From: an uncultured Alphaproteobacteria bacterium | GTDB lineage: Bacteria > Pseudomonadota > Alphaproteobacteria > Rhodobacterales > Rhodobacteraceae | Length of the DNA stretch: 64,000 nt | NCBI GenBank assembly: GCA_963832275.1 | Contig: CAWHTQ010000019.1 | Coordinates: 2,093,337-2,157,336, forward strand | Direction: 5' to 3' | Part shown: in pieces, positions 1 to 64,000 of the stretch | Position numbering within the stretch: the stretch's first letter is position 1 | Layout of the letters: each line of letters opens with the position of its first letter | Position numbers and translations under genes: made by a program | The notes under the pieces: generated by a model | The model's input: only the letters and a program-made list of their open reading frames with translations | Databases searched by the model: none | What the model was told of the DNA's origin: nothing

Positions 1-739
1 CCCGCAGCAGGTCCGCGAACCCCGCGACCTGATGGTCCGCCGTCGCCTCGCCCTTCGCCGCGGTGGCCAGGTGCGCCTCCCCGACCGTGCCCGCCGGGTT
101 CAGGTCGCTCGCGATCCATCCCCGCGCCACCGCCCCGATCGGCGGGATCGCCGCGCCCTCCGCCGCCGAGGCGAAATCCACGGCCGCGCCCATGTCCACG
201 GTGCCCGGCCGGAACGCGAGCATGAGCGACGTCTCCAGGTCCCCGCCATGGATGCCGAACGCCCGCTCGCGCGCCGAGTACATCCCGTCCGGCACCCCGA
301 ACGATCCCCACTGGCACCGCGCCGCCAGCATCCCCGCCCGGACCCGCAGCTCCCGCGTCAGGATCGACACGAGGTCCAGGTTGCCCCCGTGGCTGTTGAC
401 GCACACGATCTTGCGCACCCCCGCCCGCGCCACCGACAGCCCGATCTGCACCCACGCGTCCAGCGCCGTCGCCGCCTCCAGCGTCAGGGTCCCCCGCGCG
501 TCCAGATGCTCGTTCGACTTGCCCACGCACTGGATCGGCAGCACCCGCACGTCCAGCTCGGGCGGACAGGCGGCGCGCAGCCGCTCCAGCATCCCCGCCA
601 TGATGAAGCTGTCCGTCCCGACCGGCAGGTGCGGCCCGTGCTGCTCGATCGCCGCCGTCGGCAGCACCGCGATCACCGCCTCGGGGTCCAGCCCCTCGAA
701 CTCCGGCCGCCGGAACTCCGCCCAGTCCCGCGCGCTCAC
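1..739 (-). CDS. Creatininase-family amidohydrolase (creatinine amidohydrolase-like), 3' end beyond window
   Basis: Minus-strand translation from GTG at 739 reads VSARDWAEFRRPEFEGLDPEAVIAVLPTAAIEQHGPHLPVGTDSFI...CVNSHGGNLDLV, i.e. the EQHGPHLP..TD and HGGN motifs typical of PF02633. Open to position 1. GTG overlaps the upstream TGA (GTGA). Confidence 0.7.
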   Translation of the reverse strand, partial: MSARDWAEFRRPEFEGLDPEAVIAVLPTAAIEQHGPHLPVGTDSFIMAGMLERLRAACPPELDVRVLPIQCVGKSNEHLDARGTLTLEAATALDAWVQIGLSVARAGVRKIVCVNSHGGNLDLVSILTRELRVRAGMLAARCQWGSFGVPDGMYSARERAFGIHGGDLETSLMLAFRPGTVDMGAAVDFASAAEGAAIPPIGAVARGWIASDLNPAGTVGEAHLATAAKGEATADHQVAGFADLLR

Positions 740-1638
740 GCGTGCGCCCCGTAGGTCGCGTCGAGCCGGGAGCGCAGGTAGTCCGCCGCGCTCACGGGCG
801 GGTACTTCGCCGCCCCCGTCCCGGGCAGGGCGGCGATCACCTGATCCGGGTTCGGGTCGAGGAAGAACGCCACCGACCGCCGCTGCCGCGCCGGCGGCAG
901 GACGCGATGGGGCGTGGAGGCGTAGATGTCGTTCGTCCACCGCATCAGGCAGTCGCCGATGTTCACCACGTAGGCCCCCGGCACATGCGGCACGTCCGTC
1001 CAGTCCCCGCCGCGCGGGCGCACCTGCAGCCCGCCCTCCCCATCCGTCATCAGGAGGGTGATCGAGCCGTAATCGGTATGCGCCCCCGCCCCGATCTCCC
1101 CCGCCGCGCCGGTCGCGGGCGGGTAGTGCAGCAGGCGCAGCGTCGCCAGCGGCTCGCGCAGCGCCGCGTCGAAATGGTCCGGCGCCAGCCCCAGGTCGTC
1201 CGCGAACGCCCGGTGCACCCGCACGCCCAGATCCAGCGCCGCGTCGAAATAGGCCAGCATCGTGCCCCGGAACCCCGGCAGGTCCGGCCACGGGTTCGGC
1301 CCGCGGAACGGCTCGCCCGCCACGACCCTGGGGTCGTCCGCGGGCAGGTCGTAGCCGATCTGGAAGGTCTCCTTGGTGTCCACCTCGGAAGCGTGCTCGT
1401 CCAGCGTCTCCGCCCCCGGCCGGCCCCAGCCCCGGTTGAACGGATTGTCCTCGATCGAGAGCCCGGCCTTCGCCGCGCCCGGCAGGTCGAAGAACGCGCC
1501 CGCCCGCTCGAACACCTCGGCCCGAAGCGCCTCCGGCACCCCATGACCGGTCAGCAGGAAGAAGCCCGGCCCCCGGGCGGCCGCGCCGATGGCGGCGTGC
1601 GCGTCCGGCGCGGCGAGGTCGATGACGGGAATGCTCAT
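736..1638 (-). CDS. 2OG-Fe(II) oxygenase, isopenicillin-N-synthase-like
   Basis: 300-aa ORF MSIPVIDLAAPD...HTDYGSITLL...HRV, with the H-x-D...H facial triad and DIOX_N-like N-terminus. ATG at 1638 overlaps the upstream stop (ATGA). Confidence 0.8.
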   Translation of the reverse strand: MSIPVIDLAAPDAHAAIGAAARGPGFFLLTGHGVPEALRAEVFERAGAFFDLPGAAKAGLSIEDNPFNRGWGRPGAETLDEHASEVDTKETFQIGYDLPADDPRVVAGEPFRGPNPWPDLPGFRGTMLAYFDAALDLGVRVHRAFADDLGLAPDHFDAALREPLATLRLLHYPPATGAAGEIGAGAHTDYGSITLLMTDGEGGLQVRPRGGDWTDVPHVPGAYVVNIGDCLMRWTNDIYASTPHRVLPPARQRRSVAFFLDPNPDQVIAALPGTGAAKYPPVSAADYLRSRLDATYGAHA

Positions 1639-2226
1639 AGCGACGCGACCTTTCGTGCGACCTGTTTGAGATGGGCGGCCCGGCTTTCCGGCGTGGACGC
1701 GTCCATCCCGTAATGCATCGCGAACGCCGTCCGGCACCGCCGCGCGCAGACCGAGCGCACCCCGCGCAGCAGCGTCCGCTTGCCCGGCGCGCCCATGAGG
1801 GCCGTGAGCCAGCGTGACGCCCCCCCGGTGGTGAAGACGCCGAGCGTCCGGATATGCGTGAGCCCCGGCGCGATGTTCCCGCCTTCCGGCCCGGGCAGGC
1901 GGAACGCCACGCCGGGCACCAGCACCCGGTCGAGCCACCCCTTGAGCATCGCCGGCAGCCCGTACCACCATGTCGGATAGACGAAGATCAGCGCGTCGCA
2001 CCATTCGAGGTCCGCCACCTCCCGCGCCACCGGCTCCCGGTTCGCCGCCTCGTCGAGGTAGGCGTCCAGCTCCGCCGCGCCGCAGGCACGGCGCGAAACC
2101 CTCCGCGTAGAGGTCGCGCAGCCGCACCTCCGCTCGCTTCGCGGCGAGCCCGTCCGTCACCACGTCCCGCACGGCGGCGGTGAAGCTGTCCGCCTTCGGA
2201 TGGCAGTAGACCACCAGCGCCTTCAC
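1635..2226 (-). pseudogene. NAD(P)H dehydrogenase (quinone)/flavodoxin-like FMN reductase, frame-disrupted
   Basis: N-terminal VKALVVYCHPKADSFTAAVRDVV...DLYAEGFAPCL is in one frame and the C-terminal AREVADLEWCDALIFVYPTWWYGLPAMLKGWLDRV in another. A +1 indel lies near 2030-2090. It is a paralog of the intact downstream copy. May be a sequencing indel. Confidence 0.6.
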
Positions 2227-2804
2227 AGCGCCGCCATCTCCCGCCCGACGCGGTCCAGGAAACCGGCCCGCCGGTCCGCGGTCGCGTCGTTCATCCCGTA
2301 GAGCGCGAGGTAGCGCATCCGCTCCGGCCGGCAGACGTGCCAGAGGGACCGGGTGAAGTGCCGCCGCGGCGGATCGCCCGCCAGCAGCGCGCGCCGCCGC
2401 GCCCCGCCATAGGTCGTCACCGCCGCGAGCTTCCGGATATGGGTGAGCGCCGGCGTCACGTTCGGCCCGTCCAGGTCGAACGACACCCCCGGCAGGAACA
2501 CCCGGTCCAGGAACCCCTTCAGGATCGCGGGATACCCGAAGTTCCACACCGGGAAGACCATCACCAGGGCCTCGGCCCGCCGCAGCCGATCCACGTACTC
2601 CGCCACCGGCGCGGTGTTCGTCCCGGTGTCGTGATAGCCCCGCCGCTCCGCCCCGCTCAGCACCGGGTCGAACCCCTCGGCGTTCAGGTCGCAATCGTCC
2701 ACCGCCCACCCCCGCCCCTCCAGCGCCTCCACCGCCCGCGCGTGCAGCGCGGCCGAGAAGCTCTCGGGGCAGGGATGGGCGTAGAGCACCAGCGCCCGCG
2801 TCAT
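2223..2804 (-). CDS. NAD(P)H dehydrogenase (quinone) family protein (flavodoxin-like fold)
   Basis: MTRALVLYAHPCPESFSAALH...VMVFPVWNFGYPAILKGFLDRVF. Intact paralog of the previous gene, with a 4-nt overlap with its neighbour. Confidence 0.75.
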   Translation of the reverse strand: MTRALVLYAHPCPESFSAALHARAVEALEGRGWAVDDCDLNAEGFDPVLSGAERRGYHDTGTNTAPVAEYVDRLRRAEALVMVFPVWNFGYPAILKGFLDRVFLPGVSFDLDGPNVTPALTHIRKLAAVTTYGGARRRALLAGDPPRRHFTRSLWHVCRPERMRYLALYGMNDATADRRAGFLDRVGREMAAL

Positions 2805-4215
2805 CGGCGGCGCAGCCCCCCGTAGGCGTACATCCTCTCGAATCCCCAATGCGGGTCGTCCCAGGCGATCATCTTGCCGGGGTTCAGCAGCCCGTCCGGA
2901 TCCGCCTCGCGCTTGAAGGCGAGCTGCCGGTCGTCCACCGACTGCCGCCCGCCTTCCTCCAGCGTGTAGCGGTGCGGGTTGAAGATCATCGCGCCCGCCG
3001 CCTCGTGGATCGCCACGATCTCGTCCAGCCGCGCCTCCGTGGTGAACTTGACGAGCGACAGCCCCGCGAAGATCGTCCGCCCGCCGTCGCGCAGCGCCTC
3101 AAGATGCTGCAGCACCTCGGGCGACAGCTCCGCCCGCAGCCGCTCCACCAGCGCCAGCGGATCGTCCCCGCCATAGCGCACCTGCAGGTAGGTGATCGAC
3201 GGATCGACCTTGAGCGCCCGCAGCGTCGTGTGGTTCCACCCGTACTCGAACACCGGGCCGGGGGCCTTCTCCCAGCCCCCCTCACGCGAATCCCAGATCA
3301 GCCGCGCCGGGCGTCCGCGCCAGCAGCATGGCGAACGCGTCCATCGCGTGCGGCGCCACCATCAGCGCCGCCAGATGCGTGCCCGCCTCGACATGCGGCC
3401 GCACCCGCTGGAAGTACGCGAACGCCACCGGCGCCTCGAACACGGTCGCCAGCTTGATCAGCGTGCCGTCCGCGTCCGCCAGCGTCCGCGCGAAGCCCGC
3501 GGCCTCGCCGAAGTCCTCGAACGCCACCATCAGGTGCACCCAGTCATAGGCCGGCGCGAGCGGCATCTCGACCTCGGTGATGATCCCGTTCGTCCCGTAG
3601 GCGTGGGACACGCGCGCCAGCTCCTCGCCCCGGAACTCCAGCACCCGCGGCTCCGCCTCCATCGTCACCACGCGCAGCCGGATGATGTTCCCGGGGTCCC
3701 GCAGCGACCCCCAGGTGCACGACCCCACGCCACCCGAGCCGCCCGCGACGAACCCCCCGATCGTCGCCGTCGCCCAGGTCGAGCTGAACATCCGCAGCTC
3801 CTGGCCCGGACTGCGCGATGCACGCCGCGTCCAGGTCCTTGAGCAGGATCCCCGGCTCGCAGACCACCCGCCCCGGCGCGATCTCGCGCACCGCATTCAT
3901 GTGCTGCATGTGCATGACGCACCCGCCCGCCAGCGGCATCGCCTGCCCGTAATTGCCCGTCCCGGCCCCGCGCGTGGTCACCGGCACCCCGTGCGCATGG
4001 CACGTCGCCAGCACCTCGATCACCTCGGCCTCGGAGCGCGGCGAGACCACGAAATCCGCCTCCGCCCCGTCCAGCCGGTCCTTCAGCACCGGCGAGTACC
4101 AGAAGAAGTCGCGGCTCTTGGCGCGCACCGCCGCCGCCGACGTCTCGACGTCGAGATGCGCCAGCGCCGCCTTCGCCGCCTCCGCCCGCGAGGGCACGTC
4201 CGAGAAATCCTTCAT
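2801..4215 (-). pseudogene. FAD-linked oxidase (GlcD/D-lactate dehydrogenase-like), two frameshifts
   Basis: N-terminus MKDFSDVPS...VTTRGAGTGNYGQAMP (FAD-binding PCMH) starts at 4215. The middle (ELRMFSSTWATATIGGFVAGGSGG...) and C-terminal (VFEYGWNHTTL...IFNPHRYT) segments lie in two other frames, with shifts near 3800 and 3295. Confidence 0.65.
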
Positions 4216-5468
4216 GCCCGCTCCATCAGATGATCCAGCTCCGCGTAGCGCGGCAGCGTCCGGTCGATCGCGCGCCCGCCCCGCAGGACGATCCGGTCCG
4301 CCTGCGGCCGCGCCAGCAGCTCCGTCCACGACCGCGCGTCGCAGATCACGAGGTCCGCGGCTGCGCCGGCCGCGAGGCCCGGGGCCTCCCAGCCGCAGAT
4401 CGCGGCGGGCGTGGCGCCGAACGCCGCCACCCAGCCCGGCGCCGAATGGTCCAGATGCGCGATCCGCGTCGCCTCGCGCATGACCTCGATCATGTCGAGG
4501 TCGCCATAGGCGTAGAACGGATCGCGCGTGTTGTCGGACGCGAACGCCACCCGGATCCCCCGCTCGCGCATCTCGTGCACCAGCGTCACCCCCCGCCGCC
4601 GGGGCGTGCCCGGCCCGCGATCCTGCAGATAGAGGTTGCACATCGGCAGGCTGACCACGTCCAGCCCCGCCCGCGCCACGAGGTCCAGCGTGTCCATCGC
4701 CCGCGCCTCGTCCTGCGTGCCGAGCGAGCAGCAATGCCCCACCACGACAGGCGCGTCGAACCCCGTCTCGATCACCGCCTCCGCGATCACGCGCAGCGTC
4801 TCGGACGAGGCGTCCATCGTCTCGTCCACGTGGAAGTCCGCCGCCAGCCCGCGCGCGGCCGCCATCCCGAGGAACCCCCGCACCCGCGCCGCGATGTCCG
4901 GCACCGGATAGGTCACCATCCCCAGCACGCCGCCATGCTCCGCCACCAGGTCCGCCGTGTGCGCGAACGGCCCGTCCACCGAGAACCTGTCGCACCCGAT
5001 CAGGCAGGCCCCCTGCAGCTCGATCCGCCCCGCCCACCTCTCCCGCATCTGCGCGAAGACGGGCCAGGAGATGTCGTCCTGCGGCGGGATCGAATCCAGG
5101 TGCGTGCGCACCCGCGCCGTCCCGTGGGCGAAGGCGCAGCGCAGCGCGAAGTCCATCCGCGCGCTCACGTCCTGCGCCGTCCAGTTCGCCGCGCTGTCCG
5201 CCCGCACGGCGCCCAGCGCCCCGTCGAACGTCCCGTCCGGATTCGCCGCGCGGGGCCAGATGTGCCCCTTGTCCAGATGCGTGTGCATGTCCGTGAAGCA
5301 CGGCAGCACCATCGCCCCCGCCATCTCCACCCGCGTGCCGCCCCTGGGGGCCCCGTCCGTCAGCGCCCCGTCCGTCAGCGCCCCGTCCGCCAGGTGAAGG
5401 TCCGTCCGCACGAGGTCGCCCGCCGCCCCGATCAGGCAGGCGGGCACCGTGACGTCCCCGAGCGTCAT
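4212..5468 (-). CDS. Amidohydrolase, cytosine deaminase-like (Amidohydro_3)
   Basis: 418 aa with HTHLDKG metal-binding motif plus HVDE and DN(T) motifs, resembling CodA/AtzC-type deaminases. ATG at 5468. Contains an in-frame DGALTDGALTDGA tandem repeat. Confidence 0.8.
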   Translation of the reverse strand: MTLGDVTVPACLIGAAGDLVRTDLHLADGALTDGALTDGAPRGGTRVEMAGAMVLPCFTDMHTHLDKGHIWPRAANPDGTFDGALGAVRADSAANWTAQDVSARMDFALRCAFAHGTARVRTHLDSIPPQDDISWPVFAQMRERWAGRIELQGACLIGCDRFSVDGPFAHTADLVAEHGGVLGMVTYPVPDIAARVRGFLGMAAARGLAADFHVDETMDASSETLRVIAEAVIETGFDAPVVVGHCCSLGTQDEARAMDTLDLVARAGLDVVSLPMCNLYLQDRGPGTPRRRGVTLVHEMRERGIRVAFASDNTRDPFYAYGDLDMIEVMREATRIAHLDHSAPGWVAAFGATPAAICGWEAPGLAAGAAADLVICDARSWTELLARPQADRIVLRGGRAIDRTLPRYAELDHLMERA

Positions 5469-5497
5469 CGGCCCGGATGGCAGGTCCCGGAACCCCC

Positions 5498-6373
5498 TCA
5501 CGTCTCGCGCTTCAACGCCGATTCGTGCCAGTGCCGCAGCAGCAGGTGCGACAGCACCGACAGCGCCGCGAAGATGAACACCCCCATCGCCGCCACCAGC
5601 GCCAGCGCCGCGAACATGCGCGCGATGTTGAGCCGGTAGCCCGCCTCCTGGATGCGGAACGCCAGCCCCGCGCCCACGCCGCCCGTGCCCGCCACCAGCT
5701 CGGCCACGACGGCCCCGATCAGCGACAGCCCCCCGGCGATCTTCAGACCGCCCAGGAAGTAGGGCAGGGCGCTCGGCAGTTGCAGGTGCACCAGCCGCTG
5801 CCACCGGCTCGCCCCGTAGATGCGGAACAGGTCCCGCAGCCCCGAATCGACCGAGTTCAGCCCCAGCGTCGTCGAGGACAGCATCGGGAAGAACGCGACC
5901 AGCCATGCGCAGAGCAGCATCCCCGCCGTCTTGTTCTCCACGTAGATGAAGATCAGCGGCGCGATCGCCACCACCGGCGTCACCTGCAGGATCACCGCGA
6001 CGGGATAGAAGCTCATCTCCATCGCCTTGGACTGGTTGAACACGATCGCCAGCCCCGCGCCCCCGATCACCGCCAGCCCCAGCGCCATCAGCGTGATCCG
6101 CCCGGTCAGCAGCGCCGCGTCGAACAGGATCGGGAAGTCGTCCGTCAGGCTGCCCCAGACCAGGGCCGGTCCGGGCAGGATGTAGTGCGGGATCTCGTTC
6201 CAGACGACGATCCGGTCCCACATGAGGATCGCCACCACCACCACCAGCAGCGGCATCGCCCAGCGGCCGGTGCGCTCCCAGGCCGCGCGCCGCCGCCGCG
6301 CGGTCTCGTCCGCGTCCAGCTGCACGGGCGCGCTCGCCGGCACCGCCGTCGGGGCCGCGCTGGTCTCCGTCAT
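5498..6373 (-). CDS. ABC transporter permease, NitT/TauT family
   Basis: 291 aa MTETSAAP... with 6 predicted TM segments and a binding-protein-dependent transport signature. ATGA overlap with the upstream ATPase. Confidence 0.85.
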   Translation of the reverse strand: MTETSAAPTAVPASAPVQLDADETARRRRAAWERTGRWAMPLLVVVVAILMWDRIVVWNEIPHYILPGPALVWGSLTDDFPILFDAALLTGRITLMALGLAVIGGAGLAIVFNQSKAMEMSFYPVAVILQVTPVVAIAPLIFIYVENKTAGMLLCAWLVAFFPMLSSTTLGLNSVDSGLRDLFRIYGASRWQRLVHLQLPSALPYFLGGLKIAGGLSLIGAVVAELVAGTGGVGAGLAFRIQEAGYRLNIARMFAALALVAAMGVFIFAALSVLSHLLLRHWHESALKRET

Positions 6374-7140
6374 GCCGCCACCCTCTCGCCCATCGCCTCG
6401 TGCAGCGCCGCCGTCGCCGCCCGGCAGTGCGCCGCGTATTCGGGCGAGGTGCGGAAGTCCTCCGAGCGCGGGTAGGGCTCGTCCACCGCAAGCTCCGCGA
6501 TCACCCGCCCCGGCCGCGCCGCCATCACCACGATCCGGTTGGACAGGAACACGCTCTCGAAAACCGAATGGGTGACGAAGATCACCGTGCACCCGATCCG
6601 CCGCTGCAGCGCCAGCAGGTCGTCGTTCAGCTTGAACCGCGTGATCTCGTCCAGCGCCGCGAAGGGCTCGTCCATCAGGATCAGGCGCGGGCGCGTCACC
6701 ATCGCCCGCGCGATGGACACCCGCATCCGCATGCCCCCGGACAGCTCGCGCGGATACGCGTCCTCGAACCCGTCCAGGCCCACCTCGGCCAGCGCCTCGC
6801 GCACGTCCCCCTCGGCCTCCGCGTAGCTGCGCCCGCGCAGCCGCCAGGGCAGCCACACGTTCCGCGCCACCGTGGCCCAGGGCATCAGCGTCGCCTCCTG
6901 GAACACCACGCCCAGGTCCCCGATCCCGTGATCCCCCGACCATGCGATCCGCCCCGCGCTGGGCCGCATCAGGTCCGCGATCAGGCGCAGGGCCGTCGAC
7001 TTCCCGCACCCGGACGGGCCCAGGAGCGACAGGAAATCCCCCTGCCGCACCGCGAGGTCCATCCCCCGCAGCGCCACCACGTCGGTGCCGAAGGTCTTGC
7101 CGACCCCGACCATCGACAGGAGAGGCGCGCCGCCGCTCAC
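6370..7140 (-). CDS. ABC transporter ATP-binding protein, NitT/TauT family
   Basis: Walker A GPSGCGKST, signature LSGGMRMRV, Walker B ILMDEP. A GTG start at 7140 gives VSGGAPLLSMVGVGKTFG and overlaps the upstream stop (GTGA). Confidence 0.85.
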   Translation of the reverse strand: MSGGAPLLSMVGVGKTFGTDVVALRGMDLAVRQGDFLSLLGPSGCGKSTALRLIADLMRPSAGRIAWSGDHGIGDLGVVFQEATLMPWATVARNVWLPWRLRGRSYAEAEGDVREALAEVGLDGFEDAYPRELSGGMRMRVSIARAMVTRPRLILMDEPFAALDEITRFKLNDDLLALQRRIGCTVIFVTHSVFESVFLSNRIVVMAARPGRVIAELAVDEPYPRSEDFRTSPEYAAHCRAATAALHEAMGERVAA

Positions 7141-8129
7141 GGCCGCAGGTCGGCGCCCACGTTCTTGTTGGTGAACGCGGTCGTGAACGCGGCCTGCCAG
7201 TCGATCGCCCCGTCCACCACGCCCGATTCCACCATCAGGTCGAAGAAGTCCTTCACCGTCGCCTCGGTCATCGCGCCGATGCCCATCTCGTCCGCCTCGC
7301 CCGAATCCACGATCCCGCGCGCCTTCATCATGTCCCGCGCGAAGTCGATCTTGTCCTGGCTCATGTCCGGGTTCGCCTCCAGGATCAGGGCGTCCGCCCC
7401 CGACGCGTCGCCGTAGAGATAGGTGTACCACCCCTTCACCGACCCATCGACGAAGCACGCCACCTGCTCGGGCGTCTCCTCGATCGTCTGCGCCATCGTC
7501 TCGATCGTCGTCGCGTAGGACGAGTACCCCGCATCCGCGATCAGGAACACGTCCGGCACGATCCCGGACGCCTTCTCGACCGCGTAGGGCTCCGAGCTGA
7601 GGTAGCCCTGCATCCCCACCCCCTCGTCGGCGATGAACGGCGCGGGGTTGAACGTGTAGGGCTGGCGCTGCTCCACGGTGAACCCGTGCGCGGCGATCAT
7701 CCACTGGTAGTAGCTCGCGAACCCGTTGTCCCCGATCAGCAGCGTCAGGTCCTTCAGGTCGTCGAACGTCTCGGCCACCCCGGGATGCGCCAGGATCACC
7801 TGCGGATGCTTCTGGAAGATCGCGGCCACCGCCACGACCGGGATGCCCTCGCCGACCGCGTTGAACGCCTGCAGCAGGTCGCCGCCCATGTGGTAGTCGA
7901 TCCGCCCGGCCAGCATCAGGGCGCGGTTGTTCACCTGCGGCCCCCCCGGCACGATCGTCACGTCCAGCCCGCATTCCGCGTAGGTCCCGTCCGCGACCGA
8001 CTGGTAGAACCCGCCATGCTCGGCCTGCGCGACCCAGTTGGTGCCGAAGCTCACCGGGATGAGGTCCTGCGCGGCGGCGGGCGCGGCCAGGATCGCGAGC
8101 GCGAAGGCGGGGGTCGTGGATCGGATCAT
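7137..8129 (-). CDS. ABC transporter substrate-binding protein, NMT1/THI5-like
   Basis: MIRSTTPAFALAILAAPAAAQ signal peptide, then an SsuA/ThiY-like periplasmic domain. ATG at 8129. Confidence 0.8.
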   Translation of the reverse strand: MIRSTTPAFALAILAAPAAAQDLIPVSFGTNWVAQAEHGGFYQSVADGTYAECGLDVTIVPGGPQVNNRALMLAGRIDYHMGGDLLQAFNAVGEGIPVVAVAAIFQKHPQVILAHPGVAETFDDLKDLTLLIGDNGFASYYQWMIAAHGFTVEQRQPYTFNPAPFIADEGVGMQGYLSSEPYAVEKASGIVPDVFLIADAGYSSYATTIETMAQTIEETPEQVACFVDGSVKGWYTYLYGDASGADALILEANPDMSQDKIDFARDMMKARGIVDSGEADEMGIGAMTEATVKDFFDLMVESGVVDGAIDWQAAFTTAFTNKNVGADLRP

Positions 8130-8327
8130 GGGGTCCTCCCTGGGGGCGTCGTTGCGTCCAGATTGTGCCCGGCGGCGGGGCCGGGGAAAGGGCGCGCCCC
8201 GTCCTCCCGGCCGCCTCCGCCGATCCTCCGCCCGTTTTCGCGCCATGTCGAGGGCGGCGCCTCATCCTTGGGCATCTCCCGCGCCGCGCCGCTGGACGGC
8301 GCCCGCCCCGCGCGCCATCCCGGCCCC

Positions 8328-8738
8328 ATGGCACGCCCCCCGATCTTCGACGCGGTCACGTCCCCGGACCTCCCCGCCCCCCTCGCCAACTACGCACACG
8401 CGGTCCTCGCCCCCCCCGGCGCCCGCCTCCTGGTGACGTCCGGCCAGCTCGCCATGCGCCCCGACGGCACCATCCCCGAAGGGGCCGAGGCCCAAGCGCA
8501 CCAGTGCTTCCACCAAATCGCCGCCATCCTAGCCGCCGCCGGCGCCGGCCCCGCCAACGTCCTGCGCCTCAACGCCTACGTCACCGCCCGCGAGCACATG
8601 CCCGCCTACATGACCGCCCGCGACGCCTTCCTCGGGGGCCTCACGCCGCCCCCGGCCTCGACGCTGGTGATCGTGGGAGGGTTCACGCGGGCGGAGTTTC
8701 TGGTGGAGGTGGAGGCGACGGCCGCCATAGGGGCCTGA
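8328..8738 (+). CDS. RidA/YjgF family enamine/imine deaminase
   Basis: 136 aa MARPPIFDAVTSPDLPAPLANYAHAV...VGGFTRAEFLVEVEATAAI, the canonical RidA fold signature. Divergent from the ABC operon. Confidence 0.85.
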   Translation: MARPPIFDAVTSPDLPAPLANYAHAVLAPPGARLLVTSGQLAMRPDGTIPEGAEAQAHQCFHQIAAILAAAGAGPANVLRLNAYVTAREHMPAYMTARDAFLGGLTPPPASTLVIVGGFTRAEFLVEVEATAAIGA

Positions 8739-8799
8739 GCGGCCTCGGACGGGCACCCGGACGGACCCGCTGCGGGGCGGGCCCGTCGCCCGATCTCGT

Positions 8800-9630
8800 T
8801 CAGCGTCCGCGCCGGACGTGCCGTACCCCGCCCAGACCGCCGAGCCCCGCAATCAGGAGCAGGGCGGTGGCCGGCAGCGGGATCGGCGACGGCTCGCCGA
8901 AGATGAAGTCGTCCATCACCACGAAGTCGCCGCCTACGATATCCTCGAAGGCCTCGCCGTCGAAGACGGAGTTGCCCGTCACGATCTCGACGCTCGCGAC
9001 CACCGGGGCGTCGAACACGATCCCGAGGAAGGAGAACGTCTCCTCCCCCTCCGTCGCCGGCACCGCGCCGTTGAAGAGCAGGTCGCCGTCTATATCGAAG
9101 AAGGACATCGTCGTCAGGTCCGCGAGGTCCACGTCCGAGAACACGACGCCCAGACCGGCGGTCAGGGCGCTCACGTCGGGCCGCGCAGGGTCGAAGAACT
9201 CCACGATCGTCACGTTGCTGCCGACCGGCGTGAAGAGGCGTTCCTGGCTGAAGGGCTCGAAGACGAAGTCCTGACCGAACTGGACGGGCTCGCCGGAGGC
9301 GGCCGTCGAGCTGAGCTGGAAGCCGTCGCCGGGGGTGGAGAACTCGATCCCCCGGGCCCGCGGCGCGGCAGGGAAGTTGAAGAAGTCGCCGGGGAACCCG
9401 TTGGGGTCGGCGACCGCGTCCGGCGCCGCGTCCCAGTCGATCTGCCGCCTGCCGCCGTCGAAGTTGACCGGCTGGTTGGGGTTGAGCGCGCCCAGCTCGG
9501 CGCGGAAGTCGTCCACGACGCCCTGGATCGCCGCCGCGTCCGTCCCGGTCCCGAGAAACACGGTCGCCGCTTGGGCAGCCGGCGCGAGTCCTGCGGTGAG
9601 GACCGCACCAAATATCAGGCCAATTTTCAT
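8800..9630 (-). CDS. Secreted protein with VPLPA-CTERM sorting domain
   Basis: N-terminal signal MKIGLIFGAVLTAGLAPAAQA. C-terminus IPLPATALLLIAGLGGLGGVRHVRRGR matches the VPLPA-CTERM architecture of motif, TM helix and basic tail. AT-richer start with GGAGAG RBS. Confidence 0.6.
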   Translation of the reverse strand: MKIGLIFGAVLTAGLAPAAQAATVFLGTGTDAAAIQGVVDDFRAELGALNPNQPVNFDGGRRQIDWDAAPDAVADPNGFPGDFFNFPAAPRARGIEFSTPGDGFQLSSTAASGEPVQFGQDFVFEPFSQERLFTPVGSNVTIVEFFDPARPDVSALTAGLGVVFSDVDLADLTTMSFFDIDGDLLFNGAVPATEGEETFSFLGIVFDAPVVASVEIVTGNSVFDGEAFEDIVGGDFVVMDDFIFGEPSPIPLPATALLLIAGLGGLGGVRHVRRGR

Positions 9631-9997
9631 CGAACGTACCTCTCCAATTGGGAGCGCCGCGCCGACGCGCAGGCTCGACCGCGTTGTCCAGGTGGGCCGC
9701 GTTCACCGCCGCCCACGTCACGGTCGCACGAACCTCGCGCCCTTACCAAACGTAAACGCGTTCCCTCGGCATTCTCCCGCGCATCGCCGCGGGGGGGCGT
9801 CGCGACCCGAGCCGACGGTCCGGGGCGGGCGGCGCCCCGCGCTTTCCCTCCGAGACGCCGTTGTCGGGACCGCCGGATCGCGGTCCATGACGGTTGCCGA
9901 TCACCGATTTGTCGGCGGTCATCCCGCTCGGCATCTCTACGCACGCCGCGCGGGCGCGGCCCTCGCCGAACGGGCCCTGTCGGGCGGGGCCACGTCC

Positions 9998-10978
9998 CTA
10001 GGCCGCCTCCACCCCCAGGGCCTCCCCCGCCCGCCAGCACGCCACACGCCCGGCGCCCTTCGCCTCCAGCGGCGGGCGCTCCCTCCGGCACCGCTCCACG
10101 GCCAGCGGACAGCGGGGGTTGTACGCGCACCCCGAGGGCGGATCGATCGGGTCGGGGATCTCGCCCACCGGCGGCGGGACCTCGCGCCCGAACCCGTCCA
10201 GCTTCGGCGCCGCGTCCAGCAGCATCCGCGTGTAGGGGTGCTGCGGCGCGCCGAACAGGTCGTCCGGCGCCGCCTCCTCCACCAGCCGGCCGAGGTAGAG
10301 CACCCCGATCCGGTCCGCCATGTGCCGCACCACCGTCAGGTCGTGGGAGATGAACACGTAGGTCAGCCCCAGCTCGTCCTTCAGGTCGCTCATCAGGTTC
10401 AGCACCTGCGCCTGCACCGACACGTCGAGCGCGCTCGTCGGCTCGTCGCACACGATCAGCCGCGGCCCCGAGGCCAGCGCCCGCGCCACGCAGATGCGCT
10501 GCCGCTGCCCGCCCGAGAACTGGTGCGGGAACTTCCCCGCATCCTCCGCCGCCAGCCCCACCTGCTCCAAGAGCCGCTCCGCGACGCCGGCGGTGTCCGC
10601 CCCGCGCGCGGCCAGCGGCTCCGCCACGATGTCCCCCACCCGCCAGCGCGGGTTCAGGCTCGCATAGGGGTCCTGGAAGATCATCTGCACCTCGGCCCGC
10701 ACGTCCGCCGCCCGCGGCCCCGCGATGTCCGTGCCCGCGATCTCCACCGACCCCTCCGTGGGCCGCAGCAGCCCCACGATCATCTTCCCGATGGTCGACT
10801 TGCCCGACCCGCTCTCGCCGACCAGCGCGTAGGTCGTCCGCTCGCCCACGTCGAAGGACACGTCCGACACCGCCGTCAGCATCCGCTTCGGCAACCGCTC
10901 GATCACCCGGTTGAGCCAGGGCTTCGAGACGTCGAACACCCGGCTCAGCCCCCGGACGCAGACGAGCGGCGCGCTCAT
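9998..10978 (-). CDS. dppF: Dipeptide/oligopeptide ABC transporter ATP-binding protein
   Basis: Walker A GESGSGKST, signature FSGGQRQR, Walker B IVCDEPTSALD, and a C-terminal oligopeptide_F extension with CPLAVERC. Confidence 0.85.
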   Translation of the reverse strand: MSAPLVCVRGLSRVFDVSKPWLNRVIERLPKRMLTAVSDVSFDVGERTTYALVGESGSGKSTIGKMIVGLLRPTEGSVEIAGTDIAGPRAADVRAEVQMIFQDPYASLNPRWRVGDIVAEPLAARGADTAGVAERLLEQVGLAAEDAGKFPHQFSGGQRQRICVARALASGPRLIVCDEPTSALDVSVQAQVLNLMSDLKDELGLTYVFISHDLTVVRHMADRIGVLYLGRLVEEAAPDDLFGAPQHPYTRMLLDAAPKLDGFGREVPPPVGEIPDPIDPPSGCAYNPRCPLAVERCRRERPPLEAKGAGRVACWRAGEALGVEAA

Positions 10979-10984
10979 GCGGAC

Positions 10985-11078
10985 GTGCCGCGCCATGCGC
11001 ACGCCATGCGCATGGGATGTGCATGCGATGTGCATGGGTTGTGCATCAGCATTTCACGCCGCATCGGCCGCGCCCACC
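10985..11078. repeat. Intergenic element with tandem CCATGCAC(A)-type units (copy 1)
   Basis: gccatgcgcacgccatgcgcatgggatgtgcatgcgatgtgcatgggttgtgcatcagcat, flanked by cggccgcgccc. Its reverse complement shares the exact 19-mer CCATGCACAACCCATGCAC and the flank GGCGCGGCCG with the copy at 49.6 kb. Confidence 0.5.
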
Positions 11079-12032
11079 GGGAACCAGCACGCCGCGCGCC
11101 CCCCGTCCGCCGCGAGCGTCGGTCCCGGCTCCGCGCGACATCGGGCCGCCGCCCGCGGGCACCGCGGATGGAACGCGCACCCCTGCGGCAGCGCCCCCAG
11201 CCGCGGCATCGCGCCCGGTATCTGGTGCAGCCGCGCCCGCCCCGCCGAGGCCGCGGGCGTCGCCCCCATCAGCCCCTCGGTATAGGGATGCCTTGGATTC
11301 CCAAGGACTTCGCGCACCGGCCCCAGCTCCGCCAGCCGTCCGGCATACATCACCGCGACCCGGTCGGCCGTCTCCGCGATCACGCCCATGTCATGCGTCA
11401 CCAGCATCACCGCCGTCCCCCGCTCCCGGCAGAGCCGCCGCAGCAGCGCCGTGATCTGCGCCTGCACGCTCACGTCCAGCGCCGTCGTCGGCTCGTCCGC
11501 GATCACCAGATCCGGCTCCGCGCACAGCGCCAGCGCGATCACCACCCGCTGCCGCATTCCGCCGGAGAACTCATGGGGATACGAGCCGATCCTCTCGGCC
11601 GCCGAGGGAATGCCGACCTCCTCCAGCGCCGCCACCGCACGCGCTTCGCGCCTCCGATTGGGACACGTCGAGATGCGTCCGCACCGTCTCCGCGATCTGC
11701 TCGCCGATGGGCAGGAGCGGGTTGAGCGAGGTCAGCGGGTCCTGGAACACCATCCCGATCCGCTTGCCCCGGATGCGCCGCATCGCGGCCGGCGCGGCGT
11801 CGTCGATCCGCTCCCCGTTCAGCAGGACCCGCCCCGACGCGATCCGCGCCGGCGGGTCCAGCAGCCCGATGACCGCGTTCCCCGTCATGGACTTGCCCGC
11901 CCCGGACTCGCCGACGACCCCCAGGATCTCCCCAGGCGCGATGGTCCAGGACACGCCGTCCACCGGTCGGACGATGCCGCCGCGCGTGGGGATCTCGACC
12001 GTCAGGTCCCGCAGCTCGAGGACCGGGATCAT
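11054..12032 (-). pseudogene. dppD: Dipeptide ABC transporter ATP-binding protein, one frameshift
   Basis: N-terminal MIPVLELRDLTVEI...GESGAGKSM... and C-terminal ...FSGGMRQRVVIALAL...ADEPTTALD lie in different frames. A single-base insertion near 11640 (gaggcgcga-agcg-cgtgcgg). ATGA overlap at the start. Confidence 0.75.
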
Positions 12033-13003
12033 CGCAGCCGAGGGTTCAGGGCGTCGCGCAGCCAGTCGCCCAGCAGGTTCACCGCCAGCGCCAGCGCCAG
12101 GAGCGTCAGGGCCGGGAACAGCAGGATCCACCACTCCCCGGAGAACAGGAACCCCTGGCCGATGCGGATCAGCGTGCCGAGGGAGGGCTGCGTCGGCGGC
12201 GCGCCGACGCCGAGGAAGCTCAGCGTCGCCTCCGCGATGATCGCCAGCGCCAGCGAGATCGTCGCGATCACCAGCACGGGCGAGAGCACGTTCGGCAGGA
12301 TGTGGCGCAGCATGATCGCGGGGCCGGTCCGGCCGATCAGGCGCGCGGCGGCCACGTACTCCTTGTTCGCCTCGACCATCGCCGCGCCGCGCACGACGCG
12401 GGCGAACTGCACCCAGTCGCCCAGCCCGATGGCGAGGATCAGGACCCAGATCGCCATCTGGTCGCGGTACTCGACCGGGGTGAACCCCTTGGCGATGCCG
12501 AAGACCAGCATGGCCACCAGGATCGACGGGAAGGTCAGCTGCACGTCCGCGACGCGCATGATGATCGTGCCGGTCCAGCCGCCGACATAGCCCGCGATCA
12601 GGCCGAGCGTGACGCCCAGCACCATCGCGAAGGCGACCGCCGCCGCGCCGACGAACAGCGAGATGCGCAGCCCGTGGAGGATGGTGGAGAACACGTCCCG
12701 CCCCTGATCGTCCGTGCCCAGCACGAAGCTCTCCCCGGTGAAGGCGTTGGGCTCCATCGGCCGGGAGAAGCCGTTCATCAGGTCGAGCGTGGCGGGGTCG
12801 AACGGGTCGTGCGGCGCGATGAGCGGCGCGAAGATCGCGGCCAGCACCAGGAGGGCGGTCACGGTCGCCGCCGCCATCGCGACGGGCGAGCGGCGGAAGC
12901 TGTAGGCGACGTCGCTGTCCCAGGCCGTGCGCAACCGTCCGGGGGCGGCGATCGCCTCCTGCGCGGCGAGGGCCGTGCGCGTCTCGGTGGGGACGTCCGT
13001 CAC
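12029..13003 (-). CDS. dppC: Dipeptide ABC transporter permease
   Basis: BPD_transp_1 permease ...GTDDQGRDVFS... with 6 TM segments. GTG at 13003 overlaps the dppB stop (GTGA). Confidence 0.85.
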   Translation of the reverse strand: MTDVPTETRTALAAQEAIAAPGRLRTAWDSDVAYSFRRSPVAMAAATVTALLVLAAIFAPLIAPHDPFDPATLDLMNGFSRPMEPNAFTGESFVLGTDDQGRDVFSTILHGLRISLFVGAAAVAFAMVLGVTLGLIAGYVGGWTGTIIMRVADVQLTFPSILVAMLVFGIAKGFTPVEYRDQMAIWVLILAIGLGDWVQFARVVRGAAMVEANKEYVAAARLIGRTGPAIMLRHILPNVLSPVLVIATISLALAIIAEATLSFLGVGAPPTQPSLGTLIRIGQGFLFSGEWWILLFPALTLLALALAVNLLGDWLRDALNPRLR

Positions 13004-13977
13004 GCCGCGCGCCCGTCGATCCGAAGGCGCGGGTCCACCATCACGTAGAGCACGTCCACGATCAGGTTGATGGCGACGAACATGACCGAGATCAGCATCA
13101 GGTAGGCGGCCATCACCGGGATGTCGACGAACTGCACCGCGTTGATGAACAGGAGGCCCACGCCCGGCCACTGGAAGACCGTCTCGGTGATGATGGCGAA
13201 GGCGATGATCGAGCCGAGCTGCAGCCCCGTCACGGTGATGACCGGCACCATCGTGTTGCGCAGCGCGTGGCGGAAGTTGACCGACCTCTCGCGGAGCCCC
13301 CGGGCGCGGGCGAAGCGGATGTAGTCCTGGCGCAGGACCTCGAGCATCTCGGAGCGCACGAGCCGCATGATCAGGGTCATCTGGTAGAGGCCGAGCGTGA
13401 TCGACGGCAGGATCAACGCCTTGAGGCCGCTCTCGGTCAGGAAGCCGGTCGTCCAGCCGCCCACGCGCACCACGTCGCCGCGCCCGAAGGAGGGCAGCCA
13501 GCCGAGCTCCACCGAGAACAGCCAGATCAGGAGGATGCCGATCAGGAAGGTCGGCAGGCTGACCCCGATCAGGGAGGCGGACATGACGATCGAGGAGAGC
13601 GCGCCGCCCCGGCGGATCGCGGTCAGCACGCCCAGGCCCACGCCGACCGAGATCGCGAGGAAGCCCGAGACGGCCGCCAGCTCGAGCGTGGCGGGCGCGC
13701 GCTCGATGAGGATCTCCGCGACGGGGCGCGATTGCCGGTAGGATATGCCGAAATCGCCCTGGATGGCGCGGCCGAGGAAGCGCGCGTACTGCACCGGGAA
13801 GGGATCGTTCAGGCCGAGCGCCTCGCGCAGGCGCTCGACGTCCTCGATCGTGCGCTCCTGGCCGAGCAGGTTCTCGACCGGGTCGCCCACGAAGCGGAAC
13901 ATCGAGAACGCGACCAGCCCGACGGCCAGCAGCACGATCACCGATTGCAGGACGCGCCGTATGATGAAGGCCAGCAT
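13000..13977 (-). CDS. dppB: Dipeptide ABC transporter permease
   Basis: 325 aa MLAFIIRRVLQSVIVLLAVGLVAF..., the typical DppB/OppB N-terminus and EAA loop. Confidence 0.85.
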   Translation of the reverse strand: MLAFIIRRVLQSVIVLLAVGLVAFSMFRFVGDPVENLLGQERTIEDVERLREALGLNDPFPVQYARFLGRAIQGDFGISYRQSRPVAEILIERAPATLELAAVSGFLAISVGVGLGVLTAIRRGGALSSIVMSASLIGVSLPTFLIGILLIWLFSVELGWLPSFGRGDVVRVGGWTTGFLTESGLKALILPSITLGLYQMTLIMRLVRSEMLEVLRQDYIRFARARGLRERSVNFRHALRNTMVPVITVTGLQLGSIIAFAIITETVFQWPGVGLLFINAVQFVDIPVMAAYLMLISVMFVAINLIVDVLYVMVDPRLRIDGRAA

Positions 13978-14052
13978 GGGCCGAGCGTGGGCGCCGGGGC
14001 CGGGGGGGTCAAGCGCGCATCGCGCCGGTCCCCGCGCCCCGGCGCCGGGCGC

Positions 14053-15606
14053 TCACTCCATGCTCGCCCAGCGCAGGATCAGGAAGTTGTCGGGCCGCTG
14101 CACGACCTCCACGCCGTCGCGCACGCCCCAGATCAGGGGCTCGACATAGAGCGGCACGTAGGCCTGCTCGTCCTGGAGGATGCCGGCCGTCTCGTCGAGC
14201 ATCGCCTGCCGAGCGCCCTCGTCCAGCTCGGACTGGATGGCGGGCAGCAGCTCGTCGATCCGGGCGCTGGAGTAGCCGCCGAAGTTCCAGGTGCCCAGGT
14301 CGCCCTCGGGCGTGGCCGCGAGGAAGCGCAGCGGATGCTCGGCGTCGAACGTGCCGGGCGACCAGCCCAGGAGGTACATGTCGAAATCGCCCTCGCGGAG
14401 GCGATCCCAGTACTGCGAGACGGGCATCGCCTCGAGCCGGGCCTCCATGCCGGCGCGCGCGAGCATGGCGGTGATCGCCTGGCAGACGCTCTCGTCGGCG
14501 ATGTAGCGGTCGTTGGTGCACTTGAAGCCGAAGGCGAACCCGTCCGGGTAGCCGGCCTCCGCGAGGAGCGCGCGGGCGGCGTCGGGATCGTAGGCCGGGC
14601 GGGCGGCCAGGGCGGGGGTGTAGCCGCGCATCGCGGGGCTGACGAGCTGCGAGGCCTCCTCGGCCGAGCCGCGCATGATCTGCTGGAGGATCGCCGGAAC
14701 GTTCACCGCATGCGCCACGGCCTGGCGCACGCGCGCGTCGCGGAACGGGTTGGGCCCCTGATCGCCATAGCGCAGCGCCTCCGCCCGATGCGGGAAGCCC
14801 AGCATGATGACCCGCGCCTCGATCCCGCGGATCACCTCGACCTCCGGGGCGGCATCCAGGCGGTCCGCGTCCTGGATCGGCACGGGGTCGATCAGGTCGA
14901 CATCGCCCGACAGGAGCGCCGCGACCGCCGTGGCCGGGTTCTGGATCGGGGTCACGACGATCCGCGCGAGGTTGCCGCGATCCTCGCCCCACCAGCCCTC
15001 GAAGGGCTCGAGCACGGTGCGCAGGTCCGGCTGCCGCTCCACCAGGCGGTAGGCGCCCGTGCCGTTGGCGTTGAGGGTGGCGAAGGTCTCGCCGTCCTTG
15101 ACCGGCCGCTCGGTGCCGTTCGCCTCGGCCCAGCCGGAATCCATGATCATCCAGTTGGCGATGCTGTCCGGGAACAGGGGGTTCGGCGCGGTGGTGAAGA
15201 CGTCCACCGTGTAGTCGTCCACCGCCTCCATCCGGTCGACCGGCGCGAACCAGGACGCGGTGTCGGCGGTCTCCGAGGAGGCGCGCTCGTAGGAGAAGAT
15301 CACGTCCTGCGCGTCGAACGCCTCGCCGCCCTGGAAGGTCACCCCTTCGCGCAGGGTGAAGCGCCAGCCGGCGCCGTCCGGCAGCGCCTCCCAGGCGGTC
15401 GCGAGCGAGGGCTCGATGGTCATGTCGCGGCCGCGGCGCACCAGACCCTCGTAGACGTTGTTCAGGAAGCCCAGGACGGGCGCCGCGTTGACGGCATGCG
15501 GGTCCATCGTCTGCGGGTCGGTGCGCGGCGCCCAGCGCAGCTCCTGCGCGGCGGCGGGGGCGGCGATGGCCGCGAGGAGGGCGGCGGCGGCGAGCGGTCT
15601 GGTCAT
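14053..15606 (-). CDS. Peptide/nickel ABC transporter substrate-binding protein (family 5), paralog 1
   Basis: Signal peptide MTRPLAAAALLAAIAAPAAAQ and an SBP_bac_5 domain. ATG at 15606. Confidence 0.85.
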   Translation of the reverse strand: MTRPLAAAALLAAIAAPAAAQELRWAPRTDPQTMDPHAVNAAPVLGFLNNVYEGLVRRGRDMTIEPSLATAWEALPDGAGWRFTLREGVTFQGGEAFDAQDVIFSYERASSETADTASWFAPVDRMEAVDDYTVDVFTTAPNPLFPDSIANWMIMDSGWAEANGTERPVKDGETFATLNANGTGAYRLVERQPDLRTVLEPFEGWWGEDRGNLARIVVTPIQNPATAVAALLSGDVDLIDPVPIQDADRLDAAPEVEVIRGIEARVIMLGFPHRAEALRYGDQGPNPFRDARVRQAVAHAVNVPAILQQIMRGSAEEASQLVSPAMRGYTPALAARPAYDPDAARALLAEAGYPDGFAFGFKCTNDRYIADESVCQAITAMLARAGMEARLEAMPVSQYWDRLREGDFDMYLLGWSPGTFDAEHPLRFLAATPEGDLGTWNFGGYSSARIDELLPAIQSELDEGARQAMLDETAGILQDEQAYVPLYVEPLIWGVRDGVEVVQRPDNFLILRWASME

Positions 15607-15734
15607 GGGGGTCCCGGGTGCTGCGCCGCGCGGGGGTGCCGGCGGCGCAGGGGACCCCGCCGACACCCCCGTGACAACCCGCCGCAGGCGGGCGGGCGGT
15701 CACGGACGTGTGAGGCGCAGGGGCGCGAGCGCCC

Positions 15735-17315
15735 TCAGTTCGCCGTGAAGTACTTGATCTTCGGCTGGTCCTCGACCGAGACGTCGCTGTCGAACGCTGC
15801 GGAATAGCCCCAGTTCAGCACCTGGTTGTGCAGCGGCAGGTAGAGCACCTCGTCCTGCACGGTGCCCCAGATCTCGGCGATGGACGCGTCGCGCGCCTCC
15901 ATGTCCGTCTCCGAGGCGAGGGCCACGATGGCCTCGTCCAGGTCGGCGTTCGAGTAGCCGGTCGCGTTCCAGGACCCGCGGGCGTCGTCACGGGTGTGGA
16001 CCAGGAAGTTGAAGACGTACTCCGAGTCGAAGGTCGGCACGCCCCAGCCCAGCATGAAGAAGTCGGTCCCGCCGCCGGTGATCAGGGGGAAGTGCTGCGC
16101 CTTGGACTTGGCATCGAGGTTCACCGTGATCCCGATGCGCCCCAGCATCCCGACCACCGCCTGGCAGATCGGCTCGTCGTTGATGTAGCGGTCGTTCGGA
16201 CAGTCGAGCCGGATGGTGAACCCGTCCGGGTACCCGGCCTCGGCCAGCAGGGCGCGCGCGCCCTCGGCGTCGGCGGGGCGCACCTCGTCGAGGGCCTCGG
16301 TCCAGCCGTTGACGAAGGGCGGCATGATGACGCCCGTGGGCGCCGACTGCCCCCGCATCACGACCTGCTGGATCGCGGCCCGGTCGATCGCCATGTCCAT
16401 CGCCCGGCGCACGCGCACGTCCGCGAGCGGGTTGGCGCCGTCCACGTCGTCGGCCTCGATATCGTCCGCGCCCACGTTCATCCCGAGGAAGATCGTGCGG
16501 TTCTGGTCGGTGGTCTTGACCGACAGGCCGTCGGCGGCCGCGACGCGCTCCAGGTCCTGCACCGGCACGTCCTGGATGAAGTCGACCTCGCCCGACAGGA
16601 GGGCCGCGACGCGGGTGGCGGCGTTCTGGATCGGCGTGAACTCGACGCGCGTGACGCCCAGGGGGAACGCGCCGATCCCCCAGTAGTCCGGGTTCGCCTC
16701 GAGGATCGTGCGCACGTCCGGCTCGCGGCTGACCAGCGTGTAGGCGCCCGTGCCGTTGGCGTTCTGCGTGGCGTAGGTGCTCTCGCCCTCGTTGTAGTTC
16801 TGGACCTCGGTGACGCCGTTCGCCTCGGCCCAGCCGGAATCCATCATCATCAGGTTCGTCAGGTTCGCCGGCAGGATCGGGTTCGGCCCGTCGGTGACGA
16901 ACTCGACCGTGGTGTCGTCGACCACCCGGACCTCGACGATGGAGTTGAGCAGCTCCTTGTAGGCCGAGTTCTCCGACTGCGCGCGGCCGATGGAGAAGGC
17001 CACGTCCTCGGCGGTGAACGCCTCGCCGCCGTGGAAGGTGACCCCCGGCCGAAGGGAGAAGGTCCACACGTTCGGGTCCGCCTCGGAGACGGCCCAGTCG
17101 GTCGCCAGCGCCGCCTCGAGCTCGCCCGCGTCGTCGCGCACGATCAGCGGCTCGTAGATCTGGTGGCTCAGGGTCGAGGTCGGCCCCTCGTTCTGCGCGT
17201 GCGGATCGAGGGTCAGGGCGTCGCCCGCGCGGGCCCATCGCAGGGTCTCGGCGGAGGCGGCGGTGCTGCTGAGGAGCGCGGCGGCGAGGCCGGCGGCGAA
17301 GGTGGTCCGGGTCAT
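15735..17315 (-). CDS. Peptide/nickel ABC transporter substrate-binding protein (family 5), paralog 2
   Basis: Signal peptide MTRTTFAAGLAAALLSSTAASA. Collinear similarity to the downstream SBP (about 50% identity by eye). GAGGGAG RBS. Confidence 0.85.
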   Translation of the reverse strand: MTRTTFAAGLAAALLSSTAASAETLRWARAGDALTLDPHAQNEGPTSTLSHQIYEPLIVRDDAGELEAALATDWAVSEADPNVWTFSLRPGVTFHGGEAFTAEDVAFSIGRAQSENSAYKELLNSIVEVRVVDDTTVEFVTDGPNPILPANLTNLMMMDSGWAEANGVTEVQNYNEGESTYATQNANGTGAYTLVSREPDVRTILEANPDYWGIGAFPLGVTRVEFTPIQNAATRVAALLSGEVDFIQDVPVQDLERVAAADGLSVKTTDQNRTIFLGMNVGADDIEADDVDGANPLADVRVRRAMDMAIDRAAIQQVVMRGQSAPTGVIMPPFVNGWTEALDEVRPADAEGARALLAEAGYPDGFTIRLDCPNDRYINDEPICQAVVGMLGRIGITVNLDAKSKAQHFPLITGGGTDFFMLGWGVPTFDSEYVFNFLVHTRDDARGSWNATGYSNADLDEAIVALASETDMEARDASIAEIWGTVQDEVLYLPLHNQVLNWGYSAAFDSDVSVEDQPKIKYFTAN

Positions 17316-17467
17316 GGGTGATCTCCCTCATGTTTGTGGCCCGCACGATGGGCGCGGCGGGATGGCGGCGCAAGGCGAGGCGCGCCCGCGCGGGCGTCGC
17401 CGGCCGCCCGCTGGACAAGGACGGGGCATCGCGGGCCATATCGGGCGGAGGGCCGGGGAGGGACGCC

Positions 17468-18763
17468 ATGCTGAAGGTGGGAACGCAGTCCGAATGGATC
17501 GCCCGCGCGCGCGAGGTCCTGCCCGGCGGCGGCTTCGGCAATTTCGACCCCGGCATCGTGATTCGGGACGGGCAGGGCGCGCGGGTGCGCGACGAGGACG
17601 GCCGCGAGTACGTGGACTACCTCATCGGCTCGGGGCCGATGCTCCTCGGCCACGGCCACCCCGAGGTGATCGAGGCCGTGCTGGAGCAGCTGCCCCGCGG
17701 CATGACCTTCTTCGCCTCCAACGCCGCCGGGATCGAGCTCGCCGAGGAGATCGTGCGCGCCGTGCCCTGCGCCGAGACGGTGCGCTACACCGCCTCGGGC
17801 GGCGAGGCGGACATGTACGCGATCCGCCTGGCCCGCGCCTTCACCGGCCGCACGAAGGTGGTGAAGTTCGAGGGTGGCTACCACGGCATGAGCGCGGAGG
17901 CGCAGATGTCCCTCGCGCCGACCCGCCGGTCCAACTTCCCCCGGGCGATTCCCGACAGCGCGGGCATCCCCGCGTCGGTGGCCGAGGAGGTGCTCGTCGC
18001 CCCGTTCAACGACCCCGACTACCTGCGCTCCCTCCTGGACGAGCACGGCCGCGACGTCGCCGGCATCATCCTCGAGCCGCTCCAGCGGATCGTGCCGCCG
18101 GAGGACGGGTTCCTGGAGGCGGTGCGCGCCGAGGCGAGCCGGCACGGCATCGTGCTGATCTTCGACGAGATCGTCACCGGCTTCCGCCTCGCCTATGGCG
18201 GCGCGCAAGAGGCCTACGGCGTGATCCCGGACCTGTGCACGCTCGGCAAGATCGTGGGCGGGGGCTTCCCGCTCGCGGCCGTGGCCGGGCGGCGGGACAT
18301 CATGGCCCATTTCGACCGGGACGCCGTGGGCGAGGGCGGCTGGCTGATGCAGCTCGGCACGCTGTCGGGCGCGCCGGTGGCCGCGGCGGCCGGGCTCAAG
18401 ACGATGGAGGTTCTGCGCCGGGACGGGGCCTACGACACGCTGCGCGCGCGCGGTGGCCGCGTGGCCGAGATGATCGGCCGGCACCTCGGCGCCGCCGGCG
18501 TGCCCCACCGCGTCGTGGGCGATCCGACCCTGTTCGAGACGGTGTTCCACGACCGCCCGGTGCGGACCTATCGCGACACGCTCGCCGGCGAGCACGGACC
18601 GGGCGATGCCGGCGCGGCCCGGCGCTGGAACGCCCGCCTGCGCGTCGAGGGCGTGTTCAAGGCGCCGGGCAAGACCTACCCGTGCCTCGCCCTGACCGAG
18701 GCGGACCTCGCCCTGACCGAGGCCGCGATCGAGGCGGCGGCCGCGAGCGCCGCACTGGACTAG
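17468..18763 (+). CDS. Class-III aminotransferase (glutamate-1-semialdehyde aminomutase-like)
   Basis: MLKVGTQSEW...GSGPMLLGHGHP...ASGGEA...LIFDEIVTGFR...TLGKIVGGG with the PLP-lysine motif. Divergent from the Dpp operon. Confidence 0.8.
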   Translation: MLKVGTQSEWIARAREVLPGGGFGNFDPGIVIRDGQGARVRDEDGREYVDYLIGSGPMLLGHGHPEVIEAVLEQLPRGMTFFASNAAGIELAEEIVRAVPCAETVRYTASGGEADMYAIRLARAFTGRTKVVKFEGGYHGMSAEAQMSLAPTRRSNFPRAIPDSAGIPASVAEEVLVAPFNDPDYLRSLLDEHGRDVAGIILEPLQRIVPPEDGFLEAVRAEASRHGIVLIFDEIVTGFRLAYGGAQEAYGVIPDLCTLGKIVGGGFPLAAVAGRRDIMAHFDRDAVGEGGWLMQLGTLSGAPVAAAAGLKTMEVLRRDGAYDTLRARGGRVAEMIGRHLGAAGVPHRVVGDPTLFETVFHDRPVRTYRDTLAGEHGPGDAGAARRWNARLRVEGVFKAPGKTYPCLALTEADLALTEAAIEAAAASAALD

Positions 18764-18812
18764 CCGGCTCCGCCGGGGCAGCGTGGCGGAAAAATCGTCT
18801 GGGAGGACCGAC

Positions 18813-19832
18813 ATGACCCATATCACCCGCCGCGGCGCGCTCGGCGCGATCGGCGCCGGCGCCGGCGCCGCGCTCCTGGCCGCGCCGGCCTACGCGCAGA
18901 ACCGCAAGATCGCCGTCGGCGCCCTTCGCTTCACCAGCCATGCCGGCACGTTCGTCGCGCTGGAGCAGGGGCATTTCGCCGATGCCGGGCTCGACGTGGA
19001 GCTGCGCTTCTTCCAGGCGGCCGTGCCGATGGCCGCGGCCATTGCGGCGGGCGACGTGGACTACGCCGTGACGGCCATGTCCGGCGGCCTCGTGAACCTG
19101 GCGCAGAAGGACGCGATCCGCATCGTCGGCGGCGGCCTCGTGGAGGAGCCCGGCATCGACGGGCAGCTCATCCTCGCATCGGACGCGGCCTTCCAGGCCG
19201 GGCTGACGGCTCCGGCGATGCTGGATGGTCGCAGCTTCGGCATGTCCACCGCCGGCAGCAGCTTCCACTACATGGGCAGCCGCATCGCCGAGGCGGAGGG
19301 CGCGAGCGTGACCTTCCGCCCGCTGCAGAAGGTGCCCGCGATCATCGGCGCCCTGCAATCGGGGCAGATCGACGCCTGGACCATCGTGCCGCACATCGCC
19401 AAGCCCCTCGCGGCCTCCGGCGCGGTGCACGTCATCGGGGCCGTCGCCGACTACCTGCCCGACTATCAGGTCACGACGCTCTTCACGTCCAAGTCCAACG
19501 CGGACGAGGAGCGAGAGATGACCGCCGCCTTCCTGAGCGCCTATTCCAAGGGCGCGGCCGCCTACAACGCCGCGATGATCGACCAGGCCGGCGGACAGGC
19601 CGGCATCGACGCGATGGTCGCCCTCCTGGCGCCCTATGTCTATCCGGACCGCAGCCTGGAGGACGCCACCGGCCCGATCGTGCTGGGCACGATGCGGCTC
19701 CAGCCGGACGCGCGCCTCGCCATGGATTCGCTGGCCGATCAGCTCGCGTGGTTCCAGTCCGAGGGGCTGGTGGACGCCTCGATCCCCATCGAGACGGTGG
19801 TCGATCCCAGCTATGTCGAGACCGTGGGCTAG
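18813..19832 (+). CDS. ABC transporter substrate-binding protein, NMT1/SsuA-like, Tat-type signal
   Basis: MTHITRRGALGAIGAGAGAALLAAPAYAQ with twin-arginine-like RR. GGGAGGA RBS 7 nt upstream. Confidence 0.8.
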   Translation: MTHITRRGALGAIGAGAGAALLAAPAYAQNRKIAVGALRFTSHAGTFVALEQGHFADAGLDVELRFFQAAVPMAAAIAAGDVDYAVTAMSGGLVNLAQKDAIRIVGGGLVEEPGIDGQLILASDAAFQAGLTAPAMLDGRSFGMSTAGSSFHYMGSRIAEAEGASVTFRPLQKVPAIIGALQSGQIDAWTIVPHIAKPLAASGAVHVIGAVADYLPDYQVTTLFTSKSNADEEREMTAAFLSAYSKGAAAYNAAMIDQAGGQAGIDAMVALLAPYVYPDRSLEDATGPIVLGTMRLQPDARLAMDSLADQLAWFQSEGLVDASIPIETVVDPSYVETVG

Positions 19833-19835
19833 GTC

Positions 19836-20603
19836 ATGGACCTGCTCCTGCGCGGCGTCTCGCACCGCTATGGCGGGACGTCCGTGCTGGAGGGGATCGA
19901 TCTCGAGATCCCGGCGGGGCGGATCGTCTGCGTCGTCGGGCCCTCGGGCTGCGGCAAGTCCACGCTCCTGCGCCTCATAGGCGGGCTGGAGCGGCCCTCG
20001 GCGGGCGAGGTCGTCCAGGTCGGCGCCCCGCCCGAGGGCTCGCTCAACCCCCTGACCTACGTGTTCCAGGATTTCGCGCTCCTGCCCTGGCGGAGCGCGG
20101 CGGGGAACGTCTCGCTGGTGCTGGAGGATCACGCGTTGGGCCGCACGGAGCGCGAGGCCCGCGTCGCCGACGTGCTGGCGCGCACGAACCTGACCGATTT
20201 CGCGGACGCCTGGCCGCGCCAGCTCTCGGGCGGGATGAAGCAGCGCGTGGCGATCGCGCGGGCGCTGGCGGTGGACCCGGCGGTGATGCTGATGGACGAG
20301 CCGCTCTCGGCGCTGGACGCGCAGACGCGCGAGCTGCTGATGGACGACCTCGTGGGCCTGTGGGCGCGCACGCCGTTCACGGCCGTCTACGTGACCCACA
20401 ACCTCGCCGAGGCGGTGCGCCTGGGGCACCGGATCGTCGTCCTGTCGCGCCGCCCCGGACGCGTGCGCGAGGTGGTGGACATCGACATGCCCCTGGCGGC
20501 GCGCGGCGATGCCGACCCCGCCCTGGTCGCCGTGCGCAGGCGCCTCTGGGAGAGCATGCGCGAGGAGGCCCGCGCCGCCGACGCGGAGCTCGCCGGTGCC
20601 TGA
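19836..20603 (+). CDS. ABC transporter ATP-binding protein, NitT/TauT family
   Basis: Walker A GPSGCGKST, LSGGMKQRV and LMDEPLSALD. Confidence 0.85.
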   Translation: MDLLLRGVSHRYGGTSVLEGIDLEIPAGRIVCVVGPSGCGKSTLLRLIGGLERPSAGEVVQVGAPPEGSLNPLTYVFQDFALLPWRSAAGNVSLVLEDHALGRTEREARVADVLARTNLTDFADAWPRQLSGGMKQRVAIARALAVDPAVMLMDEPLSALDAQTRELLMDDLVGLWARTPFTAVYVTHNLAEAVRLGHRIVVLSRRPGRVREVVDIDMPLAARGDADPALVAVRRRLWESMREEARAADAELAGA

Positions 20604-21420
20604 CGGCGGCGCCCTCCGCGCCGACGCCCTCCGCGTCGAGGCGCCGGTGCGCTTCCGCGGCGGGGGGTTCGTCCCCCGCACGCCGCGCGGCGTCGGGCTC
20701 GTGGTCTTCGTCCTCCTGATCCTCGGGATCGAATGGGGCACCCGCGCCGGGGTGATCGGCAACCTCACCCTGCCGCGGCCGTCGGACGTCTGGGGGACGC
20801 TGGTGCAGCTCTGGGAGTCCGGCCTGCTGATGCGGCACCTGGCGCCGTCGCTCACGCGCCTGGCGGTGGGTGCGGCGATGGGCTGCGCCGCGGGCGTGGC
20901 GGTGGGGGTCGCGATCGGGCTCTTCGCCTATGCGCGGGCCGGGCTGCTGCCGCTGGTGGCCGCGATCTTCCCGATCCCGAAGATCGCGCTGCTGCCGCTC
21001 TTCGTGATCTGGTTCGGCATCGACGAGCCGTCGAAATACGCCCTGATCGCGCTGGGCACGTTCACGCCGACGGTGGTGGCGACCTACGGCGCGGTGGACG
21101 GCGTGGACCGGACCCTGATCCGCATGGGGCAGAGCTTCGGCCTGTCCTGGTGGTCCACCGTGCGCAAGATCGTGCTGCCCGGCGCGATGCCCGGCATCCT
21201 GTCGGGCCTTCGGATCAGCCTCGCGATCGGAATCATCCTGCTGGTCGCCGCCGAGATGCTGGGCGCGACCTACGGCATCGGCGCCTATATCCTCGAGGCG
21301 GGATCGCTCTACGACCTGGAGCGGCTCTTCGCCGGCGTGGTGATCCTCTCGACCCTCGGCGTCGCGGTGAGCTGGGCGATCGGGCGGATCGAGCGCCGCG
21401 TCCTGCGCTGGCGGGGGTAG
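20596..21420 (+). CDS. ABC transporter permease, NitT/TauT family
   Basis: TM-rich protein ending ...ILSTLGVAVSWAIGRIERRVLRWRG. Start uncertain: GTG at 20596 or later. Confidence 0.75.
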   Translation: MPDGGALRADALRVEAPVRFRGGGFVPRTPRGVGLVVFVLLILGIEWGTRAGVIGNLTLPRPSDVWGTLVQLWESGLLMRHLAPSLTRLAVGAAMGCAAGVAVGVAIGLFAYARAGLLPLVAAIFPIPKIALLPLFVIWFGIDEPSKYALIALGTFTPTVVATYGAVDGVDRTLIRMGQSFGLSWWSTVRKIVLPGAMPGILSGLRISLAIGIILLVAAEMLGATYGIGAYILEAGSLYDLERLFAGVVILSTLGVAVSWAIGRIERRVLRWRG

Positions 21421-21910
21421 GCCTGGAGCGGACGGCGGGCCCGGCGCGGGGAGGACGCGCACGGGCCGCCGGCCCCGCTCCGGCCGGCAGGGAGGGTGCC
21501 GACCCCGAGGCATGCTGGCGGCGCCTCGTGGGATCGTGGTGGCCCGCGCCGCGCCGCGGCGAAAGCCGCGCGTCGCGTCTGCCGGGGGATTGGCTGGACT
21601 TTCTGGCCTGATGCCCGCGGATGCGGCATCCGCCTGCCGCGATGCCGCATCGTGCGCCGGCCGGCGAACCGCCGCGCCGTGGACGCTCGCGATCCGGCCT
21701 GCGCCGCGTCCTTCCCGTCGACATCCACGTTGGCGAAAGCAGCGCGGCCCGCGCCCATCCCATGTCTTCGCGTCCCTCTCCGTGATGGCCGCTCGGGCCG
21801 TCCAGGCCCGTCGCCGTGGAAGCCGTCGACCCACCCACGAAGGCGTGGATCGCCGCAGGGGCCGCGCTTCGGCGGATGGCCCTCGACGTGGACCGGACAA
21901 TTCCGTAGTT

Positions 21911-21930
21911 CCAGATTCATGGAATCGTCC
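21911..21930 (+). promoter_or_regulatory. Candidate ArsR operator (inverted repeat TTCCA-N6-TGGAA overlapping the arsR start)
   Basis: ttccagattcatggaa is a perfect 5-bp inverted repeat spanning the arsR ATG. Metalloregulators of the ArsR/SmtB type autoregulate from such dyads. Confidence 0.3.
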
Positions 21931-22257
21931 GAAGCCCTCTCCGCCCTCTCCGCCCTCGCGCATCCGCTGCGGATGGACGCGTTCCGCCTCCTGGTCCGCG
22001 CCGGCGACGCCGGTCTGCCGGCCGGGGAGATCGCGCGGCGCCTCGGCGCCCCGGCGAACACCGCGTCATCGGCCCTGAGCCTCCTGCGCGCCGCGGGCCT
22101 GATCCGCCGCGCGCGGGAGGGGCGCGTCATCCGCTACTTCGCCGACATGGGCGGCATGCGCGACCTCATCGGCCATCTGATGGAGGATTGCTGCGGCGGC
22201 GATCCCGCCGCCTGCCGGCCGATGCTGGACGCCCTCGTCTGCGAGGGCTGCCCGTGA
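21919..22257 (+). CDS. arsR: ArsR-family metalloregulatory repressor
   Basis: 112 aa with HTH ...LSALAHPLRMDAFRLL...GEIARRLGAPANTASSALSLL and C-terminal Cys cluster CCGGDPAAC...CEGC. Confidence 0.8.
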   Translation: MESSEALSALSALAHPLRMDAFRLLVRAGDAGLPAGEIARRLGAPANTASSALSLLRAAGLIRRAREGRVIRYFADMGGMRDLIGHLMEDCCGGDPAACRPMLDALVCEGCP

Positions 22258-22925
22258 GCGTGGACATGCCGCGCCGCCTCGCGGCCGAGGCATTGGGCAC
22301 TGGCCTCCTGGTCTGCACGGTCGTGGGCAGCGGCATCATGGCCGACCGCCTGTCGGACGACGTCGGCGTCTCGCTCCTGGGGAACACGATCCCGACGGGG
22401 GCGATCCTCGTCGTGCTGATCACGGTCCTCGGCCCTATCTCCGGGGCGCATTTCAACCCGGCGGTCACCCTGGCCTTCCGGATGCTCGGCGCCATCGGCA
22501 CGGGCGCCGCGCTCGCCTATGTCGCCGCCCAGGTCGCCGGCGGCCTCCTCGGCAGCGTCCTGGCCCACGCGATGTTCGAGGAGGCGCTGGTGCAGCTTTC
22601 GACCACGGCGCGCACGGGGCCGGGGCAGTGGATCGCAGAGGTCACGGCGACCTTCGGCCTCGTGCTGACGATCCTGGCCGCGCTTCGCCTGCGCCCGGAT
22701 GCCATCCCGATGCTGGTCGGCCTCTACATCACGGCGGCCTACTGGTTCACCGCCTCCACCAGCTTCGCCAACCCCGCCGTGGCCATCGCACGCGGGCTGT
22801 CGGACACGTTCGCCGGCATACGCCCCGCCGACGTGCCGGCCTTCATCCTCGCGCAATGCGCCGGCGCGGCGCTGGCGGTGGCGGTGACGGGCTGGCTCCT
22901 GAAACCCATGGAGGAGCGCGCATGA
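22254..22925 (+). CDS. aqpS: Aquaglyceroporin (MIP family) arsenite channel
   Basis: Two NPA boxes (HFNPAV and FANPAV) and 6 TM segments. Sits between arsR and arsC as in the arsR-aqpS-arsC-arsH arrangement. Start is GTG 22254 (GTGA overlap) or ATG 22266. Confidence 0.8.
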
Positions 22926-23341
22926 TCGCCCCTGTCATCCATCACAACCCGGGCTGCGGCACCTCGCGCAACGTCCTCGCGATCCTGCGCGCGGTCTCCG
23001 AGCCGGTCGTGATCCCCTATCTCGACACCGGCTGGACGCGCCCGCAGCTCATTGCGCTCTTCGCCGCCGCCGGGCTGACGCCGCGGGATGCGCTGCGGGT
23101 CGCGAAGACCCCGGCGCAGGAGATGGGCCTGACCGATCCGGGCGTCGCCGACGCGGCGCTGCTGGACGCAATGGTCGCGAACCCGGTGCTCGTGAACCGG
23201 CCGATCGTCTGCACGCCGCTGGGCGTGCGCCTGTGCCGCCCGTCCCGGATGGTGCTGGAGATCATGGAGCGGCGCCCGGACGGGCCGGTCTCGGCGGAGG
23301 ACGGCACGCCGATCCTCGGCCCCGGCGGGGTCCCGGCTTGA
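22922..23341 (+). CDS. arsC: Arsenate reductase, glutaredoxin-coupled ArsC/Spx family
   Basis: [22 protein letters not shown] with catalytic Cys in CGTSRN. ATGA overlap with aqpS. Confidence 0.85.
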
Positions 23342-23376
23342 CACGCGGCGGGCCGCCGCGCGCGGATGCGGGGCAC

Positions 23377-24078
23377 ATGCCGGCGCTCGACGAGGACGCG
23401 TTCCGCCCGCCGGACCCGGCCGCGCTCTTTCCCGCGAAGCGCCCCGGGCACGCCGCCCGGATCCTGATCCTCACGGGCTCGCTGCGCGCGCGCAGCTACT
23501 CGCGCCTGCTGGGCGACGAGGCGGAGCGCATCCTGGCCCGCCTCGGCGCGGAGGTGCGGCGCTACGACCCCGCCGGCCTGCCGCTGCCGGACGGGGCGGA
23601 GGCGGAGCACCCCAAGGTCGCCGAGCTGCGGGAGGCGGCGACCTGGGCGGAGGGCTTCGTCTGGTGCTCGCCCGAGCGCCACGGCGCGATGACGGCGGTC
23701 ATGAAGGCGCAGATCGACTGGATCCCGCTCGCCATGGGCGGGGTGCGCCCGACCCAGGGCAAGACGCTGGCGGTGATGCAGGTCTCGGGCGGCTCGCAAT
23801 CCTTCAACACGGTGAACCAGCTTCGCATCCTCGGGCGCTGGATGCGCCTCATCACGATCCCGAACCAGTCGAGCGTCCCGCGCGCCTATCAGGTGTTCGA
23901 CGACGCGGGGCGCCTGCCGGCCGGGCCGCTCTATTCCAGGGTGGTGGACGTGATGGAGGAGCTGATGCGCTTCACCCTCCTGACCCGCGGCGTCGCGGAC
24001 CACCTCGTCGACCGCTATTCCGAACGGGTCGAGAGCCCGGCCGCGTCGTCCGCCAGGGTGAACCAGTCTGCCCTGTGA
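23377..24078 (+). CDS. arsH: NADPH-dependent FMN reductase
   Basis: [17 protein letters not shown] flavodoxin-like P-loop for FMN. Conserved ArsH length and arsenic-operon context. Confidence 0.85.
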
Positions 24079-24180
24079 GGGGCCGTTGTTCCGCCGTCAC
24101 GGAGGCGTTACCGTTCCGTCGTCGGGGTTTCGCGCCTGCGCGCCATCCCCTGGCCAACGACATCCCAGGGGGGACCCACC

Positions 24181-25407
24181 ATGCTTCGCACCACCGCCAT
24201 CATCGCGCTCTGCGCCGCTGCCGCCGGACAGGCCGCGGCCGACGCCCATTCGCCGGCCGTCATCGAGCTCGGGCCGCGCCCGTTCTACCTCGTGGACGCG
24301 ATGCGCGACGGCGAGCTGAAGGACACGCTGACCCAGTGCATGGGCACCGAGCCGGTGCGCACGAAGTTCTCGATCGGCCACCGCGGCGCGGCGATGCAGT
24401 TCCCCGAGCACACCGAGGAATCCTACGTCGCCGCCGGGCGCATGGGCGCGGGCATCATCGAGTGCGACGTGACCTTCACCGCCGACAAGGAGCTCGTCTG
24501 CCGCCACGCGCAGAACGACCTGCACACCACGACCGACATCCTGACCACCGACCTCGCGCCCAAGTGCACCGCCGGCTTCACCCCCGCCGAGGGCGAGACC
24601 GACGCCACCGCCGAATGCCGCACCTCGGACATCACGCTGGCGGAGTTCCGTACCCTCAACGGCAAGATGGATGCCGCCGACGCGACCGCGACCACGCCGG
24701 AGGGCTATCAGGGCGGCACCGCCGACTGGCGCACGACGCTCTACGCGACGAACGGCACCCTCCTGACCCATGCCGAGTCGATCGAGCTGATCGACGCGCT
24801 CGGGGCCGACTTCACGCCCGAGCTCAAGACCCCCAGCGTGGACATGCCCTTCGACGGCTACAGCCAGGAGGACTACGCCCAGGCGATGATCGACGAGTAC
24901 AAGGACGCCGGGATCGACCCGTCGCGCGTCTGGCCGCAATCGTTCCTCCTCGAGGACGTGCTCTACTGGATCGAGGCCGAGCCCGAGTTCGGCGCGCAGG
25001 CCGTCTACCTGATGGACGAGTACGACATCGAGGGCTACTCGCCGATGGACGAGGCCACATGGCCGAACTCGATGCAGGAGCTGGCGGAGATGGGCGTCCG
25101 CTGGATCGCGCCGCCGACCTGGATGCTGGTGACCGTCGAGGACGGCGAGATCGTCCCCTCCACCCTGGCGGTCCGCGCCAAGGAAGCCGGGCTCGGCATG
25201 ATCACCTGGACGCTGGAGCGCTCGGGGCCCCTCGACACCGGCGGCGGCTGGTACTTCCAGAGCCTCGAGGACTACACCGCCGAACGCGGCGACGGCGCGG
25301 CCTACGAGCTCGTGGACGCGCTGGCGCAGGACGTGGGCGTGGCGGGCATCTTCTCGGACTGGCCCGCGACGGTGACCTACTACGCCTCCTGCCTCGGCCT
25401 CGACTGA
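24181..25407 (+). CDS. Secreted glycerophosphodiester phosphodiesterase-family protein
   Basis: Signal peptide [23 protein letters not shown] motif ([19 protein letters not shown]) plus ECDV, typical of GDPD. Confidence 0.75.
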
Positions 25408-25527
25408 GGCCCGCGGGGCCGGCCGCGCGCCGGCCCCGTCCGTCCGTGCGGGATGGACAGGCCGCGCGGTCCGCGCAAAAGTCGCCTCCGGACGCCCGGC
25501 TCGAACCGGGCGCAAGGGAGGAACGAC

Positions 25528-26490
25528 ATGACCTACACGATGAAGGCGCCCATGCTGGGCGCCGCGCTGGCCCTCGTCGCCGGCTCCGCGATGGCCGCCG
25601 AGTGCATCGCGCCCGCCAACCCCGGCGGCGGCTGGGACTTCACCTGCCGGCAGATCGGCAAGACGATGTACGACATCGGCGTGGTGGACGATCCGGTCCA
25701 GGTGACCAACATGGCCGGCGGCGGTGGCGGGCTCGCCTACCAGACGGTCGTCAACGAGCGGAACGACGATCCCGAGCTCTTCGTCGCCGCGAGCCAGGCC
25801 ACCGCCACACGGCTGGCGCAGAACGCCTTCGGCGGCGCCACCGCCGATCAGGTCCGCTTCGTCGGCGCGATCGGCGCCGATCCGGGCGTGATCGTCGTCG
25901 CGGCCGATAGCCCGCTCCAGTCGATCACCGACCTGACCGACGCGGTCGCGGCCGATCCCGGCTCCGTCGCCTTCGCCGGCGGCTCCGCGGCGGGCGGCTT
26001 CGACCACCTCAAGGTGCTGCAACTCCTCAAGGAGACCGGCTTCGACGACGTGCGCGCGGTCAAGTATATCGGCGTCGACGGCGGCGCCGACGCGATCACC
26101 CAGACGATCGGCGGCTTCACCACCGCGATGACCGGCGACATGTCCGAGGTCGTTGGCTTCCTGCGCAACGGCGACATCCGCGTGCTCGCGGTCCTGACCG
26201 AGGAGCGCGTGCCCGGCTTCGAGGACATCCCCACCGCCCGCGAGCAGGGCGTGGACGTGGTCGCGGTCAACTGGCGCGGGGTCTACGTTCCCAAGGACAT
26301 CTCGGACGAGACCTTCCAGGGCTGGGCCGACCGCCTGCAGCAGGTCGCCGACAGCGCGGAATGGCAGGCCGCGATGGAGGCCAACGGGCTCGCGCCCTTC
26401 ACCAAGGTGGGCGACGAGTTCCAGGCCTGGGTCGATCAGAACATCGCCGAGACCGAGGAGCTGAGCCGCGAGATCGGCGTGATCCAGTAG
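25528..26490 (+). CDS. tctC: Tripartite tricarboxylate transporter substrate-binding protein
   Basis: Signal peptide, then a Bug/TctC-family domain. AAGGGAGG RBS. Confidence 0.85.
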   Translation: MTYTMKAPMLGAALALVAGSAMAAECIAPANPGGGWDFTCRQIGKTMYDIGVVDDPVQVTNMAGGGGGLAYQTVVNERNDDPELFVAASQATATRLAQNAFGGATADQVRFVGAIGADPGVIVVAADSPLQSITDLTDAVAADPGSVAFAGGSAAGGFDHLKVLQLLKETGFDDVRAVKYIGVDGGADAITQTIGGFTTAMTGDMSEVVGFLRNGDIRVLAVLTEERVPGFEDIPTAREQGVDVVAVNWRGVYVPKDISDETFQGWADRLQQVADSAEWQAAMEANGLAPFTKVGDEFQAWVDQNIAETEELSREIGVIQ

Positions 26491-26491
26491 G

Positions 26492-26932
26492 ATGGCCGTC
26501 ACCGACCGGGCCTTCGGCGCCCTCGTCATGATCGCGTCCGGGGCCTACGGCCTCGGCGCGCTCTCGATCCGCGAGAGCTTCCTCCAGGACCCGGTCGGTC
26601 CGCGGACCTTCCCCGTCATCATCGCGGGCATCGCGTTCCTGTGCGGCGCCCTGATGGCCCTGCGGCCGGACGCCGAGCCCGAATGGCCCGGCGGGGCGAC
26701 GCTCGTTCGGCTCGCCGTCGCGGTGGCGGTCACCATCGCCTTCGCCTACGCGCTCAAGCCGCTTGGCTTCGTCATTCCCGGCGCGCTGGCGGCCGGGGCG
26801 CTGGCCTACATGATCACGCCGCGCGCGGGGGCGGCGGCGCTCACGGGCGCGGGGCTCTCGCTCGGGCTCTTCGCCCTCTTCCGCTACGGGCTCGGCCTGT
26901 CGCTGCCGGCGCTGCCGGCGGGGTGGCTGTGA
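26492..26932 (+). CDS. tctB: Tripartite tricarboxylate transporter small permease
   Basis: 146-aa protein with 4 TM segments immediately 5' of tctA. Confidence 0.7.
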   Translation: MAVTDRAFGALVMIASGAYGLGALSIRESFLQDPVGPRTFPVIIAGIAFLCGALMALRPDAEPEWPGGATLVRLAVAVAVTIAFAYALKPLGFVIPGALAAGALAYMITPRAGAAALTGAGLSLGLFALFRYGLGLSLPALPAGWL

Positions 26933-28455
26933 TGGACGGGATGCTCGCGAACCTCGCGCTCGGCTTCTCCATCGCGCTCAGCCCGTGGACCCTGTTCCTG
27001 GCCGTGATCGGCTGCTTCCTGGGCACGATCATCGGCGCGCTGCCGGGGCTCGGCCCGTCCAACGGGGTCGCCCTCCTGATCCCGGTCACGTTCACCCTGG
27101 GGCTGGACGCGACGGCCGCCCTCGTCCTGATGACCTCGGTCTACTACGGCGCGATGTACGGCGGGCGCATCTCCTCCATCCTGCTGAACATCCCGGGCGA
27201 CGAGCCCGCGATGATGACCACGCTCGACGGCTACCCGATGGCCAAGCAGGGCCGGGCGGGGGACGCTCTCGTCATCTCCGGCGTGGCAAGCTTCGTGGGC
27301 GCGTTCCTGGCCACGGTGGGCCTGATGCTGCTGGCGCCGCTCCTGGCGAACGTCGCCTATCTCTTCGGCCCGGCGGAATACTTCGCGCTCTACCTCCTGG
27401 CCTTCTGCACCCTCTCGGGGATGAAGTCCGCGAACCAGGCCAAGGCCGCGCTGGCGTCCTGCATCGGGCTCGGCATCGCGATGATCGGGCTCGACAACAA
27501 CACCGGCATGCCGCGCTACACGGGCGGCAACCTGCACCTGATGGACGGGGTGGACTTCCTCGTCGCCATCGTCGGGCTCTTCGCGGTCTCGGAGATCTTC
27601 GTCTTCATCGAGACGCACGGCAAGGACAGCTCCATCGGCGTGAAGCTGGGCAAGGTGGTCGTGCCCTGGCGCGACCTGGGGCGCAGCTTCTGGACCATGA
27701 TCCGCGCCTCGGCCGTCGGCTTCGTCTGCGGCATCCTGCCGGGCGCGGGGGCGTCCCTGGGCAGCTTCATGGCCTACATGTCCGAGAAGTCGATCGCGGG
27801 GAAGGATGGCGGCTTCGGCTCCGGGGCGGTGCGCGGCGTGGCGGCGCCCGAGGCGGGCAACAACGCGGCCGCCGGCGGCGCGCTCGTCCCGATGCTGACG
27901 CTGGGCGTGCCCGGCTCGGGCACGACCGCGGTGCTGCTGGCGCTCCTGATGACCCTGAACATCACGCCGGGGCCGACGCTCTTCGTGGAGCGGCCGGAAG
28001 TCGTCTGGGGCCTCATCGCCTCGCTCCTGATCGCCAATTTCGTGCTGCTGGCGATGAACGTGCCGATGGTGAAGGTCTTCGTGAAGGTCCTCTCCGTGCC
28101 GCCGATGGTCCTGCTGCCCGGCGTCGCGATGGTCAGCTTCGTGGGCATCTACTCCCTGACGGGCAGCTATTTCGACCTCCTGCTGATGGTGGCGTTCGGG
28201 ATCATGGGATGGGCGTTCCGCAAGATCGGGGTCCCGACCGTGCCGATCATCCTCGGCATCCTGCTCGGCGGACAGATGGAGGACGCGCTGCGCCGGTCGA
28301 TGACGCTCTCGGACGGGGACTGGACCTACCTGTTCTCGTCGCCCATCGCCATCGGGTTCTGGATCGCGTCGGTCCTCGGCTTCGTCGCGCCGATCTTCCT
28401 GCGCGGGGTCCTGCGTGCGCCCAAGGGCCCCGAGGACCTCGACGCCGCGCGCTAG
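26932..28455 (+). CDS. tctA: Tripartite tricarboxylate transporter large permease
   Basis: [45 protein letters not shown]... TctA family. TGATG overlap with tctB. Confidence 0.85.
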
Positions 28456-28886
28456 AGGTCGAGGGGGATCGTCACCGGGCCGTCGTTCACCAGGCCCACG
28501 GACATGTCCGCTCCGAACCGGCCGGTCGCGGTCTCGACCCCGAGGGCGCGGAACGCGGCGACGGTCGCGTCATACGCGGCCTTGCCCTCCTCCGCGGGCG
28601 CGGCGCTCGTGAAGCCGGGGCGGTTGCCCCTCGCCTCGGCCGCCAGGGTGAACTGGCTCACCACCAGCGCCGCCCCGCCGGCCTCGAGGAGGGACCGGTT
28701 CATGCGTCCGTCCGCGTCGCGGAAGATGCGCAGCCTGGCGATCTTGGCGGCCATCCGCGCCGGCGCGTCCGGCCCGTCGCCCCGCATCGCGCACAGCAGC
28801 ACGAGGAGGCCCGGCCCGATGGCGCCGACGACCTCGCCCCCGACCGTCACGCGCGCCTGGGAGACGCGCTGGACGACGGCCCTCAC
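28452..28886 (-). CDS. dtd: D-aminoacyl-tRNA deacylase
   Basis: [15 protein letters not shown]...SQFTL, with the Dtd SQFTL and NxGPxT motifs. GTG start overlapping the upstream stop. Confidence 0.85.
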
Positions 28887-29800
28887 AGCTCGCCGCGCCG
28901 GGGTGGATTCGCGCCCGCGCGGGAGACGGTGATCGCGGCGGCGCGGGCGCCGAGCTCGAGGGCGGCGCGCAGCGCGCCCTCGTCCGGCAACTGAAGCGCC
29001 GCCTTGGTCAGGGCGCCCGCCTCGTGCAGCCCGGTCAGCAGCCCCGCGTTGAACGTGTCCCCGGCGCCGACGGTGTCCACGACCTTGGCGCGCACGGCGT
29101 CCTGACGGATCGCGCCGCCGGCATGGTAGGCGGTGACGCCGCGGGCGCCCTCGGTCACGCAGACGATGCGCGCCCCGCGGGCCAGGACGCCGGCCGCGAG
29201 ATCGGGCAGGGCGCCGTCCCCCTCGAGCCAGCGGAGGTCCTCGTCCGACGCCTTCACGATGTCGGCCGCGCCCGTCATGCGCATCAGGCGGGCGCGATAG
29301 GCGGCTTCGTCCTCGACGAAGCTCGGGCGGATGTTGGTGTCCACCATCGTCACGCGGTCGGGCGCCGCGGCGAGCATCAAGGCCTCGTAGGCCGCGCCGC
29401 AGGGTTCGGCGGCGAGGGAGATGCAGCCGAAGAACAGGACGTCCGCCGCGTCCGGCGCGGGCATGTCCTGCGGGTCCAGCATCCGCATCGCGCTGTTCTC
29501 GTCGTAGAATGTGTAGGTCGCCTGCCCCTCGGACAGCCGGACGAAGGCCAGCGTCGTCGGCCGGGCCGAGGCCTTGGCCAGCGAATGGTCCACCCCCGCC
29601 TCGTCCAGCACCGCGCGGAGCCGGTCGCCGAAGAGGTCGGAGGACAGCCCCGAGAAGAAGCGCACCGGCGCCCCGAGCCGCCCCAGCGCGACGGCCGTGT
29701 TGAAGACCGACCCGCCCGCATGCGGCGCGAAGGCGTCCTCGCCCGCCGCGGTCCGTCGGGGCAGCATGTCGATCAGGGCTTCGCCGGCACAGAGGATCAT
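28883..29800 (-). CDS. PfkB-family carbohydrate kinase (fructokinase-like)
   Basis: [12 protein letters not shown]... and C-terminal [12 protein letters not shown], the PfkB signature 2. Confidence 0.8.
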
Positions 29801-29855
29801 CGGGGGTCTTTCCTTGGGACGGACCCCTATCCCATCGCCGCGCCGCGGAGGGAAG

Positions 29856-31160
29856 TCAGTCCGGAAGGGGCCGGGGGACGAGGTCGTCGCCCCGCAGGAT
29901 GACCGGTCCGCCGGGCGCGGGACGTGGCGCGAGATCGGGGAGGGGCCGGGGCGCATCGGGCAACTCGAACCCCGGCGCGCCGATCTCGGGCGAGGCGAGC
30001 TCCCCGCCCTCGGCCACGTAGAACGCGATGCCGGCGGCGATGACCGCGGCGAGGACGGCGAAGGCGATCTTGATCCAGCTGTAGGGCCGCTCGCCCGCGA
30101 CCGCGCCGGTCGAACCGTTCACCACGAAGCGGTAGCTCTTGCCGCCGTAACGGTAGGCCGCGATCCAGAGCGGAAGGAGGATGTGCCGGAACGTCTCCTC
30201 CGCGGTCACGGTCCGCGTGCCCGATATCCGCTGCGCGTCCCCGCCGATGTCCCGGCGGATCGCCGACTGGATCGCCGGGACCATCCGCGCCTGCGCCGCG
30301 GCCCAGGCGGCCGGCAGGTCGACGGTATAGGCCTCCGCGCGGAAGCCCGCGATCACCTCGGGGCGGTAGGGCGCGAGGGCGGGCAGGTCCCAGGGCGCCA
30401 CCCCGTCGGTCAGGGCTTCCGGCAGCGAAGCGCTGCCCAGGACCGTCAGGTCGTCGAACGAGACGCGCACCCGCCCGCGCGCGGGGTACCAGTCCATCCG
30501 GGTTCGGGTCTGCATCTCGCCCTTGGCGTTGCGGTAGGTCTCGGTCCGGGCGATGCCGCGCTGGCCCGTGTAGTCGGTCGCGGTCTCGGCGTCGAAGGTC
30601 CAGTGGGGCGCGTAGATGCCCGCCATGCGCCGCCCCGCGCGGGCGTACTTGCGCAGGGCGTTGGGCGCGAACCAGCGGCTGGCGAGCCAGCCCTTCAGCT
30701 TGCCGCGCGCCTCCTCCTCGGGCAGCGCGAAGGGGAGGAGGGCGGCGGGCCGGATGTGCCGGTCGGTCCCCGTGCCGGCGACGACGGGCGTGGCGCAGAA
30801 CGGACATTCCGAGGCCCGGACCGAGGGGTCGAGCTCGAACCGGGCGCCGCAATTGGGGCACTGGCTGACATGGGTCTCCTCGACCATCTCGGGTGGGGCG
30901 CCCGACAGCGCCGCGCGAAGGTCCATCTCCGCCAGGGCGAGGCCGCGCGCGCGCGCGGTGACCGGCGGGAGGACCTGGGCGCTGCCGCAGTGGTCGCACC
31001 GCATCCCGCCGGTGGCCGGATCGAAGCGCATGTCGCTCCCGCAGGCCCGGCATGGGAAGCGGTGCTCCTCCACTCCCGGCATGCGGGGCGCGTCGGGCGG
31101 CATGGCGGCCGCCGGCGCGGCCGGAAGACCCCGCGCGCGGGAGACGCGGGGCAGCTTCAC
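29856..31160 (-). CDS. Zinc-ribbon membrane-anchored protein (YdjG-like partner of SPFH proteins)
   Basis: Two CxxC...CxxC ribbons (CRACGS...CDHCGS and CPNCG...CPFCAT), a large soluble domain, one C-terminal TM helix and a Pro-rich tail. Start is 31160 (ATGA overlap) or 31082. Confidence 0.6.
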   Translation of the reverse strand: MKLPRVSRARGLPAAPAAAMPPDAPRMPGVEEHRFPCRACGSDMRFDPATGGMRCDHCGSAQVLPPVTARARGLALAEMDLRAALSGAPPEMVEETHVSQCPNCGARFELDPSVRASECPFCATPVVAGTGTDRHIRPAALLPFALPEEEARGKLKGWLASRWFAPNALRKYARAGRRMAGIYAPHWTFDAETATDYTGQRGIARTETYRNAKGEMQTRTRMDWYPARGRVRVSFDDLTVLGSASLPEALTDGVAPWDLPALAPYRPEVIAGFRAEAYTVDLPAAWAAAQARMVPAIQSAIRRDIGGDAQRISGTRTVTAEETFRHILLPLWIAAYRYGGKSYRFVVNGSTGAVAGERPYSWIKIAFAVLAAVIAAGIAFYVAEGGELASPEIGAPGFELPDAPRPLPDLAPRPAPGGPVILRGDDLVPRPLPD

Positions 31161-31708
31161 AAGAACCGGTGCAGGGCGCGGGGTGCCATGATCCGCAGGG
31201 CCCGGTCGTTCAGGGCGGTGTGCCGCCAGAGATGGAAGAGGGCATGCGCCCCGACGAGGGCCAGGAGCGCATAGAAGACCGCCCAGTGAACCACGCCCAC
31301 GACCTCGTTCGCCCGGTCGAGCCCCAGGGGCGGCGCGATCGGCACGATGCCCCCGGCCTTCAGCAGCACCGCCGAGGTCAGGCCGAGACCGAAGCCCGTC
31401 AGCGCCAGCACGCCCAGACCGGCGATCAGCGAATGATGCATGATCCGGTGCAGGGCCCGTGCCCAGCCGCGCAGTTTCGGCCCCGGCCGCGAGGCGAGGC
31501 CGCGGCGCATCCAGTCCACCACCCAGAGGAGCGAGAGCGAGGTGAAGATCAGCCCCAGATCGGAATGCAGCGCCACCATCCAGGGCCCCGCCCGCACCGT
31601 ATCCGCCGGGGTGACCACGGCGAACCAGATCAGGAGCGGCAGCATCGACCAGTGCACGACCTTGAGCACGGACCGCCGGTGCGGCAGGTGGCCGGCCAGG
31701 GCGCGCAT
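31157..31708 (-). CDS. Cytochrome b561 family protein
   Basis: 183 aa with 4 TM helices. Conserved His in VVHWSMLP, HSDLG, HHSL and VVHWAV. In-frame ATG at 31708. Confidence 0.75.
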   Translation of the reverse strand: MRALAGHLPHRRSVLKVVHWSMLPLLIWFAVVTPADTVRAGPWMVALHSDLGLIFTSLSLLWVVDWMRRGLASRPGPKLRGWARALHRIMHHSLIAGLGVLALTGFGLGLTSAVLLKAGGIVPIAPPLGLDRANEVVGVVHWAVFYALLALVGAHALFHLWRHTALNDRALRIMAPRALHRFL

Positions 31709-32845
31709 GGCGCGCAGGTCAGGCCGCCGGCGCCGGCGGGGGCGGGGGGGCATGACGGTGAAGAGCTGCGCCAGCTCCATCACGTCCTCGGCGCGTTGCC
31801 AGCCGTCCTGCCCTGCGGTCCAGACGAGGGTGTCGCGCGTCATCTCGCCCTCGCTCGCCATGCGTCCAAGGCGGGCCTTGGAGAAGGGTCCCCGCGTCTC
31901 GCCGGCCTCGGCGATGTGCCAGACATGCTCGACCGGCGGGGGCGGGGGCGGCGCGGCCTGCGCCGGGGAGCCGGCGGGCCGCGGCCCCCAGGGGCCCTGG
32001 GACATCTGGTTGGCCATCGCCATGCCCATGCCCATGCCGAGCCCCGCGCCCATGCCGCCGCCGCCGTTCGGGTTGGCCGCCGCCGCGGTCATCGCCTCGG
32101 CGGCCGAGTACTGGGTGAACTTCCCCAGGTCCCCGGCCATCCCCATCGAGGTGCGCTTGTCCAGCGCGGCCTCCACCGCGGGCGGCATCGAGATGTTCTC
32201 GATGTAGAGCTCGGGCAGGGACAGGCCGTATTCGGCGATCGTCGCGCTGATCGCGCCGGCGACGAGCTTGCCCATGTCTCCGGTGTTCGCCGCCATGTCG
32301 AGGACGGGAATGCCCGATTGCGCGACCGCGCGGGAGAACTCCTGCACGATGATGTTGCGGATCTGGTAGGTGATCTCGGCGGTGGTGAACTCGCCGTCGG
32401 TGCCGACGATCTCGCGCAGGAAGAGGGCGGGGTCCGTCACGCGCACGGCATAGGTGCCGAAGGCGCGGATGCGGACGGGGCCGAACTCCGGGTCGCGCAG
32501 GATGACGGGGTTCTTGGTGCCCCATTTCTGGTTCGTGAAGCGGGTCGTGTCGACGAAGTAGATCTCGGATTTGAACGGGCTGCGGAAGCCGTGGTCCCAG
32601 TGCTGCAGCGTCGTCATGATCGGCATGTTGTTGGTCTCGAGCATGTAGAGACCGGGGGTGAACACGTCTGCGAGCTGTCCCTCGTGGACGAAGACGGCGG
32701 CCTGACCCTCGCGGACCGTGAGCTTGGCGCCGTACTTGATCGCGTGCCCCTGCCGCTCGAAACGCCAGACCATCGTGTCGCGGGCGTCGGACGTCCAGTG
32801 GATGACGTCGATGAACTCGCCCTTGAGGAAGTCGAAGATCGGCAT
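31709..32845 (-). CDS. SPFH/Band-7 (Band_7_1-type) protein with C-terminal DUF4339; no stop codon before cyt b561
   Basis: MPIFDFLKGEFIDVIHWTSD...SPFH core...HVWHIAEAGETRGPFSKARLGRMASEGEMTRDTLVWTAGQDGWQRAEDV (DUF4339/GYF-like). The frame runs through a G7/C7 tract (31744-31750) into cyt b561. With one more C it would end ...TVMPPPPPPAPAA-TGA at 31719-31721. Confidence 0.7.
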
Positions 32846-33041
32846 GGGTCGCACTCCGCTGCGAGGGCCTGGCGCCCCCGGTCCGGCTCTCGCCGTCTCC
32901 GCCCTAGATGTGCGCCAGGGCGCTCCGAGGCAAGCGCCCGAACGCGGCCAGACTTGTACTTTTAGACAGGTTTCTCCATTCGCTTGACGAGACGCGTCCG
33001 AGTCGTGCGATGACCGTGGCACCAGCCGGAGATGGGCCCCG

Positions 33042-34226
33042 ATGAGCCAACACGCTCCCCATGCAGCGCTCAGGCGCCTGATGGTCCTCGCGCCCAGTCC
33101 GTTCGACGGGCGCGGGCCGACGGCGACCTGCGCGCACCTGCTGGATGGGTTCGTCGCCGCCGGGCGCCCGGCGCATCTCTTCGCCAACCGGTTCCGCGTC
33201 CCGCGCTCCGCCTTCGGCGTGACCTACGCGATCCCGCGCTTCGCCGCGCGCGCCCCCTACCGGATGCTCCACCCCGCCGCGCGCCACCTGACCGAGCGGC
33301 GTTTCCTCGCCGCCCTGCGCCCCGGCGACATCGCCTATCTCTGGCCGGACGCCTCGCTGCCCCTGCACCGGCTCCTCCGCGAGCGGGGCATCTACATGGT
33401 GCAGGAGGCCATCAACAGCCGCATGGGATACGCCAAACCGATCCTCGATGCGGCGTACGAGCGCCTGGGCCTGCCTCCGAGCCACACGATCACCCAGCGT
33501 CGTATCGACGAGGAGGAGGCGAAGTACGCGATGAGCGACGCGATCTTCTGTCCCTCGCCGCAGACCGAGATCGCGCTGGACGGGACCGGCCACCCGATGG
33601 CCCGCATCCCGACCAGCTACGGCACGCCCTACGCGCGGGGCCTCACCTCCGAGCGGCCCGAGCGCGGCCCGGGCGAACGGGTGACCTTCCTGTTCGTCGG
33701 CTTCGCCTGCGTCCGCAAGGGCGTGGACCGGCTGCTGGAGGTCTGGAATCGCCTGCCGTCCAACTACGTCCTGCGGATGGTCGGGGACGTGGAGGACGTC
33801 ATCGGCCGCCTCTATGCGGAGGCGCTGGACGCGCCGAACGTCGAGACGCCGGGATATAGCGGCGACATCCCCGGCGAGATGGCCCGCGCGGACGTGTTCG
33901 TGTTCCCCTCCGTGGAGGAGGGCGATCCGCAGGTGACCTACGAGGCGGCGAATGCCGGCCTGCCGATCGTCGCCACCTATGCCGGCGGCGGGCGGTTCCT
34001 CGAGGAGCAGGACTGCGTCGTCGACGTGAGCGCCACGGATCAGGAGGCGCTCGCCGCGATCCTCCTGCGGATCGGCGCCTCGCACGAGGAGCGGATGGAG
34101 CGGGGGCGCGCGTGCCGGGCGGCGGCGCGGCGCTACGACTGGGCGGCGATCTCCGCGCGCCGCTCGGCCGACCTGGACGACCTGACCGGCAGGGCCGCGC
34201 CGACGCGGGACGCGGTGGCGGTCTGA
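33042..34226 (+). CDS. Family-1 glycosyltransferase (GT4-like)
   Basis: C-terminal ...FVFPSVEEGDPQVTYEAANAGLPIVAT... with the E-x7-E motif of GT-B retaining enzymes. Confidence 0.8.
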   Translation: MSQHAPHAALRRLMVLAPSPFDGRGPTATCAHLLDGFVAAGRPAHLFANRFRVPRSAFGVTYAIPRFAARAPYRMLHPAARHLTERRFLAALRPGDIAYLWPDASLPLHRLLRERGIYMVQEAINSRMGYAKPILDAAYERLGLPPSHTITQRRIDEEEAKYAMSDAIFCPSPQTEIALDGTGHPMARIPTSYGTPYARGLTSERPERGPGERVTFLFVGFACVRKGVDRLLEVWNRLPSNYVLRMVGDVEDVIGRLYAEALDAPNVETPGYSGDIPGEMARADVFVFPSVEEGDPQVTYEAANAGLPIVATYAGGGRFLEEQDCVVDVSATDQEALAAILLRIGASHEERMERGRACRAAARRYDWAAISARRSADLDDLTGRAAPTRDAVAV

Positions 34227-34230
34227 CGGC

Positions 34231-35175
34231 TCAGGACCCCGGTGCGGGCGGCACCAGCTCGAGGGCGATGGCGCGCGCGACCGGAGCCGCCTCGGCGGCC
34301 GACATGCCGGGCGTCAGGCGCGGGTCGTAGAGCATCGTCAGGAGAAGCTCGTCATGCCGGGTCAGGAGGGCGAACTCCTCGTCGTCGTTGAAGATGGACG
34401 GCCGCGCCGTCGGGCTGTCATTCGCCAGGCCCAGACCCTGCGCGATCTCCTCGTGATAGCACGACCGGCGCGTCAGGTCGGGGTGCTCGGCGCGCACGAT
34501 CGCGACCGCGCCGGTATAGGTGAAGCGCCCGGGCTCCGAGAAGGCGAGCGCGAGGCAGTAGATGCTGCGCGGGATCTCGGTCGCGGTGCGGATCGACGCG
34601 TCCGAGATGCGCGGGACCAGCTCGCGAAGCAGGGGGCCGGCGGATTGCCGCTCGGCCTCGCCGAGCACGAGGACGTGGAAGTTCGCCCGTGAAGGCTCCG
34701 TCACGCTGACCGGGTGGCCCGTCGCGCGCGAGAGCCGGGCCGCATAGCGCGCGATGTCCGCCAAGTCGTCGCGCCGCCGCTCCGCGGTGACGCCGCCGCC
34801 GAAGGTCACGCCGATGCGCACGGGCTGCGTCCAGCGGCGGAGCTGGGTGCTGGTCGGGCTCTGGATGAGGCGGCCGGTCGAGGTTTCGCGATACTCGTCG
34901 AACAGCGCGATCTCGACGAAGTCGCGCGTCAGGTCCTCGGCGTCGAACGCGGTGTCCGGGCCGCCGCCGTCCTGGCGCAGGAGGCCCTGCGCCTGCAGCC
35001 GGCTTTCCTGGGACGCGTAGAGCGCGATCAGGCGCGGATCGAGCCCGGTGCGCGCGGGCGGCGGCGGGGACGCCGCCGGCGGCCGCCCGGGCGCGGGCGG
35101 GAGGGACGCGCTCGGCGGCGCGGCCGCGCAGCCCGCGAGCGCGAGCGCCGTCACGAGGGCGGCGGTCGTCCTCAC
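34231..35175 (-). CDS. DUF2927-like lipoprotein
   Basis: GTG start, then LVTALALAGCAA lipobox. Conserved FVEIALFDEY...SIYCLALAF... core. GTGA overlap with telA. Confidence 0.55.
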   Translation of the reverse strand: MRTTAALVTALALAGCAAAPPSASLPPAPGRPPAASPPPPARTGLDPRLIALYASQESRLQAQGLLRQDGGGPDTAFDAEDLTRDFVEIALFDEYRETSTGRLIQSPTSTQLRRWTQPVRIGVTFGGGVTAERRRDDLADIARYAARLSRATGHPVSVTEPSRANFHVLVLGEAERQSAGPLLRELVPRISDASIRTATEIPRSIYCLALAFSEPGRFTYTGAVAIVRAEHPDLTRRSCYHEEIAQGLGLANDSPTARPSIFNDDEEFALLTRHDELLLTMLYDPRLTPGMSAAEAAPVARAIALELVPPAPGS

Positions 35176-36366
35176 CCGGCGGGGACCGATCCGGAAGCGG
35201 TCTCGCCCAGCCCGGTCCTGCGCGCCTTGGCGGAGGCGAGCGTCTCGCGCAGCTCGGCCTCCATGCGGCGCAGGTCCTCCTCGGCGGCGGCGCGCTTGGC
35301 CTTGCCCTCGTCGGCGATCGCGAGGCTCTCGTTGATGGTCGCCACCAGGTCGGCGTTCGCCGCCTTCACCGCCTCGATGTCGAAGACGCCGCGCTCCATC
35401 TCGGTGCGGATCGCCTTGTTGCTGTCGCGCAGGTTCTTGGCGTTCGAGCGCAGCAGGTCGTTGGTCAGGTCGTTGGCGCCCTTCACCGCGCTCGCCGCGT
35501 CGGCGCTGCGCTGCATGGCGACGGCCTGCGCCAGCTGCGTCTCCCAGAGCGGGACGGTGTTCACGAGGGTCGAGTTGATCTTCGTCACCAGGGACTTGTC
35601 GTTCTCCTGCACGAGCCGGATCGAGGGCAGGGACTGCATCGTGACCTGGCGCGTCAGCTTCAGGTCGTGGACCCGCCGCTCCAGGTCGTCGCGCGCGGCG
35701 CGCAGGTCGCGCAGCTCCTGTGCCTTCATCACCGCCTCGCCCTCGGGCGCGGCCTGCATCTCGGCCTCCTTGGCGGGGATGTCGGTGGCGTCGACCTCGG
35801 CGAGCTTGGCCTCGCCGGCGGCGATGTAGAGGGCCAGCTCGTCGTAGAAGTCGAGCGTCTTCTCGTAGAGGATGTCGAGCGACTTGATGTCCTTGAGCAG
35901 CACCTGCTCGTGGTCGAGCAGCTCCTCGGTGATCGTGTCGATCTGGTCCTGCACCTCCTCGAACTTGGCGCGGAACTTGGCGATGGGCGCGGCCCGGCCC
36001 AGCAGCTTGTCCCACCAGGTCCGCTCGCGCCCGACGCCCAGCTCCTCGGTGGAGAAGCCGCGGATGTGCGTGACGATGTCGCGCAGGGAGTTGCCGGCGG
36101 GGCCCACGTCCTTGTTGCGCACGCCGGCCAGCATCTCCTGGCTGATCGCCTGGAGCTCGGCCTGCGCGGCGCTGCCGAAGCTGACGATGGAGCCGGTGTC
36201 GCCGATGTCGAGCTCCCCCATCCGGCGGCGGATCTCCTCGTCCGGGGCGGCCGCCTCGCCGATGGCGGGCACCTGCGCGGCGGGCGCGGGCTCGCGCAGC
36301 GCGGCGGACAGGCTCGCCAGCTCGGCGGTCGCCGCGCTGGGCCTTGGTCTTCACGTCGGTCTTCAT
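35172..36366 (-). pseudogene. telA: TelA/KlaB toxic-anion (tellurite) resistance family protein, N-terminal frameshift
   Basis: TelA domain QVPAIGEAAAPDEEIRRRMGELDIGDTGSIVSFG...KLTRQVTMQSLP.... The ATG at 36366 has a GGAGAG RBS, but the reading frame shifts after about 10 codons: MKTDVKTKAQ then AATAELASLSAAL in the other frame. Confidence 0.65.
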
Positions 36367-36367
36367 G

Positions 36368-37262
36368 TCAGCTCTCCACTTTCACGCCCTCGCGCCGCAG
36401 GCGGTCGCGCAGCACCTCGAGCTCGATGTCCAGTCCGGTGCGGTCGTCGAGCATCAGCCGCTCGGTCCGCTGGGCGAAGCCCCCCTCCATGTCGTCGAGG
36501 AAGGCGAGGTAGTCGCGTCGTGCATCGGCATCCCCGGCGCGCGCATAATAGGCCGCGAACTTGTCCGTCGCGTCGCGCGCACCGCGCAGGTAGACGCCGA
36601 GATAGCGCCGCGCCTGCGTCAGGTCGCGGGGATCGGCCTCCACCTGGCGGAACAGCTTTCGCGCCGCGCGCCGCGAAGCTGCTCGATCCGGGAGGTCAGG
36701 GCGCGATCGCCCAGAGCGCCGATCCGGGTCGTCATCTCGGTCAGGATCGCCTCGGCGTCGTCCACCATCCGGGCGACCCGATCCGATTGATAGGTGTCGG
36801 CGCCCGTGGGCAGCTTGTCGCGCATGGGATCGATGCCGAAAGCGGCGAGGTGCAGCGCGCCGCCCAGCACGCCGAAGACGATCGCCCCGAGCACCGGCTC
36901 GACCAGGTCGCGCCGAGCGCGGCGAGGGCGAGGGCGGTCGCGGCCGCGCCGAGCATCTTGCGCGGGATCGCCGGGCGGCGGGCGGCGGCGCGGGCGTCGT
37001 ACGCGACTTCCGCCTTGGCGCCTTCGCGGGTCAGCCATGCGGCGAACGCCAGCAGGCCGCCCGCCGCGGCGTGCAGCGCGACGCCCGCGGGGCCGGCGCC
37101 CAGGGCCGGCAGGGCGGCGACCACCGCCAGCGCCATCAGGATCCACAGGCGCGCGGCGAACGGCGCGCGCCGGCGGCCGTCGAACGGCCGTGCCGGGCCG
37201 GCGGCGTCCACCCGCTCGCGCGGCGTCGCCCTCGGGCGCGTCCGGGCTGTGCGCCCCGCCAT
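36368..37262 (-). pseudogene. XpaC-like (5-bromo-4-chloroindolyl phosphate hydrolysis protein family), two frameshifts
   Basis: Two N-terminal TM helices, then a soluble domain ...DTYQSDRVARMVDDAEAILTEMTTRIGALGDRALTSRIEQL... / ...YLGVYLRGARDATDKFAAYYARAGDADARRDYLAFLDDMEGGF... split across three frames. Adjacent to telA, as for xpaC-yaaN in Bacillus. Confidence 0.45.
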
Positions 37263-37431
37263 AGCGCCTGGCCATCAGGCGCCGCCCCAGGCCGCGTAGA
37301 GCACGCAGGCCGCGAGCAGCGCGAAGGCGATCTTGCGTACGGTCGGTCCGGGCACGCGGGCGCCTCCTGCTGCGTTGCGGCGTGGTCTATCTATGCGCCC
37401 CGCGCACCGGCCCCAAGTCCATAACCGCGCC

Positions 37432-38250
37432 TCACCCGCGCGATTGCGTGCGCCGCTGGGTGTCCAGCTTGCGGCTGTAGCCGGTCTGGATGATCTCCAC
37501 CGCGAAGAGGACGAGGACCGCGAAGTAGAAGGTCGACTTCGACATCGGCACGATCGGGTAGCCGAAGACGCGCACGATGTCCTCGTCGAGATGGGTGGCA
37601 TGCTCGGCGGCGACCCCGGCCTCGCCCAGGAGGACCACGCCGACGATCAGGAGGATGAAGAGGCCCAGCACCTCGAACATGCGGTTCTTCTTGATGAACT
37701 CGGTCACCGCGTCCGCGAGGATCAGCATCGCCGCGCCCGAGAGCAGGATCGCCGTGGCGAGGACCCAGAACACGTCCGTGATCGCGAGCGCCGAGAGCAC
37801 GGAGTCGAAGCTGAAGATCAGGTTCATGAACACGATCAGCGCGACGACCTTGGCCGCGGACTTGCCCCCCTTCTGCGCCACGTCCTCGCCGATATGCTCG
37901 ACCGTCAGGAGATGCCCGATCTCCTTGACGGCGGTGTACATGATGAAGATGCCCCCGAAGACGAAGACGACGGTGGAGAAGTTCACCGCGCCCGTGAGGA
38001 CGCCTTCCCAGGCGAAGCGGAAGAACGGCTCCGACAGCAGCGAGATCAGCGAGATCATCACGAAGAGAAGGACCACGCGCAGCGCCACCGCGATGATGAT
38101 GCCCCAGAAGCGGACCGCCTTCTGATGCGCCAGGGGCGCCCGCTGCGATTCGATGGAGATGTAGAGGAGGTTGTCGAAGCCCAGCACGGCCTGGAGGAAG
38201 ATCAGCATCACGAGATTGCCGAGGTTTTCGGGGGAGAACAGTTCGGCCAT
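37432..38250 (-). CDS. terC: TerC-family integral membrane protein
   Basis: LQAVLGFDNLLYISI and a second repeat FSFDSVLSALAIT, the TerC signatures. Codon usage is visibly less GC-biased than its neighbours. Confidence 0.85.
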   Translation of the reverse strand: MAELFSPENLGNLVMLIFLQAVLGFDNLLYISIESQRAPLAHQKAVRFWGIIIAVALRVVLLFVMISLISLLSEPFFRFAWEGVLTGAVNFSTVVFVFGGIFIMYTAVKEIGHLLTVEHIGEDVAQKGGKSAAKVVALIVFMNLIFSFDSVLSALAITDVFWVLATAILLSGAAMLILADAVTEFIKKNRMFEVLGLFILLIVGVVLLGEAGVAAEHATHLDEDIVRVFGYPIVPMSKSTFYFAVLVLFAVEIIQTGYSRKLDTQRRTQSRG

Positions 38251-38327
38251 CTGGGCGCTCCGCTGCGGATTGTCGCGTCACAACACGGCGGGGCGCCCCG
38301 GGTTGCAACCCCCGGGCGATGCGGGTC

Positions 38328-39134
38328 TCACGGCCGCCGTCGCGGCCCCCGGCTGGTGCGCGGCTTGGCCTTCGCCTGCGGCCCCGGCGGCTCCACGCCC
38401 AGGACCTCGGCGCCGACCTGGTCGATCAGCACGCGGCGCTTGACCTCCTCGACCTCGCCGGGCTTGAGCACGCCGAGGCGGAAGGGGCCGAAGCTGATGC
38501 GGATCAGGCGGTTCACCTTGAGGCCCACGGCCTCCATCGCGCGGCGAATCTCGCGGTTCTTGCCTTCGCGCAGGCCGATCGTGACCCAGGCGTTGGCGCC
38601 CTGCTGCCGGTCGAAGACGACCTCCATCGGGGCGAAGCGCTCGCCGTCCACGGTCATCCCGGCGCGCAGGGGGGCGAAGGTCTCGGGCGCGGGAGACCCG
38701 TTCACCCGCGCGCGGTAGCGGCGCAGCCAGCCGGTGCTGGGCAGCTCCAGCCGCCGCTTGAGCGCGCCGTCGTTCGTGAGGAGGAGCAGGCCCTCGGAGT
38801 TGATGTCGAGCCGTCCGACGCTCATCACCCGCGGCATGTCCGCCGGCAAGGCGGCGAACACGGTGTCGCGGCCCTTCTCGTCGGCCTCGCTCGTGACCAG
38901 GCCCAGCGGCTTGTGATGGAGCCAGAGGCGCGGAGGCTCGGGCGCGGCGAGCGGCTTGCCGTCCACCACGATGCGGTCGGCGGACGTCACGTTGAGGGCC
39001 GCGCTGTCGATCTTCCGCCCGTTCACCGACACCCGCCCCGCGGCGATCATCGCCTCCGCGCCTCGACGGCTGGCGATCCCGGAGCGGGCCAGGACCTTGG
39101 CGATGCGGTCGCCTGGGGGGGTGGGTTCGGCCAT
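38328..39134 (-). CDS. RNA pseudouridine synthase, RsuA/RluB family
   Basis: S4 domain (IAKVLARSGIASRRGAEAMIAAGRVSVNG), catalytic GRLDINSEGLLLLTNDG and a C-terminal basic tail. Confidence 0.8.
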   Translation of the reverse strand: MAEPTPPGDRIAKVLARSGIASRRGAEAMIAAGRVSVNGRKIDSAALNVTSADRIVVDGKPLAAPEPPRLWLHHKPLGLVTSEADEKGRDTVFAALPADMPRVMSVGRLDINSEGLLLLTNDGALKRRLELPSTGWLRRYRARVNGSPAPETFAPLRAGMTVDGERFAPMEVVFDRQQGANAWVTIGLREGKNREIRRAMEAVGLKVNRLIRISFGPFRLGVLKPGEVEEVKRRVLIDQVGAEVLGVEPPGPQAKAKPRTSRGPRRRP

Positions 39135-39192
39135 GGGGCGGGATGCCCCGCCGGTGGTGGACTTGTCCAGCGCATCGCGGCACGGGAGGATC

Positions 39193-39642
39193 ATGGCGTT
39201 CGAGGGCCACATGCAGGCGGCGCTGGCGCAGGCGCGCGCGGCCGCGGCGCGGGGCGAGGTTCCCGTGGGCGCCGTCGTCGTCGCCCCGGACGGGCGCGTC
39301 GTGGCGGCCGAGGGCAACCGCACCCGGGAGTTGGACGACCCCACCGCCCATGCGGAGATCCTCGCCATCCGCGCGGCCTGCGCGGCGGCCGGGTCCGAGC
39401 GCGTGCCGGGTCACGCGCTCTGGGTCACGCTGGAGCCCTGCGCGATGTGCGCGGGCGCCATCGCCGCGGCGCGCATCGCCCGCCTCGTCTACGGCGCCGC
39501 GGACCCCAAGTCGGGCGGGGTCGCCCACGGGGCGCGCGTGCTCTCCCATTCCCAGGCGCACGGCGCCCCGGAGGTGATCGATGGCGTGCGTGCCATCGAG
39601 GCCGAGGCCCTCCTGCGCGCCTTCTTCGCCGTGCGCCGGTGA
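39193..39642 (+). CDS. tadA: tRNA adenosine(34) deaminase
   Basis: HAEILAIR...VTLEPCAMCAGA, the CDA zinc motifs. GGGAGGA RBS. Confidence 0.85.
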   Translation: MAFEGHMQAALAQARAAAARGEVPVGAVVVAPDGRVVAAEGNRTRELDDPTAHAEILAIRAACAAAGSERVPGHALWVTLEPCAMCAGAIAAARIARLVYGAADPKSGGVAHGARVLSHSQAHGAPEVIDGVRAIEAEALLRAFFAVRR

Positions 39643-40196
39643 CCGCCTTGCGGGGGCGCCGGGCGACGGGCAGCCTCCCCGCCATGCCGGACGGCACTCC
39701 ATGATCCGCGACGCCCCGAGGGCCCTCGTGCGCGAGGCGCTGACCGACGGGCGGCCGCGCGGGCAGATCCAAGCTGCGATCGACCCCGCCGCGGGGCCCG
39801 GGGCCGAGAGGGCACGGGTCACTGGCGCCCGGCACGCGGCCCCGGGACGCGCGTCGGTGCCCCGCATGCGGCTCGGCTTCGATGCGGCGGGGGTCCTGCG
39901 CGCCCTCTACCGGCACGGGATCCCGGGAATCCGCGCCTGGCAGGCGGACAGGATCGCGCATGCCCTCGTCGATCTCGTCCCGCCGCGCCGCGGCGGTCCG
40001 GACCGCCCCGACCGGGCGTGTCCTGCGGCGCGCCCTCGCGTCCGTCGGGCGGTCGCGAGGGCGGTGCCGCCCGGCCCGATGCCGGCATGGCTGGCGCCGT
40101 GCCGGAACCGGGCGCGCCGTCGGCCGGCGCTCGCGGTGATCGCCTGGGCCGCCATCGTCGGCGGGCCCGCCTTCCATGCTCTTCCGGGGCGCTGAC

Positions 40197-40895
40197 ATGG
40201 ACTGGTCGGCCGCCATAGACGGCTACTGCGAGCGGACCGACCCATCGTTCTGGTCCGAGCCGTTGAACGCGCTTACGAACCTCGCCTTCGTCGTCGCCGC
40301 CGCCGTGATGTGGCGGCGCACCCGAGGCACGCGCACGGGCGTCCAGGCGGTCCTGATCCTCCTCCTCTTCGCCATCGGGGTCGGCTCGGGCCTGTTCCAC
40401 ACCTTCGCGACGCGCTGGGCCGGGGTCGCGGACGTCGCGCCGATCGCGCTGTTCATCCTGGCGTATCTCTTCGCCGCCAATCGCGATCTCTGGCGCATGC
40501 CGCTCTGGGCCGCCGCCCTCGGGACGGCCGCGTTCCTGCCCTACGCGGCCGCGGCGGGCGGCGCCTTCGCGGCGCTGCCCTTCTTCGCCGTCAGCGCGGC
40601 GTACTGGCCTGTCGCCCTCCTGATCGCGGTCTACGGCCTCCTTCTCCTGCGGGGGGCGCCGCGGACCGGACGCGGAATGCTGATCGGGGCGGCGCTGCTG
40701 ACCGCCTCCCTGGTCGCGCGCTCGCTCGACGGGGCGCTCTGCGCGGCGGTCCCCCTGGGCACGCATTGGTTGTGGCATCTCCTCAACGGCGTGCTCCTGG
40801 GCTGGATGATCGAGGTGCACCGCCGCCACCTGGCCGCGCTTGAAGGCCCCGCGGCGCGGACGGTAACGGGAGCCGTCCGAAGCCCCGGAGGCCCC
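40197..40895 (+). CDS. Ceramidase-family membrane protein; reading frame runs into gatC without a stop
   Basis: [32 protein letters not shown]...[10 protein letters not shown]...HWLWHLLNG, 7 TM segments (PF05875-like). No in-frame stop before the gatC ATG at 40896. TGA and TAA occur in the other two frames at ~40847 and ~40869. Confidence 0.5.
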
Positions 40896-41183
40896 ATGTC
40901 CATCGACATTCCGACCGCGCGCCGCGTCGCCGCCCTCGCGCGCATCCGCGTCGAGGAGGAGGCCCTGCCGGCGCTGGCGGAGGACTTCAACCGCATCCTG
41001 GGGTTCGTGGAGCAACTCGAGGAGGTCGACGTGGAGGGCACCCCGCCGATGACCGGCGTGACACCCATGCGCCTGAAGCGGCGCGAGGACGTCGTGACGA
41101 CGGGCGACATGGCCGATCGCATCCTGGCCAACGCGCCCCTGGCGCGGGAGGGGTTCTTCGCGGTGCCGAAGGTGGTGGAATGA
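40896..41183 (+). CDS. gatC: Asp-tRNA(Asn)/Glu-tRNA(Gln) amidotransferase subunit C
   Basis: 95 aa [41 protein letters not shown].... Confidence 0.85.
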
Positions 41184-42661
41184 GCGGCGCGAACGCCCTG
41201 ACCATCGCCGAGGCGCGCGCGCGGCTGCGCGCCGGGGACCTGACCGCCGCCGACCTGACCGAGGCCTGCATCGCCGCGAGCGAGGCGGCGGGCGCCCTGA
41301 ACGCCGTGGTGCACCCGACCTACGAGATCGCGCGCTCCCAGGCCGATGCAGCCGACGAGCGGCTGGGGCAGGGCGGCGCGCCGGACCTGTGCGGCATCCC
41401 GCTGGGAATCAAGGACCTCTTCTGCACCCGGGGCGTGCCGTCGCAGGCCGGGAGCCGCATCTTGGAGGGCTTCCGGCCGGAATACGAAAGCACCGTGACG
41501 CGTCTGCTCTGGGACCAGGGCGCGGTGATGGTCGGCAAGCTCAACATGGACGAGTTCGCCATGGGCTCGTCCAACGAGACCAGCACCTATGGCGACGTGG
41601 TCAGCCCCTGGAAGGCCGCGGACGGCGCCCGGCTGACGCCCGGCGGCTCCTCGGGCGGCTCGGCGGCGGCGGTCGCGGCGGACCTTGTGCTGGGGGCGAC
41701 GGGCACCGATACCGGCGGCTCGATCCGGCAGCCCGCCGCCTTCACCGGCATCGTCGGGATGAAGCCGACCTACGGACGCTGCTCGCGCTGGGGCATCGTC
41801 GCGTTCGCCAGCAGCCTCGACCAGGCCGGACCGATGACGCGCACCGTGCGCGACGCCGCGATCCTGGGCCGCGCGATGATGGGGCACGATCCGCTGGACA
41901 GCACCTCCGCCGATCGCGAGGTGCCCGATTTCGAGGCGATGATCGACGCGGGCGTCGCGGGCAAGGTGATCGGCCTGCCGCGCGAGTACCGGATGGACGG
42001 CATGCCGGACGCGATCGAGGCGCTCTGGGCCCGCGGCGCCGAGATGCTGCGCGACGCGGGCGCGCAGACGCGGGATATCTCCCTGCCGCACACGAAGTAC
42101 GCCCTGCCGGCGTACTACGTGATCGCGCCCGCGGAGGCGTCCTCGAACCTCGCGCGGTACGACGGCGTGCGGTACGGCCGCAGGGCCGAGACCGCACCGG
42201 GCGCGGGCATCACCGAGATGTACGAGCGCACCCGCGCCGAAGGGTTCGGCGCGGAGGTGCAGCGCCGCGTGATGATCGGCACCTACGTGCTCTCGGCCGG
42301 GTTCTACGACGCCTACTACAACCGCGCGCGCCGGGTCCGCACCCTGATCGCGCGGGATTTCGAGGCGGCGTTCGCGAGCGGTGTCGACGCGATCCTGACG
42401 CCGGCCACCCCGTCCGCGGCCTTCCCCCTGGGGAGCGCGTCGGACGATCCGGTGCAGATGTACCTCAACGACGTCTTCACCGTGACGGTGAACCTCGCTG
42501 GCCTGCCCGGCATCTCGGTCCCCGCCGGGCTCGATGCCGCCGGCCTGCCGCTCGGGCTGCAGCTCATCGGGCGGCCGTGGGAGGAGGGCGAGATGCTCGC
42601 TGCCGCACAGGTGATCGAGGATCGGGCCGGCTTCGTCGCCAAGCCCGCGCGCTGGTGGTAG
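41180..42661 (+). CDS. gatA: Glutamyl-tRNA(Gln) amidotransferase subunit A
   Basis: 493 aa with amidase signature [13 protein letters not shown] and the Ser-cisSer-Lys triad context. ATGA overlap with gatC. Confidence 0.9.
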
Positions 42662-42692
42662 ACCGGCCGGACGCTTCACCCGGAGGCCCCTC

Positions 42693-43548
42693 GATGCGAT
42701 CACATCACGCCGCGCTCGCGCCCGCCCTGATCGCGAGGCCTGCTGGCCGCCTGCGCCGGCCCAGCGCCCACGCCGGGCGCCTTCGGGGGCTCGCCCTCGA
42801 CGCCGGCCCCCTTCGGCAACGAAAGCGTGTTCACCGGCTCGGGCGTCGGCCTCGACACGCCCGCCGCCCGCGCCCGCCGTGACGCCGAGCTGCGCGGGAC
42901 CGCGGTGCCCGGCGACATCTTCGCGCCCGGCGCGGTCCGGTCGCAGGCGCTGCCCCCGGGGGGGGCGCCGCCGCCCGCGACGGGCGCGCAGCCGCTCCCG
43001 GGCGGCGGACTCGACCCCGGGGTCGTCGCGGCCGTCGAGGGCGCGGTGAACCCCGGCGAGGCCCCGTTCGGCGGGCAGGTGCGAGGCGGCGCCTCGACCT
43101 TCCCGCCGGCGTCGGGGCAGGGGGCGTTCGGTGCGCCGGCACCGGCGCCGGCCAACGCGCCCGGCATCTCGGACGAGCAGGACTTCTCCGCCGTCTCGGG
43201 GCGGCAGACCATCGAATCGGATGCGGCCCGCATCGCCCGCAACCGCGCCGACTACGTCCAGATCCAGCCCGAGGCCCTGCCGGAGCGGCCCGCCGCCTCC
43301 GGTCCGAACGTCGCGGCCTACGCGGTCTCGACCACCAACGCGGTCGGCGAGGCGGTCCACCGCCGCGGCGGCATCTTCGCCAGCTCGCGCTTCGAGCGGG
43401 CCTGCGCCGGTACCGCTCGCCCGACGCGGCGCAAGCCGCCTTCCTCGAGCGGGGCGGGCCGGAGCGTGACCGGCTCGGCATCGACCCAGACGGCGACGGC
43501 TTCGCCTGCGGCTGGGACCCGGCCCCCTTCCGCCGCGCGGCCGGTTGA
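42693..43548 (+). pseudogene. Lipoprotein with Pro/Gly/Ala-rich linker and C-terminal Excalibur Ca-binding domain, two frameshifts
   Basis: ATG with GGAGG RBS. MRSHHAALAPALIA, then (after an inserted a at ~42735) GLLAACAGPAPTPG lipobox, a low-complexity region, and after a second shift (~43398) ...IDPDGDGFACGWDP, the Excalibur DxDxDGxxCE motif. Confidence 0.5.
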
Positions 43549-44219
43549 CGCCCGGACGAACGGGACCGGTCTCGCCCAATCACGGGCCGCGGCGCGGCGG
43601 CGGGCCGGTGGACATGGTCGTCCTGCATTACACGGCGATGTCCGACGCGCCCGCCGCGCTGGCGCGGCTCTGCGATCCGGCGTTCGAGGTCTCGGCCCAC
43701 TGGCTCGTGGACCGGGACGGTCGGCGCACGTCCCTCGTGCCGGAGGACCGCCGTGCCTGGCATGCGGGCGCGGGGCGATGGGGCGACGTCCTCGACGTGA
43801 ATTCCCGGTCCGTCGGGATCGAGCTGGACAACGACGGCGCCGCCCCGTTTCCCGAGGCGCAGATCGACGCCCTGATCGCCTTGCTGCGCGGGGTCCTGAC
43901 GCGCGCATCCGGCGATCCGTCCGGAGCGCGTGCTGGCCCATTCCGACGTGGCGCCCGTCGCGCAAGGTCGATCCGGGCCCGTTGTTCCCCTGGCGCTACC
44001 TGGCCGAGGAGGGCCTGTCGGTATGGCCGGACGCGCCCGGCTCCGGCGCGGCGCTTGGAGGCCAGCCTCACGCGAATCGGCTACGATCCAGACGCGCCCG
44101 CCGCCGATCGGTTGAGGGCGTTCCGCCTGCGGTTCCGCCCCGGCGCGGCCGGCGGCCCGGACGCCGAGGACGCGGCCCGGGCGGCCACGATCGCCGCGCG
44201 CTGGCCCTGCGGCGCTTGA
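43545..44219 (+). pseudogene. ampD: N-acetylmuramoyl-L-alanine amidase (anhydro-MurNAc-peptide amidase-like), three indels within ~150 nt
   Basis: VSPNHGPRRGGGPVDMVVLHYTAM...AHWLVDRDG...RAWHAGAG...SVGIELDN, then ...HSDVAPVA / RKVDPGPLFPW / ...EASLTRIGYDPD in three frames. Inferred events are an inserted g (~43902), a 2-nt deletion in a gcgcgc run (~43955) and an inserted t (~44050). Confidence 0.6.
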
Positions 44220-44239
44220 CCGGCCCCGCGGGGGCGCCT

Positions 44240-44618
44240 ACCGGCGGCCTCGCGCGGATGGCTGGATGACCGCGGCCCGCACGGGTCGAGGAAAGTCCGG
44301 ACTCCATGGAAAGGACGGTGCCGGGTAACGCCCGGCCGGCGAGAGCCGAGGGAAAGCGCCACAGAGAAGAGACCGCCCGCATCCGTGCGGGCAAGGGTGA
44401 AACGGTGGGGTAAGGGCCCACCGCGGACCGGGCGACCGGGACGGCATGGCAAGCCCCACCGGGAGCAACGCCGAATAGGGACCCCGAATCGGCGCTTCCG
44501 GCCGGGGGTCCGGGTTGGCGGCTCGACCGCCCCGGCGACGGGTGCGGCAGATGAATGGTCATCCAGGGCGCTTCGGCGCCCGGACAGAATCCGGCTTACA
44601 GGCCGTCCGCGCGCCATT
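44240..44618 (+). ncRNA. rnpB: RNase P RNA, bacterial type A
   Basis: GAGGAAAGTCCGGACTCC (P4 5' strand), GGTAACGCCCGGC, GGGAAAGCGCCACAGAGAAGAGACCGCC, GGGCAAGGGTGAAACGGTGGGGTAAGGGCCCACC, AGGGA and ACAGAATCCGGCTTAC (P4 3' strand). 5'/3' ends can pair (P1). Boundaries are +/-10 nt. Confidence 0.85.
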
Positions 44619-44695
44619 TCTGTCCCTTCGTTTAAGGTCTCGTTAAACGTCCAGTGGCGTTAGTCGTTGCGAACGGTGACAGCTGGAGGCGCCTC

Positions 44696-45137
44696 ATGAC
44701 CACGACGACACGGCCCGTCCCGCGCGGGATGGCGCCCGCCGCGCCGCCGCAGTTCTCGCTCGCCTTCCTGCGCCGCAGCACCGACGTCGTGCAGCTCCTT
44801 GACGCCCGGGGGCCGAGTGACCTTCACCAACGCCAGGCCGCGCGGCTCGGACGGCGTGGCCACCGGGCCGCGCCCCATATGGGGCGTCGAGCTCTGGGAG
44901 TTCTGGCCGAGCGAGGCGAGGAGCCAGGTGCGCGACGCCGTCGCCCGCGCCGCGCGCGGCCAGTGCGTCCGGTTCCGCGCCGACGCTGCTCGACCCGTCG
45001 GAGGTCATGCGCGAACATGACGTCATGATCACCCCGATCGAGGGGCCCGAGGACGCGCCGACCGCCTTGATGGCGGTCTCACGCGCGGTCGGGCCCGAGG
45101 CACCCGTCCGAGCCGGCCGATCCCGGGGTCGCCGACC
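44696..45137 (+). pseudogene. Hypothetical small protein, possibly PAS-like, split over three frames
   Basis: ATG with GGAGG RBS. Protein-like segments MTTTTRPVPRGMAPAAPPQFSLAFLRRSTDVVQLLDARG / RVTFTNA...WGVELWEFWPSEARSQVRDAVARAARGQCVRFRADAA / [36 protein letters not shown] in successive frames. The family assignment is weak. Confidence 0.3.
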
Positions 45138-45248
45138 TCGGGGTTGACCGCCCGGCCGCTGCGCGTAGAAGGCGCGGACGCGGCCCGTGCGCGCGGCCCC
45201 GGCCGCGCGCGCGCCGCACCTCATCCTAGCCGCAGGAGCCTCCGAGCC

Positions 45249-45416
45249 ATGGCGAAGCCGACGACCATCAAGATCCGCCTGAACTCGACCGCGGGCACCG
45301 GCCATTTCTACGTGACCAAGAAGAACGCCCGCACGATGACCGAGAAGTTCTCGATCCGGAAGTTCGATCCGGTCGCCCGCAAGCATGTCGAGTACAAGGA
45401 AGGCAAGATCAAGTGA
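45249..45416 (+). CDS. rpmG: 50S ribosomal protein L33
   Basis: [55 protein letters not shown], 55 aa. Confidence 0.9.
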
Positions 45417-45505
45417 TCCGCCGGGGCGCGCGCGCGCCCCGCGCTGATCCAGCCTGCCGACCTGCCGCGTCTGAATCCGGTCCCTCCATCGCGGCGTGGG
45501 TCGCC

Positions 45506-46017
45506 ATGACCGACGTCGTGACGATCCGGACGGCCACGCCGCGCGACCTCGCGGCGGTCGATCTGCTGCTCTCGCGCAGCTATCCGCGTCTGCTCGCCGC
45601 CGACTACCCCCCGTCCATCGCTCGTGATGGCCGTGCCGCTGCATCGCGCGCGCGAACCCCGCGCTCCTTCGCTCCGGGACCTATCTCGTGGCGGAGAGCC
45701 CGAACGGCGCCATCGTCGCGGCGGGGGGGTGGACCCGCACGGCCGCCGGGGCCGACGCGGGCATGGCCGATACGGGACATGTCCGCCATCTCGCGACGGA
45801 TCCGGATCACCTGCGCCGGGGTTTCGCCGCCGCCATCCTGTCCCGCGTCATGATCGAGGCGCGCGGCGCGGGTCATGCGCCGTCTGGCGTGCCTCTCCAC
45901 GTTCACGGCCGTCCCGTTCTACACCGCACAGGGCTTCGGGAGGGTCGAGGCGGTGACGATCCCGCTCCGGCGCGGCATCGCGTTCCCCGCCGTCTCGATG
46001 CTAAGGGAGCTGCGCTA
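45506..46017 (+). pseudogene. GNAT-family N-acetyltransferase, two frameshifts
   Basis: MTDVVTIRTATPRDLAAVDLLLSRSYPRLL..., then ...TYLVAESPNGAIVAAGGWTR...RHLATDPDHLRRGFAAAILSRV..., then ...RRLACLSTFTAVPFYTAQGFGRVEAV... in three frames. Confidence 0.5.
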
Positions 46018-46082
46018 GGGCCGGACGCGAGAAGGGCCGGCACGAGGCCGGCCCTTCGGGATCGTCAGATGCCGCGCCGCGG

Positions 46083-46856
46083 TCACTCGCGGTTGCCGAA
46101 GAGCTGCAGCAGGAACATGAACATGTTGATGAAGTTCAGGTACAGCGACAGCGCGCCCATGATCGCGGCCTTGCCGAGCCATTCCTGATCGCCATGCGCG
46201 GCATGCGCGACGTACTCGGTCTTGATGCGCTGCGTGTCGTAGGCGGTGAGGCCCGCGAAGATCAGCACGCCGAGGATCGAGATCGCGAACACCATCGCCG
46301 GCGATTGCAGGAAGATGTTGACGACCATCGCGACCACGAGGCCGATCACGCCCATGATGAGGAACGTGCCCATCGCGGAGAGGTCGCGTCTTCGTCGTGT
46401 AGCCGTAGAGCGAGAGGCCGGCGAAGGCGATCGAGGTGATGAGGAAGATCTGCGCGATCGACGTGCCGGTGAACACGAGGAAGATCGAGCTGATCGACAG
46501 GCCCATCGTCGCGGCGAAGGCGTAGAACGACCAGCTGCGCCGTGGCGGCCGACATCTTGTTGATCATCGCCGACATGCCGAACACGAAGGCCAGCGGGGC
46601 CAGCATCACGACCCAGCGCAGCGGCGAGGTGTAGAGCGCGCACGCCGAGATCGGTCAGGTAGCGGTCGGCGCCGATCTGCGCGGCCGTCGGCACGGTCGT
46701 GACCGCGAGGCCGGCGATCGCCCACGCCGCGGCGAAGGTGATCAGCATGCCCACGGACATCGTGCCGTAGACCTTGTTCATGTGGGCGCGAAGGCCCGTG
46801 TCGATCGCGGCGGTGCGTGTGCCCGCACCAGCGCGGATCGCCTGATAGTCAGCCAT
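46083..46856 (-). pseudogene. Bax-inhibitor-1/YccA-family membrane protein, three frameshifts
   Basis: MADYQAIRAG...MNKVYGTMSVGMLITFAAAWAIAG / ALYTSPLRWVVMLAPLAFVFGMSAMINKMSAATAQ / SFYAFAATMGLSISSIFLVF...GYTTKT / RDLSAMGTFLIMG...LLQLFGNRE. Each junction fits a single-base insertion. Confidence 0.6.
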
Positions 46857-46987
46857 TCATGACCTCCATTCGAAGCGGAACCGCCCGGCCGCCACCACGG
46901 CATCCGGGTCTCCTGGCACGAATATCGGGCCGCGGGACGCGCCTTTCAAGAGAGCAACCGGCGAGCCGGGCGCCCTTTTTCGTGGCC

Positions 46988-47198
46988 TTAGCGGCGGTGC
47001 GGCGACAGGTCCCAGAACGGGCGCGCCGCCTCGCGATCGGCTTGGGCGCGGGTCAGGCCGAGATCGCCGAGCGCGGCGTCGTTCAGCCGCGCGAGGGCGG
47101 CGCGCTCGGCCGCGTGCGCGGGCCATCAGGGACAGCGCGGAGAGCGCGGAGCGCCCGGCGGCGTGGCGATGGGCGCGGGAGAGGGCGGGAGCGAACAT
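46988..47198 (-). pseudogene. DUF1127-domain small protein, one frameshift
   Basis: MFAPALSRAHRHAAGRSALSALSLMA, then in the other frame AHAAERAALARLNDAALGDLGLTRAQADREAARPFW, the DUF1127 L-x-DIGL-x-R...PFW motif. Divergent from a LysR gene, a common arrangement. Confidence 0.5.
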
Positions 47199-47223
47199 GA
47201 TCGGGTCCTTCGGTTCATGATGG

Positions 47224-47262
47224 GTGTTGATCATCTGGGCGCCGATTGCGATATTCATCAAA
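47224..47262 (+). promoter_or_regulatory. Candidate LysR-type operator in the DUF1127/LysR divergent intergenic region
   Basis: TTGCGAT-N23-ATCGCAA perfect 7-bp inverted repeat (ttgcgatattcatcaaacgactaattcgcatcgcaa) within the only AT-rich stretch of the 100-nt spacer. Confidence 0.3.
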
Positions 47263-47298
47263 CGACTAATTCGCATCGCAACCATCAGGTCCTGTGAT

Positions 47299-48179
47299 AT
47301 GTCCCGAACCCTCGACCCGTCCGCCCTGCGCGCCCTCGTCGCCATCGCCGATGCCGGCGGCGTCACGCGGGCCGCGGCCGCCCTGCACCGGACGCAAAGC
47401 GCGGTCTCGATGCAGATCAAACGGTTGGAGGACGCTCTGGGCGCTCGGCTGCTGGATCGCGGCGGGCGCGGGGTCACCCTGACGCCCGCGGGCGAGCAGC
47501 TCCTCGGGTATGCGCGGCGCATCCTCGCCCTCAACGACGAGGCGTGGGACCGCCTGACGCATGAGGCCTACGAGGGGGAGATCACGCTCGGGGTGCCGCA
47601 CGACGTCGTGCAGCCGGCGATCCCCGGCGTGCTGCGCCGCTTCGCCGGGCGATTCCCGCGCATGGAGCTGCGCCTGATCACCGGCAACACGGCCGAGCTG
47701 CGCGTGCGTCATGCCCGCGGCGCGATGGACGTGATCGTCACGACCGAGCGGGCCGTCGGTCCGGGCGGGGAGGTGCTGGCCCGCCACGCCCTGCGCTGGA
47801 CCGGCGCGCCCGGCGGGCGGGCGCATCGCGAGCGGCCCCTGCCCATCGCCTTCGAACGGGACTGCATCTTCCGGCCCGACGTGACGGCGCGGCTGGCCGC
47901 CGCCGGGATCGCCTGGCGCATGGTGACCGATACGAGCAGCTTGCGGACCGTCGAGGCGGTGGTCTGCGCCGATCTGGCGGTGCACGCGGTGCTCGAGGGG
48001 ACGACGATGGGCGGCATGGCGCCGCTGGGCGCGGAGGCCGGGCTGCCGGCGCTGGAGGATTGGTGCATCGGCCTGTACCTCCCGGCGGCGCCGGCGCTCC
48101 GGCGGCGGCGCTCGGTGCCCTGTTGCGCGAGGGCTACGGCGGGGCCGCGATCGTGCCGGCGGCCGTCCAGGCCGCGTGA
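47299..48179 (+). pseudogene. LysR-family transcriptional regulator, frameshift near the 3' end
   Basis: HTH MSRTLDPSALRALVAIADAGGVTRAAAALHRTQSAVSMQIKRLE, then a LysR substrate-binding domain. After ...GLYLPAAPA the natural C-terminus (PAAALGALLREGYGGAAIVPAAVQAA-stop at 48179) is in another frame. Confidence 0.7.
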
Positions 48180-48412
48180 TCGGCTGGGGATCGCCGATCG
48201 GATGGCTCGCGCGGAGGGGGTGTCGGCGGGGACGCGCACAATTCTAATTATCTCGGCCGAGATGCGTTCCAGCACTTGGCGTGTAGCGCGACTGCGCTTA
48301 TCCAGGGGACAGGTCACCGCGATCGAGGAGGCGGATGGCACGTGGCAGCATGCCGGGTGTCGAACGCCGGTCGTATATACTAGTTTGCAGCAATGCTCCC
48401 GGAGGACGTTTC

Positions 48413-48778
48413 ATGAGCGACAGGCACCGTGTCGACATCCATGTCGGCAAGCGCGTGCGGCAGCGCCGCTGGATGATCGGGATGACGCAGCAGCAGCTGG
48501 CCGACCTGGTGGGCATCAAGTTCCAGCAGATCCAGAAGTACGAGACCGGCGCCAACCGTGTCAGCGCCTCGCGGCTCTACGACATCGCCGAGGCGATGGA
48601 CGCGCCGGTCGCCTTCTTCTTCGAGGGGGTGGACGCGCGCCGGGCGCCGACGGGCGGCATCGTCGGGGACCTGCTCGCCGACAAGGAGGCGCTGGCGCTG
48701 GTGCGGTCCTACTACGCGATCCCCGAGAACCAGAGGCGGCAGCTCTTCGAGCTCGCGCGCGTGCTGTCGGCGGCGTGA
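48413..48778 (+). CDS. XRE-family HTH transcriptional regulator
   Basis: MSDRHRVDIHVGKRVRQRRWMIGMTQQQLADLVGIKFQQIQKYETGANRVSASRLYDIAEAM (Cro/C1 HTH). GGAGGA RBS. Preceded by a ~230-nt AT-richer leader. Confidence 0.8.
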   Translation: MSDRHRVDIHVGKRVRQRRWMIGMTQQQLADLVGIKFQQIQKYETGANRVSASRLYDIAEAMDAPVAFFFEGVDARRAPTGGIVGDLLADKEALALVRSYYAIPENQRRQLFELARVLSAA

Positions 48779-49573
48779 CCGCGCCGGATATCGACGAACT
48801 TCAACGGGTTGCGGACGCGCTGGCGGATGCGGCGGCGGCGCAGACGCTGCCGCGATTCCGGCGGCCGATGGCGGCTGAGGACAAGGGCGGGCCGGGCGGC
48901 GGCTTCGATCCGGTGACCGAGGCGGACCGCGCCGCGGAGGCGGCGATGCGGGCCGTGCTCGCGCGGCTGCGGCCCGATGACGGCATCCTGGGCGAGGAGG
49001 AGGGGCGCGGTGCGCGGGACCTCCGGCCTGACCTGGGTGCTCGATCCGATCGACGGGACGCGGGCGTACCTCGCGGGGGCGCCGACCTGGGGCACGCTCA
49101 TCGCCTGCGGGCCGGATGGCGGCGCGCCGATCCTGGGGATCGTCGACCAGCCGTATATCGGGGAGCGGTTCGCGGGCGGGCCGGACGGTGCCACCGATCA
49201 CGCGAGGAACGGACCGTAAGATACTGCGAACGCGGGAGGTCCGCGGGCTGGATGAGGCGATCCTGCTTCGACCTTTCCGGAGGTGGGCACGCCGCAGGAG
49301 GCGGCGGCCTTCGGGCGGGTGGCGGCGCGGGCGCGGCTCACGCGCTACGGGCTTGACTGCTACGGCTACGCGCTGGTCGCGGGCGGCCATGCGGACCTGG
49401 TGATCGAGGCGGGACTGGCGCCCTACGACATCCAGGGGCCGATGGCGGTGGTTCGCGCGGCCGGCGGGATCGTGACCGACTGGGAGGGCGGGCGCGCCGA
49501 ATGCGGGTGGGCGGATCGTCGCCGCCGGATGCGCGGCGGTCCATGCGGCGGCCGTCACGCGGCTGCGTGGTGA
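48775..49573 (+). pseudogene. Inositol-monophosphatase-family protein (HisN-like histidinol-phosphatase), at least 4 frameshifts
   Basis: GTG overlapping the XRE stop (GTGA). ...FDPVTEADRAAEAAMRAVL...GEEEG / LTWVLDPIDGTRAYLAG...WGTLIA / ITRGTDRKILRTREVRGLDEAILL / STFPEVGTPQEAAAFGRVAA...YGYALVAGGHADLVIEAGLAPYDIQGPMAVV in successive frames. Confidence 0.55.
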
Positions 49574-49577
49574 CTGA

Positions 49578-49690
49578 CCGGCGCGGCCGCGTGCACATGA
49601 GGTGGCGTGACGCCCTTTCCGTTCGTCGATGCCGATGCACATTCCATGCACAACCCATGCACCGGCCATGCGCATCGGGTGCGCCGGGGC
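49578..49690. repeat. Intergenic element with tandem CCATGCAC(A)-type units (copy 2)
   Basis: ggcgcggccgcgtgcacatgagg...gatgcacattccatgcacaacccatgcaccggccatgcgcatcgggtgcgcc, between convergent gene ends. Shares GGCGCGGCCG and CCATGCACAACCCATGCAC with the reverse complement of copy 1. Confidence 0.5.
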
Positions 49691-49759
49691 CCCTGGGGCG
49701 GGCCGCAGGCCCGCGGCGCCGGCGGAGCGGCCCGGCAGGGTCGGCGACGACGGCGCCCC

Positions 49760-51050
49760 CTAGCCCGATGCGCGCCGCCCCATGACGTAGACCGCCCGCA
49801 CGGCGCGGTCGTCGCCCATCATGATGGTGGGGAACAGCGCCTCCCAGGCGTCGTCCGCCCGCGCGGCGCGCTGCGCGATGGCGGGGGTGGAGGCGAGGTC
49901 GAGCACGGTCAGATCCGCCTCCAGCCCCGGGGCGATGCGGCCGATCCGGTGCGCCCAGCGCAGGGCGTCGGCGCCGGCGGCGGTGGCGAGCCAGAGGAGC
50001 TGCGCGGGGTGCAGGGCGGTGCCGGCGAGCTGTCCGAGCTCGTAGGCCGCGGCCATGGTGCGGAGCATCGAGAAGGAGGAGCCGCCGCCCGTGTCGGTGG
50101 CGAGCGCGACGGCGGATCCCGTCGGCGCCGCCGGCCCGCGACGTCCAGCACGCCCGAGCCGATGAAGGTGTTCGAGGTCGGGCAGTGGACGATGGCGGCG
50201 CCGCTCCCGGCCAGGCGGGCGCGCTCGCGAGCGGTGAGGTGGATCGCGTGGCCGAAGAGGGCGCCGGGGCCGACCAGGCCGTGCGCCTCGTAGGTGGCGA
50301 GGTAGTCGGGCGCCTCGGGGTGGAGCCGGGCGACCCAGGCGAGCTCGTCGGTCTGCTCGGAGAGGTGCGTCTGCATCGGGCAGGTCGGGGTTGGCGGCCC
50401 AGAGGGCGCCCAGCGACCGCGAGCTGCTCGGGGGTGGAGGTGGGGGTGAAGCGGGGGGTGATCGCGTAGCTCGCCCGGCCGCGCCCGTGCCAGCGCGCGA
50501 TCAGGGCGGCGCTCTCGTCATGGGCGCGGGCGGGCGTGTCGAGGAGGTCGGCGCGGGCGTTCCGGTCCATGCAGGTCTTGCCCGCGACGACGCGCATCCC
50601 GCGCGCGGCGGCGGCCTCGAAGATGGCGTCCACCGAGGCGGGGTGGGAGGTGCAGAACGTGCAGACGGTGGTGGTGCCGTTGCGCCAGCAGGAGGTCGAG
50701 ATAGGTCTCCGCGACCGGCGGCCGCATGGGCGGGATCGCCGAAGCGGGCCTCCTCGGGGAAGGTGTAGCGCTCCAGCCAGTCGATCAGGCGGGCGCCCCA
50801 GGAGGCGACGATGCCCGGTCTGCGGGTAGTGGGCGTGCGCGTCGATCAGGCCGGGCAGGATGAGGGCGGCGCCGTGATCCTCGACCGGGACGGCGGGGTG
50901 GGCGGCGCGCAGGTCGGCCAGCGTGCCGAGCGCGCGGACGTGCCCGTCCGCGATCAGGACGGCGCCGGAGGCGATGGTCATCGCCTCCTCGGGCGGGACG
51001 AGGAACGGATCGGCATGGGTGCGCAGCACCTGTCCGGCGAGGATGAGCAT
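49760..51050 (-). pseudogene. guaD: Guanine deaminase (amidohydrolase), at least 5 frameshifts
   Basis: MLILAGQVLRTHADPFLVPPEEAMTIASGAVLIADG...ILPGLIDAHAHYPQTG / IVASWGARLIDWLERYTFPEEARF / VAETYLDLLL / NGTTTVCTFCTSHPASVDAIF... / ...CPTSNTFIGSG... / C-terminal ...AVYVMGRR. Assembled from at least 5 frame segments. Confidence 0.6.
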
Positions 51051-51191
51051 GGGCGGGGCTCCGAGCGGGGCGTGCGGTCGGTCGGTGGAGGCGGGCGTAG
51101 CGCGGCGCGGCTCGCCCCCGCAAGGCGCGCTTGCGGGGGCGCCGCGGGCACCTATGGTGCCGCGATCGTCGCCGCGACCGGAGGGACGACC

Positions 51192-52572
51192 ATGGCCGAC
51201 ACCGTGGAGGAGACGCGCCCCGCCGAGGTGGAGGACCGGGCGCCCGTCGACATGGGCGCGCTGCGCGAGGCCGCCGGGCGGGGCGACGCGGAGGCGGTGC
51301 AGGCGATCCTGCTGCCGCTGCACCCGGCCGACATCGCCGACGCGCTCGAGCAGATGGGCGAGGCGGACCGCGACCGCATCCTGCCGCTGATGGGGCCGGA
51401 GCTGTCCGGCGAGATGCTGACCGAGGTCGAGGAGGGCCTGCGCGAGGAGATCATCGAGGCGCCTGCCCGATTCGGTGGTGGCGGAGGCGGCGCGCGACCT
51501 GGAGACGGACGACGTCGTCGACCTGATCGAGGACCTCAACCAGGAGACGCGCGAGGTCGTGCTGGGCGCGCTCGACGCCGAGGACCGGATCGCGGTCGAG
51601 GCGGCGCTGAGCTATCCCGAGGACAGCGCCGGGCGCCTGATGCAGCGCGAGGTCACGGCGGTGCCGGAGCATTGGGACCGTGGGCGAGACGATCGACTGG
51701 CTGCGCGCGCATGACGACCTGCCGGAGCAGTTCTACCACATGATCCTGGTCGATCCGGGGATGCGGGCGACGGGCTACGTGACGCTCGGGCGGCTCCTCG
51801 GCTCGCCGCGGGCGACGGCGCTGGACGCGCTGCGCGAGGAGAGCTTCCGCACGATCCCGGTGGGCGCAGGACGTCGAGGAGGTCGCCTACGCGTTCAACC
51901 AGTACCACCTGATCAGCGCGCCGGTGGTGGACGAGGGCGGCCGGGTGATCGGGGTGATCACGATCGACGACGCGATGGCGGTCCTGTCGGACGAGCACGA
52001 GGAGGACCTGCTGCTGCTGGCCGGGGTGGGGGACGAGAGCCTGAACGACCGGACGCTGGCGATCGCGCGGCAGCGGTTCCCGTGGCTGGCGGTGAACCTG
52101 GTGACGGCGATCCTGGCGTCCCTGGTGATCGCGCAGTTCGAGGGGGTGATCGCGGCGGTGACGGCGCTCGCGGTGCTGATGCCGATCGTGGCGAGCATGG
52201 GCGGCAACGCGGGCACGCAGTCGATGACCGTCGCGGTGCGGGCGCTGGCGACCCGCGACCTGACGCGGGCCAACGCGCTCAGGGTGCTGCGGCGGGAGGT
52301 GGTGGCGGGCCTGATCAACGGGGTCGGCGTTCGCGGTGATCATCGGGATCGTGGGGGTGATCTGGTTCGGCTCGCCGCAGCTGGGAATGGTGATCGGGGC
52401 GGCGATGGTGATCAACCTGGCGGTGGCGGGGTTCGCGGGGCTGCTGATCCCGCTGGGGCTGGAGAAGGTCGGGATCGACCCGGCGCTGGCCTCGGGGGCG
52501 TTCGTGACGACGGTGACGGACGTGGTGGGGTTCTTCGCCTTTCTCGGGCTGGCGGCGTGGGTCCTGATCTGA
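51192..52572 (+). pseudogene. mgtE: Magnesium transporter MgtE, four +1 frame switches
   Basis: N-terminal domain, two CBS domains and the TM domain ...MPIVASMGGNAGTQS... are present in order but in frames 0, 1, 2, 0, 1 (start coordinate mod 3). GGAGGGA RBS at the ATG. Confidence 0.65.
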
Positions 52573-53125
52573 AGGCCCGCCTGCGGGCGGAGGCCCTGGC
52601 GCGCCGGGGGGAGGTCCATTCCGCCGGAGCGGTCGGCGGCGGCCTGCGCGGTGCTGGCGGCGGCGCTGGGGCCGGGGGCGGGGCGGGTGCTGGCGGGATA
52701 CGTGCCGATGCGCTCGGAGGTGGACGCCTGCCGGTCGATGGCGGGGTGGGACGGGCCGGTCTGCGTGCCGGTGGTGGTGGGCGCGCGGGCGGGCGCTGGC
52801 GTTCCGGCGCGTGGTCGCCGGGGGCGGCGATGGTGCCGGGAGGCTACGGCACGATGGTGCCGCGAGCGGGCGGAGGAGCTGCGGCCCGAGGTGGTGATCG
52901 TGCCGCTGGTGGCGTTCACGGCGGGTGGCGACCGGCTCGGCTATGGCGGGGGGTTCTACGACCGGACGCTGGCGGGGCTCGCGGCGGAGGCGGTCGGGCC
53001 TGGCCTATGCGGCGCAGCGCGTGGCGGCGATGCCGGTGGAGGCGACGGACGTGGCGCTGGGCGCGGTGGCCACGGAGGAGGGGCTCTGGCGGGGCGGGGG
53101 GCTTGTGCCGGCGGCGCCGGCCTGA
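52557..53125 (+). pseudogene. 5-formyltetrahydrofolate cyclo-ligase, several frameshifts
   Basis: GTG, then GPDLKARLRAEALARRGEV...VLAGYVPMRSEVD...PEVVIVPLVAFTAGGDRLGYGGGFYDRTLAGL...GLAYAAQRVAAMPVEATDVALGAVATEEGL split across three frames. Confidence 0.5.
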
Positions 53126-53134
53126 TTCACCCGG

Positions 53135-53851
53135 ATGATGGACCGAAGGCAGAACACCGGCGCGCTGCGCTTCTCGCTCAAGGGCGCGGGGCTGGAGGCG
53201 ATGCCGTCGGGCGCGCTCCTCTGGCCGGCCGAGGGCATGCTCGTGGTCTCGGACCTGCATCTGGGCAAGTCGGAGCGGATGGCGCGGCGGGGCGGCGCGT
53301 TCCTGCCGCCCTACGAGACGCGCGAGACGCTGGCGCGGCTGGCCGCCGACCTGGAGGCGACGGGGGCGGGCACCGTGCTGTGCCTCGGCGACAGCTTCGA
53401 CGACCTGGAGGCGGCGGAGAACCTGGGCGGGCCGGAGGTCATGGCGCTGGGCGCCCTGATGGCCGGGCGGCGCTGGATCTGGGTCGAGGGGAACCACGAT
53501 CCGGGGCCGCTGCCGTTCGGGGGGGAGGCGGCGGCGGAGGTGCTGGCCGGGCCGCTCGCGTTCCGGCACGTCGCGGCGCCGGGCCCGGCGCGGGGGCCGG
53601 GCGAGGTCTCGGGGCACTGGCATCCGAAGATCGCGGTGGCGGGCGTCTCGCGGCCCTGCTTCCTGATCGACGCGGGGCGCGCGATCCTGCCGGCCTATGG
53701 CGCCTATACGGGCGGGCTGCGGGCGGCGCATCCCGAGCTCGACGGGCGCATGGCCGCGGGGGCGATCGCGGTCCTGACGGCGCCGGGCGGCGGGCGGGCG
53801 GTGGCGGTGCCGCTGCGCGCCGCCGCGCCGCGCCGCCGGCGCGCGGGATGA
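53135..53851 (+). CDS. pdeM: Ligase-associated DNA-damage-response metallophosphoesterase (PdeM/MPE-like)
   Basis: ALLWPAEGMLVVSDLHLGKSERMARRGGAFLPPYETRETLARL...LCLGDSFDD...WVEGNHD, the calcineurin-like motifs in the PdeM arrangement. Appears intact. Confidence 0.7.
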   Translation: MMDRRQNTGALRFSLKGAGLEAMPSGALLWPAEGMLVVSDLHLGKSERMARRGGAFLPPYETRETLARLAADLEATGAGTVLCLGDSFDDLEAAENLGGPEVMALGALMAGRRWIWVEGNHDPGPLPFGGEAAAEVLAGPLAFRHVAAPGPARGPGEVSGHWHPKIAVAGVSRPCFLIDAGRAILPAYGAYTGGLRAAHPELDGRMAAGAIAVLTAPGGGRAVAVPLRAAAPRRRRAG

Positions 53852-54267
53852 GCGCGCCGGATCCGCGCGTCCCCGAGGCGGCGATCCGGGCGAGCTTCGC
53901 CGCGCAGGGGATGATGCGGACGCTGGGCGCGCGGATGGTGACGGTGGGCGGCGGCGCCTGCACGATCGAGGCGCCGATCCGGGCGGAGACGGGGCAGCAG
54001 CACGGCTACGCCCATGCCGGGCTCGCCTTCGCGATCGGGGACAGCGCCGCGGGATATGCCGCGCTCTCGGCGATGGCGGACGGGTCCGAGGTCCTGACGG
54101 TGGAGATGAAGATCAACCTGCTGGCGCCGGCGGCGGGGGAGCGCCTGGTCGCGGCGGGGCGGGTGGTGCGGGCGGGGCGCCGGATCGTGGTGGTGGCGGC
54201 GGAGGTGGTCGCGGAGCCCTCGGGCAAGGCGGTCGCGATCCTGCAGGGGACGATGGTGCCGGCCTAG
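53848..54267 (+). CDS. PaaI/hotdog-fold thioesterase
   Basis: 139 aa ...QQHGYAHAGLAFAIGDSAAGYAA...GRVVRAGRRIVVVAAEV. ATGA overlap with pdeM. Confidence 0.75.
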   Translation: MSAPDPRVPEAAIRASFAAQGMMRTLGARMVTVGGGACTIEAPIRAETGQQHGYAHAGLAFAIGDSAAGYAALSAMADGSEVLTVEMKINLLAPAAGERLVAAGRVVRAGRRIVVVAAEVVAEPSGKAVAILQGTMVPA

Positions 54268-54327
54268 GCGGGAACCCCCGGGGCCGGCCGGCGTTTCCAT
54301 GCGACACACACCAAGAGGAGATCCGAC

Positions 54328-54495
54328 ATGGCGAACCACGATCAGACCGAAGGCAAGGCCAAGGACATCGGCGGCAAGATCAAGGAAGAGGCCGGCGATC
54401 TCACGGGCAACGACAAGATGAAGCACGAAGGCCAGGCCGATCAGGTCGAGGGCAAGGTGCAGAAGGGCGTCGGCGACATGAAGGACAAGAGCTAG
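54328..54495 (+). CDS. CsbD-family general stress protein (55 aa, below the ORF-track cutoff)
   Basis: MANHDQTEGKAKDIGGKIKEEAGDLTGNDKMKHEGQADQVEGKVQKGVGDMKDKS. AAGAGGAG RBS 7 nt upstream. Locally lower GC. Confidence 0.8.
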   Translation: MANHDQTEGKAKDIGGKIKEEAGDLTGNDKMKHEGQADQVEGKVQKGVGDMKDKS

Positions 54496-54612
54496 GCCGC
54501 TTCGCGCCTGCGATTGGATCGGGAATGGAGGGGCTGGCTCGCGCCGGCCCCTTCTTCTGTCTGCCGGCATCCTGACGGCGGATGGACGCGCGTGCCGGAT
54601 GGCGGTCCTGCG

Positions 54613-55152
54613 TCACCATATGTCGGCCCTGTCCAACGCGGGAACGCAGGTCGGTCGTCCGGGTAGGCGGGGCATCGGCGCGTCGGTCAGGGATCGCCCG
54701 ATCCATCCGTGGGGCAGGCTGAGCGGCCGGGGCGCGCGCGCAGGTCGCTCGGTGATCGGCACGAACCCGGCCCGGCCGTAGTAGCCCGGATCGCCGTATG
54801 TGATCGCGATCTCCACCCCTTCGGTGCGCAGAACCGCGAGGGCGTGCGCCAAGATGGCCAGTCCGATCCCGCGCCGCTGGCGCTCGGGCGCCACCGCCAT
54901 GGGCGAGAGCAGGACCACGCTGCGCGGATCGTCCGGATAGCTCAGGCGCGTGAAGACGGCCGCGCCGAGCAGGCGACCGCCGTCCTCGGCGCGGAACACG
55001 CGGATGTCGGCCGGCGGCGTCCGCTCGAGGAGGTCGCGGACGAGGCTGCCGATCAGCGCGCCCTCGTCCGGCCCCTCCGAGGCGGCGAACGCCCGGGCGA
55101 ACAGGTCCTCGATCGCCCGCTCGCGTCCCTCGTATCCGGTCGGCAGTTCCAC
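54613..55152 (-). CDS. GNAT-family N-acetyltransferase
   Basis: ...VFTRLSYPDD...LLSPMAVAPERQRRGIGLAIL...ITYGDPGYYGRAGF (acetyl-CoA-binding R/Q-x-x-G-x-G/A). Start uncertain: GTG 55152, or the ORF-track ATG at 55245 with an Arg/Pro-rich leader. Confidence 0.6.
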   Translation of the reverse strand: MELPTGYEGRERAIEDLFARAFAASEGPDEGALIGSLVRDLLERTPPADIRVFRAEDGGRLLGAAVFTRLSYPDDPRSVVLLSPMAVAPERQRRGIGLAILAHALAVLRTEGVEIAITYGDPGYYGRAGFVPITERPARAPRPLSLPHGWIGRSLTDAPMPRLPGRPTCVPALDRADIW

Positions 55153-55241
55153 GCGCGGTCCCCTCGCCGTCGATTCGAGCCTCGCCGGTGCCGGCGGCGA
55201 TGCGGCGCGCGGTGCTCCTGGCCGGACGGGCCGGCGGCCGT

Positions 55242-57019
55242 TCAAAGCGGCCAGATCAGGGGGATGAGGGCGGAGACGATGATCGCCTGGGTGATGTTGA
55301 GGGGGATGCCGACGCGGAGGTAGTCGGCGAACTTGTAGCCGCCGGGGCCGAAGACGAGCATGTTCGTCTGGTAGCCGATCGGGGTCGCGAAGCAGGCGGA
55401 GGCAGCGATCATCACGGTGACGACGAGGGGGCGGGGGTCCACGCCCAGGGACTCCGCGAGGCCGATGGCGATCGGGGTCATCACCACGGCGACGGCGTTG
55501 TTGGACACCATCTCGGTCAGGGTGGTCGTCAGGAGGTAGACCGCCGCGACCAGGAGGACGGGGGCAGCGTTCCCAGGAACGGCGCGACCGCGTCGGCGAT
55601 CAGGGCGACGGCGCCGGTATGCTCGAGCCCCGCGCCGATCACGAGCATCGCCAGGATGAGGACGAGGAGGCGCCCGTCTATGGCGCCGAACGCCTCGTCG
55701 GCCTCGATGCAGCGGGTGAGGAGGACGAAGGCGACCGCGAGGATCGCCAGGAGCAGGATCGGCGCGACCTCGAGGGCCGAGAGGACGACGATGAAGGCGA
55801 GGGCGGCGACGGCGATGGGCCAGCGGCTGCGCTTGAACGCGCGGGCCGAGGGATGCGCCACGTCGACGAGGCCCATGTCGCTGGCCAGGCGGGCGATGTC
55901 CTCGGGGGCGCCCTCGAGGAGGAGCGTGTCGCCGACGCGCACGACGATGTCGTCGAGCTGCCGGCCGATGTTCTCGGCCCGGCGGTGGACGGCGAGCGGA
56001 TAGACGCCGTAGCGGCGGCGCAGGCGCAGGGAGCCGAGGCTCCGCCCGATCATGCCGGCGCCGGGGGTGATGAGCACCTCGACGGTGGAGGTCTGGACCG
56101 AGGAGAGCCGGTCGACGGCGCGGACCTTGGGGTTCTCGCGCAGGCCGAGGACCTCGGCCATCTCGGTTCGCAGGACGACGCGGTCGCCGATGGCGAGCTC
56201 GACCTCGGCGAGGTTGCGGCGCAGGGACGCGTCGCCGCGCAGCACGTCGACGACGCGGATGCCGTCCCGGCGGAAGAGGTCGGCTTCGAGCACGGGCTGT
56301 CCGGCGAGGTCGGAGCCTTCGGGGATGGCCACCTCGGTGAAGAACTTCATCCGGGAGCGCCCGGTGAGGAGGGCGGCCATGCTCTGCCGCTCGGGCAGGA
56401 GGCGGGGCGCGATCACGCCGACGTAGAACATGCCCCAGGCGACGACGGCGAGGCCGATGGGGGTGATCTCGAAGATGGAGAAGGGCTCGAGCCCGCGGGC
56501 GCGCGCGACGCCGTCCACCAGGAGGTTGGTGGAGGTGCCGATCAGCGTGAGCGTGCCGCCCATGATGGCGGCGTAGCTGAGCGGGATCAGCAGCTTGGAG
56601 GGCGCGCGGCCGAGCTTCTCGGCGAGCTGGACGAAGACGGGGAGCATCACCAGCACGACCGGCGTGTTGTTGACGAAGGCCGAGGCGATCACGACGAATC
56701 CCAGGAGGCCGGCGAGGGCGAGGCGGGGGCGGGTCTCGGCCCGGCGCTCGGCGATGCGGGTGAACCAGCCCAGCGCGCCGGTGCGCACGAGCGCGCCCAT
56801 GACGACGAACATGGCCGCGATGGTCCAGGGCGCGGGGTTGGACAGGACGGCGAGCCCGGTGTCGTAGGGCACGAGGCCGACCGCCAGCATGACCGCCGCG
56901 CCGGCGAGGGCGGTGACGTCGGGGGGGAAGGTCTCGCGCACGAAGAGGACGAACATGACGCCGACGACGGCCATGGCGGCGAACGCCTCGGCGGTGGGGG
57001 AGAGCCCGAGATCGATCAC
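55242..57019 (-). pseudogene. SLC13/DASS-family permease with two internal TrkA-C (RCK_C) domains, one frameshift
   Basis: GTG start VIDLGLSPTAEAFAAMAVVG..., two RCK_C domains (...DLAGQPVLEADLFRRDGIRVVDV... and ...GRSLGSLRLRRRYGVYPLAVHR...). The last ~90 codons (...MVSNNAVAVVMTPIAIGLAESLGVDPRP...IPLIWPL) are in another frame, with the shift near 55530. Confidence 0.7.
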
Positions 57020-57089
57020 GTCGCGCGCTCCCTGCCAGGCGGACTGCGCGCCAGCCTGACGCGGGCCGGTGGCGGGCGCAACTGGGGCG

Positions 57090-57983
57090 TCAGGCGGGCG
57101 GCGCCGGCCGGGCGAGGGGGCGCGGCCGCACGAGCGAGACGCCCGCGAGGATGAGCGCGAGGGCCGCCCAGACCGCGAGTCCGTAGCGCTCGCCGAGGAG
57201 GAGCATGGCCCAGAGGACGCCGAAGAGGCTGACGACGTAGCCGACCTGGGTCGAGAAGACCGAGCCCGCCCGACCGACGAGGCCGATGAAGGCGGTGTAG
57301 ACGGCCGCGTGGATCAGCGAGGCGAGGAGGGCCGCGCCCTCGGACGGGCCGGCGGCGGCCGGCAGGGCGAGGGTGCCCGTGGCCGCCGCCGCGGCGATGG
57401 AGATCGGCAGGGCCGCGAGGGTGGCGCAGGCCATGAGCTGCACGGGGTGGAGCCCCCCGGTGCCGTAGCGCGCGATCACGGTGTTCTGCAGGGCGTAGAG
57501 GACCGGAGCGACGAGGCCGAGGGGCAGGAGCCGCAGCGCGATCGACCCCTCGGCCCCGGGCGCGACGAGGAGGAGCGCGCCCGCGAGGCCGATGGCGAGG
57601 CCGAGCACGCGGCGCGCGGCCAGGCGCTCGAGCCCGAAGGCGACCGCCATGGGCAAGGCGAGCGCGGGGTTGAGCGAGAGCAGGATCGACACGATTCCGG
57701 AGGGCAGGAGCGTGAGCGCCGTGAAGGAGGCCAGGTTCGGCAGCGCGGTGCCGAGGAGGCCGACGAAGAGGGCGATGGCGATGGCGGGCCGGAGCGCGCG
57801 CGGGCGCGGCAGCCGCCACGCGACGGGCGCGAGCACGGCCGCGATCACGGCGAACTGCCAGACGAGGATCGTGGTCGGGGCGTAGCCGCCCTCCAGCGCG
57901 ATCTTGATCAGGGGCTGGGTGAGGCCCCAGCCGGCGCCGCAGAGCGCGAGGGTGACGTAGGCGCCGGGGCCTGGCGACGTCAT
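57090..57983 (-). CDS. DMT-superfamily (EamA-like) transporter
   Basis: MTSPGPGAYVTLALCGAGWGLTQPLIKIAL... with 10 TM segments and two EamA repeats. Confidence 0.75.
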   Translation of the reverse strand: MTSPGPGAYVTLALCGAGWGLTQPLIKIALEGGYAPTTILVWQFAVIAAVLAPVAWRLPRPRALRPAIAIALFVGLLGTALPNLASFTALTLLPSGIVSILLSLNPALALPMAVAFGLERLAARRVLGLAIGLAGALLLVAPGAEGSIALRLLPLGLVAPVLYALQNTVIARYGTGGLHPVQLMACATLAALPISIAAAAATGTLALPAAAGPSEGAALLASLIHAAVYTAFIGLVGRAGSVFSTQVGYVVSLFGVLWAMLLLGERYGLAVWAALALILAGVSLVRPRPLARPAPPA

Positions 57984-57990
57984 GGCGCCG

Positions 57991-58803
57991 TCATTCGGGG
58001 CCGGAGGGGGCGAGGCGGCCGCCCTGGCGGACGGGGACGATCCGGGTGGCGCGGCCGGAGCGGTCGTCGGTCTCGAGGTAGACGCCCGCGAGGGTGGCCT
58101 CGCCGGTGCCGGGCTCGAACCGGGCCCTGGGCATGCCGGTGACGAAGCGGCGCAGGGGCTCGGCGCGGTCCATGCCGATGACGCCGCCATAGTCGCCGCA
58201 CATCCCGGCGTCGGTCAGGTAGGCGGTGCCGCCGTCCAGGATCTGCGCGTCGCCGGTGGGAACGTGGGTGTGGGTGCCGACGACGAGGGAGGCGCGCCCG
58301 TCAAGCCAGTGGCCCATCGCGGTCTTCTCGGAGGTCGCCTCGGCGTGGAAGTCGACGATGACGGCGTTGGCGGCGGCGCCCATCCGGTGGGTGCGCAGCG
58401 CGGCGTCGAGCGCGCTGAACGGGTCGTCGAAGGGGCGCTTCATGAACACCTGGCCGAGCGCCTGGGCGACGACGACGCGCCGGCCGCCGGCCTGGTAGGC
58501 GCGCACGCCGAGGCCCGGCGCGTCCTTGGCGAAGTTCAGCGGGCGGACGATGCGCGGCTCCGACTGGACCGCCTGGAGCATGTCCTTCTGGTCGAAGGCG
58601 TGGTCCCCGAGGGTGAGGACGTCGGCGCCGGCGGCCAGGAGCGCCTGGGCGTGGGCGGCGGTGCAGCCATTGCCGTTCGAGGCGTTCTCCGCGTTGACGA
58701 TCACGAAGTCGAGGCGCCAGTCGGCGCGCAGGGCGGGCAGGCGCTCGGCGAGGGCGGCGCGGCCGGAGCGGCCGACCACGTCGCCGAGAAAGAGGATGCG
58801 CAT
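57991..58803 (-). CDS. YmdB-family metallophosphoesterase (TIGR00282-like)
   Basis: MRILFLGDVVGRSGR...VNAENASNGNG...DFHAEATSEK...GTHTHVPTGD...GMCGDYGGVIGMD. Collinear with B. subtilis YmdB. Confidence 0.85.
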   Translation of the reverse strand: MRILFLGDVVGRSGRAALAERLPALRADWRLDFVIVNAENASNGNGCTAAHAQALLAAGADVLTLGDHAFDQKDMLQAVQSEPRIVRPLNFAKDAPGLGVRAYQAGGRRVVVAQALGQVFMKRPFDDPFSALDAALRTHRMGAAANAVIVDFHAEATSEKTAMGHWLDGRASLVVGTHTHVPTGDAQILDGGTAYLTDAGMCGDYGGVIGMDRAEPLRRFVTGMPRARFEPGTGEATLAGVYLETDDRSGRATRIVPVRQGGRLAPSGPE

Positions 58804-58812
58804 GGCCGCGCC

Positions 58813-61269
58813 CTATGCCCGGCGGGCGGAGGGGGCAAGCGGACCCCGCGTTCCGAGGTCGGCCGGCACCTCCAGCCCCGCGGCGGCGAGCATGTGGGCG
58901 GCCTCCTCCTCCACCAGGCGCTGCTTGCCCGCGCCCTCCACCGGCACGCGCCCGCGCTCGAGGAAGAGGGGCGCGGCGAAGGGGGAGGGGCGGCGCAGGA
59001 TCACGTGGTCGACCGTGCCGCCGGTGCGGGCGAGCATCTCCTCGATCCGGGAGAAGTCCACGAGGCCGCGCATCGCCTCCTCGCGGGTGATCCTGAGGAG
59101 GAGGTGGTCCGGCTCGTACTTGAGGAGCGTGTCGTAGAGGATGTCCGACGAGAACGTGGCCTGCTTGCCCGATCGGCGGCCCTGGGCGGTGTTGCGGTCG
59201 ATGAGCCCGGCGATGGTCGCGGCCTTGCGGAAGGTGCGCTTGAAGAGGGCGTTCTGGTTCAGCCAGGTGTCGAGCCCGTGGCGCAGGTTCTCCAGCGTGA
59301 AGAGGGGCGCGGGGTCGCGCAGGCGCTCCAGGCCCCAGATGCCCAGCGCGTAGTCGGTGGCGACGAAGCCGAGGGGGGCCAGGCCCTGCTCCTCCATCCG
59401 CTTGGTGACGAGGATGCCGAGGGTCTGCATCGCGTTGCGCCCGGCGAAGGCGTAGATCGCGGTGTGCTCGCGCCCGTCCATGGCGAAGCTCTCGACCAGG
59501 ATGCTCTCGCGGGTGGGCAGGCGGGAGTAGCGCGCCTGGAGCGCGAGCCAGTCGGCGGTGTGGGGCGGCAGGTCGGGATGGCCGTGCTGGAGGATGTCGT
59601 AGACGCGGTCGACGAGCTCGGTCGAGGTCGCGAACTTCAGGCCGATATAGGTGGCGATGCGCGGCTCCTTGTCGGCGCGGCGCGTGACCTCGACCGTGAG
59701 CTCGCGCGTGTTCTCGTAGCGCACGACGCGGCCGCCCATGAGGAAGGTGTCCCCGGGCACGAGGGTGTTGGCGAACCCTTCCTCGATCTCGCCCAAGGGC
59801 GCGCCGCCGAGGCGGTTCTTCAGCCGGACGTGCATGGTGTCGGTGTCCATGATCGTGCCGAGGTTCATGCGGATGCGGCGGGCCTGGCGCGGGTCGCGCA
59901 GGCGCCAGCGGCCGGGGCCGTCCGGCATCAGGCGCTGCCAGCGGTCGTAGGCGCGCAGCGCGTAGCCGCCGGTGGCGACGAAGCTCAGGCAGTCGTCGAA
60001 CATGGCGCGGGTGACGTGCATGTAGGCGCCGGTGCGGCGGACCTCCTCGAAGAGGGCGGCCTCCTCGAACGGGCCGGCGGCGGCGGTCAGGAGGATGTGC
60101 TGGCACAGGACGTCGCGGCCGCCCTCGAGGGGCGGATCGCCGTCGAGGTCGCGCTCGCGCACGGCGTCGAGCGCGGCGGCGCATTCGACGGTCTCGAACC
60201 GATTGGCGGGCACGATCAGGGCCTTGGACGGCGCGTTGTAGCGGTGGTTGGCGCGGCCGATGCGCTGCACGAGGCGCTTGACGTTCTTGGGCGCGCCGAT
60301 CTGGATCACGAGGTCGACGTCGCCCCAGTCGATCCCGAGGTCCAGCGACGCGGTGCAGACGATGGCGCGCAGCTCGCCGGCGACCATGGCGGCCTCGACG
60401 CGCTGCCGCTGCTCGCGGCTCAGGGAGCCGTGGTGGATGCCGATGGGCAGGTCGTCCTCGTTGGCGAGCCAGAGCGCGTGGAAGAAGATCTCGGCCTGGG
60501 CGCGGGTGTTGTGGAAGATGAGCGTGGTGCTGTGGCGCGCGACCTCGCGCAGGACGGCGGGGATGGCGTAGCGGCCGCCGCCGCCGGCCCAGGGGGGCGG
60601 GTCCTCGGTCTCGAGGATCGCGATGTCGGGGTCCGGGCCGGGATCGGCGTCGACGATGGTGCAGGGGGCGGGATGGGCGCGCAGGCGGTCGGCCATGAGC
60701 CGCGGGTCCTCGACGGTCGCCGACAGGCCGATGCGGCGCAGGTCCGGGCGCAGGGTCTGCAGGCGCGAGATCAGGAGCATGAGCTGCTCGCCGCGCTTGT
60801 TCTCGGCGAGGGCGTGGATCTCGTCCACGATGACGCGCTGGAGCCCGGCGAAGATGCGCGGGGCGTCCTCGTAGCTCAGGAGGAGCGCGAGCGATTCGGG
60901 CGTTGTCAGGAGGATGTGCGGCGGGTCCGCGCGCTGCCGCTTGCGGGCGGTCTGCTTGGTGTCGCCGGTGCGGTCCTCGATCCGGATGGGCAGGGCCATC
61001 TCCGTCACGGGGGTTGTCAGGTTGCGCTTGATGTCGGTCGCCAGGGCCTTGAGCGGGCTGACGTAGATGGTGTGGAGGCCCTGGTGGGCGCCGTCCTGGA
61101 GCTCGATCAGCGTGGGCAGGAAGCCGGCCAGCGTCTTGCCGCCGCCTGTGGGCGCGACGAGGAGGAGGGCGGGGTCGCCCGCGGCGTCGAGCATCGCCTG
61201 CTGATGCGGGTGGATGGACCAGCCGCGGGTGGCGAACCAGTCGGCGAAACGGGGCGGCAGCGCGGTCAT
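58813..61269 (-). CDS. Ligase-associated DNA-damage-response DEXH-box helicase (Lhr-core type)
   Basis: 818 aa with motif I APTGGGKT, DEIH, a helicase C domain and a C-terminal Lhr-specific WH/beta-barrel region. No adjacent ligase or exonuclease genes. Confidence 0.85.
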   Translation of the reverse strand: MTALPPRFADWFATRGWSIHPHQQAMLDAAGDPALLLVAPTGGGKTLAGFLPTLIELQDGAHQGLHTIYVSPLKALATDIKRNLTTPVTEMALPIRIEDRTGDTKQTARKRQRADPPHILLTTPESLALLLSYEDAPRIFAGLQRVIVDEIHALAENKRGEQLMLLISRLQTLRPDLRRIGLSATVEDPRLMADRLRAHPAPCTIVDADPGPDPDIAILETEDPPPWAGGGGRYAIPAVLREVARHSTTLIFHNTRAQAEIFFHALWLANEDDLPIGIHHGSLSREQRQRVEAAMVAGELRAIVCTASLDLGIDWGDVDLVIQIGAPKNVKRLVQRIGRANHRYNAPSKALIVPANRFETVECAAALDAVRERDLDGDPPLEGGRDVLCQHILLTAAAGPFEEAALFEEVRRTGAYMHVTRAMFDDCLSFVATGGYALRAYDRWQRLMPDGPGRWRLRDPRQARRIRMNLGTIMDTDTMHVRLKNRLGGAPLGEIEEGFANTLVPGDTFLMGGRVVRYENTRELTVEVTRRADKEPRIATYIGLKFATSTELVDRVYDILQHGHPDLPPHTADWLALQARYSRLPTRESILVESFAMDGREHTAIYAFAGRNAMQTLGILVTKRMEEQGLAPLGFVATDYALGIWGLERLRDPAPLFTLENLRHGLDTWLNQNALFKRTFRKAATIAGLIDRNTAQGRRSGKQATFSSDILYDTLLKYEPDHLLLRITREEAMRGLVDFSRIEEMLARTGGTVDHVILRRPSPFAAPLFLERGRVPVEGAGKQRLVEEEAAHMLAAAGLEVPADLGTRGPLAPSARRA

Positions 61270-61371
61270 GCAGCGCAGTCTAGCGCGGGGGCCGCGCGAG
61301 GGCAGGGGGGCGCCGGGCTCACGGACCCTCCGGGCCCGTCGCCCGCCGCCGCGGGACCTGCGGCCCGCCCG

Positions 61372-62715
61372 CTAGCGGGTGACGGCGGCGCCGTCCGCGA
61401 CGAACATGTTGGCCCAGGCGCGGTCGATCAGGTCCGGGCGCATCTGGTGGGGGATGCCCTCGAACTCGCAGATCGCGGCGAGCTGATCGATGAGGAAGGC
61501 GGGCTGATAGTTGGCGTAGACGTCGCCGATGGTGGGGTACTTCTCCTGCATGAGGTAGATGAGGGCCTCCTCGTCGAGCGGCATCCCCTTGGCCTTGGCG
61601 ACGAGGGCGAAGATCTGGAGGAAGCCGTCGCGATCCGGCCCGTCGACGCGGATCTTGTAGAAGATGCGGCGGAGCGCGGCGCCGTCGAAGATCTCGTTCG
61701 GGTGGAAGTTCGTCGAGAAGACGACGAGCGTGTCGAACGGCACCTCGAACTTCTCGCCCGATTGCAGCGCGAGGATGTCGCGGCCTTCCTCCAGGGGGAC
61801 GATCCAGCGGTTCACGAGCGCCTGGGGCGGCTCCTCCTGCCGACCGAGATCGTCGACGATGAAGACGCCGCCGGCGGCCTTGAGCTGGAGCGAGGCCTGA
61901 TAGGTGCGGGCGGTGGGGTTGTAGACGAGGTCGAGCATCGAGAGCTTGAGCTCGCCGCCGGTAATGACGGTCGGACGCTCGCAGCGGACATAGCGCGGAT
62001 CGGGCGTCTCGCGGCGGCGCAGGGCGGCGGCGTCCGGGGCGGCCGGCTCGGCGGCGGGGGTGTGCACGATAGGGTCGTAGACGGTGATGACCTGTCCCCC
62101 GTAGAGGATGGCGCGGGGGACGTAGATCGTGTCGCCGATGGCGTCGCGGATTCCGTTGGAGATCGAGGACTTGCCGTTGCCGGGGGGGCCGAACATCAGG
62201 ATCGAGCGCCCGGCGCCGACGGCCGGGCCGAGCTGGTCCATGAGGCCGTCGGGCAGGACGAGATGGCCCATCGCCGCGGAGAGGCGCTCGCGCGACATGC
62301 GGATCCTGCGGATGGACTGGCGGCGGACCTGCTCGGCGTAGACCGCCAGGGGGACGGGCATGGCGCCGTAGTACTCGGACTGCGCCAGGGCGCTCTTGGC
62401 GCGGGCGCGCCCGGTGTCGGAGAGGCGGAACCCCATCTCGCTCGAGGCGCCCGCGTGCATCGTGCCGATCGCCTCCACGAGGTTCTGATCGCGCGCGGCG
62501 TCGAGGACCTCCTGCGCGACGCCGTTCGGCAGGGCGACGGCGCGGGCGACGGCCGAGAGCGCCGTGAGGTTGGTGCGGAACATCGTCTTGAGGAGGATCT
62601 CCTCCATCGTCACGGGGTCGAGCCCGGTCTCCGCGGCGCGGCGCGGCGCGGGCGGGTGGCGGTCCGCGCCGCGCTTCTCGGTGCGCGCGCGTTCGGGGGT
62701 GAGGTCGTTGGGCAT
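61372..62715 (-). CDS. Uncharacterised P-loop NTPase with N-terminal winged-helix-like domain
   Basis: 447 aa. Walker A FGPPGNGKSS at ~aa 180, putative Walker B FIVDDLG, conserved C-terminal region (...VVFSTNFHPNEIF...). No confident family assignment from sequence alone. Lies 75 nt downstream of cpaA on the same strand. Confidence 0.55.
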   Translation of the reverse strand: MPNDLTPERARTEKRGADRHPPAPRRAAETGLDPVTMEEILLKTMFRTNLTALSAVARAVALPNGVAQEVLDAARDQNLVEAIGTMHAGASSEMGFRLSDTGRARAKSALAQSEYYGAMPVPLAVYAEQVRRQSIRRIRMSRERLSAAMGHLVLPDGLMDQLGPAVGAGRSILMFGPPGNGKSSISNGIRDAIGDTIYVPRAILYGGQVITVYDPIVHTPAAEPAAPDAAALRRRETPDPRYVRCERPTVITGGELKLSMLDLVYNPTARTYQASLQLKAAGGVFIVDDLGRQEEPPQALVNRWIVPLEEGRDILALQSGEKFEVPFDTLVVFSTNFHPNEIFDGAALRRIFYKIRVDGPDRDGFLQIFALVAKAKGMPLDEEALIYLMQEKYPTIGDVYANYQPAFLIDQLAAICEFEGIPHQMRPDLIDRAWANMFVADGAAVTR

Positions 62716-62790
62716 GGCGCGATCTGAGGCGCAGGGTGTGGCGGGATCGTGGCGGCCGGGCGGCGGGCGCCGGGCGGATCGCGCGGATGG

Positions 62791-63261
62791 TCACAGCCGG
62801 GCGGCGAGATGGCAGATCAGGGCAGCCGCGAGGGACACGCCGTAGGGGAACTTGGGGCTCGACCAGCTCACCCAGCCGGGCGCGGCGCGGCGCACCGCGG
62901 GCACGGCGCGCGCGCCGCGGTGGAGGGCGAAGGTGACCAGGGTCAGGACCGAGAGGGCGACGGCGAAGTCGAGCCCCGCGCCGGGGGCCACGTAGAGGGC
63001 GATGGCGGCGGCGAGCTTGGCGTCCCCGGCGCCGAACCAGCGCAGCGTGGCGCCGACGAAGCCCAACGCGAGGACGATGGCGCCCTGCGCGGCGCGCACG
63101 CCGTACTCGGGCAGGGGCAGGAACAGGAGGCCGATCACCGCGAAGGCCCCGGCGAGGGACAGGACGGCGGCGTTGGGGATGCGCATCCGCGAGAGGTCCG
63201 ACAGCGCGGCCCAGGTGAGGATGGGGGCGGCCGCCAGCAGGAGCGCGAGGTCGGGCGCCAC
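62791..63261 (-). CDS. cpaA: A24-family prepilin peptidase (CpaA/TadV-like)
   Basis: 156 aa ...DLSRMRIPN...FGAGDAKLAAAIALY with the two catalytic Asp contexts. Confidence 0.75.
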   Translation of the reverse strand: MAPDLALLLAAAPILTWAALSDLSRMRIPNAAVLSLAGAFAVIGLLFLPLPEYGVRAAQGAIVLALGFVGATLRWFGAGDAKLAAAIALYVAPGAGLDFAVALSVLTLVTFALHRGARAVPAVRRAAPGWVSWSSPKFPYGVSLAAALICHLAARL

Positions 63262-63277
63262 CGGCGGGAGGGCCGGG

Positions 63278-63991
63278 TCAGGCGGGCGCGCCGAGCGCGG
63301 CCAGCGCGCTGGCGGCCGGCTCGAAATGGCGCGGGTGGGAGGCGAGCGCGTCCTGCAGGAGGCTGCGCGCGATGGCGACGTCCCCCTGCTTCACCGCCGC
63401 GAGGGCGAGGGTGTGCAGGAGCTCGGCGCGCTCCTGCTGCGTCATCTCGACCGCGGGGAGGGCGTAGTCGCGGCGGGCGCCGCGAGCGAGGGCGAGGTTG
63501 TTCTTGGCGGTGAAGAGGCCGGGATCCTCGGCGAGGGCGCGGCCGAAGAGGCGCTCGGCGGCGGCCGGATCGCCGCGCGACAGCTTGGAGTAGCCCCAGT
63601 TGTTGAGGTCCCCGGCGGGCGTGTCGGTCAGCCCGACGGCGATCTCGTGGAACGCGTCGGCCCGGTCCCAGGCGCCCGAGACGTCGGCGAGGATCGCCTC
63701 GAGCCGGTAGCGCTCGTAGCTCTCGTGGGTGGGGGGGATGCGGTCGAGGGCGGCGCGCGCCTCCTTCCAGCGCGCGAGGCGGGCGAGGGCGCCGGCATGG
63801 GCGGTCCGGTCGGCGGGGCTCGCCTCGCCCGAGGCCAGGAGCGGCTCCCAGGCGGCGACGGCGCCCTCGGGGTCGCCGGCGCGCGCCAGCGAGAGGGCCA
63901 GACCGCGGCGCAGGTCGGCGCGGGCGGGCTCGGCCTCGGCGCCGCGGGCGAAATGGGCGGCGGCGGTCTCGGGATCGCCTGAGGCGAGCAT
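63278..63991 (-). CDS. TPR-repeat protein (TadD-like), 5' end may lie beyond the window
   Basis: Repeated A-x-x-x-F/L-x-x-A-L TPR periodicity. The ATG at 63991 is the first in-window start, but the ORF remains open upstream. Confidence 0.55.
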   Translation of the reverse strand: MLASGDPETAAAHFARGAEAEPARADLRRGLALSLARAGDPEGAVAAWEPLLASGEASPADRTAHAGALARLARWKEARAALDRIPPTHESYERYRLEAILADVSGAWDRADAFHEIAVGLTDTPAGDLNNWGYSKLSRGDPAAAERLFGRALAEDPGLFTAKNNLALARGARRDYALPAVEMTQQERAELLHTLALAAVKQGDVAIARSLLQDALASHPRHFEPAASALAALGAPA

Positions 63992-64000
63992 GAGCGCATC

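What the first reader, a model, noticed from the sequence alone, without database searches (positions are those of the whole stretch)
1..8738. Putative N-heterocycle (creatinine/pyrimidine-like) catabolic island with its own ABC importer
One strand carries, in order, a ThiY/SsuA-like binding protein, ABC ATPase and permease, a cytosine-deaminase-like amidohydrolase (HTHLDKG), an FAD-linked oxidase, two flavodoxin-like NAD(P)H oxidoreductases, a 2OG-Fe(II) oxygenase and a creatininase-family hydrolase. All are joined by 4-nt ATGA/GTGA overlaps. A divergent RidA enamine deaminase sits alongside. Cytosine deaminases double as creatinine deaminases and RidA-type proteins (RutC) act in pyrimidine breakdown. 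The combination suggests an uncharacterised pathway with no regulator in view.
Basis: inference. Interest (0 to 1): 0.55.

Follow-up and report, generated by a model that had tools for sequence, protein, structure and literature searches.

The report
Probable pterin/folate breakdown gene cluster
This is a real, widely conserved operon of marine and root-associated alphaproteobacteria that imports and breaks down a nitrogen heterocycle; its closest structurally studied counterpart is labelled as folate (pterin) catabolism, not creatinine or cytosine breakdown.

Summary
Window 1-8738 carries, on the minus strand, nine genes joined by eight ATGA/GTGA overlaps: an NMT1-type binding protein, ABC ATPase, permease, CodA-like amidohydrolase, FAD_binding_4 flavoenzyme, two Flavodoxin_2 reductases, a 2OG oxygenase and a creatininase-family hydrolase. 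A Rid-family gene is divergent. Three things were missed. The flavoenzyme has two frameshifts and the second reductase has one, probably assembly errors because such shifts occur all over the window. The last gene runs off the window.

The module keeps the same order in almost all of the 80 best Rhodobacterales loci and recurs, rearranged, in Hoeflea, Mesorhizobium, Rhizobium and Agrobacterium. The Hoeflea phototrophica flavoenzyme is PDB 6V42, titled 'flavin oxygenase ... involved in folate catabolism'. It is 56% identical to the repaired window protein and lies in the same gene set.

The family names mislead. The amidohydrolase lacks CodA Gln156. The hydrolase lacks creatininase Tyr121, Glu122 and Trp174. 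The Rid protein lacks RidA Arg105.

Best reading: uptake and degradation of a folate-derived pterin. The substrate and the individual steps are inferred. I found no paper describing the pathway. It is a new member of a sparsely documented kind, of moderate interest.

The parts
8328..8738 (+). Rid-family (YjgF/L-PSP) protein of 136 aa, divergent from the operon. It is not a canonical RidA.
   Evidence: PF01042 at 3e-19. TIGR00004 scores 44.8 bits against a cut-off of 106. The RidA Arg105 position is Ser (PASTLVIV against PARSCVEV) in the window, L001, Octadecabacter, Hoeflea and Mesorhizobium copies. The gene is present next to the cluster in 46 of 60 loci with enough upstream sequence.
8130..8327 (.). 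198-nt divergent intergenic region, presumed to hold the promoters for the Rid gene and the operon.
   Evidence: No Rfam family matches, even at E up to 10. No sigma-70-like consensus is found. The sequence is not conserved across 50 related loci.
7137..8129 (-). Periplasmic substrate-binding protein of the NMT1/THI5 family, 330 aa, with an N-terminal signal-like peptide (MIRSTTPAFALAILAAPAAAQD).
   Evidence: PF09084 at 1e-15. Only weak PDB matches: ThiY 3IX1 and 4NMY at about 8e-4. 93% identical to L001 and 56% to the Hoeflea orthologue.
6370..7140 (-). ABC transporter ATPase, 256 aa.
   Evidence: PF00005 at 7e-30. The best NCBIfam matches are members of the nitrate, taurine and sulfonate group, all below their cut-offs. 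GTGA overlap with the binding-protein gene.
5498..6373 (-). ABC transporter permease, 291 aa.
   Evidence: PF00528 at 6e-22. Weak matches to NtrB, TauC and SsuC. ATGA overlap with the ATPase gene.
4212..5501 (-). CodA-like metal-dependent amidohydrolase, 429 aa. It is probably a deaminase of an amino-heterocycle and not a cytosine deaminase in the strict sense.
   Evidence: NF005759 scores 597 bits against a cut-off of 403, whereas the E. coli-type NF006685 scores 100 against 483. The best PDB matches are CodA and 5-methylcytosine deaminase, at about 1e-40 by profile. His73, His75, His224, Glu227, His256 and Asp323 are invariant in the family. CodA Gln156 lies in an insertion that this family lacks, and Asp314 is Asn.
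2801..4215 (-). FAD_binding_4 flavoenzyme, 470 aa after repair. It is the orthologue of PDB 6V42 ('flavin oxygenase involved in folate catabolism'). In the window it is read in three frames because of single-base insertions at about 3807 and 3311.
   Evidence: Frame switches with no stop codon. The insertions are located against L001. The repaired protein is 94% identical to L001 and 56% identical to 6V42 over 459 residues, E 1e-170. The L001 copy matches 6V42 at 3e-167.
2223..2804 (-). Flavodoxin_2 (NQO-like) NAD(P)H oxidoreductase 1, 193 aa.
   Evidence: PF02525 at 1e-28. The best PDB matches are NADPH quinone oxidoreductase 3LCM and NQO2/NQO1. 54% identical to the first of the two Hoeflea copies.
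1635..2226 (-). Flavodoxin_2 NAD(P)H oxidoreductase 2, 196 aa after repair, with a single-base insertion at about 2079.
   Evidence: Frame switch shown and the insertion located against L001. The repaired protein is 92% identical to L001 and 53% to the second Hoeflea copy. Both copies are present in 55 of 63 loci.
736..1638 (-). 2-oxoglutarate/Fe(II) oxygenase of the DIOX_N type, 300 aa. It is an accessory gene of the Rhodobacterales version of the cluster.
   Evidence: PF14226 and PF03171. The best PDB matches are an EFE-like enzyme (9OVH, 4e-55) and thymine dioxygenase (5C3P, 2e-45). Present in 41 of 63 loci. Absent from the Hoeflea, Mesorhizobium, Rhizobium and Agrobacterium versions.
2..739 (-). 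Creatininase-family (PF02633) metal hydrolase. 246 aa are seen; the 3' end is cut by the window edge. It is not a true creatininase.
   Evidence: PF02633 at 2e-62. TIGR04448 scores 68 bits against 235 and MftE scores 79 against 172. The counterparts of Glu34, His36, Asp45, His120, His178 and Glu183 are kept. Tyr121 and Glu122 are replaced (HGGN in place of HYEN) and Trp174 is missing. Present in 52 of 63 loci, and retained although relocated next to the Rid gene in Hoeflea and Mesorhizobium.

Best explanation
The region is the Rhodobacterales version of a conserved catabolic operon. It takes up an oxidised pteridine and destroys the ring system to release nitrogen. The substrate is most likely a folate breakdown product such as 6-formylpterin, pterin-6-carboxylate or a related pterin.

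Shown here:
- The gene set and its order.
- The translational coupling through 4-nt overlaps.
- Orthology of every core component to the Hoeflea phototrophica cluster. The FAD enzyme of that cluster is PDB 6V42, titled a flavin oxygenase involved in folate catabolism.

Inferred steps:
1. The NMT1-type ABC system imports the heterocycle.
2. The accessory 2OG oxygenase resembles thymine 7-hydroxylase. In Rhodobacterales it may oxidise a ring side chain, for example a C6 methyl, hydroxymethyl or formyl group to carboxyl. This would widen the substrate range.
3. The CodA-like amidohydrolase removes an exocyclic amino group from the pterin or from an aminopyrimidine product.
4. The two NQO-like flavoproteins use NAD(P)H to reduce the pteridine, a quinonoid intermediate, or the flavin.
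5. The FAD_binding_4 enzyme oxygenates and opens the ring.
6. The creatininase-family hydrolase cleaves the resulting cyclic amide or N-acyl-aminopyrimidine. A family member, ArfB, is a formamidopyrimidine deformylase.
7. The Arg-less Rid protein handles a reactive imine or enamine that is not a 2-imino acid.

The three frameshifts are most likely assembly errors, so the operon is probably intact in the organism.
For: Operon structure:
- Nine co-directional genes with eight 4-nt overlaps.

Conservation:
- Strict order in almost all of the 80 best loci; more than 584 species genomes hold a relative of the amidohydrolase.
- In loci with enough sequence: flavoenzyme 61 of 63, both reductases 55 of 63, hydrolase 52 of 63, transporter 57 of 60, Rid gene 46 of 60.
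- The same parts stay together after rearrangement in Hoeflea, Mesorhizobium, Rhizobium and Agrobacterium.

Link to folate:
- PDB 6V42/6V43 matches the flavoenzyme at 3e-167.
- Its title names folate catabolism.
- It is 100% identical to Hoeflea phototrophica EDQ32914.1, whose gene sits in the cluster.
- All window proteins except the 2OG oxygenase have 52-65% identical counterparts there in matching order.
- The window proteins group with this orthologue set (51-58% identity) rather than with paralogous modules (27-45%).

Substrate class:
- CodA-type catalytic residues are kept but cytosine-specific Gln156 is absent.
- Creatinine-specific residues are absent from the hydrolase.
- In R. leguminosarum a PaoABC-like molybdenum enzyme of the xanthine dehydrogenase family is adjacent. 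This class oxidises N-heterocycles and aromatic aldehydes (established knowledge).

Frameshifts as errors:
- About 12 further frame switches without stop codons occur across the window, including mgtE in five frames.
- The repaired flavoenzyme is the best conserved protein of the cluster: 94% amino-acid identity to L001, against 88.6% nucleotide identity over the whole cluster.
Against: - The link to folate rests on one PDB entry title. I found no paper describing the pathway in ten literature searches.
- You et al. 2022 (PMC9513972) state that folate degradation beyond deaminopteroate is unresolved.
- The window flavoenzyme is only 56% identical to 6V42, so substrate specificity could differ.
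- No carboxypeptidase G, AbgAB or known pterin deaminase gene is linked to the cluster.
- The order of steps and every individual enzyme role are inferred from family chemistry.
- The published pterin/lumazine route uses unrelated enzymes: a molybdenum dehydrogenase, an isomerase and UbiD (PMC12391406).
- If the frameshifts are real, the operon is inactive in this strain.
Confidence: 0.6

Rival explanations
1. Creatinine, N-methylhydantoin or cytosine/pyrimidine catabolism. The amidohydrolase would act as a cytosine/creatinine deaminase, the PF02633 protein as a creatininase, and the Rid protein like RutC.
For: - Family-level names fit. NF005759 'cytosine deaminase' is exceeded at 597 bits against 403. 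PF02633 matches at 2e-62. PF01042 matches.
- Some sources name homologues 'cytosine/creatinine deaminase'.
Against: - CodA Gln156 has no counterpart and Asp314 is Asn.
- The E. coli-type CodA model scores 100 bits against a cut-off of 483.
- The creatininase equivalog scores 68 against 235, and Tyr121, Glu122 and Trp174 are not conserved.
- RidA Arg105 is replaced by Ser.
- The cluster contains no hydantoinase, N-carbamoylsarcosine amidase, creatinase, sarcosine oxidase, RutA or RutB.
- A deaminase and a ring-opening hydrolase for the same creatinine molecule would be redundant.
- The orthologous cluster is labelled folate catabolism.
Confidence: 0.1
2. Catabolism of another amino-N-heterocycle that is not folate-derived. 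Candidates are a thiamine pyrimidine (HMP, FAMP), a purine derivative, or a plant or algal pyrimidine. On this view the folate label of 6V42 is a working hypothesis or applies only to the Hoeflea enzyme.
For: - The binding protein is NMT1/THI5-like, and its only PDB matches include ThiY, the FAMP-binding protein.
- Paralogous modules with the same parts exist on a Mameliella plasmid and in Klebsiella, so the toolkit is evidently reused for different substrates.
- Identity to 6V42 is only 56%.
- No folate-specific gene is linked to the cluster.
Against: - There is no TPP or other riboswitch.
- No ThiD, TenA or purine genes lie in the cluster.
- The window cluster falls in the same orthologue group as Hoeflea and is distinct from the paralogous modules.
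- The core synteny is identical.
Confidence: 0.22
3. A decaying remnant that no longer functions in this organism. On this view the frameshifts in the flavoenzyme and the second reductase are real.
For: Three uncompensated single-base insertions relative to the closest relative lie within 1.8 kb of the operon. In Octadecabacter antarcticus 307 the first Flavodoxin_2 gene is also split, and the cluster is flanked by transposases.
Against: - The same kind of frame switch occurs about 12 more times in the window. Examples are mgtE in five frames, guanine deaminase in pieces, and an OppD-like ATPase. This points to indel errors in the assembly.
- The repaired frames contain no stop codons and keep the GC3 signature.
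- The repaired flavoenzyme is 94% identical to L001.
Confidence: 0.08

Closest known systems
Hoeflea phototrophica DFL-43 cluster containing PDB 6V42/6V43 ('flavin oxygenase ... involved in folate catabolism'), with its Mesorhizobium, Rhizobium and Agrobacterium counterparts
   Same: It has the same core parts: an NMT1 binding protein, ATPase, permease, CodA-like amidohydrolase, FAD_binding_4 enzyme, Flavodoxin_2 reductases, a creatininase-family hydrolase and a Rid protein lacking Arg105. Pairwise identity to the window proteins is 52-65%, and the transporter-to-reductase order is identical.
   Different: In the window and most Rhodobacterales the hydrolase is at the end of the main operon and a 2OG oxygenase is inserted before it. 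In Hoeflea and Mesorhizobium the hydrolase lies with the Rid gene on the divergent arm and there is no 2OG oxygenase. Rhizobium and Agrobacterium have one reductase and a divergent LysR regulator.
Cytosine deaminase CodA and 5-methylcytosine deaminase (PDB 1K6W, 4R7W) and AtzC
   Same: It has the same amidohydrolase fold family and keeps the full set of metal and catalytic residues: HxH, His, Glu, His and Asp.
   Different: Only a remote match: profile E-value about 1e-40, and 100 bits against the 483-bit cut-off of the E. coli-type CodA model. The Gln156 loop (FPQEG) is absent and Asp314 is Asn. It belongs to the separate NF005759 family.
Creatinine amidohydrolase of Pseudomonas putida (PDB 1J2T) and other PF02633 members (MftE, ArfB, IolN)
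   Same: It has the PF02633 fold and conserved counterparts of Glu34, His36, Asp45, His120, His178 and Glu183.
   Different: It has HGGN in place of HYEN and lacks Trp174. It scores below the cut-offs of all four characterised equivalogs.
Cupriavidus sp. LA-1 pterin/lumazine degradation cluster (PMC12391406)
   Same: It is also a bacterial route for destroying pteridine rings that begins with deamination of a pterin.
   Different: It uses a molybdenum lumazine dehydrogenase, a tetraoxypteridine isomerase and a UbiD/UbiX decarboxylase to reach xanthine. None of these is in the window cluster.
Rut pyrimidine pathway (RutA-G)
   Same: It also contains a Rid-family protein (RutC) and flavin reductase-type partners, and it releases nitrogen from a heterocycle.
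   Different: There is no RutA-type monooxygenase, RutB isochorismatase-like amidase or RutD. The transporter type is different. The Rid protein lacks the RidA arginine.

Membership tests
Orthologue group of the Hoeflea phototrophica 'folate catabolism' cluster (PDB 6V42) | Full-length, high-scoring match of the FAD_binding_4 protein to 6V42 | tested here: met
   The L001 copy matches at 3e-167 over residues 12-468. The repaired window protein is 56% identical over 459 residues, E 1e-170.
Orthologue group of the Hoeflea phototrophica 'folate catabolism' cluster (PDB 6V42) | The same set of partner genes lies around the flavoenzyme | tested here: met
   L086 carries the creatininase-family gene, Rid gene, NMT1 binding protein, ATPase, permease, amidohydrolase, FAD_binding_4 and two Flavodoxin_2 genes. 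Each matches its window counterpart at 52-65% identity.
Orthologue group of the Hoeflea phototrophica 'folate catabolism' cluster (PDB 6V42) | Closer to this group than to paralogous modules | tested here: met
   The flavoenzyme and amidohydrolase are 51-58% identical to Hoeflea, Mesorhizobium, Rhizobium and Agrobacterium. They are 27-45% identical to the Mameliella plasmid and Klebsiella modules.
Orthologue group of the Hoeflea phototrophica 'folate catabolism' cluster (PDB 6V42) | Activity on folate or a pterin | not testable with these tools
   Only the PDB title is available. No publication was found.
Cytosine deaminase (CodA, E. coli type) | Metal ligands and catalytic residues: His61, His63, His214, Glu217, His246, Asp313 | tested here: met
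   His73, His75, His224, Glu227, His256 and Asp323 are invariant in 18 family members and align to CodA.
Cytosine deaminase (CodA, E. coli type) | Gln156, which recognises the pyrimidine N1/O2 edge | tested here: not met
   In the profile alignment to 1K6W, Gln156 and Glu157 of FPQEG are an insertion with no counterpart in this family (consensus LQAACLIGCD).
Cytosine deaminase (CodA, E. coli type) | Score above the curated model cut-off | tested here: not met
   NF006685 scores 100 bits against 483 and NF005748 scores 158 against 438. The separate model NF005759, also named 'cytosine deaminase', is exceeded at 597 against 403.
Creatininase (creatinine amidohydrolase, TIGR04448) | Score above the equivalog cut-off | tested here: not met
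   68.4 bits against 235.
Creatininase (creatinine amidohydrolase, TIGR04448) | Substrate and metal residues Tyr121, Glu122 and Trp174 of the P. putida enzyme | tested here: not met
   The alignment to 1J2T shows HGGN opposite HYEN and no Trp opposite Trp174. Glu34, His36, Asp45, His120, His178 and Glu183 are conserved.
RidA (TIGR00004, 2-iminoacid deaminase) | Arg105, which binds the substrate carboxylate | tested here: not met
   Ser is at this position in all five cluster-associated copies aligned with E. coli RidA. The model scores 44.8 bits against 106.
TauT/NitT-type ABC importer | An NMT1/SsuA-like binding protein, one ATPase and one permease encoded together | tested here: met
   PF09084, PF00005 and PF00528 lie in consecutive overlapping genes. 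The best NCBIfam neighbours are NtrCD, TauB/C and SsuB/C, all below cut-off.
Cupriavidus-type pterin/lumazine pathway | Molybdenum lumazine dehydrogenase, tetraoxypteridine isomerase and UbiD/UbiX decarboxylase | tested here: not met
   None of the nine gene products matches these families. The pathway is described in PMC12391406.
Rut pyrimidine pathway | RutA luciferase-like monooxygenase and RutB isochorismatase-like amidase | tested here: not met
   Pfam shows no such domains in the cluster.

The most novel reading that the evidence does not exclude
The cluster encodes an undescribed route for destroying the pteridine ring. An EncM-like FAD_binding_4 oxygenase would be fed by a pair of NQO-type reductases. 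A CodA-like deaminase, a creatininase-fold ring or formamide hydrolase, and an Arg-less Rid protein would complete the breakdown. The route would be widespread in marine Roseobacter-group bacteria and in rhizobia. That would make folate photoproducts and algal or plant pterins a regular nitrogen source. The thymine-hydroxylase-like 2OG oxygenase would be a Rhodobacterales-specific extension to side-chain-bearing pterins. The same six-part toolkit, seen in paralogous modules in Klebsiella and on a Mameliella plasmid, would be a general and still unnamed strategy for amino-N-heterocycle breakdown.
Probability: 0.35. Interest if true: 0.6.

Novelty: new member of a known kind. Interest (0 to 1): 0.38.

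Why it matters
Bacterial destruction of the pterin half of folate is poorly documented in the open literature. One route, through lumazine to xanthine, was published in 2025 (PMC12391406). A 2022 study (PMC9513972) states that the steps beyond deaminopteroate are unknown.

This cluster appears to be a second, enzymatically different route. It occurs in hundreds of species of Roseobacter-group bacteria and rhizobia, organisms that live with algae and plants. Three of its proteins are routinely annotated as 'cytosine deaminase', 'creatininase' and 'RidA', and the residue checks here show those names to be misleading.

If the pterin assignment is confirmed, it would correct a large number of annotations. 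It would also give vitamin B9 turnover in the sea and the rhizosphere a genetic marker. For this particular window the finding is a further, ordinary copy of that cluster.

Tried and rejected
- Riboswitch or conserved leader. Rfam gave nothing at gathering thresholds over the whole window, nor at E up to 10 in the 8050-8400 leader. An alignment of 50 intergenic regions showed no conserved block.
- Linked regulator or folate gene in Rhodobacterales. Clustering the flanking ORFs of the fetched related loci found only unrelated recurrent families: Opp-type ATPases, an SDR and others.
- Promoter and terminator scan. Results were at chance level.
- Mobile-element signature. There are no tRNA genes in the window and G+C is flat.
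- Literature. Ten searches found no paper on this cluster or on 6V42/6V43. Fan et al. 2013 (PMC3557803) is not held.
- Thiamine-pyrimidine salvage. Considered because of the ThiY-like binding protein. Rejected as the lead reading because there is no TPP riboswitch and no ThiD or TenA, and because of the orthology to the folate-labelled cluster.
- Real pseudogenisation. Considered and ranked low after the window-wide count of frame switches.
- Structure model. The AlphaFold model of the Hoeflea-group flavoenzyme was of moderate quality (pLDDT 69). I used it only to retrieve the PDB entry description, not for active-site inference.

Full report
**Observation**

The window has about 73% G+C, so ORF lists are crowded with spurious frames. 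Codon-position G+C analysis and a six-state segmentation place all genes of 1-8154 on the minus strand. In operon order the genes are:

| Coordinates | Product |
|---|---|
| 7137-8129 | NMT1/THI5-type binding protein |
| 6370-7140 | ABC ATPase |
| 5498-6373 | Permease |
| 4212-5501 | Amidohydrolase with DMHTHLDKGH |
| 2801-4215 | FAD_binding_4 protein |
| 2223-2804 | Flavodoxin_2 protein 1 |
| 1635-2226 | Flavodoxin_2 protein 2 |
| 736-1638 | DIOX_N/2OG-Fe(II) oxygenase |
| 2-739 | Creatininase-family protein, running off the window |

All eight junctions are ATGA or GTGA overlaps. A Rid-family gene lies divergently at 8328-8738, 198 nt from the binding-protein start.

The FAD enzyme is read in three frames and the second Flavodoxin_2 gene in two. 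The closest relative is a MAG contig, L001/L004, with 88.6% nucleotide identity over the whole cluster. Alignment to it locates three uncompensated single-base insertions at about 3807, 3311 and 2079.

A fourth insertion lies in the neighbouring OppD-like gene at about 11646. A window-wide scan finds about a dozen further frame switches with no stop codon. These include mgtE split over five frames (51192-52580) and a guanine deaminase in pieces.

After the inserted bases are removed, the flavoenzyme is 94% identical to its L001 counterpart. It is the best conserved protein of the cluster. I therefore regard the frameshifts as assembly indel errors, though only reads can settle this.

**Conservation**

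The amidohydrolase has thousands of homologues. The best 120 are 68-86% identical and nearly all come from Roseobacter-group bacteria. A scan of species-representative genomes found at least 584 relatives.

The 80 best loci keep the same gene order. Among loci with enough sequence:

- The flavoenzyme is present in 61 of 63.
- Both reductases are present in 55 of 63.
- The PF02633 hydrolase is present in 52 of 63.
- The 2OG oxygenase is present in 41 of 63.
- The transporter is present in 57 of 60.
- The Rid gene is present in 46 of 60.

The flanks differ between genera and contain no recurrent regulator. In Octadecabacter antarcticus the module is flanked by transposases. There is no riboswitch match and no conserved leader.

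**The key link to folate**

The intact flavoenzyme matches PDB 6V42/6V43 at 3e-167 over its full length. I built a model only to query the PDB by fold. It returned the entry description: 'Crystal structure of the flavin oxygenase with cofactor bound involved in folate catabolism', released in December 2020.

The 6V42 sequence is 100% identical to Hoeflea phototrophica DFL-43 EDQ32914.1. That gene lies in a cluster with a divergent arm carrying the creatininase-family and Rid genes. The main arm carries the NMT1 binding protein, ATPase, permease, amidohydrolase, FAD_binding_4 and two Flavodoxin_2 genes. The same layout occurs in another Hoeflea and in Mesorhizobium australicum.

Every window protein except the 2OG oxygenase has a 52-65% identical counterpart there, and the two reductases match in order. 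An identity matrix separates two groups. The orthologue group comprises Rhodobacterales, Hoeflea, Mesorhizobium, Rhizobium and Agrobacterium, at 51-58% identity between orders. The paralogous modules, built from the same kinds of parts, lie on a Mameliella alba plasmid and in Klebsiella pneumoniae, at 27-45% identity.

In Rhizobium and Agrobacterium plasmids the cluster carries a divergent LysR regulator and a single reductase. In R. leguminosarum WSM1325 a PaoABC-like molybdenum oxidoreductase lies next to it.

**Tests of the family names**

- *Amidohydrolase.* It exceeds the cut-off of NF005759, named 'cytosine deaminase', but not those of the E. coli-type models. A profile alignment to E. 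coli CodA conserves the metal and catalytic residues. CodA Gln156 falls in an insertion that this family lacks, and Asp314 aligns with Asn.
- *PF02633 protein.* It scores far below the creatininase, MftE, IolN and ArfB equivalogs. It keeps the core metal and catalytic residues but has HGGN in place of HYEN and lacks Trp174 of the P. putida enzyme.
- *Rid protein.* It scores below the RidA model and has Ser where RidA has Arg105, in all five cluster copies examined. The E. coli RidA sequence used for this was recalled from memory.
- *2OG oxygenase.* It is closest to an EFE-like enzyme and to fungal thymine dioxygenase.
- *Reductases.* They resemble NQO-type quinone reductases.

**Interpretation**

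The best-supported reading is an importer-plus-pathway operon for a folate-derived pterin or a closely related pteridine.

- Shown: the anatomy, the translational coupling, the conservation, and the orthology to the 6V42 cluster.
- Resting on the depositors' title alone: the folate assignment.
- Inferred from family chemistry: the role of each enzyme. These roles are deamination by the CodA-like enzyme, reduction by the NQO-like pair, oxygenative ring opening by the flavoenzyme, amide or formamide hydrolysis by the PF02633 enzyme, imine handling by the Rid protein, and side-chain oxidation by the accessory 2OG oxygenase.

**Literature**

Open literature does not describe this route. You et al. 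2022 (PMC9513972) report carboxypeptidase G and a pterin deaminase in Variovorax and say later steps are unknown. The Cupriavidus LA-1 pathway (PMC12391406) uses a molybdenum dehydrogenase, an isomerase and UbiD, none of which is present here. Ten literature searches found no paper on 6V42 or on this cluster.

**Rivals**

- Creatinine, cytosine or Rut-like catabolism is disfavoured by the residue tests and by the missing partner enzymes.
- A different amino-heterocycle substrate remains possible. Identity to 6V42 is 56%, and the toolkit is clearly reused in paralogous modules.
- Real pseudogenisation is unlikely, given the frame-switch density across the window.

**Verdict**

The finding is real. 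Its general idea, N-heterocycle catabolism with a dedicated importer, is right. Its specific substrate guess is probably wrong. The cluster is a further member of a conserved, sparsely documented kind rather than something new in category. Interest is moderate. The pathway chemistry is still unpublished and the standard annotations are misleading, but this window adds only another copy.

Noticed in passing
window 2074, 3303, 3805, 11637, 29956, 36911, 50117, 50812, 51459, 51863, 52331, 52996: Frame switches between adjacent same-strand coding segments with no stop codon at the boundary occur all over the window, roughly one per 5 kb. Where a close relative is available, each is a single-base insertion in a G/C run. 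This suggests an error-prone, probably long-read, assembly.
   Followed up: partly
window 51192-52580 (+): A magnesium transporter gene (mgtE; TIGR00400 match on one piece) is split over five reading frames within 1.4 kb.
   Followed up: partly
window 49781-51050 (-): A guanine deaminase gene (NF006679/TIGR02967 matches on two pieces) is broken into several frames. It is a second amidohydrolase-superfamily deaminase, of a different branch (guanine deaminase/cog0402), about 42 kb from the cluster.
   Followed up: partly
window 9998-17327 (-): An Opp/Dpp-type ABC transporter operon lies next to the cluster. It has two ATPases, two permeases and two SBP_bac_5 binding proteins, with a frameshift in the OppD-like gene at about 11646. 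It is syntenic with the closest relative L001 only.
   Followed up: partly
window 17273-21420 (+): A second NMT1/SsuA-family ABC importer (binding protein, ATPase, permease) is preceded by a class-III aminotransferase resembling HemL/GntE. The substrate is unknown.
   Followed up: no
window 8800-9630 (-): A secreted protein with a VPLPA-CTERM sorting domain (TIGR03370, 31 bits against a cut-off of 25) and no Pfam match lies immediately beyond the Rid gene.
   Followed up: partly
window 44254-44614 (+), within 43397-46084: RNase P RNA (RF00010, 266 bits) sits in a stretch of about 2.7 kb with no coding signal in the G+C frame analysis.
   Followed up: no
L088 (Klebsiella pneumoniae plasmid p2B30155) 543-9335; L090 (Mameliella alba pKUB257) 4330-12371: Paralogous modules carry the same kinds of parts: an NMT1-type ABC importer, an amidohydrolase, a FAD-binding oxidoreductase, a creatininase-family protein, a Rid protein and a reductase. 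They have their own LysR or TetR regulator. Identity to the window proteins is only 27-45%. Mameliella alba has both this paralogue and the orthologue (L077).
   Followed up: partly
L087 (Rhizobium leguminosarum WSM1325 pR132501) 1-11368; L089 (Agrobacterium pAt1) 2989-11402: The Rhizobiaceae versions of the cluster carry a divergent LysR regulator, a single Flavodoxin_2 reductase and a convergent Rid gene. In R. leguminosarum a PaoABC-like molybdenum oxidoreductase is adjacent. Homologues of the flavoenzyme are on 141 plasmid or chromid records, 109 of them Rhizobium.
   Followed up: partly
L002 (Octadecabacter antarcticus 307) 12676-13244: The first Flavodoxin_2 gene of the cluster is split into two ORFs (111 and 78 aa), and the whole module is flanked by transposase genes.
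   Followed up: no

Follow-up and report, generated by a model that had tools for sequence, protein, structure and literature searches.

In Bacillus subtilis, the soluble SPFH protein YdjI (SamI) is recruited by the membrane proteins YdjG and YdjH (PMC8581546; bioRxiv 10.64898/2026.02.06.704340). Judged by analogy, the product of the pspA-ydjGHI operon is the closest studied counterpart of the SPFH protein encoded in the operon described here. YdjI presumably belongs to the same Pfam family, PF13421. Contingency loci with poly-G or poly-C tracts are found in Neisseria, Haemophilus, and Campylobacter, and long-read or insufficiently polished assemblies are known to contain indels that split or merge genes.

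The window, a 64,000-nt stretch of DNA from an uncultured alphaproteobacterium (GCA_963832275.1, CAWHTQ010000019.1:2093337-2157336), encodes on its minus strand a protein in which an SPFH domain, a GYF_2 domain, and a cytochrome b561 domain appear to be joined. Its features are as follows.

31157..32845, minus strand: continuous 562-aa open reading frame (ORF), an apparent SPFH-GYF-b561 fusion, identical to the database protein P0391, which is the window's own record
32141..32770, minus strand: SPFH domain (Band_7_1, PF13421), residues 26 to 235 (Pfam, E = 7.5e-100)
31772..31921, minus strand: GYF_2 domain (PF14237), residues 309 to 358 (Pfam, E = 8e-19)
31722..31753, minus strand: stretch of 32 nt that begins with the conserved Met365 codon and extends up to the ancestral stop, expected to encode the conserved poly-Pro tail
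31744..31750, minus strand: run of seven C (C7; G7 on the plus strand), where a length error is most likely; the real run is probably C8, or C5
31719..31721, minus strand: ancestral SPFH stop codon TGA, kept in the assembly 1 nt out of frame, with flanks that align with those of the related locus L002
31709..31718, minus strand: 10-nt intergenic spacer from the SPFH stop to the b561 start, equal in length in L002
31157..31708, minus strand: cytochrome b561-family gene (PF01292), 183 aa, with four hydrophobic segments and invariant His residues, a separate gene in relatives
29856..31160, minus strand: 434-aa double zinc-ribbon protein that has a hydrophobic segment at its C-terminal end; it starts at a GTG that shares bases with the stop of b561 (GTGA)

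The ORF is observed directly in the deposited sequence. It runs from the ATG at 32845 to the TGA at 31159-31157 with no internal stop codon and encodes three Pfam domains: Band_7_1 (333 bits; gathering cut-off, 24), GYF_2 (67.6 bits; cut-off, 25.8), and Ni_hydr_CYTB (PF01292, prokaryotic cytochrome b561) at residues 392 to 554 (38.3 bits; cut-off, 30.1). The C7 run lies immediately 3' of the Met365 codon (ATG, 31753-31751). The assembled junction reads ...AQLFTVM-PPRPRRRRRPDLRA-MRALAGHLPHRR..., and its tail, PPRPRRRRRP, has no stop; the peptide across the junction in the fused reading is ...FTVMPPRPRRRRRPDLRAMRALAGH..., with PPRPRRRRRPDLRAMR as the junction peptide. Addition of a single C yields ...FTVMPPPPPPAPAA, followed by the TGA at 31721-31719, 10 nt upstream of the b561 ATG at 31708. 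Repair of the run to C8 results in a 375-aa protein ending in MPPPPPPAPAA and repair to C5 in one of 374 aa, the common form of the end being MPPPPP(P)APAA, and any 1-nt insertion between the Met365 ATG and the TGA gives a 375-aa protein. The length of the stretch from 31722 to 31753 equals 2 modulo 3, so the frame is lost somewhere within it. The repaired product fits the orthologs, which are 363 to 388 aa long and have the C terminus P5-9-xx; an orthologue-like tail and stop are absent until 1 nt is repaired.

The sequence-only reading had described an SPFH ORF that lacks a stop and continues in frame through the C7 run into an ATG-initiated b561 gene with four transmembrane helices and conserved His, and it had noted that one added C restores a TGA 10 nt before the b561 ATG. 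The b561 part has four hydrophobic segments, and eight of its His residues (His19, 48, 87, 91, 141, 155, 159, and 163) are invariant among 13 orthologs. Since the ORF, the domains, the position of the C7 run, and the one-C repair are all reproduced, this description is accurate. The term "translationally fused," however, applies to the deposited sequence only.

Comparison with relatives covers 81 loci from a genome scan or protein look-up and 2 metagenomic loci (83 in all), plus one more, L085, making 84. The two-gene state is observed directly in these relatives: the SPFH gene ends at 363 to 388 aa in all 84, and none of them reads through. A b561 homolog is found downstream in 25 of the 83 loci (26 of 84 with L085, where an extra 129-aa ORF lies between the SPFH and b561 genes), always as a separate ORF; in the 25 loci, its frame relative to the SPFH gene varies and its distance ranges from 3 to about 1470 nt. 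Gene order in the window matches that of its closest complete relatives, L001 and L002: a GT4 gene on the opposite strand is followed by genes for an SPFH protein of 374 aa, a b561 protein of 186 or 183 aa, and a Zn-ribbon protein of 434 aa. The junction in L002, GCGGCC TGA tccgcgcgcc GTG CGC GCC, corresponds to GCGGCC TGA cctgcgcgcc ATG CGC GCC in the window. The stop, spacer, and start align base for base with those of L002; all three are thus intact, and only the frame is off by 1 nt. In a nucleotide alignment with L002, the poly-Pro stretch shows a net difference of +8 nt (9 minus 1), the sole uncompensated indel in five genes. Metagenomes scanned with the b561 protein yield only two distant loci, with 61 to 62% identity, and the genes are separate in both.

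Protein database searches give the same picture. Among 5.8 billion proteins, the best 120 matches to the 562-aa product are SPFH plus GYF_2 proteins of 365 to 382 aa that cover 65 to 66% of the query; a fused homolog would rank highest. In a HMMER scan that covered all of 1.84 billion cluster representatives, the best-matched stretch never extends past query residue 388 among the matches listed (best 150). The linker PPRPRRRRRPDLRA is present in no homolog from either protein search. The 90%-identity cluster includes 10 SPFH members of 371 to 375 aa, which have the poly-Pro tail and are 93 to 95% identical to the protein of the window; its only 562-aa member is P0391, identical to the product of the window and encoded on one 2.45-Mb contig. 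Thus, across the 84 loci, the best 120 and best 150 matches, and the 90% cluster, no fused homolog is found other than the window's own record. A search of a contig index for exact-sequence matches to the fusion, the b561, Zn-ribbon, and GT4 proteins, and P0391 found none. No conspecific assembly was found, the closest cluster members being the ones that are 93 to 95% identical in protein. Six longer SPFH matches, including both of those with at least 500 aa, were considered as candidate b561 fusions and rejected, as Pfam assigns them TerD, DUF6273, a second GYF_2, or GT2 instead; the extra domain is TerD in P0244 (661 aa) and DUF6273 in P0383 (565 aa).

The poly-Pro tail is a regular feature of this family. 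In the 83 loci, the orthologs end in FT[VI][ML], a Pro run (P5-9), and two more residues, followed by the stop, and the run includes at least 5 prolines in 81 of the 83. The tail codons of the relatives are a mixture of CCG, CCC, and CCA, and the longest C or G run in the tail is at most 6 in 81 of 83 loci, all of them in frame. From the mixed codons and the short runs it follows that a long C tract is not conserved. The refuting condition set by the sequence-only reading, orthologs that keep two genes with a stop, comes out clearly in favor of a length error: the genes are apart in all 26 loci that have b561.

The junction is not the only place where the assembly loses frame. A frame tracker based on GC3 was used to flag frame changes on the same strand that lack a stop-then-start boundary, and the pieces were joined and scanned against Pfam. 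In seven other genes, single Pfam domains directly cross frame changes.

About 2074: frame change in Flavodoxin_2 (joined-piece Pfam scan)
About 3805: frame change in FAD_binding_4, with a second at about 3303 seen by the GC3 frame tracker only
About 36659: frame change in Halogen_Hydrol (joined-piece Pfam scan)
About 50117: frame change in Amidohydro_1 (joined-piece Pfam scan)
About 52995: frame change in 5-FTHF cyclo-ligase (joined-piece Pfam scan)
About 55563: frame change in CitMHS (joined-piece Pfam scan)
Within mgtE: frame changes in MgtE_N and MgtE (joined-piece Pfam scan)

A further frame change is listed at about 36911. The mgtE gene has four frame changes and uses all three frames, and the joined MgtE can be aligned along its full length (100%) with intact orthologs of 458 to 459 aa, with up to 93% identity. 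The relative genome that contains L002 also includes L084, a 21-kb stretch that is syntenic with the window from 42.0 to 58.3 kb and in which all genes are intact. Nucleotide alignment of the window with L084 reveals, between 42.7 and 55.6 kb, about 40 frameshifting events that are not compensated. The isolated events include 23 +1 insertions and 4 -1 deletions. A homopolymer-specific error model was considered for them but mostly does not fit, as 16 of the 23 isolated insertions add a base that lengthens no run. Outside this error-dense block, there is about one frameshift per 8 kb of the window, which by our own estimate is roughly ten or more times the real rate in free-living bacteria. These frameshifts point to consensus errors, unlike the lesions of real pseudogenes: the insertion bias is strong, GC3 periodicity is kept, other lesions are absent, and pseudogene decay in bacteria is deletion-biased.

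The apparent fusion is very probably an indel artefact of the assembly or its consensus rather than a real protein or a regulatory switch, and we infer that the error sits in the assembly and not in the DNA of the organism. The artefact would consist of a net deficit of 1 nt in the poly-Pro coding stretch, most simply a C7 recorded in place of a genomic C8 (or a C5 with two spurious bases). Such a deficit would shift the SPFH stop away from the reading frame and, by chance, bring the b561 gene into it, which would explain the read-through. Of the two possibilities raised by the sequence-only reading, a length error and a slip-strand switch, the former agrees with the lack of any fused locus, the preserved ancestral signals, and the dozens of other frameshifts. 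Two observations run against the artefact: the dominant error of this assembly is a random +1 insertion outside homopolymers, the net change here being -1, and the 9 kb around the locus contains no other uncompensated frameshift. The clean 9 kb, the uninterrupted ORF, and the fact that homopolymers are also hotspots for real mutation speak for a real C7 that arose in the organism by a recent slip from C8. A unique 562-aa SPFH-GYF-b561 protein would then anchor a soluble SPFH scaffold to the membrane through a redox protein, and the tract might be reversible. The Arg-rich linker and the basic N terminus of b561 would fit a cytoplasmic junction; by the positive-inside rule, the basic N terminus is predicted to be cytoplasmic, which would make the fusion topologically possible. 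A real fusion of this kind would suggest that an SPFH scaffold and a membrane cytochrome are physically linked. Nevertheless, such a mutation would destroy a poly-Pro tail that almost every ortholog has kept, no search finds a fused homolog, and frameshifts outside the error-dense block are far commoner than real ones are estimated to be, so that we consider a genuine fusion improbable.

The slip-strand alternative has the C tract, as a site of tract-length variation or of -1 ribosomal or transcriptional slippage, toggling between separate and fused products. On sequence grounds, C7 would allow perfect re-pairing of tRNA-Pro after a -1 slip, and changes in length would switch states, as the run sets the frame of the coding sequence and C8 or C5 gives two genes. 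Yet runs of at least 7 G or C are no commoner in the window (72.8% GC) than its composition predicts, 13 being seen against 11.7 to 13.3 expected in order-2 and order-3 Markov simulations; the long tract is not conserved in relatives; and the 12 protein-cluster members include no length variants other than whole codons. A switch is accordingly very hard to credit. A selected domain fusion of the Rosetta-stone type, which would report a functional link between SPFH and b561, might be suggested by the adjacency of the two genes in 26 of 84 loci and by the other C-terminal fusions, to TerD and DUF6273, that a Pfam scan of the longer homologs reveals in the same SPFH family. It is contradicted by the absence of fusion in all 84 relatives and by the junction itself, where tail, stop, spacer, and start are simply read out of frame. 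None of the signals between the two genes, from the SPFH stop across the spacer to the b561 start, has been lost or remodeled, and in this untouched state they bear no mark of selection for a fusion. Sequence comparison refutes an evolved fusion to the extent that the data allow, and we give it next to no credence.

Given the likely error in the length of the C run and the dozens of other frameshifts, the locus is almost certainly an ordinary three-gene operon on the minus strand, with separate genes for an SPFH-GYF_2 protein of about 375 aa, a b561 protein of 183 aa, and the Zn-ribbon protein. The SPFH gene has a conserved partner in the Zn-ribbon gene, which lies within the flanking sequence retrieved for 79 of 83 loci; the other neighbors in the window are the GT4 gene on the opposite strand and a PfkB kinase gene. 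The 562-aa protein is already present in public protein collections and has drawn an unrelated 183-aa b561 protein into the SPFH 90% cluster. An assembly indel can therefore create spurious domain architectures and contaminate clustering, and the assembly of this window needs polishing before gene-level inference.

In its one-base homopolymer discrepancy that merges adjacent genes, the locus resembles the indel artefacts of long-read or poorly polished assemblies, and the resemblance extends to the roughly 40 other frameshifts, which interrupt genes found whole in the relative. It differs in that the other errors are mostly +1 and outside homopolymers, whereas the fusion site is net -1 within a C run. 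With the contingency loci of Neisseria and its like, it shares a coding homopolymer whose length sets the frame. In contrast to those loci, the tract is neither over-represented nor conserved, and a 73% GC genome yields such runs by composition.

The b561 protein is similar to prokaryotic cytochromes b561 of the Escherichia coli CybB type in its Pfam score above the gathering threshold, its four hydrophobic segments, and its invariant His residues. The match is modest (38 bits), however, heme binding and function are putative, and the version found in relatives is always a separate protein of 183 to 186 aa. A PDB sequence search with the product gives a sole match, the GYF domain of Myxococcus xanthus GltJ/AgmX (PDB 7z3c; NCBIfam NF033761), to which the GYF_2 part (residues 305 to 371) is similar with an E value of 1.2e-4. 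No other region of the product has a relative whose structure has been solved, and nothing beyond the small GYF domain is common to the two proteins, the score being 22.9 bits against a GltJ family cut-off of 450.

The operon differs from that of YdjI in several respects. The SPFH protein ends in GYF_2 and a poly-Pro tail, whereas YdjI ends in a zinc finger; there is an accessory b561 gene; and neither the ORFs of the window nor the genes tabulated for L001 and L085 include pspA. A possible likeness lies in the encoding of an anchorless SPFH protein, with no membrane anchor detected in the SPFH-GYF_2 protein, beside genes for putative membrane-protein partners. In addition, YdjG starts with Cys-x2-Cys, judging from a primer sequence, as does the Zn-ribbon protein.

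Three other minus-strand genes in the window are frameshifted, and in each of them a Pfam domain crosses at least one of the junctions.

Within 1635-4216, minus strand: Flavodoxin_2 / NAD(P)H dehydrogenase-like gene, with a frameshift near 2074; the Pfam domain crosses the 2074 junction.
Within 1635-4216, minus strand: FAD-binding oxidase gene, in three frames, with breaks near 3805 and 3303; the Pfam domain crosses the 3805 junction.
36370-37341, minus strand: Halogen_Hydrol (XpaC-like) gene; two frame changes, near 36911 and 36659, spread the reading over three frames, and the 36659 change lies within the Pfam domain.

In the alignment with L002, a close complete relative, the Halogen_Hydrol gene shows one inserted nucleotide at 36669 and another at 36678. 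A dense cluster of such lesions is found at 42700-55600, where alignment against the syntenic stretch of the same relative's genome (L084) reveals approximately 40 uncompensated frameshifting indels, chiefly single-base insertions located outside homopolymers. In this block, mgtE is broken four times, and the genes for the amidohydrolase, inositol monophosphatase, Bax1-I, GNAT, and 5-FTHF cyclo-ligase proteins, among others, are also disrupted, whereas the flanking regions contain far fewer frameshifts. The same block includes a full-length RNase P RNA of the bacterial class A type (44254-44614, plus strand; 265.9 bits). An ARAGORN scan of the 64-kb window for tRNA genes was negative.

The 562-aa fused product of the window is present in the public protein collection (P0391), where it has drawn P0398, a b561 protein of 183 aa, into the 90%-identity cluster of SPFH proteins (the cluster of P0001). 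This is a concrete example of an assembly error that leads to contaminated protein clustering.

The b561 gene itself (31157-31708) is an accessory insert that separates the SPFH gene from its conserved partner, the double zinc-ribbon gene; of the 84 related loci examined, just 26 carry it. One of the related loci (L085) carries an extra 129-aa open reading frame between the SPFH and b561 genes.

Among 83 related loci, every SPFH+GYF_2 orthologue has the conserved C-terminal tail FT[VI][ML]-PPPPP(P...)-xx, located immediately after the GYF_2 domain; its counterpart in the window is at 31722-31753. Because GYF domains bind proline-rich ligands, this poly-Pro tail is a candidate built-in ligand or partner ligand. 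Genuine C-terminal fusions of the same SPFH family are found elsewhere, in the 661-aa protein P0244, which has the SPFH-GYF_2-GYF_2-TerD domain architecture, and in the 565-aa protein P0383, which combines SPFH, SHOCT, and DUF6273 domains in that order. The fusions with TerD and DUF6273 may point to stress-related partners of this SPFH family.

Follow-up and report, generated by a model that had tools for sequence, protein, structure and literature searches.

To our knowledge, all work on YdjG and YdjI (SamG and SamI) to date concerns Bacillus, in which the system is tied to PspA. YdjG is described as combining a pair of zinc ribbons with a YpeB-related domain and a TM segment (PMC11237479), and in B. 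subtilis YdjG and YdjH are both needed to bring the soluble YdjI to the membrane (PMC8581546). YdjGHI has been renamed SamGHI, and SamGH signalling is restrained by SamI (bioRxiv 10.64898/2026.02.06.704340). We analysed a stretch of 64,000 nucleotides from a member of the Rhodobacteraceae (hereafter, the window), in which a first-pass annotation had noticed a similar arrangement, with a cytochrome b561 gene lying between the SPFH and zinc-ribbon genes. Its features are as follows.

31719..32845, minus strand: SPFH (Band_7_1) + GYF_2 gene, start ATG 32845; homologue of B. subtilis YdjI/SamI
31744..31750, minus strand: run of seven C (G7 on the plus strand) in the poly-proline tail; frame-shift site
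31157..31708, minus strand: CybB-like cytochrome b561, 183 aa from ATG 31708, four TM helices
29856..31160, minus strand: ZnR (zinc-ribbon) gene, homologue of B. subtilis YdjG/SamG; 434 aa, start GTG 31160 or ATG 31106
28883..29800, minus strand: PfkB-family sugar kinase (PF00294, E=2e-42), probable start MILCAGEAL
28452..28886, minus strand: dtd, D-aminoacyl-tRNA deacylase (PF02580, E=1e-49)
33042..34226, plus (opposite) strand: GT4 glycosyltransferase (Pfam)
35172-36272, minus strand: TelA (PF05816, E=1e-104)
about 34231-35172, minus strand: DUF2927 lipoprotein (PF11150, E=1.5e-62), 3′ of TelA

HMM searches confirmed Band_7_1 and PF01292, and the two zinc ribbons are also present, all on the minus strand. 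As first proposed, the SPFH protein belongs to the Band_7_1 type (PF13421, E=1e-99); it also carries a GYF_2 domain (PF14237, formerly DUF4339; E=1e-18); no TM segment was predicted in its SPFH part. In the ZnR protein, two CxxC...CxxC zinc ribbons are combined with a YpeB/PepSY-like domain and a single TM helix at the C-terminus; its N-terminus is proline-rich. All eight ribbon cysteines are invariant among 42 homologues. The reading of two zinc ribbons and a single TM segment in one protein stands, and this architecture and the predicted fold agree with the description of YdjG in PMC11237479. NCBIfam gave no family-level name for SPFH, ZnR or DUF2927. PDB sequence searches with TelA and the SPFH protein were informative only in that the GYF part of the latter matched 7z3c, a Myxococcus gliding-motility protein.

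We compared the locus with B. subtilis-type YdjG, YdjI, PspA and YdjH, using L087 as the reference locus. ZnR matched YdjG/SamG by BLASTP (E=2e-35 over 333 aa) and by profile-profile comparison (hhalign probability 100%, E=3e-47), while the SPFH protein matched YdjI/SamI (BLASTP E=3e-36, 28% identity over 260 aa). Thus, the likeness to the Bacillus pspA-ydjGHI operon noticed by the first-pass annotation reflects true homology. Its remark that PspA is missing also held: tblastn with the B. subtilis-type queries detected neither PspA nor YdjH, a TPM protein in L087, anywhere in the 64 kb window (best E>3), no PF04012 gene was called within 8 kb on either side in the collinear relative L002, and the gene list of L002 contained no TPM gene.

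An ATGA overlap between b561 and ZnR had been reported at 31157-31160; the letters there are in fact GTGA, a candidate GTG start placed over the TGA stop of b561. Whether the two genes are coupled in this way is uncertain, as it depends on the ZnR start codon; residues 1-30 of ZnR are poorly conserved and have low pLDDT. The PfkB gene begins 55 nt past the ZnR stop, and the dtd start overlaps the PfkB stop in a second GTGA, so both genes lie downstream of ZnR as originally described. A scan of the locus for promoters and terminators found nothing above background. At the other end, b561 does lie between SPFH and ZnR, but the view of SPFH and b561 as two separate genes does not fit the assembly, in which a single ORF of 562 aa runs from 32845 to 31157 with no stop codon separating GYF_2 from b561.

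The b561 protein scores above the Pfam threshold for PF01292 (37.8 bits, cut-off 30.1), and precomputed Pfam annotation assigns the same family to nearly all b561 orthologues listed. Its AF2 model is a four-helix bundle (pLDDT 91.7). Among solved structures, Foldseek found the best match to be 5OC0, the E. coli superoxide oxidase CybB (probability 1.00, E=7.7e-4, TM 0.67/0.70 over 171 of 174 residues); a PDB sequence search with b561, as single sequence or profile, gave no match. Both CybB haems are His-coordinated. We take the E. coli CybB ligands to be H13, H45, H137 and H151, which makes H19, H48, H141 and H155 of b561 their candidate counterparts. These four, together with H87, H91 and H159, are invariant among 48 orthologues. 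Since all four candidate haem ligands are invariant, b561 appears to be under selection, and it is credible as a candidate di-haem CybB-like cytochrome.

To survey gene neighborhoods, we scanned with an alignment of 16 close ZnR sequences, because the 42-sequence alignment was too diverse; this limited the survey to Rhodobacterales, from which all 80 species loci derive. The ZnR family as a whole has 881 representatives below 1e-30. The backbone TelA-DUF2927-SPFH-gap-ZnR-(PfkB)-dtd is conserved across these species, with TelA, DUF2927 and SPFH collinear in most of the loci and dtd located 3′ of ZnR in most. In at least 25 of the 80 species, the gap between SPFH and ZnR contains between one and three genes of the b561 family. 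The window type occupies it in 17 loci, while the sole b561-family gene is a short b561-derived one in six further loci and a canonical PF01292 gene in another two. The canonical genes score 77-87 bits, and up to three b561-family genes occur in tandem. All are on the ZnR strand and are closely spaced with or overlap ZnR. No b561-family gene was present outside the gap in these 17-kb loci, and look-ups anchored on b561 led back to the SPFH-ZnR gap in three of three cases.

The trio is therefore retained by the closest relatives as well as by many other Rhodobacterales, and the loss of conservation in related genomes that the first-pass annotation had named as grounds for abandoning its proposal was not what we found. 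However, b561 does not belong to the fixed core of the module: in about 40 of the 80 species the gap holds no gene and SPFH directly abuts ZnR. Thus, b561 is a position-specific but dispensable accessory. We rejected the idea that PfkB and dtd function in the module, as the gene at the PfkB position differs between species: PfkB comes after ZnR in a subset of the 80 loci only, and a nitroreductase is found instead in L083 and L084.

The model we favor, to which we assign a probability of roughly 0.55, is that the locus is a Rhodobacterales YdjG/YdjI (SamG/SamI) SPFH module with an accessory CybB-like b561, and that the joined reading frame is an artefact. The N-terminal part of ZnR (zinc ribbons and YpeB/PepSY-like domain) would be cytoplasmic and held by its one C-terminal TM helix, and ZnR would most likely anchor the soluble SPFH-GYF_2 protein to the membrane or act as its membrane sensor, in the way that YdjG and YdjH do for YdjI. 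PspA and YdjH are absent, and the pair is set in a conserved same-strand array with XpaC-like, TelA and DUF2927 genes. The cytochrome would be a lineage-specific accessory membrane component; its gene is co-inherited with ZnR, always lies directly upstream of it, and has been lost repeatedly. It most likely acts as a second membrane partner giving redox input (from the quinone pool or superoxide) or is a client of the SPFH assembly. That an SPFH scaffold organizes the b561 redox protein is something we infer solely from gene order. The first-pass annotation had suggested that the pairing is not a described system, and we found no description of it: within the literature searched, no report ties an SPFH protein to cytochrome b561 (only unrelated plant work matched) or names a b-type cytochrome as client of a YdjI-type SPFH protein.

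A possible but less favored explanation is that b561 is an unrelated passenger, inserted early in the roseobacters into a gap that tolerates insertions, then inherited vertically with many losses. The absence of b561 from about half of the species, with SPFH abutting ZnR, would follow from this, and the gap may simply tolerate insertions, as it elsewhere holds unrelated genes: an Acyl_transf_3 gene in L012, a DLH-like hydrolase in L079, several genes in L064, and in some species a secreted protein. PfkB, nitroreductase and dtd are likewise syntenic with no obvious functional link. Moreover, the b561 and ZnR trees share shallow groupings, as expected of simple co-inheritance, and vertical co-inheritance alone could explain the conserved window-type b561. 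Chance insertion accounts less readily for three distinct classes of b561-family genes recurring at a single site, with no copy anywhere else in the loci, and invariably lying on the ZnR strand, close to or overlapping ZnR. It also does not predict that the b561-ZnR adjacency outlasts a nearby SPFH gene, as it does in L019, L032 and L067, nor that the four candidate haem ligands are invariant.

We also asked whether SPFH and b561 form a true fusion. In relatives they are separate genes: all of the best 120 SPFH homologues are 365-382 aa long, each of six that we read ends in ...MPPPPPPA, and the 562-aa protein is the sole fused member of a 12-member 90% cluster. SPFH would be expected to stop naturally at TGA 31721-31719, but the assembled window places this codon out of frame. 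A 2-nt indel relative to L003 maps to the C7 run at 31744-31750, and one added C in this run would give back MPPPPPPAPAA followed by the stop; the tail from ATG to TGA measures 35 nt in the window compared with 27 nt in L002 and 30 nt in L001. Elsewhere on the contig, in the region 36600-37300 of the window, single-base indels split the XpaC-like neighbor across several frames, with each piece well conserved. Because relatives have separate genes and the conserved poly-proline tail and TGA can still be read in the other frame, because the indel falls in a homopolymer, because the contig carries a second broken gene, the XpaC-like one, and because one close relative comes from a metagenome-assembled genome, the fusion most probably reflects an assembly error of one base in the C7 run and not a real fusion protein.

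It is doubtful, then, that a one-base deletion in this strain tethers SPFH-GYF_2 to the cytochrome, which would make the fusion a "Rosetta stone" for joint function. The ORF is uninterrupted, a 2.45-Mb contig on record encodes an identical protein, and the topology would allow a fusion: no TM segment is predicted in the SPFH part, the basic N-terminus of b561 (HLPHRRSVLK) presumably faces the cytoplasm, and the arginine-rich linker agrees with the positive-inside rule. Such a protein would nevertheless be a singleton, with no fused counterpart among the 120 best homologues or the 11 other cluster members, and would have lost the poly-proline tail seen in all six homologues that we read, although the original frame still encodes it, through a shift located in a homopolymer on a contig where another gene is broken by single-base indels. 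As a separate observation, coding frameshifts are unevenly spread and concentrated in the XpaC-like gene; this clustering could represent real pseudogenisation instead of assembly error.

Similarly tentative is the proposal that the CybB-like di-haem b561 is a dedicated subunit of a roseobacter PspA-less SamG/SamI complex, linking membrane redox, through superoxide or the quinone pool, to an SPFH-based response to membrane stress, with the fusion as its Rosetta stone; we consider this improbable. We rejected as very improbable an anti-phage defense or conflict system built on the SPFH and zinc-ribbon proteins, since, although the GT4 neighbor matches "GT4-conflict" (E=1e-6, 28.5 bits, cut-off 26 bits; its generic glycosyltransferase matches are stronger) and a GmrSD gene is inserted beside SPFH in Sulfitobacter alexandrii, PADLOC gave no match for SPFH-b561, ZnR or GT4 and the array is chromosomal, collinear across the order and flanked by housekeeping genes, unlike mobile, patchy defense islands. 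Apart from the window, a GT4 gene separates DUF2927 from SPFH in its closest relatives alone (L001-L003; 82 loci examined).

Returning to the module with an accessory cytochrome, our results describe a SamG/SamI-homologous pair that is a conserved chromosomal feature of marine Rhodobacterales, occurs without PspA or YdjH, and lies beside TelA and XpaC-like genes, with b561-family cytochromes at the middle position in about a third of species. If b561 is a true partner, SPFH membrane scaffolding would be tied in a concrete, testable way to the redox or ROS chemistry of the membrane, in bacteria for which oxidative stress driven by light is important. Should b561 be a passenger, the locus would remain useful as a Gram-negative model of the core SamG/SamI pair. 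The apparent fusion of domains also serves as a caution, as it is probably an assembly indel.

In several described systems an SPFH oligomer is encoded beside an integral membrane partner that it is presumed to organize or regulate, including HflK/C-FtsH, QmcA-YbbJ/NfeD, and mitochondrial prohibitin or stomatin-like proteins acting with respiratory complexes. A role of Band-7 proteins as scaffolds in respiratory-chain assembly has been discussed (Gehl and Sweetlove, 2014, as cited in PMC11237479). The SPFH proteins of these systems differ from the one described here in being membrane-anchored and in belonging to other SPFH subfamilies, and we saw no NfeD or FtsH partner at the locus. The cytochrome shares with E. 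coli CybB (5OC0) the PF01292 domain, the predicted four-helix bundle, histidines on TM1-TM4 at the presumed ligand sites, and a C-terminal ...D-x-x-L-R-x-M-x-P motif. However, it is only 16% identical to CybB, constitutes a distinct Rhodobacterales subfamily bound to one genomic position, and is adjoined by short derivatives that lack two of the histidines.

The closest described system remains the Bacillus pspA-ydjGHI operon. Both contain a Band_7_1 SPFH protein, that of the locus being homologous to YdjI/SamI, and a zinc-ribbon protein homologous end to end with YdjG/SamG (zinc ribbons, YpeB-like domain, C-terminal TM helix), and in both the two genes are neighbors on one strand. The Rhodobacterales locus differs in having neither PspA nor the TPM-domain YdjH/SamH, and its order is reversed, I-x-G compared with G-H-I in Bacillus, with an optional CybB-like b561 as the middle gene. 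Its SPFH protein ends in GYF_2 and a poly-proline tail, whereas Bacillus YdjI ends in a zinc ribbon, and it is set in an XpaC-TelA-DUF2927 array in place of the sigma-W pspA operon.

The gene content proposed in the first-pass annotation is real, since the ORF listing, Pfam matches, zinc-ribbon cysteines and a single hydrophobic helix were all found. The surroundings of the trio are ~72-75% G+C. The relevant features are:

36368-37275, minus strand: XpaC-like gene (Halogen_Hydrol, PF10112), in several reading frames
ATG start at 32845, minus strand: SPFH gene, with Band_7_1 (PF13421, E=1e-99) and GYF_2 (PF14237, formerly DUF4339, E=1e-18)
After GYF_2, minus strand: cytochrome b561 domain (PF01292, 37.8 bits; cut-off 30.1)
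31160-29856, minus strand: ZnR gene, 434 aa (two zinc ribbons and a C-terminal TM helix), with only sub-threshold zinc-ribbon Pfam matches
Downstream of ZnR, minus strand: PfkB kinase and Dtd genes (ORF listing and Pfam scan)

ZnR contains two CxxC...CxxC motifs, with all eight cysteines invariant in an alignment of 42 diverse homologues, and one hydrophobic helix (residues 365-383). Its start is uncertain (GTG at 31160 or ATG at 31106), and the first ~30 residues are weakly conserved among close relatives and modeled with low confidence. The ATGA overlap reported for the b561-ZnR junction proved to be GTGA (31160-31157), a candidate ZnR GTG start over the b561 TGA stop. The dtd gene almost always lies beside ZnR; in some species (loci L083 and L084), a nitroreductase gene takes PfkB's place in the ZnR-dtd interval, with 4-nt overlaps on both sides.

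SPFH and b561 had been described as separate genes, but in the window no stop codon separates GYF_2 from b561, leaving one 562-aa ORF (32845-31157). The 120 best homologues of this ORF, all 365-382 aa long, match its SPFH-GYF_2 part only. In the two closest relatives, SPFH (374 aa), b561 (183-186 aa) and ZnR are three separate genes. These relatives are L001, whose SPFH is 95% identical to the window's, and L002/L003, from metagenome-assembled genome MFD03250.bin.1.113, whose ZnR is 88-89% identical. Between the last Met codon and a conserved GGCCTGA, the relatives have 27 and 30 nt and the window has 35 nt; therefore, the TGA at 31721-31719 is out of frame in the window. The frame-shifting indel relative to L003 maps to a run of seven C (G7 on the plus strand) at 31744-31750. 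Adding one C would restore MPPPPPPAPAA-stop, with the b561 ATG (31708) 10 nt further on. The fused protein is a database record from a 2.45-Mb contig, and none of the 11 others in its 12-member 90% cluster is fused. We put the probability that the fusion is an artefact at roughly 0.75-0.8; a real strain-specific mutation is the less probable source of the frame shift.

The XpaC-like gene, ~5 kb from the fusion site, carries single-base indels at about 37222, 36899, 36678 and 36669, and every fragment still aligns well to its intact L002 counterpart (301 aa). As no other decay accompanies the damage, it looks like indel errors of the assembly, the alternative being a very recent pseudogene. At about 38318, a 35-nt stretch of L003 is absent from the window; in L003 it makes up a short tandem repeat (GGGCGTCGGGCG...) upstream of TerC.

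Six SPFH homologues (P0001-P0006) have a C-terminal poly-proline tail (...MPPPPPPA), which directly follows GYF_2 in these proteins (the corresponding window stretch is 31727-31930). The ZnR N-terminus is also proline-rich in the window clade. Since GYF domains bind proline-rich peptides, this arrangement hints that the proteins self-associate or dock. In the PDB, a gliding-motility protein of Myxococcus (7z3c) matches the GYF part of SPFH.

We scanned one genome per species with a ZnR alignment and searched the resulting 80 loci, all from Rhodobacterales, by tblastn and HMM. The same-strand backbone TelA-DUF2927-SPFH-(gap)-ZnR-(PfkB or other)-dtd is conserved. The gap holds window-type b561 in 17 of the 80 loci, only a short (~140 aa) b561-derived gene that keeps H19 and H155 and lacks H48 and H141 in six, and only a canonical PF01292 gene (77-87 bits where scanned) in two. 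Thus, at least 25 of 80 species have one to three b561-family genes directly upstream of ZnR. In about 40 loci the gap is empty, with SPFH adjoining ZnR. Four of the 17 loci with window-type b561 also have the short derivative as an additional gene. A canonical gene accompanies window-type b561 in L072, among the 80, and in the separately fetched L083 (Sulfitobacter alexandrii), where three b561-family genes stand in tandem ahead of ZnR. Look-ups anchored on b561 landed in the SPFH-ZnR gap in all three cases (S. alexandrii, Roseobacter ponti and Oceaniglobus trochenteri).

Conservation of the trio, set beforehand as the test that could refute the proposal, held up: b561 is conserved in the gap and does not lie elsewhere in close relatives. 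Its synteny is position-specific yet patchy, and it is dispensable for the SPFH-ZnR pair. Loci with b561 are scattered across the ZnR tree, whose shallow groupings recur in the b561 tree; this fits a b561 gene that was present ancestrally, was inherited jointly with ZnR and was lost repeatedly. In one clade, to which Roseicyclus and Gymnodinialimonas belong, b561-ZnR-PfkB-dtd is retained with no SPFH within 8 kb (L019, L032 and L067); there and in L041, SPFH, TelA and DUF2927 are all absent within 8 kb upstream (L005 is too short to judge). The neighbour that b561 keeps in this clade is the zinc-ribbon gene, not SPFH.

The 183-aa b561 protein has four hydrophobic helices and a confident model (pLDDT 91.7). 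Among solved structures, only that of the E. coli superoxide oxidase CybB gives a significant match (5OC0; probability 1.00, TM 0.67-0.70, 16% identity), and the model shows a CybB-like fold with conserved histidines. H19, H48, H87, H91, H141, H155 and H159 are invariant in 48 orthologues, and we take H19, H48, H141 and H155 to be equivalents of CybB's four haem ligands. Haem binding by b561 is therefore likely. In CybB, both haems have bis-His coordination according to the literature.

We propose that, at the inner membrane, ZnR would anchor or regulate an oligomer of the soluble SPFH-GYF_2 protein, with b561 as an accessory membrane partner, either redox input or client. In the main rival reading, which we consider less likely, the intergenic site is permissive and b561 a mere passenger there. 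Unrelated genes occupy the gap in a few loci, and no b561-family ORF was found outside it in these loci by tblastn or HMM. A defence-system reading of the cluster found no support.

TerC, XpaC-like, TelA and DUF2927 lipoprotein genes (34231-38250; TerC assigned by collinearity with L002 only) lie directly upstream of SPFH, as in L002, L084 and L085. In most Rhodobacterales, XpaC-TelA-DUF2927-SPFH-(b561)-ZnR-x-dtd is one tightly spaced same-strand array. A GT4 glycosyltransferase gene on the plus strand (33042-34226) separates DUF2927 from SPFH; detected in no locus other than the window and L001-L003, it looks like a recent insertion that provides the SPFH operon with a separate upstream region. 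In L083, a GmrSD-type restriction gene (PF03235/PF07510; 914-2608) occupies this position. These XpaC-like, TelA and DUF2927 neighbours may form one stress-related array with the SPFH-ZnR pair. In Firmicutes, both TelA and XpaC have been tied to daptomycin resistance and membrane stress (PMC6811118), so TelA might, by analogy, have a PspA-like role here.

The suggested likeness to the Bacillus pspA-ydjGHI operon reflects homology. We located a B. subtilis-type reference locus (L087) in metagenome contigs via a published ydjG primer sequence. Window ZnR matches its YdjG (BLASTP E=2e-35, 25% identity over 333 residues), as does the 42-homologue ZnR profile (probability 100%, E=3e-47, 316 columns spanning ribbons to TM), and window SPFH matches YdjI (E=3e-36, 28% identity over 260 residues). 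By sequence comparison, SPFH and ZnR are thus homologous to YdjI and YdjG. As first noted, PspA is missing: neither it nor a YdjH/TPM homologue was detectable in the 64-kb window or a collinear relative's gene list. YdjG combines two zinc ribbons and a TM segment with an NTF2-like domain related to YpeB; YdjH is a TPM-domain membrane protein (PMC11237479). Soluble YdjI and PspA reach the membrane only with YdjG and YdjH (PMC8581546), and a 2026 preprint, which renames the system SamGHI, proposes that SamI restrains SamGH signalling (bioRxiv 10.64898/2026.02.06.704340). In the window, b561 may stand in for the second membrane protein that is missing.

The claim that this is not a described system agrees with our literature search, in which SPFH with cytochrome b561 returned only one unrelated plant paper; the psp comparative papers make no mention of cytochromes in this context. 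The lead rests on gene order, and its most striking feature, the fusion, is probably artefactual. The locus is a useful lead for SPFH/Psp biology or roseobacter stress physiology. Gene order is SPFH-x-ZnR here versus G-H-I in Bacillus, and SPFH ends in GYF_2 and poly-proline, whereas YdjI ends in a zinc ribbon. The core pair belongs to a known kind of system; what is new is its phylum-level setting and an optional component.

Follow-up and report, generated by a model that had tools for sequence, protein, structure and literature searches.

Twelve genes in the window, the 64,000-nt stretch of DNA analysed here, carry 39 frameshifts between them (35 are +1 and 4 are -1). All but one lie in an island with a core of 10.26 kb (positions 42,736–52,995), where 11 adjacent genes hold 38 events, 35 +1 and 3 -1. 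The frame switches are confirmed at this place and far exceed chance: at a uniform rate across the window 7.2 events would be expected in the core, where 38–39 are seen (P ~1e-16). The pattern speaks for a local flaw in the sequence record and for no biological feature. Judged from the sequence, the extra bases are probably errors of the record, arising from a low-quality patch in an error-prone assembly, and would not be part of the organism's DNA, in which the genes are almost certainly intact. A preliminary description had reported about 30 switches in 14 genes between 42,693 and 57,019. The island is real and stronger than was claimed, with about 39 switches, but in 12 genes; its dense core, from 42,736, ends at 52,995 and only one event, in the SLC13-type gene, falls in 53.1–57.0 kb. 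That event is better counted with the window-wide background, which it fits better than the island (Table 1).

The reference was the congener locus L081, which is intact, has the same gene order and is 85–88% identical to the window in nucleotides. Frameshifts were placed by frameshift-aware alignment of the intact L081 proteins with the window DNA, followed by single-base localisation and a repair test. Plain DNA alignment of the window with L081 over-called indels as compensating +1/-1 pairs, and protein-to-DNA alignment was used instead. In L081 all 12 affected genes are single open reading frames and all 39 event sites are unbroken, so that every event is specific to the window. The second comparison, with Hasllibacter L001, covers the affected genes that have an orthologue there, and these are likewise unbroken. 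The alignment to intact orthologues proposed in the preliminary description thus placed each gene against L081, and no indel was found to be common to the window and either L081 or L001. The best relative in a GTDB scan, at 74% amino acid identity (genus level), is good for synteny and too distant for base-level comparison; a metagenome scan matched neither the BI-1 site as it stands nor its version lacking the extra base. For the rest of the window, split-domain Pfam checks and a measure of how far the stop codon lies beyond the coding signal served as an internal control.

The repair test, in which 35 bases were deleted and 4 restored, yielded 12 full-length open reading frames of orthologue-like length with no internal stops. 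After repair, the BI-1 protein is identical to that of L081 at 254 of 256 positions despite its three shifts, and the LysR regulator at 283 of 293. Coding quality is kept in every frame segment of the affected genes and the old frame stays open for 100–1400 nt past each shift. The net change is +3 in ampD, in the 166-aa GNAT gene and in BI-1. The ampD and BI-1 frames are open from start to stop, with scrambled middle segments, and could pass as intact. An additional shift at ~47157 in the DUF1127 gene, called at the protein level, was dropped, since DNA alignment and the repair test show that one +1 and the in-frame 6-nt difference explain the gene.

Table 1 Features of the window, with positions of frameshifts relative to its first nucleotide.
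Feature	Position	Strand	Frameshifts or state
Core of indel island	42736..52995		38 single-base frameshifts (35 +1, 3 -1)
Lipoprotein-like gene (orthologue 281 aa in L081)	42694..43548	+	+1 42736; -1 (A missing) ~43410
AmpD-like amidase (Amidase_2)	43614..44219	+	+1 43904, 43957, 44055
PAS_4 protein gene	44696..45093	+	+1 44799, 44840, 44842, 44885, 44984
GNAT acetyltransferase, 166 aa	45515..46018	+	+1 45620, 45643, 45875
BI-1/YccA-family membrane protein	46083..46856	-	+1 46389, 46529, 46640
DUF1127 (YjiS-like) small protein	46988..47198	-	+1 47118; in-frame 6-nt difference
LysR-family regulator	47299..48179	+	-1 ~48095, G-run context
HisN-like inositol-monophosphatase-family gene	48775..49577	+	+1 49002, 49197, 49503; -1 (A missing) ~49267
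Guanine deaminase guaD	49760..51050	-	+1 50113, 50128, 50387, 50414, 50683, 50715, 50813
Magnesium transporter mgtE	51192..52572	+	+1 51462, 51674, 51865, 52324
5-Formyltetrahydrofolate cyclo-ligase	52557..53125	+	+1 52621, 52779, 52806, 52863, 52995
SLC13/CitMHS-type transporter	55242..57019	-	single -1 ~55557
Flavodoxin_2 NAD(P)H dehydrogenase, frameshift ~2073	2060..2090	-	+1 by frame arithmetic; HMM 2-47 and 63-195 in different frames
FAD_binding_4 oxidase, frameshift ~3805	3795..3815	-	+1; HMM 2-84 and 87-132 in different frames
DppD-type ABC ATPase, frameshift ~11640	11625..11665	-	+1; ABC_tran 2-80 and 80-137 in different frames
SPFH gene 3' end, frameshift ~31735	31725..31750	-	-1 in poly-C run
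rnpB, RNase P RNA class A	44254..44614	+	intact; full-length model match, 265.9 bits
rpmG, ribosomal protein L33	45249..45416	+	intact; 55/55 identical to L081
XRE-family HTH regulator	48413..48778	+	intact (alignment with L081)
pdeM, 4HBT thioesterase, csbD	53126..54492	+	all intact; clean block, right edge of dense island

Events in the core occur at a density of ~3.7 per kb and are Poisson-uniform (variance/mean 0.83; chi-square p = 0.66, 18 bins). The edges are abrupt, with no event in gatA on the left or in pdeM/4HBT/csbD on the right; at the core rate, a lack of any event would have a probability of ~0.002 in gatA and 0.003 in pdeM to csbD. Inside the core, rnpB, rpmG and the XRE gene (895 nt together) are also free of events, an outcome whose joint probability at the core rate is ~0.02, and rnpB differs from L081 by 5 substitutions and 0 indels. 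The preliminary description had listed gatA, rnpB, rpmG, XRE, pdeM, csbD, ymdB and an Lhr-type helicase as intact, which alignment with L081 and domain checks bear out. An apparent '+2' shift in csbD was rejected, as it is a C-terminal length difference and the CsbD domain is complete. In a second GNAT gene (54616-55245, minus strand) a single frame holds the entire domain. A search of the island edges for repeats, tRNAs and mobile-element ends found nothing meaningful. High G+C alone was rejected as a cause, since other stretches of the window at 74–76% G+C have no comparable cluster of frame breaks.

Insertions make up 92% of the core events (+1:-1 = 35:3; sign test P ~4e-8). The junctions quoted in the preliminary description, atcgcg-a-ggcctg (42736), gcgct-t-ggagg (44055) and acgcgc-g-catcc (43904), are correct, and all four steps in mgtE are +1 as it had stated. 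The 2-nt deletion that it placed in a gcgcgc run was not found; the sole multi-base event is a pair of extra G at 44840/44842 (gccGcGcgg) in the PAS_4 gene. Most inserted bases are not homopolymer extensions and this, with the 35:3 excess of insertions, upholds the earlier view that the pattern is atypical of homopolymer-type read errors. Junction contexts are heterogeneous, with no common motif, no slippery sequence and no adjacent in-frame stop. By eye, g[C]g and c[G]c contexts are possibly preferred at the junctions, on which we make no claim.

The frame breaks are not confined to the island. In the other 54 kb there are at least 4 further frameshifts, 3 of them +1 (Table 1); that at the 3' end of the SPFH gene removes the stop codon, and the reading frame continues into the cytochrome b561 gene. 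These four sites indicate that the record as a whole is error-prone. A comparison of indel density with the 5' 40 kb had been suggested; the core lies ~30-fold above the window background, which is itself not clean.

We propose that a patch of ~10.3 kb (42.7–53.0 kb) was made from data much less accurate than its surroundings. Such a patch could be a bridge built from long reads alone, a filled gap, a join between contig ends or a stretch missed by polishing. The consensus would have kept about one spurious single base in every 270 nt, and well-supported consensus would be regained at gatA (left) and pdeM (right), where the error rate drops ~30-fold to the window background. The uniform density and abrupt edges resemble a patch of different provenance. 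The comparison establishes where each indel lies and of what type it is, the even density, the sharp edges, the unbroken orthologues and the lack of any evolutionary sign of decay; a technical cause, and the step that may have been responsible, are inferred. Indels that fragment genes have been documented in long-read assemblies (PMC12007338). Residual ONT and HiFi errors are mostly homopolymer-associated, and those of ONT are deletion-biased (PMC12007338), a profile that the island does not match. The mismatch reduces confidence in any specific platform and not in the artefact as such. Also weighing against this reading are the 92% share of insertions, the shortfall of inserted bases identical to a neighbour (8–11 of 33, ~53% being expected of composition-matched random insertion) and the lack of events in rnpB, rpmG and XRE.

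It is unlikely, if less so than any other alternative, that the record suffered corruption, deliberate or accidental, once it had been assembled, through random single-base insertions and few deletions within bounded coordinates, as could happen in mishandling a file or in making a simulation or test set. Such an edit would produce the box-car density profile, Poisson-uniform inside and sharp at its edges, made up of almost purely single-base events that have no homopolymer association and no accompanying substitutions; in addition, exact copies of the window GatA and PdeM proteins were absent from the public collections searched. The inserted bases themselves argue the other way. The preliminary description had asked whether they are A/T-biased; they are instead 76–77% G+C, like the local composition (27/35; 22/29 in another count, p = 0.008), which rejects a naive generator drawing bases uniformly. 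A composition-matched generator would make ~53% of insertions identical to a neighbour, against only 8–11 of 33 (24–33%) observed (p = 0.0008–0.02). The frameshifts well outside the range, at least four (2.1, 3.8, 11.6 and 31.7 kb) and three of them +1, are better explained by errors throughout the genome than by a bounded edit, and on their account a poorly polished assembly is favoured over corruption. Among the three causes offered in the preliminary description, these two remain, with poor polishing preferred, and the third, pseudogenisation, is contradicted.

That third cause belongs to a reading in which the indels are real, and which we regard as highly improbable. It would take a very recent local burst of +1 insertions, such as repair of a ~10-kb tract by error-prone synthesis might leave, or else a dispensable block under relaxed selection, to inactivate 11–12 adjacent genes in the sequenced clone. 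The frameshifts are indeed unambiguous in the sequence, one contiguous tract holds them, and their insertion-dominated, non-homopolymer signature matches no platform's textbook error profile. Purifying selection on the broken genes, however, is undiminished: pN/pS is 0.219, against 0.274 for the intact island genes and 0.273 for the flanks. A relative-rate test counted 53 window-unique and 35 L081-unique changes in the broken genes (flanks, 16 and 20), and ~38 junction codons would account for roughly the 53:35 difference, so that there is no real excess of window-specific amino acid changes. No nonsense codons were found in the affected genes. Bacterial gene decay is marked by deletion bias; the island shows neither this nor multi-base deletions or IS insertions, its lesions being single-base and its insertion bias the opposite. 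Together with the lack of indels shared with a relative, these observations contradict a genuine recent pseudogenisation of the block. As neutral changes, 38 independent indels with essentially no substitutions would need an indel-only mutational process, and we know of none of that kind. The tract also includes mgtE and, in the HisN-like gene, a histidinol-phosphatase candidate, whose joint loss should be costly, and the frameshifts scattered over other parts of the window, +1 in three cases, speak against a localised event. The narrower proposition that the sequenced clone physically carries all 38 indels, as a single tract-limited, almost pure +1 burst without substitutions that selection has yet to purge, has a slightly smaller chance still. 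Were the genes expressed despite the shifts, whether by RNA-level deletion editing, transcriptional slippage or programmed ribosomal frameshifting, the preserved coding quality of every frame segment would be explained and nothing else. This is extremely improbable: a single gene holds as many as seven shifts, the sites have neither a motif in common nor a slippery sequence nor a stop in frame close by, and no orthologue conserves any of them; to our knowledge no such recoding system exists in bacteria.

The practical consequences concern the record. Its 12 affected genes would be annotated as pseudogenes or garbled proteins, and AmpD and BI-1 could be deposited as seemingly full-length proteins with scrambled internal segments. 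The frameshifts elsewhere in the window mean that the whole record needs polishing, and the unusual insertion-dominated, non-homopolymer signature is worth tracing to the assembly step responsible. The biological interest is low, these being ordinary genes, housekeeping and accessory, of a Rhodobacteraceae chromosome; were reads to support the bases, the island would be an unprecedented tract-limited insertion burst.

Three known systems come closest. Reductive evolution with accumulation of pseudogenes, as in Mycobacterium leprae and recently host-restricted enterobacteria, also leaves many adjacent genes frameshifted yet recognisable. Genuine decay of this kind spreads through the whole genome, raises dN/dS and combines nonsense mutations, IS insertions and larger deletions with a deletion bias, whereas the island has none of these. 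Programmed +1 ribosomal frameshifting is known from prfB and +1 shifting is widespread in Euplotes; there, as in the island genes, a +1 change of frame is needed for the full protein. At programmed sites a shifty motif, in many cases with a stop in frame, is conserved, and the sites recur in orthologues; the island sites, in contrast, are heterogeneous, lack stops and are absent from orthologues. In the indels of long-read and hybrid assemblies (Kastor, PMC12007338; Homopolish, PMC8011154), as in the island, single-base changes break conserved genes into spurious pseudogenes, are visible only against intact orthologues and occur at a rate that varies along the assembly. Long-read errors are mainly homopolymer-associated and, for ONT, deletion-biased, whereas those of the island are 92% insertions, mostly outside homopolymers and gathered in one sharply bounded 10-kb patch.

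At 72% G+C the window shows long open frames in all six frames of its ORF listing, so that ORF lists alone are uninformative. Coding frames were instead read from a codon-position G+C frame plot and a seven-state segmentation. By this reading most of the window consists of long single-frame genes. From ~42.7 to ~55.6 kb the segmentation returns the coding signal in segments of 85-800 nt that keep to the same strand and change frame, and their stop-to-stop translations are good protein, piece by piece; the BI-1-family protein is split into four pieces and mgtE into five. A 1581-aa plus-strand ORF near the right end was rejected as a shadow frame, with G+C at ~100% in the first position of its codons; the real genes opposite it form a minus-strand block (57994-62715).

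Searches for identical copies of the GatA and PdeM of the window had no hit among recorded proteins. Hasllibacter halocynthiae (Rhodobacteraceae) is the best species representative, with 74% identity to a stitched MgtE query, and its ORFs are colinear with the window from gatA to ymdB. Those with an island counterpart align to it in several pieces, each gene changing frame from piece to piece (3>1>2>3>1 for mgtE). A far closer intact MgtE in a large protein collection is P0001 (94% identical, on a 2.75-Mb contig). Its locus, L081, has the gene order of the window: gatA, a 281-aa lipoprotein-like gene, an AmpD-like amidase, PAS, rpmG, GNAT, BI-1, DUF1127, LysR, XRE, an inositol-phosphatase-family gene, an amidohydrolase, mgtE, 5-FCL, pdeM, 4HBT, csbD, then SLC13, EamA and ymdB, each as one single ORF. 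Since its DNA is 85-88% identical to the window, L081 is a congener and not the same strain. The NCBIfam names of the intact orthologues are guanine deaminase, 5-formyltetrahydrofolate cyclo-ligase, AmpD-like and YccA/BI-1-like; the HisN-like match is just below the cut-off. Synteny breaks at 54500-55245 (L081 13400-18290), where the window has one GNAT gene and the congener has five other genes over ~4.9 kb (a 105-aa ORF, adh_short/DUF4386, an epimerase-like gene, a cNMP-binding gene and a 282-aa ORF). Relative to the window, Hasllibacter carries the SLC13-ymdB segment in inverted orientation.

Plain DNA alignment to L081 over-called compensating gap pairs and was dropped for indel calling; a protein-to-DNA dynamic programme permitting frameshifts was therefore written, and each event was placed at the single-base deletion or addition giving maximal identity to the L081 coding sequence. 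Aligning each gene to its intact orthologue yielded 35 one-base insertions and 4 one-base deletions. Completeness was checked by deleting the 35 bases and restoring the 4, after which all 12 affected genes become single ORFs of orthologue-like length and high identity (254/256 for BI-1, 283/293 for LysR, 431/458 for mgtE, 552/592 for SLC13) with zero internal stops. The frame switches in adjacent genes reported in the preliminary description are thus real, and the repair test puts them at 39 in 12 genes rather than about 30 in 14. The genes it listed as intact are so: rpmG, XRE, pdeM, csbD, ymdB, the Lhr-type helicase and the aligned C-terminal part of gatA contain no frameshift, nor do 4HBT and EamA, and rnpB is full length (265.9 bits) with zero indels against the L081 copy. 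In ampD and BI-1 the wrong frames are stop-free, so that each gene can be read through from its start codon to its own natural stop; both would probably pass as intact in an annotation pipeline, though their middle segments are scrambled.

Coordinates of frameshifts, affected genes and neighbouring features (+1, one extra base; -1, one base missing; inserted bases bracketed, coding strand)
Feature	Position	Strand	Observation
Flavodoxin_2 NAD(P)H dehydrogenase	~2073 (2060-2090)	minus	HMM 2-47 and 63-195 in different frames
FAD_binding_4 oxidase	~3805 (3795-3815)	minus	HMM 2-84 and 87-132 in different frames
DppD-type ABC ATPase (ABC_tran)	~11640 (11625-11665)	minus	HMM 2-80 and 80-137 in different frames
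SPFH/Band-7 gene	32845-31751	minus	own stop missing; apparent -1 in C-run at ~31735 (31725-31750)
SPFH-cytochrome b561 open frame	31160-32845	minus	562 aa
XpaC-like (Halogen_Hydrol) gene	36371-37386	minus	probable frame changes near 36659 and 36910, both -1 by frame arithmetic
Ceramidase-like domain and GatC	40176-41180	plus	no stop between
ampD	43614-44219		three +1, net +3
GNAT166	45515-46018		three +1, net +3
BI-1	46083-46856 (protein 46086-46856)	minus	three +1, net +3: g[C]g at 46640, t[C]g at 46529, g[A]c at 46389
Insertion	50113		G inside CCCC
Insertion	51865		C inside GGGG
Insertion	52324		g[T]c
GNAT gene at synteny break	54616-55245	minus	
Shadow ORF	57982-62727	plus	1581 aa, rejected
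ymdB	57997-58803	minus	opposite shadow ORF
Lhr-core helicase	58816-61269	minus	818 aa; DEAD, Helicase_C, WH_Lhr, DEAD_assoc
447-aa protein	61375-62715	minus	no Pfam match

Thirty-eight events fall within 42,736-52,995, at 3.7 per kb (4.3 per kb of evaluable sequence), where a window-uniform rate predicts 7.2 (P ~1e-16). Counts per ~500-nt bin in this core agree with a Poisson distribution (variance/mean 0.83, chi-square p = 0.66). The density falls off sharply at either edge: gatA on the left (1.48 kb) and pdeM-4HBT-csbD on the right (1.37 kb) have zero events, which at the core rate would happen with probabilities of ~0.002 and ~0.003. The right limit of the dense island thus lies near 53.0 kb; of the originally proposed span of 42693-57019 the left part is dense and the remainder is not. 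The single -1 at ~55,557 in SLC13 fits better with the window background. Mobile elements, repeats and tRNAs were looked for at the island edges and none were found.

That background was assessed by asking whether each strong coding segment reaches the stop codon of its own frame. Few cases were flagged beyond the island, three of which are split domains according to Pfam (~2073, ~3805 and ~11640), each +1 by frame arithmetic with BI-1 as the calibration; of the four confirmed events that lie outside 42693-57019, three are thus +1. SPFH homologues end '...LFTVMPPPPPPPA', an ending that the window has only in the adjacent frame, and the SPFH frame continues into the downstream cytochrome b561 gene. 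The background is ~0.1 frameshift per kb, roughly 30-fold under the core rate and itself high for a finished bacterial genome. The XpaC-like gene apparently extends over three frames, with a Pfam match to its C-terminal piece only. Upstream of the island, a ceramidase-like membrane domain (under the Pfam cut-off) runs into a complete GatC, which could reflect genuine overlap, or else a frameshift or the loss of a stop near 40.85 kb. G+C skew in a 2-kb profile is ~-0.15 at 0-12 kb, near zero at 12-46 kb, +0.06 at 46-48 kb and +0.13 to +0.23 from 48 kb on, independent of gene strand; the profile may mark a replication origin, or some other switch of strand asymmetry, within the window or close to it.

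Core events are strongly biased to insertion, +1 to -1 standing at 35:3 (sign test P ~4e-8, computed on 36:3; removal of one doubtful call leaves the same order of magnitude). A check of the inserted bases for A/T bias had been suggested; 76-77% of them are G+C (22/29 unambiguous by localisation, 27/35 by repair), the same as the local composition, and uniformly random bases are rejected (p = 0.008). Most insertions are not homopolymer extensions. The inserted base equals a neighbour in only 8-11 of 33 cases, against 53% expected for composition-matched and 44% for uniform random bases, and the earlier statement that the pattern is not of homopolymer type is therefore correct. In published profiles, the errors left in long-read assemblies are associated with homopolymers and, for ONT, biased towards deletion (PMC12007338).

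The island is confirmed and refined, and all observations combined make a technical account the simplest. On the sequence evidence, assembly or consensus error is probably its cause. Corruption of the record in silico after assembly would suit the box-car density profile but is unlikely: the frameshifts scattered far outside the range, three of them +1, fit it less well, as do inserted bases matched to local composition. A genuine burst of +1 mutagenesis confined to the tract is conceivable in the strict sense, but calls for an unknown process that makes indels only, and for mgtE and the HisN-like gene to have been lost together.

Genuine recent pseudogenisation, suggested initially, is rejected. 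Bacterial gene decay is deletion-biased, and substitutions build up alongside indels. Here pN/pS (repaired codons against L081) is 0.219 in frameshifted genes, 0.274 in intact island genes and 0.273 in the flanks, and is thus not raised. With Hasllibacter as outgroup, amino-acid changes unique to the window and to L081 stand at 53:35 in the island and 16:20 in the flanks; the island excess of 18 is close to the number expected if the aligner mis-scores ~38 junction codons. Frameshift-aware alignment and the repair test found no nonsense codons in the affected genes, and island genes have no multi-base deletions except ordinary in-frame differences. Decay does not account for 38 indels that favour insertion 12:1 and come with practically no substitutions. 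Recoding of the shifted genes has no support.

We propose that the record comes from an error-prone assembly in which 42.7-53.0 kb would be a patch of markedly lower consensus accuracy; the biological interest of the island is low. Guesses for the source step include bridging by long reads, gap filling and a consensus made in homopolymer-compressed space. The error profile is not the usual one of ONT, HiFi, 454 or Ion Torrent.
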